Origin: a virus
Virus record (IMG/VR): IMGVR_UViG_3300032038_006501
Span: 7,889 to 71,888 of that record
DNA length: 64,000 nt
Direction: 5' to 3' (one strand)
How positions within the stretch are numbered: the stretch's first letter is position 1; every line of letters starts with the position of its first letter. A program made the translations under genes and the position numbers. The notes beneath the pieces were generated by a model, which had not been told where the DNA came from, did not search any database, and worked only from the letters and a program-made list of their open reading frames with translations. Positions 1 through 64,000 of the stretch are shown piece by piece.

Positions 1-979
1 GAATTGTAAATTCTCCTTCAATTAATGACGTATAAGTAACAATATCATAAGGATATACCTCATCAGGTCCTTGAATATATTGTACTGGGTCTGCAATTGT
101 AATTTCTTTTTCATATACAGTATCATTTGTAATATATTTAATTTTAAAACTGCCAATTGCACTTTCTAATATATTAATAGAACAGATTCGAGCATTTTGA
201 TAAGTATCTGTTAATATAGCTTTTGAATCATTGTCCGCAAGTACTCATTGACCAGACTCATCATAATAATTTGAATTAATCATATAGCTAATATTTGAAT
301 CTTGTTTAACTATATCTTGTCCAATAATTATATCGTTTTCATCTGCTATTGGAATAGAAGGTAAATCTTTATATTCATTAGTATAATCTTCTTTAACTAC
401 TAATTCAATAACTCCTGGAGTTGAAATAGAATCAACAGTTTGAACCTCTCAAGGTAATCCCGCAATATTAATTTTAGTAAATCTATGAAAATAATTTAAA
501 GTATTTTCATCCTTTTTAATATAGATTCTTCCAGATAAATTCATTTCATTTAAATTAATACTACGTTTTTGAAACCATCTAATATCAGTTTCAGTTGGAC
601 CTTGAAAATAAATTCAATAATTTTTATTATTAATATCAAGTTGATAACGACATCTTATAATTTGAGCTTTTAAATATGCCGTTTCTACCAAATCTGGAAG
701 AAGAATCATTCAATAAGTTTGATCATCTAAACATTGAAATACATCTCCAGGTTCAAGCTCACTACTAAAATCAACTGAAATTATTTTTTTATCATAGTCC
801 ATTTTAATATTATCAGTATTTATTAAACAATGAACTATTCTTTTTAATGGAGTTTTAATTCATCTACTATTATAATCTGAATCTAATGCTAAATGAAAAC
901 TCCATAATTTAGTTTGTTTTATCCGACCATTAGAATTTCCACCTCAATATTTTATTCTATTTTTTAAAGAATTAGACAT
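1..979 (-). CDS. structural-module protein, 3' partial (runs off window); contains about 6 in-frame TGA codons
   Basis: Continuous minus-strand frame from ATG at 979 when TGA is read as sense; no standard-code ORF in the track although the region is clearly coding. Confidence 0.4.
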
Positions 980-1280
980 TCTGCTTAATCCTATCTAAAA
1001 GGCTGCAACATTCAAATATTGTTCTTCTATAAAGAGTAAAATCAATATCTTGAGATACTTGTAGACCTTCTAGTTTAGAAGCACAAGTTAATAAATCTCT
1101 TTGGTCGGAAAAAAGACTACTCAACCCTAGTAATTCTATTATTAAGGTTTCTAAAGGCTTATGCCAATCTTTTTCTTCTTCCCGCATAGGAAGAAGTTTA
1201 AAAACTTGAGATAGAATTCTACTAAGATTTTCTTGTACTGTAACTGTATCTATATCAATATTATATTTTGTAATAGTCAT
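972..1280 (-). CDS. hypothetical protein (102 aa)
   Basis: ORF-track ORF. Confidence 0.5.
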   Translation of the reverse strand: MTITKYNIDIDTVTVQENLSRILSQVFKLLPMREEEKDWHKPLETLIIELLGLSSLFSDQRDLLTCASKLEGLQVSQDIDFTLYRRTIFECCSLLDRIKQNV

Positions 1281-1289
1281 TAGTCTTTC

Positions 1290-1756
1290 TCCTTCATAAT
1301 TAAATCGAAGGTAGACTCATAACTACCATCTACTCTTTTTCTTCTACGTCTATAAAGTCGTTGAAGATGAAAACCTCTTGTCTTATATTGCTCTTGAAGC
1401 TTTAAAAGTTTGTCAATATGACTTGCTTGACTTGTAAACTTAAAATCACTACCACTATATTTTTGTCGAATATTTTCAATACTAGCTAGCTGATAACCAA
1501 TTCATTCAACAATCATATATTGACGTAATATCATTTTTTCTTCTAAATCCAATAGACAAGAAAACTGAGCATTTTCTAGATCTACATTAAATATGTCTTT
1601 TTTAGGAAATTCAAAGTGTGGAATGGCTGCTAAAAGAATTTCTTGAAGAAGCTCTTCAGTATCCTCTTTTGTTAATTCCATAAACATATCATCAGTAATT
1701 CCCGCAAGGAAGAAATCATACATATCAGAGAAAGAAGTTACCTCTTCATCAGCCAT
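1290..1756 (-). CDS. hypothetical protein; N-terminal 84 aa in the track, continues through TGA at 1502-1504
   Basis: ORF 1502..1756 ends at TGA; the frame stays open downstream. Lower boundary approximate. Confidence 0.35.
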
Positions 1757-1765
1757 TTTTCCTCC

Positions 1766-2326
1766 TTAAACTTTTACTCTACGTCCCGTAGATTCTTCTT
1801 GTTTATTTTGTTGAACTCTACGACCATGCTTTTCTTCTTTTGGAGCATCAGCCGCAATAGCTCTTTTATTTTTTATCATATTTAAAACATTTAATCCAGT
1901 AGCTTTACTAATAGCTTCCATACGATTAATGTCAGAAATTTCAAGTTCAACTGCTCGATTGACTAATCTATTTTTAATTGCTTTTGGAGCAAAGTCAAGA
2001 GCATCTAATAATGTGTCCATGCTCGCAGTAGTTAATGCGGCATCAATATCTTCATCAGTTCAATTATATTCTATAGTATCATCCCGCACACCAAATTCAC
2101 GAGCAAGAGCTTTATTATCTACTCTAAGGTAATTTTGAAGTAAAACTTTTCCTCCACGATCATAAGATAATTCTCTTAATTCACCAGCTTTAATTTTAAA
2201 AGTAGCTTTTGGAGGAAATTCTCTTTCAATTCCTGTTGGTGTTTTATAAGAAACTACAGAATCCGAAAGACTAGTTACTGCAACAACCTCATCATCAGGA
2301 ATAGCAGTCATATCTACAATTGTCAT
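1766..2326 (-). CDS. hypothetical structural protein (about 186 aa, one in-frame TGA)
   Basis: Track ORFs 2060..2326 and 1766..2020 are in the same frame and joined by a TGA codon. Confidence 0.5.
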
Positions 2327-2403
2327 TTTATCTCCTTATATCTCCAAAAAATAATAGGGGAAGAGAGTCTCGCTCAATCCTCCCCTACTTTTATAAATTA
2401 AAA

Positions 2404-3450
2404 TTAAACAGTCTTAGTAAGACTGGTATTTACATACTGAGTAATTGCAGGATTAGAGAATACTGCGATACCAAACTTTTTGTAGGTCTGCATATCAGTT
2501 GACCAATCATCATTATCTGTGATTGTACGAACCATTGTTGGACCTTCAAAAGCAAGTTTAACTGGTTTTTCAGTTCCAGAAGGAATGATGTAGCACTTAG
2601 AAGGATCAATAACTTTTTCTTTATTTGTTTCATCTAACATAGATTGACGAAGAATAAGAATATTGTGTCCTAAATAAGTAGCAAAATATCCCTTATTCCA
2701 AAGAGTAGATTTCATATCATTGGACATACGAGAATCAGCAGGAACCATTGTACGAGCAAATTCTTCTGTACAAATGATAGTTGAATTTCCACCATTATAA
2801 GAATCAGAAATTGTTAAAAGCTTATTAAAAGCAGCAGGATTAAATACATTATTTGTATAAACGTTATTTGGATTAGTTGTGCTATCAGGAAGTACTGAAT
2901 CTAAAGCTTTAGCAATTTCCTCATAAATATAATCATCCATACCCTCAAGGATAATTTCAGTTAAATCAGAGAATTGAATGCGACCATCAAGGAATTCCTC
3001 AAAACCAATACGGCAAGCGGAACCAATAGCACTCATCTGAACTTCTGTCTCACGTCCATCAAGCATGAATGTCTCATAACGACCAGCTAGACCGACTTTA
3101 GTAACAAAAGTCTTAGCACGCTTCTTAGAAGCTTCAGTAATACGCTGACGGAATACAGCTTTATCACCTTGAGCTACAATGCGGATATCAGCAAACTGAC
3201 CATACTGCTCCATAACGCGATTAGGAAGAATATCATCAATTGTCTCTTCAATTAGTTCAAAGATTTGATTTTTATTCTTACGGAAACCCTTATAGTCAGG
3301 AGCTAATAGATTAAATTGAGCACGAAGAGCTGAATTAACATCCTCTGCGGAAAAGCTCTCTTCTCCCTGATTAGTGGAATAAGTTAAAGGAGTTTTATGA
3401 GCAGCAGCAAAAGCAAGTTTCTTTAAATCATTAAAATCCATAAGTTGCAT
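2404..3450 (-). CDS. putative major capsid protein
   Basis: 348 aa ORF immediately downstream of the scaffold-like and portal genes in a canonical head-module order; no TGA. Confidence 0.5.
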   Translation of the reverse strand: MQLMDFNDLKKLAFAAAHKTPLTYSTNQGEESFSAEDVNSALRAQFNLLAPDYKGFRKNKNQIFELIEETIDDILPNRVMEQYGQFADIRIVAQGDKAVFRQRITEASKKRAKTFVTKVGLAGRYETFMLDGRETEVQMSAIGSACRIGFEEFLDGRIQFSDLTEIILEGMDDYIYEEIAKALDSVLPDSTTNPNNVYTNNVFNPAAFNKLLTISDSYNGGNSTIICTEEFARTMVPADSRMSNDMKSTLWNKGYFATYLGHNILILRQSMLDETNKEKVIDPSKCYIIPSGTEKPVKLAFEGPTMVRTITDNDDWSTDMQTYKKFGIAVFSNPAITQYVNTSLTKTV

Positions 3451-3471
3451 TGTCTATTTCCTCCCTTCCAA

Positions 3472-3978
3472 TTAAACAGAGATTACTTGTAGTTTAACAC
3501 CAGGTTGTCCATCAGGCATTGTATAAGCCTTTACAACCTGAAGAATTAGACCAGTTGTAGCAGCATTATCAAGTTTAAGAATACCACTAGCATTAGGAGT
3601 AACTTTATCTCCTTCTTGATAAGTACCATCAACTAGATTGTTTGTAGTATAAATATCGCCAACAACAAGACGGAATACACGAGGTGTCATTATACCATCA
3701 TAGAAGTCTGTCTTTTTCATGATATAATCACGATGCATTTGATGACGTTCATCATAAAGTTTTTCTTCATTAAAGACCATCATTAAAGGACCATCACCAG
3801 TTAAAGTGACTTTACCAGCAGCGTAATTATAGTGTACAAATTGTCCTTGTGAAAGTTCTGTAATTGTACTATCAGCAGGAAGTTGACCATAAACTCCACC
3901 ATTACGAGGTGCGGAAAGATGATTAGGTTCAACTACTGGATAGCCAATTGTATTTCCAATTGTAACAGAGTTAGCCAT
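3472..3978 (-). CDS. hypothetical head protein (168 aa)
   Basis: ORF-track ORF located between the scaffold-like gene and the capsid gene. Confidence 0.4.
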   Translation of the reverse strand: MANSVTIGNTIGYPVVEPNHLSAPRNGGVYGQLPADSTITELSQGQFVHYNYAAGKVTLTGDGPLMMVFNEEKLYDERHQMHRDYIMKKTDFYDGIMTPRVFRLVVGDIYTTNNLVDGTYQEGDKVTPNASGILKLDNAATTGLILQVVKAYTMPDGQPGVKLQVISV

Positions 3979-3997
3979 CTTTAATCCTCCTTAAATT

Positions 3998-5383
3998 TTA
4001 TCGTTTTACTAAACGGAGAACTGATAGAAGTGAATCTTCAGCATCTTCCGCATTATTTGTATTATCTAAAGAGAAAGACATTAGAGGAGATTCTTCCTCG
4101 ACTTCTTCTTCTTTCTCTGGAAGTCCATCAACAGTTGAAAAATCTACATTCTTACGAACATAAATAAGAGCTAATTTCTCTTCAATTTGATCAAGAGAAA
4201 ACTCTTCTTTATGAGCAATAATATCTGCCTTATCTGCATCTGTAAGCATATGATATTTAGCAATTAAAGCATCTTTTTGCTGATTTTCAAAAGAAAGTTT
4301 GAAAGCTCGAAGTTCTTCAAGCTCTTTTTGAATAGCAGAAAACTCTTCTACAGAAACAGTATGTTGCTCAAGATTCTTTTTACCTTTATCAACATCTGAA
4401 TTAGTTCCTTCATCATTTTGTTCTAATTCTTCATCATCATCTTGATCATCATCATCATTTTGATCATCATCATCTTGATTATCATCATCATTTTGTGTAT
4501 CATCTTGAGAATCTGTAGTATCATTCTGATTATCGGTGTCATTGCCATCTCCGGTGTTATCACCACCGTCTCCGCCGTCTCCACCATCATCAAATTGAGT
4601 TTCTACAAATTGAGTTTCAATTTCTTGTTTTGTTTCAACTTCTTTTTCTTCAAATTGAGTTTCTTGATTATCGTTCACTGTCACCCCTCCTTTACTGTAT
4701 AGAGTTTGATTTAATTCTTGTACCATAGCGAACAATTTAGCAGTAAATTCACTATCCTTAGAAAATTGATTCTCTACATCAGTAATAGAGGCTCCTTCAA
4801 AACAAGGTTCGACATTATCTCCAAGAATACACAATTTGGAAAATACCGCATCATTAATTATAAAAAATTCCATTCCTGAGTTATTGTCTGTTGCCCAGTG
4901 ACCTTCTAAATTTTTATTATCTAATTCCATAGATTGACCTTTACCCTCATCAATTACTTGTTGAGCTTCTGGGTATTGATCTACTCATAGATAACCAGTT
5001 GTTAAAAGATATTCTCTTTCAATTTCATTGCCAAATTCATCTGTATCAGTAAAAGTTTGAAACCAAATGCGAGCATCTGGAGCTACAAAACCATAAGGAA
5101 CAGTTTTACAAGAGAAATGAATTTCTCCATCTTCTATAGTAATTACATCTCCATGATCGCCAAAATCTTCTTTATCTTTAAGATAAGCTCCAACAATTGG
5201 GCATCCCCGCAAAGTTTTTGACATTTCAAGAGCTGCATTCTTATCAATATATGAACCATTACGATTTTTACCGAGATAAAATACTTTAATTTGACATTGG
5301 GCCATTAGAGGATTGATATCAAGTGGAGTTAACTCGATAAACTCCGGATCAGCAATTGTTTTAATTGATCTATTATTATTCAT
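3998..5383 (-). CDS. putative scaffolding-like protein; acidic low-complexity (DGGDGGDGGD..., D/N/Q-rich) plus a coiled-coil C-terminus
   Basis: Track ORFs 4985..5383 and 3998..4930 are in the same frame and joined by TGA; strongly acidic repeats. The 4442..4702 plus-strand poly-Ile ORF is a mirror artefact of this gene. Confidence 0.45.
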
Positions 5384-5391
5384 CTACCCTC

Positions 5392-6936
5392 CTAACCTTC
5401 TGCTTGTTCATTTCTAATTGTTTTATCTGATTTTTCACTTTCTGGTAGTTCTGGTCTGCCAGTTTTCTTTTCAGATTCTCCAGCTTTAGGAGCCTCTTTA
5501 GCACTCATCGTTGAGGACATTTGAGGTGGAATAAATAATTCATCTAAATGCATCATTCCATTTTCAAAAATAGCAGTAGCAATAATACTACTTTGAGTTT
5601 GTCCAAGAGCAACTTGAGGAAGAAGCTTAGAGAAACCAATTGTAGTTTGCTCTTTATAGAGCTTAGATAATTCTTTATAATTATATCCTGTTGTTGGAAG
5701 AATTTGAACACGATACATTAAACGCTTTTTATTTTTATTAAATGGTTTTAATAAATCTTCTGCATATTCTTCAAATTGATAAATTAAATCAAGAACACTT
5801 GATTCATCATTTACAATAGACTTTTCTAATGCAACATTTCCATCTGCATTAAATTGTAACTGAGAAACACCAGCCTCATTATACACACCACGTTCAACTT
5901 TTCCAAGTTGATCAACAGAACTTACATTATTGCGGTCTGCCATATCTGCAACCTCTACATCTGCAAATGTTGACAAGACTCGCACACCAATAGACTCACC
6001 AACCATACCTACTGCATTATTATGAAGAGTTTGTACTTCATCAGTATCAAAAATTAAATCTCCATTTTTGTCTATTGGGAATTTTTGAATAAGAATTCTT
6101 AAAATTTGTTGTTCCATTTTTTTCTTATCTAAGTCTTGCATATCTTGTAAATCCAAGAGCTTAGGAATAACTGGGAAGAAAATAGGGACATCAGAATTTC
6201 CCAAATTAAATTTAACAGCTTTTGTGCAATCTAAAAGAAATCAACCTATATCATCATTTGATGTATCTCTTGGTAAGGCTCCTTTTTTATAAGCAATATA
6301 AGCTTTTTGAAATTCTTTAGGAAACATTTTTAAAATTTTTATACGATATTCATTATTTGATGTTAAATCATCAAAATATTTGACATTAAATTCTATTGCG
6401 GGACGACCATTTCATTTATATCTACTACGGCAATATTTAGGTGGTAATTCTTGAAGAAAAACCGCATCTTTTTGTTCTAATTTATAACCATAATAGCATC
6501 CATTTTTAATTACTTTTAAAGCAATTTCTGAAAAACTTTTCTTTAATCTTGAATTTTCAAGTAAAACTGCGGCTTTAAGCCATCCTTCAATAACTTTTTC
6601 ATCTTTTATTTTATTATCATATCTATTAGGTGTAATAAATCAGTCATATCTAAATAAGGTAGCGAGATATTTACATAATCTTTGATAAATACCATTTGAT
6701 CTATAAAAATAATCTGAGATTAATCTTAATGTTTCTAAATCATTTTTTTCAATAGCTCTTTCAATTTTTTCTCTATCATATTTCTTTTTGCGGGAAAGGC
6801 TATCAAAATAATCTAAATTTGAAACAACGTCATCTCTTAAAATTGATTTACCAACTTTAATTTTATTAAAATTAGCTTTCTTTTTTGGGGTAATTATATT
6901 AAAATCTCTGGTATTTATATTTCTTGTATAAGCCAA
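5392..6936 (-). CDS. putative portal protein (about 514 aa, several in-frame TGA codons)
   Basis: Track ORFs 6640..6936 and 5392..6204 share a frame and the interval between them is open when TGA=W. Size and position (after terminase, before scaffold) fit a portal protein. Confidence 0.45.
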
Positions 6937-7013
6937 ATTTATTTACACCCCCTGTCTATTTAATACCCAGCAGCATTAAAAATATAATCATAAGAAATTT
7001 TATTCTCATCATA

Positions 7014-7397
7014 TCATGGAATTGCTACCAATTTTAATCCATGTTTATCACAATACTTTCTTTTAGCTAGATCATTGTATTTTTGTCTTTGTAAACCTAA
7101 TCTTCCACCAAATTTAGGTATTGCTTTATAATGCTGTCTACCTTGAAATTCTATTAAAAAATCTATGTCCCCATCATCTGTAAAGACACAAAAATCAAAT
7201 CTTAAATGACGACCTGATTCTGCAATCAAATCGTCAAATTCATATTCTTCAGCAAATGGAATGTCATTATCTGAGAGTATATTATATATTTTAACTTCAC
7301 CTGCGGAATCTCTCATTATAAATTCACTCCTTAATACATATTTAACTTTCAATTTATAATAAAAATTAAACAAACTAAATAATTCTTTTTTGCCCAA
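7014..7397 (-). CDS. DUF559/Vsr-like PD-(D/E)xK endonuclease (putative free-standing homing endonuclease)
   Basis: Motif DIDFLIEFQGRQHY...GG...LQRQKYND is paralogous to the C-terminus of the gene at 55369..56172 (IIIEYDGEQHFKYND). Confidence 0.55.
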   Translation of the reverse strand: MGKKELFSLFNFYYKLKVKYVLRSEFIMRDSAGEVKIYNILSDNDIPFAEEYEFDDLIAESGRHLRFDFCVFTDDGDIDFLIEFQGRQHYKAIPKFGGRLGLQRQKYNDLAKRKYCDKHGLKLVAIP

Positions 7398-7744
7398 AAA
7401 TTTTAAGAAAAAAGCATTAATTTAGATAAATCTCTTTTCTTACGACGAGCACCTTTATCTTCTTCTAACTTACACCAATACAAACCATAAATTACACATT
7501 TCTGTAGACTATATCTTCATAATATATTTTTTATATTATGAGCCACCGCTTCGGAATAAGGACTTTCACCTTAAACCTACTCCTTTTCAGGATAGTCGTT
7601 GCACCTTCCTATTAAAAATAGGCTTGGCACAGGATTCTTTTAATTGGTTGGCTTAATCCCAATTAAACATTCCCTGTTAGCAAATAATTAAATAATTATT
7701 CACACCCAATATTTATTGGTTCAATGGCTAAGCGCCAATATAAT

Positions 7745-8576
7745 TTAAATAAATATGATATTTTCTATTCAATCGAATAGAATCATTTGTATCTTTATAC
7801 ATCTGTTCAATAATAGAATTAACTATAAAACGACTATTACTTCTTAGACAATATGTAGTTGGAGATTTGATATTACGCTCTAAAGACGTTTTAATACCAG
7901 TAATTTGAGCAATTTCTGTTAATAAAGTTTTACTTCCCGTAAAAGTAATAACTAATCTATCTTTTTTAATTTTATTTTTAATATAATAAAAACCGCCATC
8001 TCCATCAAAATATCCTCTGATAAAATCCCATATAAAGATTGAATCAATATTTGGAATATGTAAATCTAAATGGTTTTTTTGAGGTTTACACCCTCACTTA
8101 ATTAAATCATCGTGAATTTGTTTATCTTTAATACTAAAAGAATAAAAATTACGAGTTAATTTATTTTTATTTTTGTCTGGTTTTAACACTGTTATTTTAT
8201 GATTATTTGCTCCAAGAAAATTTTTAAATTTTTCAACATGTTCACCATCTGAAAGACCTAATGTAATTTCGTTACTATTGAATGAAACTTTTCCATCTGC
8301 AAACATCATACCGAGCCAATAAGCCTTTTCTCTAGTATCTATATTGTTAAAGATATTTTCATAACGAGGATAGTTATGTTTATATCCTTGAGTTTTTACC
8401 TTTCGTTGATGTAATAATCGTTTAATAGATTCATATTGTACTTTAAAACGACGCCCCAATTTTTTCATGGAAGTACCGTTTTCATACTCTTTGATAATAT
8501 AATCAATTTGATCTTGTGACCAAATAATTCGACCATTATATTTATCATTTTCACGTCGAATGGTGAAGTCTATCAT
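7745..8576 (-). CDS. LAGLIDADG homing endonuclease (two motifs: LGMMFADG and GYFDGDGGF; the second lies after an in-frame TGA)
   Basis: ORF 8094..8576 plus read-through of TGA at 8094-8096; N-terminal HTH-like region. Confidence 0.6.
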
Positions 8577-8578
8577 AT

Positions 8579-9238
8579 TTATCTCCTTATATTATTTTTA
8601 TTTGACGCACTAAATTTGTCTTTTTTAATTTTTCTTGTTGCTTGTTTGAGAATAATATTTAAATTTTCAGTTTCTTCAATTAAATTTAACATTTGTTCTC
8701 TAAGAATTGAAGTCATTACATATGGCTGTAAATAAGCTGCTCTTTCTCCAGCTGTCATTCGCTTTGACTGCGCTTGTCCCGCAAGTTTATTTTTAGCTAC
8801 ATTTTCATCAATTAAGAATCTAATTTTACCTGCGTTTAATTGACTTTGACAATAAGCATACATTTCTGTATTTAATGGAGCATTAGCTTTCATAAGATAC
8901 ATTGCTTTTGGGATAGTATCTTCTGTTTCAAACTTTTTATATTTACCTTCATCATCGTTATAAACTCCAAGATTTGGTAAAAACTCTCCTGTGTCAGGAT
9001 CCGTTTGATCTGTGATCAAAAAATCTACAAGACCTGTGCCTAAGCCGTTGGCATCGATAACAGCTATTTTACAATGATATTGTTGATATATTCGTTTAAT
9101 TTTAATTGCCTGTAATCCAAAATGTTCTTCATCAAAACTGTAAAGATTTACTACTTCCTTCAAAGGGACACCTGTTCGTGCTGGAGCTACTTTAATAACA
9201 ATTACTTCACTAGTACAACCATGACGTCCTACGTCCAC
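8579..9238 (-). CDS. terL: terminase large subunit, exon 2 (RNase H-like nuclease domain; IAVIDANGLGTGLVDFL)
   Basis: Nuclease-domain motifs; separated from the ATPase domain by about 1.2 kb carrying an HNH ORF. Confidence 0.6.
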   Translation of the reverse strand: MDVGRHGCTSEVIVIKVAPARTGVPLKEVVNLYSFDEEHFGLQAIKIKRIYQQYHCKIAVIDANGLGTGLVDFLITDQTDPDTGEFLPNLGVYNDDEGKYKKFETEDTIPKAMYLMKANAPLNTEMYAYCQSQLNAGKIRFLIDENVAKNKLAGQAQSKRMTAGERAAYLQPYVMTSILREQMLNLIEETENLNIILKQATRKIKKDKFSASNKNNIRR

Positions 9239-10442
9239 CCCAAGAGCATAGTAAGTAGAAGGATTATTGCGTTTATTGGGCTCTTTCTCTGGTAGCTGAA
9301 GAGTGCGACGTTTGTCGATTCTGTCTGGATCGAAGAACGCTCCTTCGACAGCTCCTGCTCACAGACTTTCTACATATCTTATTAGTATTCTATACTACTT
9401 CAATTTTCATTGAAGGTGAGACTATATCATCAGCGTATCTTCATATAAAACCGTTATGTGTTTTAAGTCCTCCTCGGCAACAAGCGCTAATATGTCTATG
9501 ATTAGAGTGAGTAGCTCTTGCTGCTTGACCACAAGATGGATATTCAGCTAAAAATTTACCATCTAAATTGTATTGATATACTCTTTTAGCTTTTCCTGTG
9601 TTTTTATAAGTTTCAACATCTCCTAATACTGGAGAATGACTTCAATAAAACCCACCAGATAAACCTGGCTTATTCTTTCTTAATTGCTGTTCAATACAAC
9701 TCATGGAAACTTTAGAAGCATTACTAGCTTCAATTAAAGTTTTATATTCTGCAACTAATTTTTTATCAGGAGTAAAACAAAAAATATGTTTATAACTTCT
9801 TAATTCTGTTTGAATAGCATGTTGCTGATTTTCAGATTGAGTAACTCATTCTAGGTTATCAACATTATTATTTAAAACATTTCCATCTTTGTGATTAACT
9901 TGATTTTTATTTATTGGATCATCATTTGGAATGTATGCTGTTGCTACCAATCTATGAGCATACATTCTTTTTTTAGTACCATCAGGTAAAGTTAAATTAT
10001 AACTATGATACTTATTTTTACAATTAGATTGACCTTTTAAATATTTACCAGTTTTTTGATTAAAACACTTACCATCTTCGGTAATATAATAATTGGTACT
10101 AATATTATTTACAACAATTTGTTTCATAATAATAACCTTTCTATTATACGCAGTATTGCGCTAATTCTCGCATTCGAGAATTGTTAGTCGTTGAACCTTC
10201 TCCTATTTAGAGCTTGGCTGCTGATTGTCCAATCTATTTAATTTTCAAACATTCACGCTTAATTTTATTTCATATTTACGTTGTAGTTTAAATAGCTTAA
10301 GGAGTTTCCAGCAATTCACAATATTTAAAGAGTACGAAAGCATGTCATACTCTCGTTCAAAACTTGCTTCATTAAACGTACCGTCCATACGAAGATCGGC
10401 CACGAAGTTACGATTAAGTAGTCCTTCCATAACAGGAATTCG
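9239..10442 (-). mobile_element. intervening sequence in terL, probably a group I intron carrying an HNH homing endonuclease ORF
   Basis: The two terL halves are in different frames with stops at the junctions. GC-richer, structured-looking sequence flanks the HNH ORF (for example 9240-9420 and 10140-10240). Confidence 0.45.
9390..10127 (-). CDS. HNH (AP2/NUMOD-type) homing endonuclease
   Basis: ...NQVNHKDGNVLNNNVDNLE then TGA then VTQSEN: the canonical NLEWVT..EN motif is restored if TGA=Trp. Lower boundary approximate. Confidence 0.6.
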
Positions 10443-11253
10443 TCAAGATCCACCAAGAATAATAGCTTTGTCAGGGTCTACCGCAGATTGACAAAGAATT
10501 TGAATTAATTTATCATAACTGAAAGTATTCTTATAACCGGCCGTTGTAATATATATCTGACTTTGGTTAAGAGATTCATTAGGATCGACAAATCCATTTA
10601 CTCTTCGTTCAACGTTCATCAATGGAAGAATAACCTCGTTAAGAATATCTTGGTCAATGCCAACTACCTCTTCCATTAATCCAGCTTGGAAACGTTGTCC
10701 ACGAGTTTTTTCACTTGCTGCAACATTTTCAAGAGAGGAACCATTTTTAAAAGTATAAATAACACTATCTCGTGTTGTACGAGTTTTAGCTTTAATAATA
10801 CTTGTTTTATTATTAGTACGGGTATCCCAAATAATTTCATTAGCAAGTGCCGGAATTAAACGGCATAGCTCATCGACCTTTGCCTGAAGAATACTTGCAC
10901 TTTGCTCTTTACCACCAGCTACAGTAAATATTCGACAACCAGGGTATAAAATACACTTAATCATTAAACAAAGAACTGCCAAAAATGACTTAGAAAATGC
11001 TCGGGGAAATGTGCAAAAAGTATATTTATATCTCATGACTGCCCGCAAATAAACTCTTTGATAATAAAAGAAATGAAAAGTATTATCTGGATTTAATGAA
11101 CACAAATAATCTACAAAGATATCAGGGTAACAACGTCAAAAAGAAATTAACTCTTCTAATTGTTTTTTATCTTGACGAATACGCTCACGATCAACGGCTT
11201 CCCGCACCTGCTTAGATTCATTATATTCTAACAAGTCTTTAAGAGCCATTATT
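10443..11253 (-). CDS. terL: terminase large subunit, exon 1 (ATPase domain; deviant Walker A FPRAFSKS; Walker B GLMEEVVGID)
   Basis: ORF 10443..11105 extended upstream through a TGA to ATG 11253. Confidence 0.55.
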
Positions 11254-11254
11254 A

Positions 11255-12653
11255 TCACCTCTAACTTGAGCAAACACTTGTTCAGTTTCAGAAGCAATCA
11301 TATCATCTAAATTATTAGTTCAAAGTTCAGCTTCTAATTCTCCATCATCTTCTTCTTCTTCAACATAAGCAGATTGAGTTAAGAGAGCATCATAATTTGC
11401 ATCAGCTTCTTTTTGAGCTCTTTCAGATTCTTCAAGTTTTTGAATATAAGATTCAATAAGGTCACCAAGACCCATTTCATTCTTAACAAGATTACGAGTA
11501 TAAGCTTGCATATCTTTTAATGTAAAATCAACTTTATCTTCTTTAGCATCAATACCTGGTCTAAATTGGTCAATAAAAGTACCAGGTTCTAATTCTCGTT
11601 CAACAGCAGCTACTAATTCCCCAACAGAATCAATGTAAGCTTCTTGTTCTTCTTTGTTTTGAGCTTCTGTAAATTTTGCTGATTTCCGCAACTGATCAAG
11701 AACTCCTGCTAAATTCTTATAAGAAGTAAAATCTTCTATTTCAAGAGCTTTATCCATTTTAATAGATGTGCGGCAAATCTTCTTTAAAGCTTCCTCACGG
11801 TCAACATTCATTTCATAAGTACTAGTATACTTATTATAAAGATTTTCCATCTGTACTCATTCTGAAGGAGTAAAAGAAGCACCTCATTTAATAGTAAGAT
11901 ATTTAATATCTTCACTAGTTAAACTATTTTTAATTTGCATTTCATTTTCATCTATTGTGGTAGGCATATAACTCATCATAGTATCAACTGCGTTCTGTAA
12001 AGCAGCTTCTTCTTTTTTCTCTTGCATTTCAGCTATTTGCTGTTGGACTTGATGAAAAGCTTGTTTCTTACTTAATTTTTGTTTAGTTGCTTCGTCTCAA
12101 TCATGATCTTCTGGAGAAGCTTTATCTAAACCAAGTAATATTTTTTCTTTCTTAGTTGCTGTTGCCCCAAGAGGCTCATGATAAGCCATTAAAAGCTGAT
12201 TATCCCCTGTTAGTGTGCGGTACTGTTCAAGTGTTATTTCTCCCGCATCTAATTTAGTTTTAAATTCAGCTTTCTTTTCTTCAGAAACAATATTATCTCT
12301 TCCATGAATATTTACCCAATGTTCTGTAGCTGCATCACTGTCCGCATAACGCCATTTTCTTCAAGGATTCATATTTGTTGTGCGGATATAGCGACCAATT
12401 ACGGATTTGTTAGAAAACGTTCCAGGATTACGAAGGTAAGCAGCCTGAGCAACAGATACTCATAAAGGTTCTATATATGGTACATCAAATTCTTTTAAAA
12501 TTCAATCAAAAGTTGATGGATCATCATTTTTAATATAAGTGGTTAAACAATCTTTACAATAATTGAAACGAGTACCGTCTTTCTTTTTAAAGAAATTTGT
12601 TTCAGGTATCACTCGTCCGCATTTTTGACATGTCATTCTTTCTTTTGTAGCCA
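11255..12653 (-). CDS. hypothetical protein with N-terminal Zn-ribbon (CQKCGRV...CKDC) and acidic C-terminus; about 7 in-frame TGA codons
   Basis: Contains track ORF 11320..11850; continuous frame when TGA=W. Confidence 0.4.
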
Positions 12654-12664
12654 TTTATTTTTTT

Positions 12665-13737
12665 CCTCCTTTCTTTTTTCTACACTCTTTACAAATAGAA
12701 TAATAGCCATCTTTCGATGAATTAGGAGAAAAGAAAAACGAATGTGCAAGAAGAGAACGACCGCATTTCCCGCACGTCTTTCATCTATGCCCCATTGGTT
12801 CTTCATAAGTAAAATATCAAAGAAGATAATTTTTCTGAGCTTGTTCTGCTACTAATTTAGGAATTTTTTTAGTTCAAATAGTAGAATAATACTGTTCAGA
12901 ATGTTCTTCTTGATATTTCTCAAAAATCATTTCTTTTATTTCTTTATTTGTATAACCGTCTATTTTTCAAATAAGTACATCATAAAAAATAGGATATTTC
13001 TTTTCTAAAGCATCATCAACTACTTTTTCTAAATCCAAGAGGTGTCAATGAATGTCAGAGTCTAACATATCTCAAGTTTCTTGTTTTAATTGCTGATAAT
13101 ATTGAAGAAGGAAAGAAATAGAATCTGGTCTAAGTAATGATAATGGTTGGTCACTGTGCGGGATAAGGTCTTTATCAAAATATACTTTTTCTGGAATAGA
13201 TACATTTGCTAAACCAGAAATCATATTATTAGCTACAGACCGTCCTGATTGATTAGAGCCTTTAATCATATAAGCTTGTTTCCAACTATCAATTAAAGCA
13301 GTTTTTAATTTTTTCTTGCGGTAACTCGTCGTTGTCTCGTTGTATTGTCGTTCTAATGATGCTATTACATCCATGCATTCCCGCAACCCACGTATATTAT
13401 CTATATCCTCTTGGGTAATTGGGTCTTTATGGTCTAAAAGTTGATCTTTATTGTTATTGATAATGTTATAAATTCCATCTTCACCATTTTTTAGTTTATC
13501 AATTAATCCTTCATAAGAAATTTGTCTTTTTATTACTGTCGCATCTCTATTTTTAGTAACAATTGGATATTCTTCTGAACGTTCTTTTGTTGTCTGTTTT
13601 TTATCTCCGACATAAAGGAGGTAATCACTAAGATTTTTTAAATCTTGCGGAGATAATTCCTTTTGTTGAGATATGATTGATTCAACTAGAACTTTTCTAG
13701 CTGTTTCACTTTTTATATCATGATTTAATTGTATCAA
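12665..13737 (-). CDS. hypothetical protein with C-terminal Zn-ribbon (CGKCGRS...CKEC); first gene of the minus-strand late block
   Basis: ORF 13072..13737 plus TGA read-through. Confidence 0.4.
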
Positions 13738-13818
13738 TATATTTCACCTCCCCATATATATTATACCCAATTTTATAAAATTTTATACCAAAATTATTCA
13801 TTTTTGCCCAAAAAATTA

Positions 13819-13848
13819 TTGGCATTTTGAAATAATGTATGCTATAAT
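13819..13848 (+). promoter_or_regulatory. sigma70-type promoter (TTGGCA-18-TATAAT) for the early plus-strand genes
   Basis: Read directly from the sequence; lies in the divergent region between the late and early blocks. Confidence 0.5.
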
Positions 13849-13918
13849 ATATTTAAAGAAAAAAGAGAATAATTTTTATTATATTAATCTTTATTGTTCC
13901 ATAATAGAGAGGATTTAA

Positions 13919-14431
13919 ATGATTACTATTAACTATGATAATCGAGATAATCGTGATTATATTGTTATTGCAAAAGGTGATGTAGAATCGCCAGATAATG
14001 TTCAATATTTTGTTGATATGGATAACGCCGATGGAAATACGAGCGATGGCGCGCACACTTTTAATGAGTTATATCATCATAGAACTATACTATTTAGTGT
14101 AATTGTTAGAGAATATCATTTCCTTGCTTGGAAAAGTAAAAAACATAGTGATGGTACTATGCATAATGGATATTTTATTGTAGGTATTGATACTCCAAGA
14201 GGTCAAGCTACTTATCATTGTAAAATGAAATATTGGGATTTATTTAATTGTGATGAAAAGAAGATAGCTCCTAAATGGGATGGACATACTCCTGAACAAG
14301 CTCTTGAAAGAATTGGTCAATTAGATAGACAAGAAGCTATTGAATATTATTTAAAAAAAACTGGTGATTTAAGTGGTGCTCTACATCATATGATTGATGA
14401 CAATTCAGTGGTGATTGAATCACATGAATAA
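13919..14431 (+). CDS. hypothetical early protein (170 aa)
   Basis: ORF track; RBS present. Confidence 0.5.
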   Translation: MITINYDNRDNRDYIVIAKGDVESPDNVQYFVDMDNADGNTSDGAHTFNELYHHRTILFSVIVREYHFLAWKSKKHSDGTMHNGYFIVGIDTPRGQATYHCKMKYWDLFNCDEKKIAPKWDGHTPEQALERIGQLDRQEAIEYYLKKTGDLSGALHHMIDDNSVVIESHE

Positions 14432-14603
14432 TATTATAGAAAATATAAAAGAATTTTTAGATTATGAGTGTTTTTTTATGAAGAATTTAGTGAAGTTAAA
14501 AAACTTCTATTTGGTGAACGATATGAAATTTACGAACAAGATAAAAGTGTATATTTTGTAATTAAGAATCCAACAGTAGAAGAGATAAAGAGAGCGCTGG
14601 GTT

Positions 14604-14990
14604 ATGGATACTAAGATTTTTAATAGATTAGAAGAGATTGCGGACTGGGCGATGAGTGGCGACGCTTCTCCGAAGGATGTCGCGCATGAGTTAAGTAGTT
14701 TAAAGTTTGAATTTAATAATCCTAGTAAGAAGTGTATGGAAAAGGCTAGAAAAGAAGCTGAAATAAAATTAATGAAAGCTAAAGAGTTTGATAGAGGATA
14801 TCGACTAGGAAAAGAAGCTAGAACTGCGGATGAATGGACTTTAAATAGAGACAGACAAAAAGTTTTAGATAGATTAAAGGATAAAAATCCTGATTACTGG
14901 TGTTTAGATGCTTTATTTGAAGATGATAATAAAGTTATTACTAATAAAATGTTATATGAAAGATTAGTATATTTATTAGGTGGTAAGTAA
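14604..14990 (+). CDS. hypothetical early protein (128 aa)
   Basis: ORF track. Confidence 0.5.
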   Translation: MDTKIFNRLEEIADWAMSGDASPKDVAHELSSLKFEFNNPSKKCMEKARKEAEIKLMKAKEFDRGYRLGKEARTADEWTLNRDRQKVLDRLKDKNPDYWCLDALFEDDNKVITNKMLYERLVYLLGGK

Positions 14991-15532
14991 TGTTTGAGCA
15001 ATGTCCTTTTTGTGGTAGTACAAATATTGTAGCAGAAGATTTATATTGGGATGATCTTCTTTGCAGTGATAATTTTTATGAATATTATTGTGAAGATTGC
15101 GGAGCAAGTTGGGATGATAATTATTATGAGTAATTTATAATAGTTGAGGTAGAAGGATAAATGAAAATAATTTGTAGTGAATGTGGTAGAGATATTAATG
15201 CTTTAGGACAAGATAATATGAGTGAGACTATGAAACCTTTGTGTGAAGATTGTTATTATTATTTAAAGAATAGTAGGAGTTTGGTAAATCAAGGTATATT
15301 AAGGTCTTTATATCTAGAAGGATATGGATATGATAAAAAGTCTTAGGCAAATTTGTTTAGAAAAATATGGAGAAAATTTTATTAAAGAATATGATATACT
15401 TTGCAGTGGTGGATCAATTGGAGATTTTTATTATACTATTATTTTTTTAGATAAAATAGAAGAAGCAAGAAAAATATATAATAATCAAAAAATTATTAAA
15501 TTTAAAAATTTTATATTAGGAAGATTTAAATA

Positions 15533-15712
15533 ATGTTTAAATGTGAATATCAAAAACTTATAAATCATGTTGAAGGACCTGGAGCTTGACACGAATATTT
15601 TTGTATATTACTTCAAGGTGAATGTAACTGAAGAGAGTGTGAAAAATACACTAAAAATGTTGGTACTACTCAGGAGCAAATGATTAAAGAATTAGAAAAA
15701 TTAGGATTTTAA
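15533..15712 (+). CDS. small Cys-rich protein with two in-frame TGA codons
   Basis: ATG overlaps the upstream stop (taATG). The 59-codon frame is open only if TGA is sense. Confidence 0.35.
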
Positions 15713-16062
15713 ATATGATAAAAAAGTGTAATTGTTGTGGAGAAAAAAAGAGATTGTATTAGAAGAACATATTCATAGGTATTGGTGTGAAGATTGCTTA
15801 GATATTGCTAAAAAAGAAGAGCTTGAAGAAAGAGATTTATGGGATAAAATTGAAATGAGACAACTTGTTTTAGCTATGTATAAAGATTTGTGTGCAGATG
15901 ATAATACTTTTCATACTTTAGTTGAGCAAGGAACAATTGATAAGAAATATGATTTTCAGGTTCATATGCGATATAAAGATAGAATTAAAAAATTAAATAT
16001 ATTTGAGGATAGAAAGTAAGTTTAAGGGTGGGAAATTTAAAAAATGAATTTGAGTGTGAGAA

Positions 16063-16150
16063 GGGGCGTTTTAAATTAAAATTTAAGTTTAAATCAAATT
16101 TAGTTTAAATTAAAATTTAAGTTTAAATTAAAATTTAAGTTTAAGTTTAA
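16063..16150. repeat. tandem repeats (unit about 18-19 bp, TAAATTAAAATTTAAGTT, 4 copies) flanked by GTTTAAG(G/T)GTGGGAAA
   Basis: Read directly; intergenic. Confidence 0.6.
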
Positions 16151-16685
16151 GTGTGGGAAAGACGTGGGCAATATCATTTTTTTAATATTAGGTTGTTAAA
16201 TCCTATAAGCAGCCCCCTCTTATTACCCAGAAAAATATCAAAGGATTCCGCATAAATCTTTTATGCAAAGTGTTCAAATTTTTGATGACCCCTCAATAAG
16301 ATTAAATAAAGTATTATAACATACAGAGTATATCCAAGAGAAGAAGAAGAATATAATGCGCGGAATAGTTGACATTTTGAACAAGTATCAACTTTGTCCG
16401 CATTTTATTTATTATTTTATACTCTAATAAATCAACTTTATAATCAAATATATTTATATAATTTATTTTATTTATTTGTTTTTGTAAGTAAATAAATAAT
16501 TTAATTATTATTTTCATTATTGATATGATGCTTTTAGTTAGATTCTTTATTTTAAAAACTTTTTTTTATGTTAAAATTTTTATATTTATTTTTCATCTTT
16601 TTTCTTTTAATCTAAAGAAGAAAAAGATTGAAGAATTTATTTACTATCCTGATACTATTGGTTAAGAAAGAAGGAAGATATTTTA

Positions 16686-17035
16686 TGTTGAAAGTTGTAA
16701 AAAAAGAAAATAAAAATGAAAACAAAGATAATCGCACTCCAACTTATTTTAAAACTATTGATGATTGTGCTTTCTTTTGTGCTACATGCGGCTCTAGTCC
16801 TATTAAGATAATGAAGGCTATGCTTACATGGGAAAACCAACAAAAGAGCGGGGAGCATGCTTTAACAGATGTAGCAGAGCTAGCTTGCGAGAAAGCACAA
16901 GCTATGGAAGACCAGCATGCCATCACTACGATTACTAAAGTATTATCGATCATATGTCATGGTAATAAAACTATTGATAAAGACGAACAGTTTATTTGGG
17001 AGACAGAAGACCTCAGCGAGGGCGAAAAATTATAA
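16686..17035 (+). CDS. hypothetical early protein
   Basis: ORF track 16628..17035; the likely real start is ATG 16686, after an AGGAAG RBS. Confidence 0.4.
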
Positions 17036-17233
17036 CACACATACGACAGGTTTGCAAGAACTTTTTTCTCCTACACAAAGTCTACACAACATGACCTAAA
17101 AGAGATATGTGGAGGAATTGTGTGCAAAAAAATTCTCGTGCCAGTTGACAGAGAATCGTAGTAATATATTAGTCAAGGAGAGGGAGAGAGAAAGTCAAGG
17201 GGACTTTCGCCCAATCCAAAGAGAGGAGCCACA

Positions 17234-17623
17234 ATGGCTACTACAAACAAGGTTACTCGTTTCGTCGCACTGTCCACCCTCATTGAGTTCGCTAAGGCTA
17301 ACGATTTTGATAACGCTGAGGTTATGGAGATTGCTGAAAAGATGTGCGACAAACTCAAGACCCCTAGCAAGGTTGGTACTACTACACACACAGCTAAGAG
17401 CAACGATAAATTTTTTGATGCTCATGTGGATGTGTTCGCAAATGGAACTACTCTCACAGCTCGTGAATACGCAAATGCTATTGACGGTTTCCCCTGCGAT
17501 ATCAATGGCCGTCCTAGTATTCATAAGGCTACTGCCATTCTTATTCGTGCGGTCAATGAGGGTAAATTGGTAAAGGTTCCTAGTGAAAAGAAAAGCGCTC
17601 CAATGAGTTACAAACTTGCATAA
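17234..17623 (+). CDS. early protein, paralog family A (C-terminal HKATAxL..G.N.G.L.KV..EKKS motif)
   Basis: One of four paralogs (17234, 20545, 27650, 21740-); GC-richer codon usage than neighbouring genes. Confidence 0.55.
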   Translation: MATTNKVTRFVALSTLIEFAKANDFDNAEVMEIAEKMCDKLKTPSKVGTTTHTAKSNDKFFDAHVDVFANGTTLTAREYANAIDGFPCDINGRPSIHKATAILIRAVNEGKLVKVPSEKKSAPMSYKLA

Positions 17624-17914
17624 TTATCAGTCCTGAGCATGACTTAAAACTGCTCAATTCTTTTATATTAAAAAGAATAAAAAATGAAAATTGAATAAAT
17701 AAAAAGTGAAAATGAAAATCAAACAGAACAAATATTCGGTGTGGACGAAATTTTATCGCATGCGGACGGAGAAGTCAAGAAAAACTTTTCTCTTCACAAT
17801 ATCTTCACATTTCGGTCCCAGATCCCGCAATTGTGAGGAATCTGTGAAGAGTATTGACTTCGACCCTAAAAAGAGGATAATAATAATTGTCCAAAGGAGA
17901 ACAACAGAAAGGAA

Positions 17915-18133
17915 ATGGACATGACACAGGAAACTTACTCTTTTATTCTTGAGGGTGAAAATGTTGATGGGGATTTTCTTCAGAGCTGTGTGGAGTTTGA
18001 AAATGCTGAATCTTTTAAGGATGCTTGCGAACTTGCAAATAAAGAAGCCATTAACATGCTCAAATTTGAGAATGGTGGACATATTGATATCTTTGATATT
18101 GATGGGAAGTTTATTAATGATGTAGAAATTTAA
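17915..18133 (+). CDS. hypothetical acidic early protein (72 aa)
   Basis: ORF track; preceded by a conserved promoter/leader. Confidence 0.45.
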   Translation: MDMTQETYSFILEGENVDGDFLQSCVEFENAESFKDACELANKEAINMLKFENGGHIDIFDIDGKFINDVEI

Positions 18134-18202
18134 ATAACTATCCTGAGCATGATATAAAAAGGCTCAAACATATTAATAATTTCCAAGAGAAAGAAGATAA
18201 AA

Positions 18203-18439
18203 ATGATTACTATTAAGTGCGGAAGGAACCCATATAACACTATTAATGTTAGTTCAAAAGCAGTTTTTAAAATTAATGATGATGCCAGTTTGGCAGAAAT
18301 ATTTTTAGCTATTGTGGAAGCTACTCAATTTGAAAGTTATTCAGTTGATAGTTGGCTTAATATTATTGATAAAATGAAAGACAAAATCAGTGAAGAATAT
18401 TCAGTTCTCGATTTTCTAACTGATTTAGTTTATGAATAA
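18203..18439 (+). CDS. hypothetical early protein (78 aa)
   Basis: ORF track. Confidence 0.45.
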   Translation: MITIKCGRNPYNTINVSSKAVFKINDDASLAEIFLAIVEATQFESYSVDSWLNIIDKMKDKISEEYSVLDFLTDLVYE

Positions 18440-18843
18440 ATAATTTGGGAGAGTGAAAACTCTCCCATAATATTTTTAAGTATCTGCGCCGGCGAAATAT
18501 TTTACCACACGGCCGAGGAAAAGTCAAGAGTTTCACAATATCTACACAATTAAGCAGGATCTCATTTAAAATCAAATATTAAACAATTCAAAATAGTACA
18601 ATGATTGATATCAGTGGCGGCGAAAATTTTAGTACATCGCGCAACAGAAGTCAAATGAAGATTTTATGAAGACACAAAACGAGCACAATTGTCCCAATAG
18701 TCAAGAAAGTAAAATAGTTTATGCGGAACAAACAAAGATTTTAACTATCAAAGCAAAAAACGATCGATTTACCTGCGGTTTCACAAAGCCTACACAATTA
18801 AAAAAAGTCGTTGACTTTCACGCTAAAGAGCGTATACTAATAA

Positions 18844-19101
18844 TTGTCAAGAGGGAAACGACGAAAGGAAAAGGACATGATAACTGCAAGAGATGCCAGA
18901 GAAATTACACTTCAACACTCTCCTCATTGGAACATTGTTAATGAAAAGATTATGCAAGCTGCTTATCGTGGAGAAAATAAATGCAGAATTAATGGAGAAT
19001 TAACTGAACTAGAAAATGAAGCTTTGATAAATCTTGGATATTTTGTAAACTTTATTAATGTAACACCTTTCGATTTGGAACATACTATTATTTCATGGTA
19101 A
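18844..19101 (+). CDS. hypothetical early protein (85 aa)
   Basis: ORF track; preceded by a conserved promoter/leader. Confidence 0.45.
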   Translation: MSRGKRRKEKDMITARDAREITLQHSPHWNIVNEKIMQAAYRGENKCRINGELTELENEALINLGYFVNFINVTPFDLEHTIISW

Positions 19102-19217
19102 TAAAATAACCTGAGCAAGTTATAAAACTGCTCATTTTTGTAGATTTTATAAATCTATTGACTTTAACCCAAAAAAGAGGATAATAATAATTGTCCAAAG
19201 GCAAACAATGAAAGGAT

Positions 19218-19928
19218 ATGGACATGCGTAAGGTTTTTGCTATTCTTGACATTGAGACTGTTACCGATGCTCGTTTGGCTTTTGATATCGCTTGGATTGT
19301 TTGCGATTCTAAAGGTAATATTCTTGAGCGTTATAATGCTCTTGTAAGTGAAATTATTGATAGTCCTTTTGGTATGGCATTCTTGCGTCGTGATTCTTTC
19401 ATTAAGAATAAAGCTCAAATGTATATTGATGCTATTAATTTTAACAGTATTGATATTAAATCGTTTGCAGATATCATGCAAGATTTTAATAATATTTCTA
19501 TTCACTATAATGCTAAAACTGTTATGTGCGCCTATAATGCTAAATTCGATTACAGCGTACTTAATGATAACGCTAGCTATATTTATGGTTATGGTGAGCA
19601 ATTTTTTAATGATAATATTGAAATTGTTGATATCATGACTATGGCATTGGCTACCATTTGTGATACTAATAAATATATTCTTTGGTGTATTCAAAATGGT
19701 ATGGTAACAGAAAAGGGTAATGTAAAAACTAATGCACAAACTGTTTATGCTTACATGCTTAATGATATTAATTTTGTGGAAGCACATCATGCATTAGAGG
19801 ATTGCGAGATTGAAAAGGATATATATTTTAAGGCTCGTAAACGTAAGCAAAAGCATCATAAGCAATTTGCAATGCCAATGTTTCATTGCAAGGAATGGAA
19901 AAAAGTACAATCTCGTAACGTAAAATAG
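19218..19928 (+). CDS. DEDDh 3'-5' exonuclease (DnaQ/epsilon-like; ILDIETV ... HHALEDCEIE)
   Basis: Exo I and Exo III motifs read from the translation. Confidence 0.55.
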   Translation: MDMRKVFAILDIETVTDARLAFDIAWIVCDSKGNILERYNALVSEIIDSPFGMAFLRRDSFIKNKAQMYIDAINFNSIDIKSFADIMQDFNNISIHYNAKTVMCAYNAKFDYSVLNDNASYIYGYGEQFFNDNIEIVDIMTMALATICDTNKYILWCIQNGMVTEKGNVKTNAQTVYAYMLNDINFVEAHHALEDCEIEKDIYFKARKRKQKHHKQFAMPMFHCKEWKKVQSRNVK

Positions 19929-20544
19929 TAATAAAAAAGGGTAGGATATAAAAATCCTACCCTAAATAATATTAACCAAGAGAAGAAAGTATAATGTGCG
20001 GGAATTGTGTTGACTTTGTGAATTAACCGATTTTGGCTTGACAATATTTTGCTCATATGAGATAATTATAATGGGAAGAGATCGACCTGGGCGAAAAATT
20101 ATAACACATTCGCGAGGAAAAGTCAAGAGAAAATTTCAATCTGCACAAAATCTTCATATTTGCCCAGATCTGTCCGCACATCAAATATTTAATTAAAAAA
20201 AATAAACAATTTTATATCAAAGTTCAAACATATCAAAAGATCAACGAGGACGAAAATTATACCATGCCCGCATGAGACTTGTCAAGAAAAATTTTTCTTC
20301 ACATTTCCCGCACAAATCAATCCTAAAACTAGTTCAAAATAAAAAGCTTAATAGTTCAAAATAAAAAAGTTAAATAGTTCAATTTCAGACCAAAAAGTTC
20401 AATTTCCGCAAATATGGAGGAATTGTGTGGAAGAGAATTTCTCGTGCCTACTGGGGCAAATCCATGATAATATATAGTTGTCCGAAGGGGAAAGAGAAAA
20501 TTCCGAAAGGCGGGATGGTTCCTCTGGACGGAAAGGGGTGCCTT

Positions 20545-20934
20545 ATGGCTACCAAGTTCAACGTCACTCGTAAGCAGGCTCTCGAATCCATTATCGAGTT
20601 TGCAAAGGCAAACGAGTACGATAACACGGATGTGATGGATGTGCTCGAGAACATGCTTTCTAAACTTCAAACCACTTCCAAGCGTTCGGGTGAGACTATA
20701 GCCCACAAAACTAATGCGACTATGCTTCAAAAGTACTTGAATCTCTTTGAGGGTGGTGTGGTTCTCACGTCTCGAGAGTTTGCAAATAGCGCAATTGGTT
20801 TCCCTGTTGATAACACGGGGCGTCCTTCTGTTCACAAAGCCACAGCAGTTTTGGTGCAGGGTGTAAATGATGGAATTCTTGTGAAGGTTTCACCTGAAAA
20901 GAAATCCCAAGCCATGGGGTACAAGTTGGCTTAG
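20545..20934 (+). CDS. early protein, paralog family A
   Basis: Paralog of 17234..17623 and 27650..28051; ATG at 20545 after a purine-rich leader. Confidence 0.55.
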   Translation: MATKFNVTRKQALESIIEFAKANEYDNTDVMDVLENMLSKLQTTSKRSGETIAHKTNATMLQKYLNLFEGGVVLTSREFANSAIGFPVDNTGRPSVHKATAVLVQGVNDGILVKVSPEKKSQAMGYKLA

Positions 20935-21694
20935 TCAAGAGAGTTTGGGGAATCTCTACAAAATCCCCACATATTATTTAAGCAACTATCCAAATAAGGA
21001 TGGTTGCTTTTTTGTTGCGGAATAGTTAATTTTTTAATATCAAGAAAAAAGTTAAAATTTTTGTGCGGATCCGGATCACTTAGTTTCACTATTGATTAAA
21101 AGAATGATCGTCGGGATCTTATCAAAGATATAATTAAAGTCTTGATCGGTGCGGGCGAAAATTTTATCACATACACGACCAGTTGTCAAGAAGAAATTTT
21201 CAATTCACAGAGTCTACACAAGTCATCCTAAATGTGCTCGCAGGCTCGCAATTGTGTGGGTTTTGTGAAGTATCAAAATCACAACTAAATCGGGCTCTGT
21301 TGGGTGTACAATAAAGTCACAGACGAGGCACAGGGGATAATAGTCCTACGCAAGCGTGAACCGGGTGGTCTGGTTAATGGGCAGTGTGCCGGCAGGTCAA
21401 GACAGAAAATAGCTACAGTCAGGTCTAAAGTCTGCGTTAGCGAAATTTCAGGCAGCTGCATAGGCAAATTTTCTATCGATTGGCAAGGTTATAGGCGATT
21501 TAACTGTAAGCCCAGAATATAGGCAAAAATAATAAAATTTGCTTGACAACTGATAGATTTTTATAATATAATGAAAATAATGTATCAATTTTAGTTAAAA
21601 ATTTTAACAAAAATAAAATTTATACTTGACAATTGATTAATTTTTATGATATAATAAAAGTTTATACCTAATTTTATGCGCATTTTTAAAAAAA

Positions 21695-21717
21695 AGAGCC
21701 CTTTCGGGCTCTTTTCT
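21695..21717. terminator. rho-independent terminator hairpin (AGAGCCC-TTTC-GGGCTCT followed by a T tract), likely bidirectional
   Basis: Read directly; sits between plus-strand promoters and the 3' end of minus-strand gene 21740..22138. Confidence 0.6.
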
Positions 21718-21739
21718 GATGTATATTAACATTTTTTTA

Positions 21740-22138
21740 TTAAATTGCTTGATAACGGAAAGGATCGCTCTTCTTTTCCTTCTCAAGACGTTGAATCAGA
21801 CCAAGTTCAACACCAAGCTTGAGAACTGCGGTCGCCTTAGGAGCAGAAGAAATCTCATCAAAAAGTTCTTTAATCTCACCAGCAGTCTTAGGCTCAATAA
21901 GTGCAGGAAGGATAAGCTCTACAAGCTTCTCGTTCTCTTTACGCTTCTTGGAGTCTCCAGTAGTACGAGTGCGGTTAAGCTTCTGATACATATTGCCAAG
22001 AACTTCAAGAAGATCTTCAACAGTAGCATTTGGGTTCTCTGCCTGAACAGCTTCGATAAATTCATCTGAATATGCTTCAACATAATTACGGACGATAGCG
22101 ATTGCTGCCTTCTGAGTAATAGCATTCTTAGTAGTCAT
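21740..22138 (-). CDS. divergent paralog of family A (ATAVLKLGVELGLIQRLEKEKKS)
   Basis: The C-terminal motif matches the family A consensus. Confidence 0.5.
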   Translation of the reverse strand: MTTKNAITQKAAIAIVRNYVEAYSDEFIEAVQAENPNATVEDLLEVLGNMYQKLNRTRTTGDSKKRKENEKLVELILPALIEPKTAGEIKELFDEISSAPKATAVLKLGVELGLIQRLEKEKKSDPFRYQAI

Positions 22139-22678
22139 ACTAGCCTTCTTTCTTTGATTGGGAGTCAGACTCCTTTTGTCTGATTACTCTCTCCCTTTCG
22201 TTATATATATAATACCACGATTGAAGGCCAATTGCATACGAAAAATTTTGAAAGCTGGTTAAAAAAAATTGTTTCAAATTGTACACAGAATTGCTATGCA
22301 GGTGCTAATTATGAAGCGCACTCCCAATATAAAATATACTATTAAATTTTAAAACCCCAACATAAAATACACTATTAAAACTCCAACTAAAATACATTAT
22401 CAAATTTTTTTAAAAACCTCGACTAAAATACATTATCAAATTTTAAACCTTTAAACACATTATCAAATCTTAAACTTTTAATTAAAAATCTTAAACCTTA
22501 ATCAAAATACATTATTAAACCTTAAAAACCCTAATTCTACTATGTCCATTACATTTTTTAAAATATTTATGTCCTTCTCTTACTATTTTTATCATATAGA
22601 CTTTTTATCTAACCTTTCCCCTGTTATCTTATTTATTACATTCTTAATTCTATTATTTAATTTTAAACTAATTCATCT

Positions 22679-22718
<40 letters not shown>

Positions 22719-23016
22719 TAATAAATAAAATATAAAATTAACACTATAAACTGCATAATTATATTTCTGGAATATTCTTTAAAATTTCTTTATAAAATTC
22801 TATCATACAAATTTTAATAATTGTTTTTGGCTCTTCTATTAATCTATATAATAAAAATAAAATATTATCTATATTTCTTTCATAAGTATGATAATGATTT
22901 TCTATTATTATTTTATTTTGTTTAATATAATATTTACAATTCTTTTTAAAATTTTTCATTTTTAAAATCCATTTTTTAAAATTTAAATTTAAAAATCATT
23001 TTTTCAAAATCAAAAT

Positions 23017-23337
23017 TTAAAAATCATTTTTCAAAATCATTAATGGATTTTTCAAATTCAAATTTGCTAATTCTTTAATAAATTGAATATTTAATTTGCC
23101 CTCTACCATATAATGAATTAATTTCTTTTCTAAAAACTTCCACTTTTTATCTAAAGAATCAATAATATCCCAATATACCTCTTCATCAAAATCATCTTCA
23201 TACATATAATATAAAAACTTAATATATTCATTTATATAATTACCAAGTTGACTTCTCTTCATTACAAATAATTTAGGATATATAGGTAAAGGATTATATT
23301 TTTGCTCATACATTTTATAAAATTCAATTTCAGTCAT
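23017..23337 (-). CDS. hypothetical protein (106 aa)
   Basis: ORF track. Confidence 0.4.
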   Translation of the reverse strand: MTEIEFYKMYEQKYNPLPIYPKLFVMKRSQLGNYINEYIKFLYYMYEDDFDEEVYWDIIDSLDKKWKFLEKKLIHYMVEGKLNIQFIKELANLNLKNPLMILKNDF

Positions 23338-23379
23338 ATTTCTCCTTTCAAAGAAGTTGACTATACTCTTTTATATTCT

Positions 23380-23525
23380 TTTATATATTCTTTTATATTC
23401 TATATAGTCTTTCTCTGTCCAAATTTACTAAACCCTTTGACCAATTTGGACATACCCTTTGACTTTTTTGGACATACCCCTTGGTCCAAATTTGTCAAAC
23501 CCTTTGACTTTTTTGGACATACCTA
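23380..23525. repeat. direct repeats / iterons (AAACCCTTTGAC x3, TTTGGACATACC x3) beside the replisome-organizer-like gene; putative replication origin
   Basis: Read directly. Track ORF 23302..23583 across them is probably spurious. Confidence 0.45.
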
Positions 23526-23589
23526 TCTTATAGACATCTTCCGCACTTTCTCCATTTCCAAATTCATTTTTGGAATTTCATAAAAGTCT

Positions 23590-23925
23590 CAATATCCTTC
23601 TTCATTCTTAATCAAATAACCCCTCTCCTTTAACACTCTCTTAGCTTTTCTAAATGTACTTACACTAATACCAAATTCATTATAAGCTGCAACAGGAGAA
23701 ACTCAAAACTCATAACCTTCCATATTTTTTGCAAAATATAATCAAACTTCAAATTGAGCAGGAGTTAAATCTCTTAACGCATATTTAATAGACCTTAAAT
23801 TAATAGCTGCATAATAATTATCTACTAATCTACCATTACATTCTTCCTTATTAATCACAACATATTCCTGATTAGGATTTGAATCAAATTCTACGTTAGT
23901 TAGCATTCCCAATACCGATCTAGCA
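23590..23925 (-). CDS. putative HTH replisome organizer / replication initiator-like protein (3 in-frame TGA codons)
   Basis: Open frame with TGA=W; the ISVSTFRKAKRVLKERGYL region is a helix-turn-helix; iterons are adjacent. Confidence 0.4.
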
Positions 23926-45005: not shown

Positions 45006-47288
45006 TTGGATAGTAGTACAACATTTATTAGTAAAGCTGGATTACAACGTTTTTATGCTAGAATCTATGAAGTTTTTGCTAATAAAATTCATACTCATGT
45101 TGGTACTGATGTAGATGCAGCTACTACGACTGTTCGTGGTACTGTTCAACCAGATGGGACTACAATTGATGTTACTGCTGCTGGTGTAATTAGTGCTAAG
45201 ACTGCCACAGGAAGTGCTAAAGGTATTGTACAACCAGATGGTACTTCTATTAATATTAATAATAATGGAACAATTAGTGTTCCTGACGCTAGTATGAGTC
45301 AGAAAGGACTTTTATCTTCTAGTGATAAAACTAAGTTAGATGGGGTTGCAACAGGAGCTACTAAAACAGAAGTTACTGATACTACTACTTTAACTATTAC
45401 TGATAGTGCGGGAAGTACATCTACTTTTTCTGGTATGACTGAGGCTGAAAGAAGTAAATTATCTGGAATTGGGGATAATGCTAATAATTATAGTTTACCT
45501 ACAGCTACATCAGATACTCTTGGTGGAATTAAAGTTGGTAATCATCTTTCAATTACAAACGGTGTTTTAACAATTGCTGATACTGTAGCATTAGTTTCTG
45601 CTTTATCTGGCTATGTTACAACAACTGCTTTCGATACTTTTAAAACAGATGATTATAATGTTTTTAAATTAGCTCGTGAAACTAATTTTGGTGAAGATAT
45701 TGGAGATGGACTTGCTGTCTCTCCTTCAAAGAAATTAGTAATTGATACTAACTTTCTTGGAGATTATATTTCAGAGCAGTTTACTCCAGGTGTTGTAGTT
45801 CCTACTTATAATAGTAAGACAGGACAATATACAGGGATTTCAGAATGACTAGCTAGTACACTTGAGGAAGATGAACATAAAGATGAAATTTATACAACTC
45901 GTATTCCTAAATGAGATACTAGTCATGATGTAGTTTGTGTTAAAACTGATGATAATGCTGGTCTTAGTGTGACACCTTCAACAGAAGCTTTTGCGGGAGC
46001 TGATGATTATAAAAATTTACCAGCTTTTAAAATTTGAGAAGTTAATGGTGGTTATAGTGGGACTGGTATTCCATATGTAACAGCATTTAAAGGTCGTGAC
46101 TCTTGGTTTAGTAGAACTGGTGAAAATGGAGATGTCTGGATTATGACCCGTATACTTTGGTATAAATGGGAAGAAGATGAAGATTATCAATATATTTCTA
46201 TTTCTGCTAGTCCACAAACAGGATTTATTCCTGAACCTGGTGCTGTATTAGCAAATGGACAGCTAAGACCATTCATTCTTAGAGCTAAGTATCCTATTGG
46301 AACTTACAACGGAAAGATTGCTTCTATCTCTGGTGTTATGACAAGAGTAAGAGATATTTCTTATAATACTTTAATTACTTTAACAGCAGCTAAAGGTGCA
46401 GCTTATGGTAGTTTATCTGTTGATGACTTATGGTATTTTAAGACAATGATTCTTATTAAATATGCAACAAAGTCTTCACAAACAGTTTTCCCTGGATGTA
46501 CAAGTCATTATTTAACTTATTATCCTGTTATTGATGAAACAGATGTAACTCATGTTACTTTATCTACTGCTAATGCTGCAAATATTCCTGTAGGAAGTAC
46601 AATTTGTATAGGTACCTCTGATAGAGGTGGACAGATTATTAATAATGCAAAAGTAATTTCTAAAGAAACTACAGCAGATGGCGTTGCATTAAATCTTAAT
46701 ACTACAACACCTTTTAGCACATTAACGACACATAGAGTAGATACACTACCTTGGTACTGTGGTTCTTGTGACGAAGTACTTGGTAATGATGGTTCACCTA
46801 CTGGTGATATGAATGGTAAAGAGCCATTTATTCTTCAAGGTATTGAATATATGGTTGGTGCTTGAGAAATTTCAACTGATATTATGTTTAATTGAGCTGA
46901 TGGTGAAGGACATATATTAGTTGGTAAAGACCGTTCTACTAAGGTTTCTGGTAATTCAACAGGATTTATTGATACTGGACTTAAAGTAGGACAAGGTTCA
47001 AATGATGGATGGGTATATCCAACAGATTTTACTCATCTAGATGGATTAATTATTACGACTAATACTGGTGCAAGTCAAACTACTGGTGTAGGAGATGGTA
47101 ATTGAACTTATAAGACTGGTACAACTCAAACAGGACTACGCGAGTTTCGGGCTTTCGGTGACCTCAGCAGTGGTGGTCTTGCAGGTGCTTCTTGCTTCGA
47201 CTCGCGTAACGGGCTTTCGTACGCGGGCTGGGTCAATGGCGGGCGCCTTTCCGGAACAGATACTTATGGTACTTGGTCTAATAGTTAA
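45006..47288 (+). CDS. tail fiber / receptor-binding protein, DGR target (variable repeat at the C-terminus); LLSSSDKTKLDG repeat; multiple in-frame TGA codons
   Basis: ORFs 45006..45848 and 46143..46865 share a frame and are bridged by TGA; the GC-rich C-terminal segment matches the downstream template repeat. Confidence 0.6.
47144..47247 (+). repeat. DGR variable repeat (VR), ending with the GC-rich IMH-like AATGGCGGGCGCC
   Basis: About 100 bp nearly identical to 47435..47539. All of roughly 18 mismatches fall at adenines of the downstream copy. Confidence 0.7.
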
Positions 47289-47434
47289 TTTTTAGTAATA
47301 TAGGTTTAGACATTTTTAAAAGAAGGGATTTGTAACGAAAATTGTTCTGAAGCCCTTGCTTATGTTTCTAAACTGTATTTCCTTTTCCTTTGGCGGGCGC
47401 TCCTTGGCGGGCGCCCGTGAGGTATAAAAAGTGC

Positions 47435-47539
47435 GGTTTCAGGCTTTCGGTAACCTCAACAATGGTGGTAATGCAGGTGCTTCATGCTTCAACTCGAATA
47501 ACGAGCTTTCGAACACGAACTGGAACAATGGCGGGCGCT
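47435..47539 (+). repeat. DGR template repeat (TR), preceded by a GC hairpin (GGCGGGCGC-TCCTT-GGCGGGCGCCC)
   Basis: Adenine-specific divergence from VR; followed by the reverse transcriptase gene. Confidence 0.7.
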
Positions 47540-47738
47540 CATATTGATATTCTAAGTTTTTTATATTACTTTTAGTAATATTAAATATACTTGCGTTACA
47601 TCTAGACTACATACTTTGCAAAAAGTCGTGATAGTTCATATGCCTGGCTCTTTTGAGCGAAATGTTATATTCAGAAAATTGGGTTAGTAGCTTATATAGT
47701 AGAAAACTCAATTTAGAATATCAATAAGAAAGTAAAAA

Positions 47739-48818
47739 ATGAAGTCATATTTAAAACATTTTACAATTACTCGTGATTTTATTGAGTATGCTTATAAGAA
47801 ATGACTTAAAGCAGAAGCGGGTCACAAGAATGAATGACGAGTTCAAAAAGAATATGATTCTAAAGACGCTCTTATTGACGAGATATATACAGAGATTAAA
47901 AATCGGACAGTTACTCTTAGACCTATTCATAGATATAATCATTTAGAAGAATCTAATGGTAAAATTAGAGTACTTGGAGTTGAATCTGTAAAACAACAAA
48001 TACTTGATTATATTATAGTTTTAGCTTTAGATGAATTTTTAAATAGAAGAATAGGTTATTGACAAATTTCTGGAATTAAAAATAGAGGAGCTGTTAGATA
48101 TTTAAGAAAAGTTCAAGGATGAACTAAAAATTGTAAATATCATGTTCATGTAGATATTAAACAATTTTATCCTTCTACTTCTAAATCTCTAGTCTACAAA
48201 GTTTTATTAAAATATATTAAAAATGAAGAAATCCTATATATAGCAAAATTATTGCTTAACTCTTATAATTTTGGTTTGGAGTTAGGAAGTTATTTTAGTT
48301 TATGTATGGCAAATTTAGTTGTAAGTTTTTGTTATCATGAACTAGAAGAAAAAAAGAATTTAAAACATCAAGTTTGGTATATGGATGATGGTTATTTATT
48401 TGGAGATGATCCAGAAGAATTAACTGCCCTTGTTAATGAATTAAGCACTTATCTTTTCCAAAATTTTCATCTAGAACTTAAAGCTTGAAAAATATGTTTA
48501 AATAGACATACGTATCGTAGTCGTACTGTTAAACATTCAATTTTTAAAGGAGAGCCAGTAGATTTAGCTGGTTATCGAATTACTCCAACTTGTATTACTT
48601 TAAGGAAAAATCTTTTTAGAAGATTATTACGTTCTTATCGAAGATTTTTAAAAAAAGGTGGAGAACGTCTTGCAAGAAGATGTTGCAGTTATTGGGGATA
48701 TTTAAAATATACTGATAGTTTAGGAGTACGACGACGTTATAATTTAGATAGAATAATGAAACAATGTAGCGCATTAATATCAGCCTTAGATAAAAGGAGG
48801 GCCAATGAGAAACAATAA
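47739..48818 (+). CDS. DGR-type reverse transcriptase (motif C YMDDGYLFG; GLELGSYFSL in place of QGxxxSP); 5 in-frame TGA codons
   Basis: RT motifs read across TGA codons. The standard-code track shows only the fragment 48252..48488. Confidence 0.65.
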
Positions 48819-49158
48819 AACTATTAGTGCAGATGAGATTTTACCTATTGAAATTATTAGTAGAAAAAGTCAGTCTGAAATTTGACTTCGTCGAAATATC
48901 GAATTTGTAGAAACTGAAGATCCAGAAGGTAATCCTTATTCTTACTGAACCGCAGATGAAGTTTCTGGAACTTTAAAACAAAATGTATCATATGAAGATA
49001 TAGAAGAAAACTTTGATGAATATTGGGAACTTTTAAATCTTCAAAAATTAACGGATAGAGAATTAGCAGAAAAAGTTTTAGAGTTAACTCAATTAGTTCA
49101 AGCTCAAATTGATTTTACAGCTCTTATGACTGATACCGTTATTGAAATGGAGGAATAA
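48805..49158 (+). CDS. hypothetical protein (117 aa, 2 TGA codons) downstream of the RT
   Basis: Open frame with TGA=W. Confidence 0.35.
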
Positions 49159-49161
49159 TAA

Positions 49162-49307
49162 ATGGCTAATGCAATTGAAACAAAAGCAGCTAAATATTAT
49201 CAAAAAGGACTTTGGAAGAAAGCTCAATTAATTGCTTTGGTAGAAAAAGGACTATTATCTCCTGAAGCCTACGAAAGAATCACTGGAGAAGAATACGTAG
49301 AAGAATA
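49162..49307 (+). CDS. XkdX-family small phage protein (LWKKAQLIALVEKGLLSPEAYERITGEEY)
   Basis: Motif typical of XkdX proteins found after tail fiber genes in Firmicutes phages. Confidence 0.5.
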
Positions 49308-49634
49308 AGAGAAATAGATAATTTTTTTATTATGATTTAGTTTAATTTAATGTGGAAGGTCACACAAACATGAGCGAAAGCTTAAAGATGCTTCAACTCG
49401 CCCTTAGTTCCATGTAGATCAAATTACGACATTAGAGCAGGCAGTAACCGAGCTAACTACATTATAGAAAGGTAGATAAGCAATGATTAATTACAAGAAG
49501 TACATTAAGATGGCTATCGAGCGGCGGAACTACCAGCTCGAAAATATGAAAAACCGCATCAATCGTTTACAAATTGACAGCAAATTGTCCAATGAGAATA
49601 AAGAAGGGCTATTACAGCTTATGGAGGACGCATA

Positions 49635-49856
49635 ATGGAAGCTCTTACACCTACATTACTCGTTGTGGGGATTGTTGACCTTTTAATGTTTCCCCTTATT
49701 TTATGGTTTATTAAACGGTATCTCGAAAAATTTGATAGCAAGCGAGAGGAAGCTCGCATAGAACGAGCTGAGGCTGAGCGCAGGGTTATGGAGCAGCGTG
49801 AAGCCGAGAGGACAATCATCCTTGCCATGAGTCGCACAATGTTGCTTGACAACTGA
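49635..49856 (+). CDS. holin-like small membrane protein (one TM then a charged tail) in a GC-richer insert
   Basis: ORF track; hydrophobic N-terminus. Confidence 0.35.
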   Translation: MEALTPTLLVVGIVDLLMFPLILWFIKRYLEKFDSKREEARIERAEAERRVMEQREAERTIILAMSRTMLLDN

Positions 49857-50231
49857 GAGAAGTGTATGGACAAAGGTTCCTATACACTCGAGGAACGCGA
49901 GGTGTACCACAAGTTATATGAAGCTTACAAGAACGATGGTGGAAATTCAATTATCGATGAGATAGCACCGCGCATTCGTGCATTGCCAATGGAAAGGCCA
50001 AAAGACTAGAGAATATAATATAGACAAAAAAGGAATTATACCACTAATGTATGTTTAATTCTCGCATCTATTGGTAAATTAAGAGAAGATATCCACAAAT
50101 TACGTTTTGAAAAATAATTATAAGAAGGGGTGTTTTTTTAAAAGCATCCCTTTTCATTTTATTTATTTAAGTTTATTTAATTTAAATGAGTTAAAATAAG
50201 TAAAATGAGAGTTTAGTAAAAAGGAGATACA

Positions 50232-53925
<3,694 letters not shown>

Positions 53926-53937
53926 AGGAGGAAGAGA

Positions 53938-54213
53938 ATGGCTTATAGTAGAATTAATTTTAAAAATGGTGCAGAAGGTGGAACTCCTTTAAGTGCTGCT
54001 AATATGAATCATATAGAAGATGGAATAGTTGAACTTGAAACTAATAAACAAGACAAACTAACTGCGGGAAGTAATATTACAATTACTGGAAACACTATTT
54101 CTGCAACTGTCCCGCAAGTTCCTAATGAAACAGTTGATTTAACTTTTACTTATAGTGATGGAACGAGTGAGGTAATTTCTTTTGTAATTGATGATAGTAA
54201 TATTGGAGAATAA
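53938..54213 (+). CDS. hypothetical tail protein (91 aa)
   Basis: ORF track. Confidence 0.4.
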   Translation: MAYSRINFKNGAEGGTPLSAANMNHIEDGIVELETNKQDKLTAGSNITITGNTISATVPQVPNETVDLTFTYSDGTSEVISFVIDDSNIGE

Positions 54214-54216
54214 AAA

Positions 54217-54918
54217 TGACAGCTATTAATTTTACAGATGTTCGTTCTATTGGATTACATAATAAGAATGTAACTCAAATTAGTTATACTAATTCAGGTG
54301 AAATTATTTGACCCACTCCTTCTTTACCTTCTAACTATACTCGTGGAGATTTTTTACAACAACATTTATCTGATAATAGAGGTGCTCATTTTTCTCTTCC
54401 TATTGGTTTAACAGAAGATATTCAATTTGAAATTACCTTAAGTTTTAATACTTTGGGAGAAGAAGAGGAAGAAAAAAGAAATATTTTAGGTTGTTATGAT
54501 GATGAAGAAAATGTAGTTTGAGGTTTACAAATTTTAAATAATAAATTATATTTTAATGAAGAACTTGTTCAAAATTTTTCTTTGTCAGAAGATACAATTT
54601 ACAATATAATTATATTAGATAATGAGTTAAGGATTAATGGAAATTTAGTTCATACTTCTTTAATTCATCCTTTTGAATGAAATTATTTAGGTTTATATGA
54701 TTTAATTTTATCAGATCAATCTATTGATATTAATTTTCAACAAGCAGATATAAATATTTATAAAGTAAGAATAAAAAACAATGGTATTTATTCTTATGAT
54801 TGTGTACCTGCTGAAAATAATAATACTCATTATACTGGTTTATATGATTTAATTGGTCAAAGATCTTTTTATGATAATCAAAATCCTACTATATTAACCG
54901 TAGAAACAAATTTTTAAG
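54217..54918 (+). CDS. hypothetical tail-associated protein (about 233 aa, 3 TGA codons)
   Basis: Open frame with TGA=W; not seen in the standard-code track. Confidence 0.35.
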
Positions 54919-55096
54919 TTGATATAAAAAACTTTTTGACAACTTGTCGTAAAATATTGTATAATATATTTACAGAGTCGGAAAGAGGTTAAACAAAATG
55001 TTTTGATTGAAAAAGAAAAGAAAAGAAGTCGATAGAAAAAAATAAATGACAAATGAATTAAAAACATAGTATAATATATTTAAAGAAATTGATAAT

Positions 55097-55166
55097 TCCT
55101 CATGGTGTAATTGGCAACACAATAGGTTCTGGTCCTATTATTTCACGTTCGAGTCGTGATGAGGAA
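55097..55166 (+). tRNA. tRNA-Gln (anticodon CTG)
   Basis: Manual fold: acceptor TCCTCAT/ATGAGGA, anticodon arm ATAGG-TTCTGGT-CCTAT, T arm CACG-TTCGAGT-CGTG. Confidence 0.55.
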
Positions 55167-55171
55167 GCCAT

Positions 55172-55247
55172 GGGCTTGTAATCCAACGGCAGAGATAGCA
55201 GACTTAAAATCTGTTCAGTGTGAGTTCGAATCTCACCAGGCCCACCA
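55172..55247 (+). tRNA. type-I (short variable loop) tRNA with anticodon TAA (Leu-family anticodon). Its acceptor GGGCTTG/CAGGCCC is identical to that of tRNA-Leu(TAG) at 57598.
   Basis: Manual fold: anticodon arm GCAGA-CTTAAAA-TCTGT, T arm GTGAG-TTCGAAT-CTCAC, A73, CCA encoded. Confidence 0.5.
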
Positions 55248-55368
55248 AATTTGTTTACAACAGATAAGATAGTTAAGAATAGCTACCTTAATGAAAAGTG
55301 AATAAACCTCAACCACCTGCTTATCTGTTATTTTTTATTATTGTTGTTGAGGTAGAAAGTTGAGGAAA

Positions 55369-56172
55369 ATGGCAAGACCTAAGAAAATTTATCAAAAAGG
55401 TGATAAAGTTGGTATTTGACAATTAGAATTTGTAGAAGAGGTTGAATCACATATTACTTCAGGTGGCTCTAAACATAGACAGTTTAAAGTAATTTGTCCA
55501 ACATGTCATAATATATTTATTACCAAACAAATTCAATTAAATAAAAAAGCTAAACCTGTTAAGCAATGTCCTGCTTGTTCTTTAAAAGAAAATAAAAAAA
55601 GGATATCTGAGGTAGGAAAACAAAGTAGTAATAATTTAATTGGACAAAAATTTGGTAAATTGTTAGTCTTATCTAAGACTGATAAAAGATATAGAAATAA
55701 TGTTATTTGGCATTGTAAATGTGATTGTGGTAATGAAAAAGATATTCTTGGAAGAGATTTGTTAAGAGGTCATACTATTTCTTGTGGATGTATAAAATCT
55801 CGTGGAGAAGAATTAATTAGTAATATTTTAAAAGAAATGAATGTTTCTTTTGAAAAAGAAAAAACATTTATAGATTGTGTGAATCCTAAAACTAATTTTT
55901 TATTAAGATTTGATTTTTACTTACCTGATTACAATATTATTATAGAGTATGATGGCGAACAACATTTTAAATATAATGATACAGGATGAAATACTAAAGA
56001 AAATTTTAAACAAACTATTTATAGAGATAATATTAAAAATAATTATTGTAAAAATAATAATATTAAATTAATTAGAATACCTTATACAGATTTTAATAAA
56101 ATTAATCAAAAATATATTGTCGATCTGGCGGAATTGGCAGACGCGGTTGGCCCAAACCCAACTTCATTATAG
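55369..56172 (+). CDS. endonuclease with N-terminal Cys-rich module and C-terminal DUF559/Vsr-like domain (IIIEYDGEQHFKYND); 2 TGA codons; 3' end overlaps tRNA-Leu(CAA)
   Basis: ORF 55660..55989 extended across TGA codons; paralog of 7014..7397. Confidence 0.5.
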
Positions 56173-56203
56173 AGTGAGAGTTCAAGTCTCTCGATCGACA
56201 CCA
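56119..56203 (+). tRNA. tRNA-Leu (anticodon CAA), type II
   Basis: Acceptor GTCGATC/GATCGAC, anticodon arm GTTGG-CCCAAAC-CCAAC, long variable arm, T arm GAGAG-TTCAAGT-CTCTC, A73 plus CCA. Confidence 0.55.
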
Positions 56204-56219
56204 AAATGTTAATAATAAT

Positions 56220-56351
56220 TTGACGTGATAGTTAAAACAGTTACTTCTCTGAGATTAGCTCAATTGGTAGAGCGTTTGTTTTAGGTACAAAGTGTAATAG
56301 GTTCGAATCCTATATTTTAGATTTTATACCTGTTTTATAGATTTCCGTCAA
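56220..56351 (+). ncRNA. structured RNA cassette U1 (Y-RNA-like family): helix I TTGACG/CGTCAA, conserved internal loop TGATAGT / TAGATTTC, helix II TAAAACAG/CTGTTTTA, conserved TTACTTC; cargo is tRNA(TAG)
   Basis: Family of 8 units with compensatory changes in both helices (see findings). Confidence 0.55.
56249..56321 (+). tRNA. type-I tRNA with anticodon TAG (Leu-family anticodon but short variable loop)
   Basis: D arm GCTC-AATTGGTA-GAGC, anticodon arm TTTGT-TTTAGGT-ACAAA, T arm ATAGG-TTCGAAT-CCTAT. Confidence 0.5.
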
Positions 56352-56364
56352 TTTTAAATGAAAT

Positions 56365-56460
56365 AGGCGGTGCTGCCTATCCGGCGATAGGGACGGGCTT
56401 CAAACCCGTTTAGTCAGGTCCAAACTGGCTCGTGGGGATCGACACCTCCACCGCCTGCCA
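56365..56460 (+). tRNA. tRNA with anticodon TCA (reads UGA): candidate opal suppressor with tRNA-Sec/allo-tRNA-like architecture (8-bp acceptor AGGCGGTG/CACCGCCT, 6-bp D stem CCTATC/GATAGG with 4-nt loop, anticodon arm ACGGG-CTTCAAA-CCCGT, long variable arm, G73, CCA)
   Basis: Manual fold; the anticodon loop is identical to the E. coli selC loop CTTCAAA; about 96 nt long. Confidence 0.55.
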
Positions 56461-56469
56461 TCGTAAATA

Positions 56470-56553
56470 AAGCGTGATAGTAAGAAAGTTACTTCGCACA
56501 TAATGCAACAGACTCTTAATCTGTTAATAACACTTTCTTTATTATTTCCGCTA
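56470..56553 (+). ncRNA. structured RNA cassette U2 (helix I AGCG/CGCT, helix II AAGAAAGT/ACTTTCTT); cargo is a degenerate tRNA-Lys-like anticodon hairpin (ACAGA-CTCTTAA-TCTGT)
   Basis: Covariation relative to U1/U4. Confidence 0.5.
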
Positions 56554-56586
56554 ATATTAAATATTTATTGGTGAGAATAAATATTT

Positions 56587-56665
56587 AGTAAGATGATTGT
56601 AAGAAAGATACTTCAACTCATAAACAGTTACGGCATAGAGCTTTCTTTCTTAAAAATATCTCTTA
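56587..56665 (+). ncRNA. structured RNA cassette U3 (helix I GTAAGA/TCTTAC, helix II TAAGAAAG/CTTTCTTA); short cargo
   Basis: Covariation. Confidence 0.45.
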
Positions 56666-56684
56666 CATTCAGTTTATTAATAAT

Positions 56685-56812
56685 TTGACGTGATAGTTGA
56701 AATAGTTACTTCATATTTAACTCAATGGGTAGAGTAATTATCTTGTAAATAATCTGTTATTGGTTCGAGTCCAATGATATGTGTTTTTCACTATTTCATA
56801 AATTTCCGTCAA
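56685..56812 (+). ncRNA. structured RNA cassette U4 (helix I TTGACG/CGTCAA, helix II GAAATAGT/ACTATTTC); cargo is tRNA-Thr(TGT)
   Basis: Covariation. Confidence 0.55.
56711..56783 (+). tRNA. tRNA-Thr (anticodon TGT)
   Basis: D arm ACTC-AATGGGTA-GAGT, anticodon arm ATTAT-CTTGTAA-ATAAT, T arm ATTGG-TTCGAGT-CCAAT. Confidence 0.55.
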
Positions 56813-56820
56813 TTTTTTAT

Positions 56821-56896
56821 GGGTTGTTAGCTCAGTTGGTAGAGCAGAGGACTCTTAATCCTAAGGCCCAGGGTTCGAATCCCTGACAACCCACCA
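56821..56896 (+). tRNA. tRNA-Lys (anticodon CTT)
   Basis: Acceptor GGGTTGT/ACAACCC, D arm GCTC-AGTTGGTA-GAGC, loop CTCTTAA, T arm CAGGG-TTCGAAT-CCCTG, CCA. Confidence 0.6.
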
Positions 56897-56904
56897 TCGG
56901 AAAT

Positions 56905-56981
56905 CTGCCCATGGCGCAACTTGGTAGCGCTCATGATTTGGGTTCATGGGGTTCTCTGTTCGAATCAGAGTGGGCAGACCA
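56905..56981 (+). tRNA. tRNA-Pro (anticodon TGG)
   Basis: Acceptor CTGCCCA/TGGGCAG, anticodon arm CATGA-TTTGGGT-TCATG, T arm CTCTG-TTCGAAT-CAGAG, CCA. Confidence 0.6.
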
Positions 56982-56990
56982 TGGGCTGAG

Positions 56991-57058
56991 GGACTGCTAG
57001 GAGTGGTCACCTGTCTTGCAAACAGGAAAGCAGCTGGGTTCGAATCCCAGTCGGTCCA
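56991..57058 (+). tRNA. tRNA, probably Ala (anticodon TGC); D arm atypical
   Basis: Anticodon arm CCTGT-CTTGCAA-ACAGG, T arm CTGGG-TTCGAAT-CCCAG. Confidence 0.4.
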
Positions 57059-57120
57059 GAGAATAAAATTTTGGACAAAAATGAATAATTTGTAGTATAA
57101 TTTTTATATTAATATTAAAT

Positions 57121-57191
57121 TCTCTTGTAGCTCAAAAATAGAGCGCACGACTGATAATCGTGAGACAAAGGAGCGTTACTTTTCGAGAGAA
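57121..57191 (+). tRNA. tRNA-Ile (anticodon GAT)
   Basis: Acceptor TCTCTTG/CGAGAGA, anticodon arm CACGA-CTGATAA-TCGTG, unusual T loop AGCGTTA. Confidence 0.5.
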
Positions 57192-57196
57192 CTAAT

Positions 57197-57284
57197 GGGA
57201 CGGCTGCAGAGTTGGAGAACTGCGCTGGTCTGTAAAACCAGTGGCTTAAGTCCTGAGTGTGTTCGAATCACACCCGTCCCACCA
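57197..57284 (+). tRNA. tRNA-Tyr (anticodon GTA), long variable arm
   Basis: Acceptor GGGACGG/CCGTCCC, anticodon arm CTGGT-CTGTAAA-ACCAG, T arm GTGTG-TTCGAAT-CACAC, CCA. Confidence 0.6.
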
Positions 57285-57294
57285 GTATTAAAAT

Positions 57295-57369
57295 TGGAAG
57301 GTAGCTCAATGGTAGAGCCATCGGCTGTTAACCGATCTGTTGTGGGTTCGAGTCCCACCCTTTCAGCCA
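57295..57369 (+). tRNA. tRNA-Asn (anticodon GTT)
   Basis: Anticodon arm ATCGG-CTGTTAA-CCGAT, T arm GTGGG-TTCGAGT-CCCAC, CCA. Confidence 0.55.
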
Positions 57370-57370
57370 T

Positions 57371-57447
57371 GGGACTGTAGCTTAGTTGGTTTAAAGCGTC
57401 GGACTGTCTATCCGAAGATCGTGGGTTCGAATCCCATCAGTCTCGCC
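57371..57447 (+). tRNA. tRNA-Asp (anticodon GTC)
   Basis: Acceptor GGGACTG/CAGTCTC, anticodon arm TCGGA-CTGTCTA-TCCGA, CCA. Confidence 0.55.
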
Positions 57448-57452
57448 AATAT

Positions 57453-57526
57453 GGAGTCTATAGTATAATGGTTAATTATGATTGGTTGTGGCCCAATAGA
57501 TGAAAGTTTAATTCTTTCTAGATTCC
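57453..57526 (+). tRNA. tRNA-His (anticodon GTG)
   Basis: Acceptor GGAGTCT/AGATTCC, anticodon arm ATTGG-TTGTGGC-CCAAT, T arm GAAAG-TTTAATT-CTTTC. Confidence 0.5.
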
Positions 57527-57597
57527 CGGAATGCTTTGTCTAAAACCTTCACGTGGTGCATTCTGATTTCGACTAATATTAGACAATATATTATAAA

Positions 57598-57681
57598 GGG
57601 CTTGTGATGGAATTGGCAGACATGATTGCCTTAGAAGCAATTGCTTTATGCGTGGAAGTTCGAGTCTTCTCAGGCCCACCA
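57598..57681 (+). tRNA. tRNA-Leu (anticodon TAG), type II
   Basis: Acceptor GGGCTTG/CAGGCCC, anticodon arm ATTGC-CTTAGAA-GCAAT, long variable arm, CCA. Confidence 0.55.
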
Positions 57682-57702
57682 AAAATAAAAAATTTTTTTT
57701 GA

Positions 57703-57735
57703 CAGATTGAATTAAAATATAATATAATATAAATA
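57703..57735 (+). promoter_or_regulatory. sigma70-type promoter (TTGACA-17-TATAAT) preceding the GC-rich non-coding segment
   Basis: Read directly. Confidence 0.45.
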
Positions 57736-57839
57736 CAGTGAGAGAGAGAAAAAAAGTAAGAAAACGAAGTTAAAAAAAAATATTAGACAGCTGAAAAAAG
57801 AATATGATATAATATTATTAAAGAAAGGGCAAGAGCAAC

Positions 57840-64000: not shown

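What the first reader, a model, noticed from the sequence alone, without database searches (positions are those of the whole stretch)
45006..48818. Complete diversity-generating retroelement targeting the tail fiber, with a TGA-recoded reverse transcriptase
The C-terminal roughly 100 bp of the tail fiber gene (VR, 47144-47247) is duplicated downstream (TR, 47435-47539). Both end in the same GC-rich element AATGGCGGGCGC (IMH-like). Every one of the roughly 18 differences between the copies falls on an adenine of the downstream copy (TR A versus VR G/T/C). That is the hallmark of DGR mutagenic homing. The RT gene follows immediately (YMDDGYLFG; GLELGSYFSL at the DGR-specific motif). It needs 5 TGA read-throughs to be intact. 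No Avd-like gene is evident between VR and TR, but a GC hairpin precedes TR. The unknown 117-aa gene after the RT could serve as the accessory factor. VR and TR are about 55-60% GC in a roughly 30% GC genome, consistent with horizontal acquisition.
Basis: seen in the sequence. Interest (0 to 1): 0.7.

Follow-up and report, generated by a model that had tools for sequence, protein, structure and literature searches.

The report
Active tail-fibre DGR in TGA-recoded phage
This is a genuine, recently active diversity-generating retroelement that rewrites the tip of a phage receptor-binding protein; it is a well-known kind of system, here in a phage that reads TGA as tryptophan and with a conserved small acidic partner gene instead of the usual Avd protein.

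Summary
VR (47144-47246) and TR (47436-47538) align without gaps over 103 bp. All 17 differences fall on TR adenines (P about 7e-13). The TR has 11 AAY codons and cannot mutate to a stop codon.

The downstream gene (47739-48818) is an intact reverse transcriptase if TGA is read as Trp. Its five in-frame TGAs sit at invariant or near-invariant Trp columns. Its closest solved relative is the Bordetella DGR enzyme bRT.

A homologue of the target's C-terminal domain models confidently. Its best structural match is the DGR variable protein TaqVP, which has a C-type-lectin fold.

Four close relatives from metagenomes show recent activity. All 26 TR-adenine columns vary between their VRs, against 4 of 77 other columns. 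Three of those four are TR changes copied into the same genome's VR.

No Avd was found. An acidic protein of about 117 aa follows the RT in every related locus examined, so it may be a cassette component. Its function is unknown.

The GC-rich repeat reflects constraints on the TR, not recent horizontal transfer.

Verdict: a new member of a known kind, of moderate interest.

The parts
45006..47288 (+). Target gene: a 760-aa tail-fibre or receptor-binding protein under code 4 (TTG start, 6 in-frame TGA). The N-terminal part carries fibre repeats. The C-terminal ~420 aa belong to a large family with no Pfam assignment that ends in a C-type-lectin-fold variable domain.
47144..47246 (+). Variable repeat (VR): the last 103 bp of homology, encoding aa 714-747 of the target. 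It ends 42 nt before the stop codon.
   Evidence: 17 of 17 mismatches to TR lie at TR-A. Among 5 related genomes, 26 of 26 TR-A columns vary against 4 of 77 others (Fisher 1.6e-20). VR identity is 76-85%, against 94-96% for the upstream flank.
47237..47246 (+). A-free GC-rich 3' boundary element TGGCGGGCGC of VR (IMH-like). The same element ends TR at 47529-47538. Sequence beyond it differs between VR and TR.
47387..47422 (+). GC-rich hairpin 14 nt upstream of TR. It holds two further copies of GGCGGGCGC (10-bp inner stem 47393-47402/47409-47418, 4-bp outer stem). Its role is unknown. It has no U-tract.
   Evidence: Fold dG -23.6, z -3.1. Relatives have GC hairpins in the same interval, some followed by T-runs.
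47436..47538 (+). Template repeat (TR): 27 A, made up of 11 AAY codons, CAG, GAG, ACG and two silent third-position A. No stop codon is reachable under code 4 or code 11. About 5.5e14 protein variants are possible.
   Evidence: TR is 97-100% identical among 5 related genomes, and TR substitutions are mirrored in each genome's own VR.
47539..47738 (+). Non-coding spacer between TR and RT, with conserved blocks (GACTAC 47605-47610; hairpin 47647-47658 followed by GAAAT; GGGTTAGTAG 47681-47690; helix 47679-47684/47706-47717). It is the positional counterpart of the Bordetella 'Sp' RNA needed for priming.
   Evidence: RNAalifold on 12 diverse loci. 93% of cells paired against 24-37% in slid controls. 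29 cells changed on both sides against 9 +/- 2.4 in shuffles, 0 of 500. Coordinates. z -3.7 for the whole TR-spacer RNA.
47739..48818 (+). DGR reverse transcriptase, 359 aa, with 5 in-frame TGA read as Trp. It has YMDD, motif 4 as LGSYFSL, and an Arg matching bRT R74.
   Evidence: Pfam RVT_1 3e-10. 52 full-length homologues with W at the TGA columns. The profile hits bRT 8ub7_A at 4.5e-23, against 4e-9 for retron-type and 4e-8 for group II intron RTs. TGG/TGA swap at W319 between the window and L001.
48805..49158 (+). Conserved acidic 117-aa protein (pI 4.15) that overlaps the RT stop by 14 nt and has its own AGGAGG ribosome-binding site. It is a candidate fourth cassette component of unknown function.
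   Evidence: 41 of 42 IMG/VR loci encoding a homologue have the RT directly upstream. The 42nd keeps a remnant of the RT C-terminus. 7 of 7 loci sampled by RT have it. No Pfam, PDB or PHROG match, and the model is low-confidence.
49162..49308 (+). XkdX-family small protein (context: the tail-to-lysis junction typical of phages of Gram-positive hosts).
   Evidence: Pfam Phage_XkdX 3e-10. Same position in FP_Epona and in relatives.

Best explanation
This is a functional diversity-generating retroelement of the Avd-less 'target-TR-RT' architecture, carried by a large AT-rich phage that decodes TGA as tryptophan.

Inferred mechanism, by analogy with the Bordetella phage DGR:
1. An RNA spanning TR and the structured 200-nt spacer is transcribed.
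2. The RT copies TR into cDNA, faithfully except opposite adenines.
3. The cDNA replaces the homologous 103 bp at the 3' end of the receptor-binding-protein gene. The A-free element TGGCGGGCGC marks the 3' boundary.

Because nearly all TR adenines sit in AAY codons, 14 residues on the ligand-binding face of a C-type-lectin-fold domain are randomised without ever creating a stop codon. The likely benefit to the phage is a change of receptor specificity.

What is shown:
- the TR/VR anatomy;
- the RT family assignment;
- TGA encoding Trp;
- the fold of the target family;
- VR variation confined to TR-A sites among close relatives;
- copying of TR substitutions into VR;
- a conserved, covarying spacer RNA.

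What is inferred: the priming mode, the homing mechanism, and whether the conserved acidic 117-aa protein takes part.
For: - **A-restricted mismatches:** 17 of 17 in the window, and 561 of 588 across 41 related loci.
- **RT:** intact under code 4, with TGA at invariant Trp columns W22, W33, W108, W128 and W250. There is a TGG/TGA interchange at W319 between close relatives. The best solved relative is bRT at E 4.5e-23. The residues matching bRT R74 and I181, which promote A-mutagenesis (PMC7826257), are Arg and Leu.
- **Activity:** five related genomes have TRs 97-100% identical and VRs only 76-85% identical. 26 of 26 TR-A columns vary against 4 of 77 others. Three of those four are TR changes mirrored in the genome's own VR.
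- **TR design:** it excludes stop codons.
- **Spacer RNA:** helices supported by compensatory changes.
- **Cultured phages:** the same cassette order occurs in the annotated RT-bearing phages FP_Epona and Arawn.
Against: - No read-level data were available, so activity in this particular genome, as opposed to its lineage, is inferred.
- No Avd, HRDC or other known accessory gene was found in the cassette or among 19 neighbouring or small ORFs scanned. In the Bordetella system the RT alone is inactive (PMC6182149).
- Motif 4 ends in Leu rather than the signature Gln, which contacts the incoming dNTP in bRT (bioRxiv 10.1101/2023.10.23.563531).
- The fold was modelled on a 44%-identical homologue, not on the window protein itself.
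- I could not identify a primer-template duplex.
Confidence: 0.93

Rival explanations
1. Relic DGR. The RT is a pseudogene broken by five genuine TGA stops. The VR/TR differences are fossils of past activity.
For: Under the standard code the RT splits into fragments of at most 78 aa. The only UCA tRNA in the window is selenocysteine-shaped rather than Trp-like.
Against: All five TGAs lie at invariant or near-invariant Trp columns. TGA is as common as TGG in sense positions window-wide (71 against 70), and no gene ends in TGA. There is a TGG/TGA swap at a conserved Trp between relatives. The RT contains no TAA or TAG. The VRs of relatives that are 94-96% identical differ at every TR-A site, and they track TR substitutions.
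Confidence: 0.03
2. The DGR is active and the acidic 117-aa protein is its RT cofactor. On this reading it is a functional replacement for Avd in this clade, acting for example in RNP assembly or processivity.
For: - Every detectable homologue is adjacent to a DGR-type RT or to an RT remnant. This holds for the 42 IMG/VR loci, 7 RT-sampled loci and the one INPHARED record. It includes RTs only 22-26% identical to the window's.
- The protein stays with the cassette in L056, where the cassette lies after the lysis genes and no XkdX or holin follows.
- Its start overlaps the RT stop in most loci.
- No Avd is present.
- There is a precedent: the acidic candidate accessory CH1 is found only in Avd-less DGRs (PMC5758913).
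Against: The protein is acidic (pI 4.15), which makes a nucleic-acid-binding Avd-like role unlikely. The predicted fold is low-confidence and not a helical bundle. The target gene also co-occurs in all these loci, so linkage cannot separate an RT partner from a target partner. L022 keeps the gene although the RT is gone.
Confidence: 0.35
3. The DGR is active, but the 117-aa protein belongs to the variable protein's biology, for example as a fibre assembly chaperone or adaptor. On this reading the RT works alone or with host factors, or with an accessory gene outside the window.
For: Genes immediately downstream of fibre genes commonly encode assembly factors (general phage knowledge). The gene sits between the fibre module and XkdX, where PBSX-like phages carry small fibre-associated genes. 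It is retained in L022 without an RT. 29% of catalogued DGRs have no accessory gene at all (PMC5758913).
Against: No homologue was found beside a fibre gene without an RT or RT remnant, in 50,697 phage records or in IMG/VR. In L022 the fibre is unrelated to the target family, so a specific chaperone would have no client there.
Confidence: 0.4
4. The repeat is an ordinary duplication or gene-conversion tract with chance differences, unrelated to the RT.
For: None beyond the bare existence of a repeat.
Against: P about 7e-13 for all mismatches falling on A. The same pattern occurs in 41 related loci. There is directional TR-to-VR copying.
Confidence: 0.005

Closest known systems
Bordetella phage BPP-1 DGR (mtd-avd-TR-brt)
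   Same: - An RT of the same family: the profile hits bRT at 4.5e-23 over nearly its full length, with YMDD and the R74 and I181 counterparts conserved.
- A TR/VR pair of about 100-130 bp at the 3' end of a tail receptor-binding gene.
- Adenine-specific mutagenesis with AAY codons.
- A GC-rich, A-free 3' boundary.
- A structured non-coding RNA downstream of TR.
- A C-type-lectin-fold target.
   Different: No Avd. Motif 4 ends in L, not Q. An acidic 117-aa gene follows the RT. No hairpin lies directly after the VR boundary. The genes are read with TGA as Trp.
Thermus aquaticus DGR variable protein TaqVP (PDB 5vf4)
   Different: Sequence identity is 15%. TaqVP is a cellular protein, not a phage tail protein. 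The comparison was made on a 44%-identical homologue of the window protein.
DGR-type cassettes of the cultured Gram-positive phages Faecalibacterium phage FP_Epona and Butyrivibrio phage Arawn
   Same: Identical gene order: tail protein, gap, RT, small acidic protein (pI 4.0-4.2), XkdX-family protein, holin and endolysin. FP_Epona is described as carrying a DGR in PMC5883640.
   Different: RT identity is only 25-28%. The small acidic proteins are shorter (71-87 aa as annotated) and only marginally similar to the 117-aa family. These phages use the standard code. I did not check their TR/VR pairs.
Architecture A (TR-RT core, no accessory gene) and CH1-type DGRs of Wu et al. 2018 (PMC5758913)
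   Same: Avd-less cassettes make up 29% of their set. CH1 is a small acidic (pI 4.7) candidate accessory found only in Avd-less DGRs.
   Different: CH1 is 160-169 aa and found in Bacteroides-lineage DGRs. The 117-aa family is found with Gram-positive-type phage modules.
[quoted passage not shown]
   Same: DGRs targeting tail fibre proteins in large AT-rich gut phages with tRNA arrays and stop-codon reassignment. Seven of their RT genes contain suppressed stop codons.
   Different: The suppression reported in their RT genes is amber, and their RTs carry the standard GxxxSQ motif. Here the codon is opal read as Trp and the motif is GxxxSL. Relatedness of the phages was not tested.

Membership tests
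Diversity-generating retroelement (DGR) | A template/variable repeat pair whose differences are restricted to adenines of the template copy | tested here: met
   17 of 17 mismatches at TR-A, P 7e-13. 561 of 588 in 41 related loci.
Diversity-generating retroelement (DGR) | An adjacent, intact reverse transcriptase of the DGR clade | tested here: met
   A 359-aa ORF under code 4. The profile's best PDB hit is bRT 8ub7_A at 4.5e-23, against 4e-9 for retron-type RT and 4e-8 for group II intron RT. Catalytic D139 and YMDD are invariant. tblastn hits in phage records include BPP-1 brt, ANMV-1 and FP_Epona.
Diversity-generating retroelement (DGR) | A hydrophobic [I/V/L] in place of the retroviral Q at the start of RT motif 4 (bRT I181, a promoter of A-mutagenesis), and the Arg matching bRT R74 | tested here: met
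   LGSYFS, with L182 aligned to I181. R77, invariant in the clade, is aligned to R74 (PMC7826257).
Diversity-generating retroelement (DGR) | The terminal Q of the common signature [I/V/L]GxxxSQ. This is a signature of most accepted DGR RTs but not all: Epsilon crAss-like DGR RTs have GxxxSP (PMC12386605). | tested here: not met
   The motif ends in Leu (L188), invariant across the 20 aligned clade members.
Diversity-generating retroelement (DGR) | VR lies at the 3' end of a target ORF, in a fold that tolerates variation (C-type lectin), and TR adenines sit in AAY-type codons | tested here: met
   VR encodes aa 714-747 of 760. There are 11 AAY codons and no reachable stop. The homologue model matches TaqVP, TvpA and Mtd. 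The fold was shown for a 44%-identical homologue, not for the window protein itself.
Diversity-generating retroelement (DGR) | Evidence of mutagenic homing: VR varies at TR-A sites while TR stays constant, and TR changes are transferred to VR | tested here: met
   Five related genomes: 26 of 26 against 4 of 77 columns. TR substitutions at 47153 and 47227-47228 are mirrored in each genome's own VR. Read-level variation was not testable.
Diversity-generating retroelement (DGR) | A GC-rich, A-free initiation (IMH-like) element at the 3' end of VR and TR, with divergent sequence beyond it | tested here: met
   TGGCGGGCGC ends both repeats, and homology stops there. Its function cannot be tested with these tools.
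BPP-1-type DGR (Architecture B, Avd-dependent) | An avd gene (basic four-helix-bundle protein, about 110-130 aa) within the cassette | tested here: not met
   No ORF lies between VR, TR and RT. There was no Avd-family Pfam hit in the 5 cassette or neighbouring proteins or in 19 further ORFs. Small ORFs elsewhere in the window, and the rest of the genome, were not all scanned.
Avd (for the 117-aa protein) | Basic pI, an all-helical bundle, and Avd-family sequence similarity | tested here: not met
   pI 4.15. The predicted secondary structure is three strands plus helices, at pLDDT 58. There were no Pfam, NCBIfam, PDB or PHROG matches.
CH1 candidate accessory (Wu et al. 2018) | A small acidic protein flanking Avd-less DGRs, with sequence homology to CH1 | not testable with these tools
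   The properties are similar (acidic, Avd-less context), but CH1 is 160-169 aa and its sequences were not held.
XkdW-like protein (for the 117-aa protein) | A match to the XkdW Pfam family, positioned before XkdX | tested here: not met
   The position before XkdX is shared. However, none of the 6 family members hits an XkdW family at E <= 1.

The most novel reading that the evidence does not exclude
The acidic protein of about 100-123 aa encoded directly after the RT is an obligatory, previously unrecognised accessory subunit of a large Avd-less clade of DGRs. This clade occurs in phages of Gram-positive gut and rumen bacteria and has RT motif GxxxSL. On this reading the protein takes over the role that Avd plays in the Bordetella system.
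Probability: 0.3. Interest if true: 0.6.

Novelty: new member of a known kind. Interest (0 to 1): 0.4.

Why it matters
DGRs on phage receptor-binding proteins are well established, so the element itself is not a surprise. Three aspects give it some value.

1. **Annotation.** It shows concretely that standard-code annotation hides intact DGRs in opal-recoded phages, where the RT is split into fragments of 78 aa or less.
2. **Natural record of homing.** Five near-identical genomes give an unusually clean picture: every TR adenine has been used, and TR substitutions are copied into VR.
3. **The Avd-less clade.** The element belongs to a populous clade that lacks Avd. In about 50 loci this clade always carries a small acidic gene after the RT, together with a covarying spacer RNA.

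How Avd-less DGRs carry out reverse transcription is unresolved. This clade offers a defined candidate partner and a defined RNA to test.

Tried and rejected
- **Horizontal transfer from GC content: rejected.** The RT is 28% GC and the target 36% GC, like the genome. AT-rich relative L016 also has a TR of 48% GC. Non-A positions of TRs are 63-79% GC everywhere.
- **L022 as an RT-less carrier of the 117-aa family: overturned.** It first looked like a phage carrying the family without a DGR, which would make it an ordinary phage gene. A profile search then found the last ~40 residues of the RT directly upstream (E 1.5e-9), so L022 is a decayed cassette.
- **Avd search: nothing found**.
- **Fold of the 117-aa protein: uninformative.** The AF2 model had pLDDT 58, and Foldseek against PDB found nothing at E < 1. 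PDB profile, Pfam, NCBIfam and PHROG searches gave no credible hit.
- **Exhaustive representative search with the 117-aa protein: refused.** The code-4 translation is not an 'exact' window product.
- **Spacer:TR primer-template duplex: not found.** I looked for one like Bordetella Sp47-56:TR117-129 by complementarity in 15 loci. The result was no better than random windows.
- **Hairpin after the VR boundary, as in BPP-1: none**.
- **Promoter and terminator scan of 44700-49500: not above chance**.
- **Rfam: no family in the cassette**.
- **DNA-level search of phage records:** only a 69-bp fibre-repeat hit to crAss-like cr10_1.
- **Second VR in the window: none**.
Full report
**1. The observation**

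Anchoring the two copies on their shared 3' end gives an ungapped alignment at an offset of 292 bp. VR is 47144-47246 and TR is 47436-47538, each 103 bp. There are 17 mismatches. All lie at adenines of the downstream copy: 17 of its 27 A, replaced in VR by G 11 times, T 4 times and C 2 times. If 17 mismatches fell at random on 103 positions, the chance that all hit A is 7.3e-13.

Homology stops exactly after GGCGGGCGC in both copies. That 9-mer occurs four times in the 64 kb window, all inside the cassette, against 0.02 expected. The four sites are the VR end, the TR end and two in a hairpin at 47387-47422 just upstream of TR (dG -23.6 kcal/mol, z -3.1). A pattern built from TR with A replaced by N finds only these two copies in the window, so there is a single target.

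**2. The genetic code and the RT**

With TGA as a stop, the region breaks into short ORFs. With only TAA and TAG as stops there are three clean genes:
- a 760-aa target (45006-47288, 6 in-frame TGA);
- a 359-aa RT (47739-48818, 5 TGA);
- a 117-aa gene (48805-49158, 2 TGA).

The RT has 52 full-length homologues in public data. In an alignment of 20 of them, the five TGA positions fall on columns that are invariant or nearly invariant Trp: W22, W33, W108, W128 and W250. One TGA of the 117-aa gene is an invariant Trp of its family. At RT residue 319 the window has TGG where its 96%-identical relative has TGA.

Window-wide, sense TGA (71) is as frequent as TGG (70), and no gene ends in TGA. TGA therefore encodes Trp here, and the RT is intact, not a pseudogene.

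A profile of the RT family hits the Bordetella DGR enzyme bRT (PDB 8ub7_A) at E 4.5e-23 over almost its whole length. The next hits are a retron-type RT at about 4e-9 and group II intron RTs from about 4e-8. The catalytic Asp residues and YMDD are invariant.

The two bRT residues shown experimentally to promote adenine mutagenesis are R74 and I181 (PMC7826257). They correspond to an invariant Arg and to Leu. The common signature [I/V/L]GxxxSQ ends in Leu instead of Gln throughout this clade (LGSYFSL). This departs from the usual motif, but another accepted DGR group (GxxxSP in Epsilon crAss-like phages, PMC12386605) shows the last position is not universal.

**3. The target**

The N-terminal 340 aa carry fibre-type repeats also seen in the neighbouring 1230-aa collagen-like protein. 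They give a weak Pfam head-fibre hit.

The C-terminal 421 aa belong to a family of more than 400 proteins with no Pfam assignment. Some members are labelled as coming from Gordonibacter or Atopobiaceae. In relatives the gene follows Prophage_tail and BppU_N baseplate genes and precedes holin and endolysin. A receptor-binding tail protein is therefore the reasonable reading.

In the VR reading frame, TR holds 11 AAY codons plus CAG, GAG, ACG and two silent third-position A. No substitution at A can create a stop codon under either code. About 5.5e14 protein variants are reachable. This is the classical DGR design.

**4. Activity**

Scans of public collections with the A-masked TR pattern, and a look-up of the nearest RT homologue, recovered four close relatives (L001, L050, L051, L052). 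They are 94-96% identical to the window in the 400 bp upstream of VR.

Their TRs are 97-100% identical to the window's, but their VRs only 76-85%. Every one of the 26 columns that are A in all TRs varies among the VRs. Only 4 of the 77 other columns vary (Fisher 1.6e-20).

Three of those four are substitutions in TR (T/C at 47153; AC/GG at 47227-47228) that are mirrored in the same genome's VR. This is the signature of TR-to-VR information transfer after these lineages split. One non-A difference (C to G in L001) remains unexplained.

Across 41 more distant loci of the same family, 561 of 588 TR/VR mismatches are at TR adenines. Read-level heterogeneity could not be examined.

**5. Non-coding parts**

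The 200-nt spacer between TR and the RT start is alignable across loci whose RTs are only about 40% identical. It contains conserved blocks and helices with compensatory changes:
- 93% of cells are paired, against 24-37% when partners are slid;
- 29 cells are changed on both sides, against 9 +/- 2.4 in shuffles, 0 of 500.

By position, this matches the Bordetella 'Sp' RNA that is required for self-primed cDNA synthesis (PMC6182149; bioRxiv 10.1101/2023.10.23.563531). Homology was not tested. I could not identify a primer-template duplex.

The GC hairpin upstream of TR has counterparts in relatives. Its role is unknown.

**6. Accessory gene**

No ORF lies between VR, TR and RT. No Avd-family hit was found among the cassette genes or 19 other ORFs scanned. 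Avd-less cassettes are already documented: 29% of a curated set, and a whole lineage (PMC5758913).

The 117-aa protein is acidic (pI 4.15). It is predicted, at low confidence, to have three strands followed by helices. It matches nothing in Pfam, NCBIfam, PHROGs or the PDB, so it is not Avd-like.

Its linkage to the RT is nevertheless striking.
- **Found by searching for the protein itself.** A scan of IMG/VR found 42 loci, and 41 have a DGR-type RT ending just upstream. That includes RTs only 24-26% identical to the window's.
- **The one exception.** L022 retains the last ~40 residues of the RT directly upstream.
- **Found by searching for the RT.** All seven loci carry the protein.
- **A rearranged cassette.** In L056 the cassette sits after the lysis genes with no XkdX or holin downstream, yet the protein is still there.
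- **Deposited phage records.** The only hit among 50,697 records is also RT-adjacent.

The cultured phages FP_Epona and Arawn have the same order: tail protein, RT, small acidic protein, XkdX.

Because the target gene co-occurs in all these loci, linkage alone cannot say whether the protein serves the RT or the variable protein. I put the two readings at roughly equal odds.

**7. Composition**

VR is 62% GC and TR 50% GC, in a 30.5% GC window. But the RT gene is 28% GC and the target as a whole 36%. Another AT-rich relative has a 48% GC TR. In all TRs the non-A positions are 63-79% GC.

The composition is explained by two things: A is confined to the variable codons, and the scaffold codons are rich in Gly and Ala. 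It does not indicate recent horizontal acquisition.

**8. Comparison and verdict**

The element works like, and qualifies as, a DGR. It does not belong to the Avd-dependent BPP-1 architecture. It fits the Avd-less 'target-TR-RT' architecture.

DGR RT genes interrupted by suppressed stop codons have been reported for amber-recoded crAss-like phages (PMC12386605), so a recoded RT is not unprecedented either.

I classify it as a new member of a known kind. Interest is moderate, and comes mainly from the conserved acidic gene and spacer RNA of this Avd-less clade.

Noticed in passing
window 56365-56460 (+): The only tRNA in the window with a UCA anticodon is 96 nt and 63% GC, and it passes Rfam's selenocysteine-tRNA model (50 bits, gathering score 47). 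It has an 8-bp acceptor stem starting A1-U72, discriminator G73, an encoded CCA, a 6-bp D stem with a 4-nt loop, and a long variable arm. Yet TGA sits at invariant Trp positions in the phage's genes. An ordinary tRNA-Trp(CCA) lies at 59069-59142. Which tRNA reads TGA as Trp, and what this Sec-shaped tRNA is charged with, are both open.
   Followed up: partly
window 29574-34927 and 37765-43522, compared with 9390-13770 and 44109-56172: TGA use is mosaic. Two blocks of genes use only TGG for Trp (37 TGG, 0 TGA). These blocks include an RNA ligase, an 805-aa protein, a metallophosphatase, a TROVE/Ro60-like protein and a 596-aa protein. Neighbouring blocks, including the DGR, use TGA as often as TGG or more often. 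This resembles the split between recoded and unrecoded genes described for other stop-codon-recoded phages.
   Followed up: partly
window 59405-60052 (+): A full-length ROOL RNA (Rfam RF03087, 292 bits) is embedded in a 25-gene tRNA array (55096-61925).
   Followed up: no
window 39951-41402 (+): A 483-aa protein has a TROVE domain (Ro60-like, Pfam 2.9e-14), near the tRNA array and the RNA ligase (29574-30563). Together these suggest an RNA repair or quality-control module in the phage.
   Followed up: no
window 61677-61767 (+) and 57121-57191 (+): ARAGORN calls a 91-nt tRNA-Ile(UAU), unusually long for an Ile tRNA. Rfam finds one more tRNA that ARAGORN missed (anticodon loop CUGAUAA, i.e. GAU, Ile).
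   Followed up: partly
window 17234-17623, 20425-20934, 27617-28051, 21740-22138: There are several paralogous small ORFs (about 130-170 aa) sharing motifs such as '...FAKAN(D/E)(F/Y)DN..VM...KATA(I/V)L...G.LVKV...' They have no Pfam match. This is a repeated gene family of unknown function in the early region.
   Followed up: no
L022 5877-5995 (IMGVR_UViG_3300045988_178224): This is a decayed cassette. The target, TR and most of the RT have been replaced by unrelated tail genes. The last ~40 codons of the RT and the acidic 123-aa gene survive, followed by an XkdX-like gene, holin and endolysin.
   Followed up: yes
L001 position 2473 (VR column 55, matching window 47198): There is one TR/VR difference at a non-adenine position (TR C, VR G) in a close relative. 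Across 41 related loci about 5% of mismatches are at non-A positions, mostly T.
   Followed up: partly
window 50232-53924 (+): A 1230-aa protein has collagen-like G-x-y repeats and at least six copies of the '(G)LLSxxDKxKLDxI' fibre motif that also occurs in the N-terminal part of the DGR target. It is probably a second fibre that shares an attachment or shaft module with the target.
   Followed up: no

Follow-up and report, generated by a model that had tools for sequence, protein, structure and literature searches.

Within a phage tRNA array, two short genes (tRNA1 and tRNA2) carry leucine-family anticodons, UAA and UAG, and lack the long variable arm of type II tRNA-Leu. They raise the question of whether such genes are leucine tRNAs derived from a type II gene or something else. 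A sequence-only reading had proposed that both are paralogs of a canonical type II tRNA-Leu that might act as decoys, mischarging or recoding devices, or armless leucine isoacceptors. The window (the whole 64,000-nucleotide stretch of DNA analyzed) belongs to a phage of low GC content in which TGA encodes Trp and some 25 tRNA genes are present. ARAGORN and the Rfam tRNA model both called full-length tRNAs with 5-nt variable loops at the two sites, and the covariance-model fold placed the anticodon loops in the same registers as ARAGORN, in agreement with the proposed anticodons. Both genes are intact type I tRNAs with leucine-family anticodons, they are unrelated to each other, and neither looks like a special recoding device. 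We favor, with a probability of roughly 75%, a joint reading in which tRNA1 is a short-arm tRNA-Leu(UAA) of a known family and tRNA2 is the anticodon-changed counterpart of a tRNA-Val(UAC).

Two sister genomes were available for comparison. They share 98% identity with one another and 94% with the window, which is therefore their outgroup; overall, about 6% of positions differ between the window and the sister phages. The features of the locus are as follows.

54936-54965 and 55046-55075, + strand: two predicted sigma-70-like promoters, matching the consensus at 12/12 and 11/12 positions, just upstream of tRNA-Gln and tRNA1.
55096..55170, + strand: tRNA-Gln(CUG), separated by 1 nt from the start of tRNA1; after this gene, the sequence in common with the sister phages breaks off at the swapped segment.
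55171..56173, + strand: segment without a sister-phage counterpart (BLAST blocks end at 55170 and restart at 56174).
55172..55247, + strand: tRNA1, type I tRNA-Leu(UAA) with encoded CCA (ARAGORN, Rfam at 57.2 bits, Leu D arm, family model).
55371..56172, + strand: free-standing homing endonuclease ORF, with TGA as Trp, whose 3' end overlaps tRNA-Leu(CAA).
56119..56203, + strand: canonical type II tRNA-Leu(CAA) without an intron, 47.2 bits.
56218..56352, + strand: cassette around tRNA2, with base pairing between the leader TTGACG...TAAAACAG and the trailer CTGTTTTA...CGTCAA.
56249..56321, + strand: tRNA2, type I with anticodon UAG (ARAGORN, Rfam at 61.5 bits), no CCA encoded.
56680..56812, + strand: paralogous cassette with tRNA-Thr(UGU) at 56711-56783, from its alignment to the tRNA2 cassette and its fold.
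57598..57681, + strand: canonical type II tRNA-Leu(UAG), 84 nt, the whole gene identical in sister phage L140.

The Rfam call for tRNA1 (55172-55244/47, 57.2 bits) has the anticodon UAA and the variable loop TCAGT. The molecule bears U8:A14, A15-U48, G18G19, A20a, C13.A22, and A73, and its elbow is canonical (G18G19, T54 T55 C56). Its D arm is of the leucine type, with a 3-bp stem, an N13.A22 mismatch, A14, and the pattern GG-N-A20a-N-A22. Of 24 type II Leu tRNAs, 18 show this signature; among the roughly 560 tRNAs of other isotypes it is all but absent, turning up in 1 of 18 Tyr and 1 of 6 unassigned tRNAs. Against a type I tRNA-Leu(UAA) covariance model derived from 51 further members of the family, with tRNA1 itself left out, tRNA1 scored 91.0 bits (E = 1e-26), while the other tRNAs of the array scored 15 to 51 bits (the runner-up at 51.1). 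With the anticodon masked, its 12 nearest neighbors were all type I Leu tRNAs. Judged by these sequence features, tRNA1 is an armless leucine isoacceptor of the type I tRNA-Leu family, which was one of the options put forward by the sequence-only reading and agrees with its Leu D arm and A73.

The acceptor stem of tRNA1 (GGGCTTG/CAGGCCC, followed by A73 and CCA) is, as had been claimed, that of the resident type II tRNA-Leu(UAG), A73 included, with identity at 14 of 14 positions. Over the 276 pairs formed by 24 tRNAs, the second-best pair reaches 11/14 and the median is 4 to 5, so the match is not due to chance. The D loops are also similar (AAC-GGCAGA in tRNA1 and AATTGGCAGA in tRNA-Leu(UAG)), both tRNAs having a 3-bp D stem and a 13.22 mismatch. 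The claim of paralogy holds for the shared acceptor stem but not for a recent origin from the type II gene: in its core, tRNA1 shares 61% identity with the resident tRNA-Leu(UAG) but on average 76% (up to 94%) with type I family members. On these figures we rejected tRNA1 as a recent arm-deleted copy of tRNA-Leu(UAG), the acceptor stem alone being shared. The 14/14 stem identity is a counterpoint that the preferred reading leaves without explanation.

The sequence-only reading assumed that LeuRS of bacteria normally requires the long arm. For Escherichia coli, published work indicates otherwise: A73, A15-U48, G18G19, and A20a matter, the long arm does not, and armless minimal substrates are charged (reviewed in PMC9976931). 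Nevertheless, E. coli LeuRS failed to charge the type I tRNA-Leu(CAA) of Streptomyces coelicolor (PMC6614811), so whether tRNA1 is charged will depend on the LeuRS of the host. It is probably leucylated by that enzyme via determinants other than the long arm; going by the published identity rules, the enzyme would probably recognize A73, U8:A14, the A15-U48 Levitt pair, G18G19, A20a, and the elbow. The tRNA-Gln and tRNA1 genes are probably cotranscribed from the predicted promoters at ~54.9-55.1 kb, and charged tRNA1 would then decode UUA (and UUG). TTA is the most used Leu codon of the phage (37 per 1000 codons), accounting for 53% of Leu codons in ORFs with at least two TGA codons.

The gene probably arrived at this site within a segment of about 1 kb, together with the homing endonuclease gene. 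This segment comprises tRNA1, the endonuclease ORF, and most of tRNA-Leu(CAA), and is absent from the sister phages; in L140, positions 4540-5373 stand in its place. At the tRNA-Leu(CAA) slot the sister phages have a different tRNA-Leu(CAA), split by an insert with an HNH ORF. The endonuclease ORF of the window matched phrog_559 (HNH endonuclease, 2.6e-38) and phrog_9084 (homing endonuclease, 6e-30), and its BLAST matches carry homing or HNH endonuclease annotation.

The second gene, tRNA2, has the anticodon UAG, the variable loop GTGTA, and an Rfam score (61.5 bits) above that of tRNA1. Its acceptor stem contains C1:G72, U2:A71, G3:U70, and G5:U68, followed by A73, and G37 adjoins the anticodon. 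The D arm is not of the leucine type (4-bp stem, 8-nt loop, no A20a), and its score against the type I Leu model, 39.9 bits, falls in the range of generic tRNAs. Of the conserved tertiary nucleotides, tRNA1 keeps U8:A14, A15-U48, and G18G19, whereas tRNA2 has U8:A14 but pairs A15 with A48 instead of U48. One of the short tRNAs had been described as the cargo of a cassette, and this is indeed the case: the leader and trailer around tRNA2 are ~90% identical to those of tRNA-Thr(UGU), and their helix shows two compensatory changes relative to the paralogous cassette and is present in the minimum-energy fold (z = -2.8). In all four sister-phage contigs (two sequence variants), the same slot is occupied by a tRNA-Val(UAC) identical to tRNA2 at 71 of 73 bases, with C36G and A44G as the only differences. 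A search for a more distant relative carrying the tRNA2 cassette found none. On this alignment, tRNA2 is the ortholog of the sister-phage tRNA-Val(UAC), with one base change at position 36 producing UAG. Its supposed paralogy to tRNA-Leu is contradicted by these orthologs two bases away, as well as by its D arm and model score.

Considering that LeuRS ignores the anticodon and that the body of tRNA2 lacks LeuRS determinants, it is not expected to accept leucine. ValRS identity resides in A35, C36, and A73; the E. coli enzyme works poorly on a tRNA with a G.U pair at 3:70 (PMC9976931). In tRNA2, A35 and A73 are present and C36 is replaced by G; since ValRS depends on A35 and C36, valylation should be impaired. 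The alanine pair G3:U70 with A73 is present (found in 25 of 28 tRNA-Ala versus 18 of 1220 other tRNAs), while G1:C72, G2:C71, and G20, the minor alanine elements, are missing. The proline set is incomplete, with C1:G72, A73, G36, and G37 in place and A at position 35, although the best BLAST matches among GenBank phages are tRNA-Pro genes (76 to 82% identity). With the anticodon masked, the body is diagnostic of no isotype, the nearest bodies elsewhere carrying the anticodons UUG, UAC, GUG, UGU, and GAA. As neither LeuRS nor ValRS should accept tRNA2 well, its function is doubtful; the likeliest view is of a variant that was impaired recently or is close to neutral, and that would at most be a weak missense tRNA at CUN codons. 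Its intact structure and its Rfam score, above that of tRNA1, count against this view, as does the presence of G3:U70 with A73. Codon comparison with the sister phages gave no sign of the proposed decoy or recoding use: where a CUN codon of the window has changed in those phages, the counterpart is nearly always another Leu codon, most often TTA, and in no case a Val codon. Anticodon changes appear to be ordinary in this array, because the Arg anticodon also differs (UCU in the sisters, CCU in the window).

Other explanations fit these data less well. That both genes are armless, leucine-charged isoacceptors derived from type II tRNA-Leu, with tRNA2 a second Leu(UAG), is highly improbable. The two share leucine-family anticodons, short variable loops, and A73, tRNA2 has G37 like CUN-reading Leu tRNAs, and genuine type I Leu(UAG) tRNAs with the Leu D arm are known in other phages (e.g., wV8); however, the non-Leu D arm, A15/A48, and 39.9 bits of tRNA2, its UAC orthologs, the assorted anticodons of its nearest bodies, and the core of tRNA1, closer to the type I family (76%) than to tRNA-Leu(UAG) (61%), all argue otherwise. 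It is unlikely that tRNA2 actively serves in missense reading or recoding, charged with Val, Ala, or Pro and inserting these residues at CUN codons. Its cloverleaf is intact, and its Rfam score is in the second-highest class of the array; an amino acid could come through residual ValRS recognition, through G3:U70 with A73 (rare beyond tRNA-Ala), or through C1:G72, A73, G36, and G37, the proline elements, with tRNA-Pro genes as the top phage matches. Moreover, type I UAG tRNAs with non-Leu bodies adjoin type II Leu(UAG) in the unrelated arrays L122, L123, and L128. Yet UAG occurs in this one genome, the four sister contigs having UAC; the codons that differ from the sisters give no signal of CUN to Val, Ala, or Pro, and efficient misreading would be costly with CUU, a heavily used Leu codon, at 28 per 1000. 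In addition, C1:G72 with U2:A71 is a poor context for AlaRS, and position 35 is a major ProRS determinant, removed by A35 in tRNA2. A more radical version, in which the cassette tRNA in both its UAG and its UAC form accepts alanine and inserts Ala, or residual Val, at Val and Leu codons as deliberate mistranslation, is very unlikely. Under that assumption the phage could freely shift the anticodon of the cassette tRNA (UAC, UAG), since AlaRS ignores it, and the odd-anticodon, AT-rich type I tRNAs of other phage arrays would be mistranslation devices of the same kind.

The direction of the change in the cassette could also be the reverse, with UAG ancestral, the sister clade having moved to UAC, and tRNA2 a long-standing type I UAG tRNA. 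With the window as the outgroup of two sister genomes, parsimony gives no direction, and comparable AT-rich type I UAG tRNAs exist elsewhere (L125, with the same 5' half, and L128). We consider this rather unlikely: with UAC the gene makes a consistent tRNA-Val (A35, C36, A73), whereas the UAG form fits no identity set; the canonical tRNA-Val(UAC) of L432 has a near-identical variable loop and T arm; and the window, which otherwise lacks any tRNA-Val, is already supplied with a canonical tRNA-Leu(UAG). Resting on one base in one assembly, the UAG anticodon could have come from a sequencing or assembly error. This is extremely improbable; given the overall divergence of ~6%, the second substitution A44G, and the 0 to 21 differences, many of them compensatory, in each of the other array tRNAs, a real substitution is the simpler reading. 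As for tRNA1, its short arm might be kept to escape host nucleases or toxins that recognize type II tRNAs, which would make it a counterdefense replacement and not just a means of reading a codon. Phage arrays very often include the family even where the hosts possess type II tRNA-Leu of their own, phage tRNAs evade anticodon nucleases (PMC10264068), and the eukaryotic Schlafen 11 targets type II tRNAs (as cited in PMC13056530). On the other hand, the literature searched documents no bacterial long-arm-specific nuclease, many Actinomycetota carry the same tRNA-Leu(UAA) on the chromosome as an ordinary single gene (102 of 118 loci), and UUA supply alone is sufficient to explain its presence, which makes the counterdefense role improbable.

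In the preferred reading tRNA1 belongs to a widespread family. Type I tRNA-Leu(UAA) genes were found in, at the least, more than 120 IMG/VR viral contigs and more than 120 bacterial genomes, Actinomycetota chromosomes among them, and 102 of 118 bacterial loci hold the gene as the sole tRNA. A further 362 GenBank phage records matched; among the best 40 of these, the annotation, where present, is tRNA-Leu except for one tRNA-Gln. Conservation was counted over 231 members for features that the search pattern did not impose: U8 and A14 are invariant (100% each), and C13.A22 (229/231), A73 (227/231), U48 (217/231), and the 5-nt variable loop (215/231) are nearly so. Annotation pipelines already label such genes tRNA-Leu, and tRNA1 is an unremarkable representative of the class. 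Phages of many hosts, coliphages included, very commonly carry short-arm tRNA-Leu in which the Leu D arm, A73, and U48 are conserved, as do Actinomycetota; our literature search found no paper treating the phage genes as a class.

Among cultured phages, Lactobacillus phage LP65 (three annotated tRNA-Leu genes of 73 to 74 nt), the Felix O1-like phage wV8 (two, of 77 to 78 nt), Prochlorococcus phage P-SSM7, and Streptomyces phages carry short tRNA-Leu genes (73 to 78 nt) that are 81 to 89% identical to tRNA1 over most of the length and have its type of D arm, A73, and tRNA-Leu annotation. They differ in the acceptor stem, none having that of tRNA1. The homing endonuclease SegB of T4 lies in a phage tRNA gene cluster, and here too a free-standing endonuclease gene sits between tRNA genes in a segment that varies among close relatives; unlike in that case, the IMG/VR homologs of the window endonuclease are mostly located away from tRNA genes.

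The closest biochemical precedent is the type I tRNA-Leu(CAA) of S. coelicolor, which coexists with type II genes and is charged by a single LeuRS, with U8:A14 as a determinant and A73 not (Fan et al. 2019, NAR, PMC6614811). It resembles tRNA1 in its short variable loop and U8:A14, whereas tRNA1 has the anticodon UAA, is phage encoded, and is AT rich; 11 of 16 type I CAA genes in phage loci have the same Leu D arm as tRNA1. This study, the sole biochemical one found, regards the coexistence of the two types as rare, and the failure of the E. coli enzyme on this tRNA raises the question of how phage short-arm tRNA-Leu are charged in such hosts. Mitochondrial type I tRNA-Leu(UUR), which takes its Leu identity from A73 and A14 (PMC9976931), also has a short variable loop, but it is a floppy, degenerate structure with a dedicated LeuRS, unlike tRNA1 with its canonical elbow. 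For tRNA2 the nearest parallel is alloacceptor remolding, in which an anticodon point mutation shifts a tRNA to another codon family through duplication and loss of the old gene, giving a functional product (Sahyoun et al. 2015, PMC4783518). As in remolding, tRNA2 is nearer to a tRNA of another acceptor type (its Val(UAC) orthologs) than to any Leu tRNA, through a single anticodon change; in contrast to remolding, tRNA2 is not duplicated, and the phage already owns a tRNA-Leu(UAG). Because sister phages differ in anticodons at two tRNAs (Val UAC versus UAG and Arg UCU versus CCU), such arrays may show anticodon shifts as they happen.

The window is phage-like, with a GC content of about 30% and ORFs coding for portal-like and tail-fibre-like proteins. 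TGA is a sense codon meaning Trp, since it is exchanged with TGG between the window and its sister phages (two in IMG/VR and two JGI contigs, 93 to 96% identical to the window and with the same tRNA array), and reading through TGA raises the coding capacity of the window from 44 to 69 kb. TGA is absent from some long ORFs (e.g., 30794-33217 and 41729-43522), and the tail-fibre-like ORFs have six to seven each. The tRNA array (55096-61925, + strand) comprises 24 tRNAs called by ARAGORN plus one found by Rfam only. The ROOL RNA within it is kept in the sister phage contig L140 (298 bits) and shares the phage with an ORF containing a TROVE (Ro60-like) domain and another matching MVP-shoulder (major vault protein)/SPFH (39918-41402 and 30794-33217, + strand). 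The features considered here are as follows.

55172-55247, + strand: tRNA1, anticodon UAA, full-length by ARAGORN and the Rfam tRNA model (57.2 bits), 5-nt variable loop
56218-56352, + strand: cassette holding tRNA2, its leader pairing with its trailer around the tRNA
56249-56321, + strand: tRNA2, anticodon UAG, full-length by ARAGORN and the Rfam tRNA model (61.5 bits), 5-nt variable loop
56365-56460, + strand: UCA tRNA fitting the Rfam tRNA-Sec model (50 bits; gathering threshold, 47)
56680-56812, + strand: cassette holding tRNA-Thr(UGU), with the same leader/trailer arrangement
57121-57191, + strand: tRNA-like gene with the loop CTGATAA (GAU, Ile), 49.5 bits with Rfam, no ARAGORN call
59405-60052, + strand: ROOL RNA (292 bits)
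61677-61767, + strand: tRNA-Ile(UAU), 91 nt, about 15 nt above the ordinary type-I tRNAs of the array
L140 4541-5404 (slot of window 55171-56203): sister tRNA-Leu(CAA), interrupted in the anticodon loop by about 790 nt with an HNH ORF (phrog_10822, 7e-51)

The sequence-only reading had reported two type-I tRNAs (short variable loop) with Leu-family anticodons, UAA and UAG, and both are indeed full-length tRNAs with 5-nt variable loops, for which Rfam and ARAGORN give the same anticodon-loop register. From its sequence features, tRNA1 is predicted to be a short-arm tRNA-Leu belonging to a common family. Public collections were scanned for the Leu-type D loop GGCAGA together with the loop CTTAAAA, a variable region of short length, and a T loop, and this pattern matched type-I tRNA-Leu(UAA) at no fewer than 120 loci in IMG/VR and at least 120 in one-genome-per-species bacteria, the latter mostly Actinomycetota. 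BLAST of tRNA1 against GenBank phages gave 362 records; in the best 40 of these the annotation, where present, is tRNA-Leu, with the exception of one tRNA-Gln. Examples are phage LP65, with three tRNA-Leu genes (73 to 74 nt), and the Felix O1-like wV8, with two (77 to 78 nt). This kind of tRNA is already known, type-I tRNA-Leu having been studied in S. coelicolor and being widely annotated in phages. We found no literature linking type-I tRNA-Leu with phages and no paper treating phage type-I tRNA-Leu as a class, a modest gap that does not make the tRNA1/tRNA2 locus unusual.

Conservation in 231 type-I family members of features that the search pattern did not impose
U8: 231/231
A14: 231/231
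3-bp D stem: about 100%
C13.A22: 229/231
A73: 227/231
U48: 217/231
5-nt variable loop: 215/231

The full set of these features is carried by tRNA1. Tested in a register-aware way, the Leu D arm is present in 18 of 24 type-II (long variable arm) Leu tRNAs and in hardly any of the roughly 560 tRNAs with another isotype; tRNA1 has it and tRNA2 does not. Scored with a covariance model made from 51 other family members, tRNA1 reached 91.0 bits (E = 1e-26), as against 51.1 for the runner-up in the array and 39.9 for tRNA2, and with the anticodon masked, all 12 nearest neighbors of tRNA1 were type-I Leu tRNAs. Consensus promoter matches lie directly upstream of tRNA-Gln and tRNA1. TTA is the most used Leu codon of the phage (37 per 1000), and Leu codon choice differs between ORF classes, a comparison that the sequence-only reading had proposed, TTA making up 53% of the Leu codons in ORFs with at least two TGA versus 33% in TGA-free ORFs (chi-square p = 7e-9). 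This usage makes the demand of the phage for tRNA1 clear.

The proposal that tRNA1 is a paralog of the resident type-II tRNA-Leu(UAG) (57598-57681) holds in part. Their acceptor stems are identical at 14/14 positions, as had been claimed, while the next best among the 276 tRNA pairs compared reaches 11/14. However, the stem is the sole part that they share: over the core (positions 8-43 and 49-65), tRNA1 has 61% identity with the type-II gene, compared with a mean of 76% and a maximum of 94% for members of the type-I family, so that tRNA1 is not a recent copy of the type-II gene that lost its arm. At other loci, acceptor stems of type-I Leu tRNAs are closer to those of the co-resident type-II Leu (mean, 7.3/14) than to non-Leu stems (4.8/14; Mann-Whitney p = 1.5e-4, n = 17 versus 496), which suggests shared constraint or concerted change.

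The premise that bacterial LeuRS needs the long arm fails for E. coli, whose enzyme charges minimal substrates without it and relies on A73, A15-U48, G18G19, and A20a (PMC9976931), all of which are retained in tRNA1. Since native type-I tRNA-Leu(CAA) of S. coelicolor is charged by its own LeuRS but not by that of E. coli (PMC6614811), we infer only that tRNA1 would be charged by the LeuRS of its host.

Similarity between the window and its sisters ends directly after tRNA-Gln (55170) and restarts within the T arm of tRNA-Leu(CAA) (56174). In place of tRNA1, an endonuclease ORF, and an intron-less tRNA-Leu(CAA), the sisters have a different tRNA-Leu(CAA), which is interrupted. The insert looks like a group I intron, for which Rfam gave no call at the gathering threshold, and is best termed intron-like. 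Both the window endonuclease ORF and the sister HNH ORF match homing or HNH endonuclease PHROGs and, together with the similarity gap, these matches place tRNA1 in an endonuclease-associated swapped segment. A travelling module of tRNA1 and endonuclease was considered and rejected: IMG/VR has 38 endonuclease homologs, and of the 13 closest ones, which were scanned, 12 lack a neighboring tRNA and one lies near a type-II tRNA-Leu, so that elsewhere the enzyme is unlinked to tRNAs and no conserved mobile module emerges.

Array content varies between close sisters elsewhere too, with an Arg anticodon CCU in the window (58991-59067) versus UCU in L140 (8546-8622), and tRNA-Phe(GAA) and tRNA-Ser(GGA) present in the sister and missing or degraded in the window (loci: window about 60369-60458 versus L140 10024-10115, and L140 6566-6641). 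In the UCA tRNA the D stem spans 6 bp and its loop 4 nt, and the variable arm is long. Despite the fit to tRNA-Sec, the TGA/TGG swaps give TGA the meaning Trp, and at this slot the sisters have another UCA tRNA, Trp-like (A1:U72, G73) and likewise with a long variable arm. The tRNA-like gene at 57121-57191 has a weakened T arm, and its L140 ortholog is called as tRNA-Ile(GAU), with CCA. A tRNA-Ile(UAU) similar to that of the window, 94 nt long, occurs in an unrelated phage array (L123 1170-1263). Type-I tRNAs that are AT-rich, have odd anticodons (UAG, AUG, UUG, GAU) and the variable loop NGGTA, and mostly lack an encoded CCA recur (L122 2291-2364, L123 9998-10070, L128 3926-4001, L399/L402/L430, L397, L415, and L401) in otherwise canonical, GC-richer arrays, some beside a normal type-II tRNA-Leu(UAG).

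As the earlier reading had it for one of the two tRNAs, tRNA2 is the cargo of a cassette, with paired leader and trailer repeated around tRNA-Thr(UGU) (56711-56783). The first helix is TTGACG/CGTCAA in both cassettes; the second reads TAAAACAG/CTGTTTTA in one cassette and TGAAATAG/CTATTTCA in its paralog, a difference that includes two compensatory changes. Minimum-energy folds contain both helices, and the pairing looks like a putative processing stem around the pre-tRNA. Degenerate cassette copies lie between the two (about 56470-56660, + strand), including an isolated anticodon-arm-like hairpin, ACAGACTCTTAATCTGT.

The Leu assignment of tRNA2, on the other hand, does not survive, given the negative D arm test, the low score on the type-I Leu model, and the anticodon UAC in the same cassette of 4/4 sister contigs. 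Only C36G and A44G separate tRNA2 from the sister form, and tRNA2 is the ortholog of a tRNA-Val(UAC). Array tRNAs differ from those of the sisters by 0 to 21 substitutions per gene, many compensatory, and the Arg anticodon has changed as well, so that an anticodon hit in tRNA2 falls within normal divergence. Since LeuRS ignores the anticodon, C36G cannot give tRNA2 a Leu identity. Recognition by ValRS relies on A35 and C36 (PMC9976931), so Val charging should drop. The molecule has a generic 4-bp D stem, A15 paired with A48, C1:G72, G3:U70, G5:U68, A73, and G37, with neither A20a nor encoded CCA. G3:U70 is found in 25/28 tRNA-Ala versus 18/1220 other tRNAs; some Ala charging of both the UAG and UAC forms is conceivable. 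Assigning an isotype from the anticodon-masked body was abandoned, the nearest-neighbor vote being split (Pro 7, Leu 4, Val 1; leave-one-out accuracy just 77%) and its D arm and anticodon stem occurring elsewhere with UGU, GAA, UAC, UAG, UUG, GUG, and other anticodons. The body is generic and diagnostic of no isotype.

With the window as outgroup to both sister genomes, the direction of the change between UAC and UAG is formally unproven. The UAC form alone matches a coherent identity set, and the window has no other tRNA-Val and already contains a canonical tRNA-Leu(UAG). Scanning one metagenome added two contigs, both with UAC at the cassette slot. Searches for a more distant relative with the cassette returned the two sister contigs alone with the exact leader and with neighboring proteins, and beyond the sisters, the 5' half of tRNA2 matched only an unrelated GC-rich contig (L125). 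Relaxing the leader pattern yielded 93 loci; among the matches listed, all had single hits, taken for chance matches, except the two sister contigs with three each.

Recoding, another suggested use, leaves no sign in the codons: where the sisters differ at a CTN codon of the window, they nearly always have another Leu codon, chiefly TTA, and never a Val codon. Compared with the alloacceptor remolding described previously (PMC4783518), tRNA2 differs in that there is no duplication and any function would be putative, but its anticodon change is like the first step of that process.
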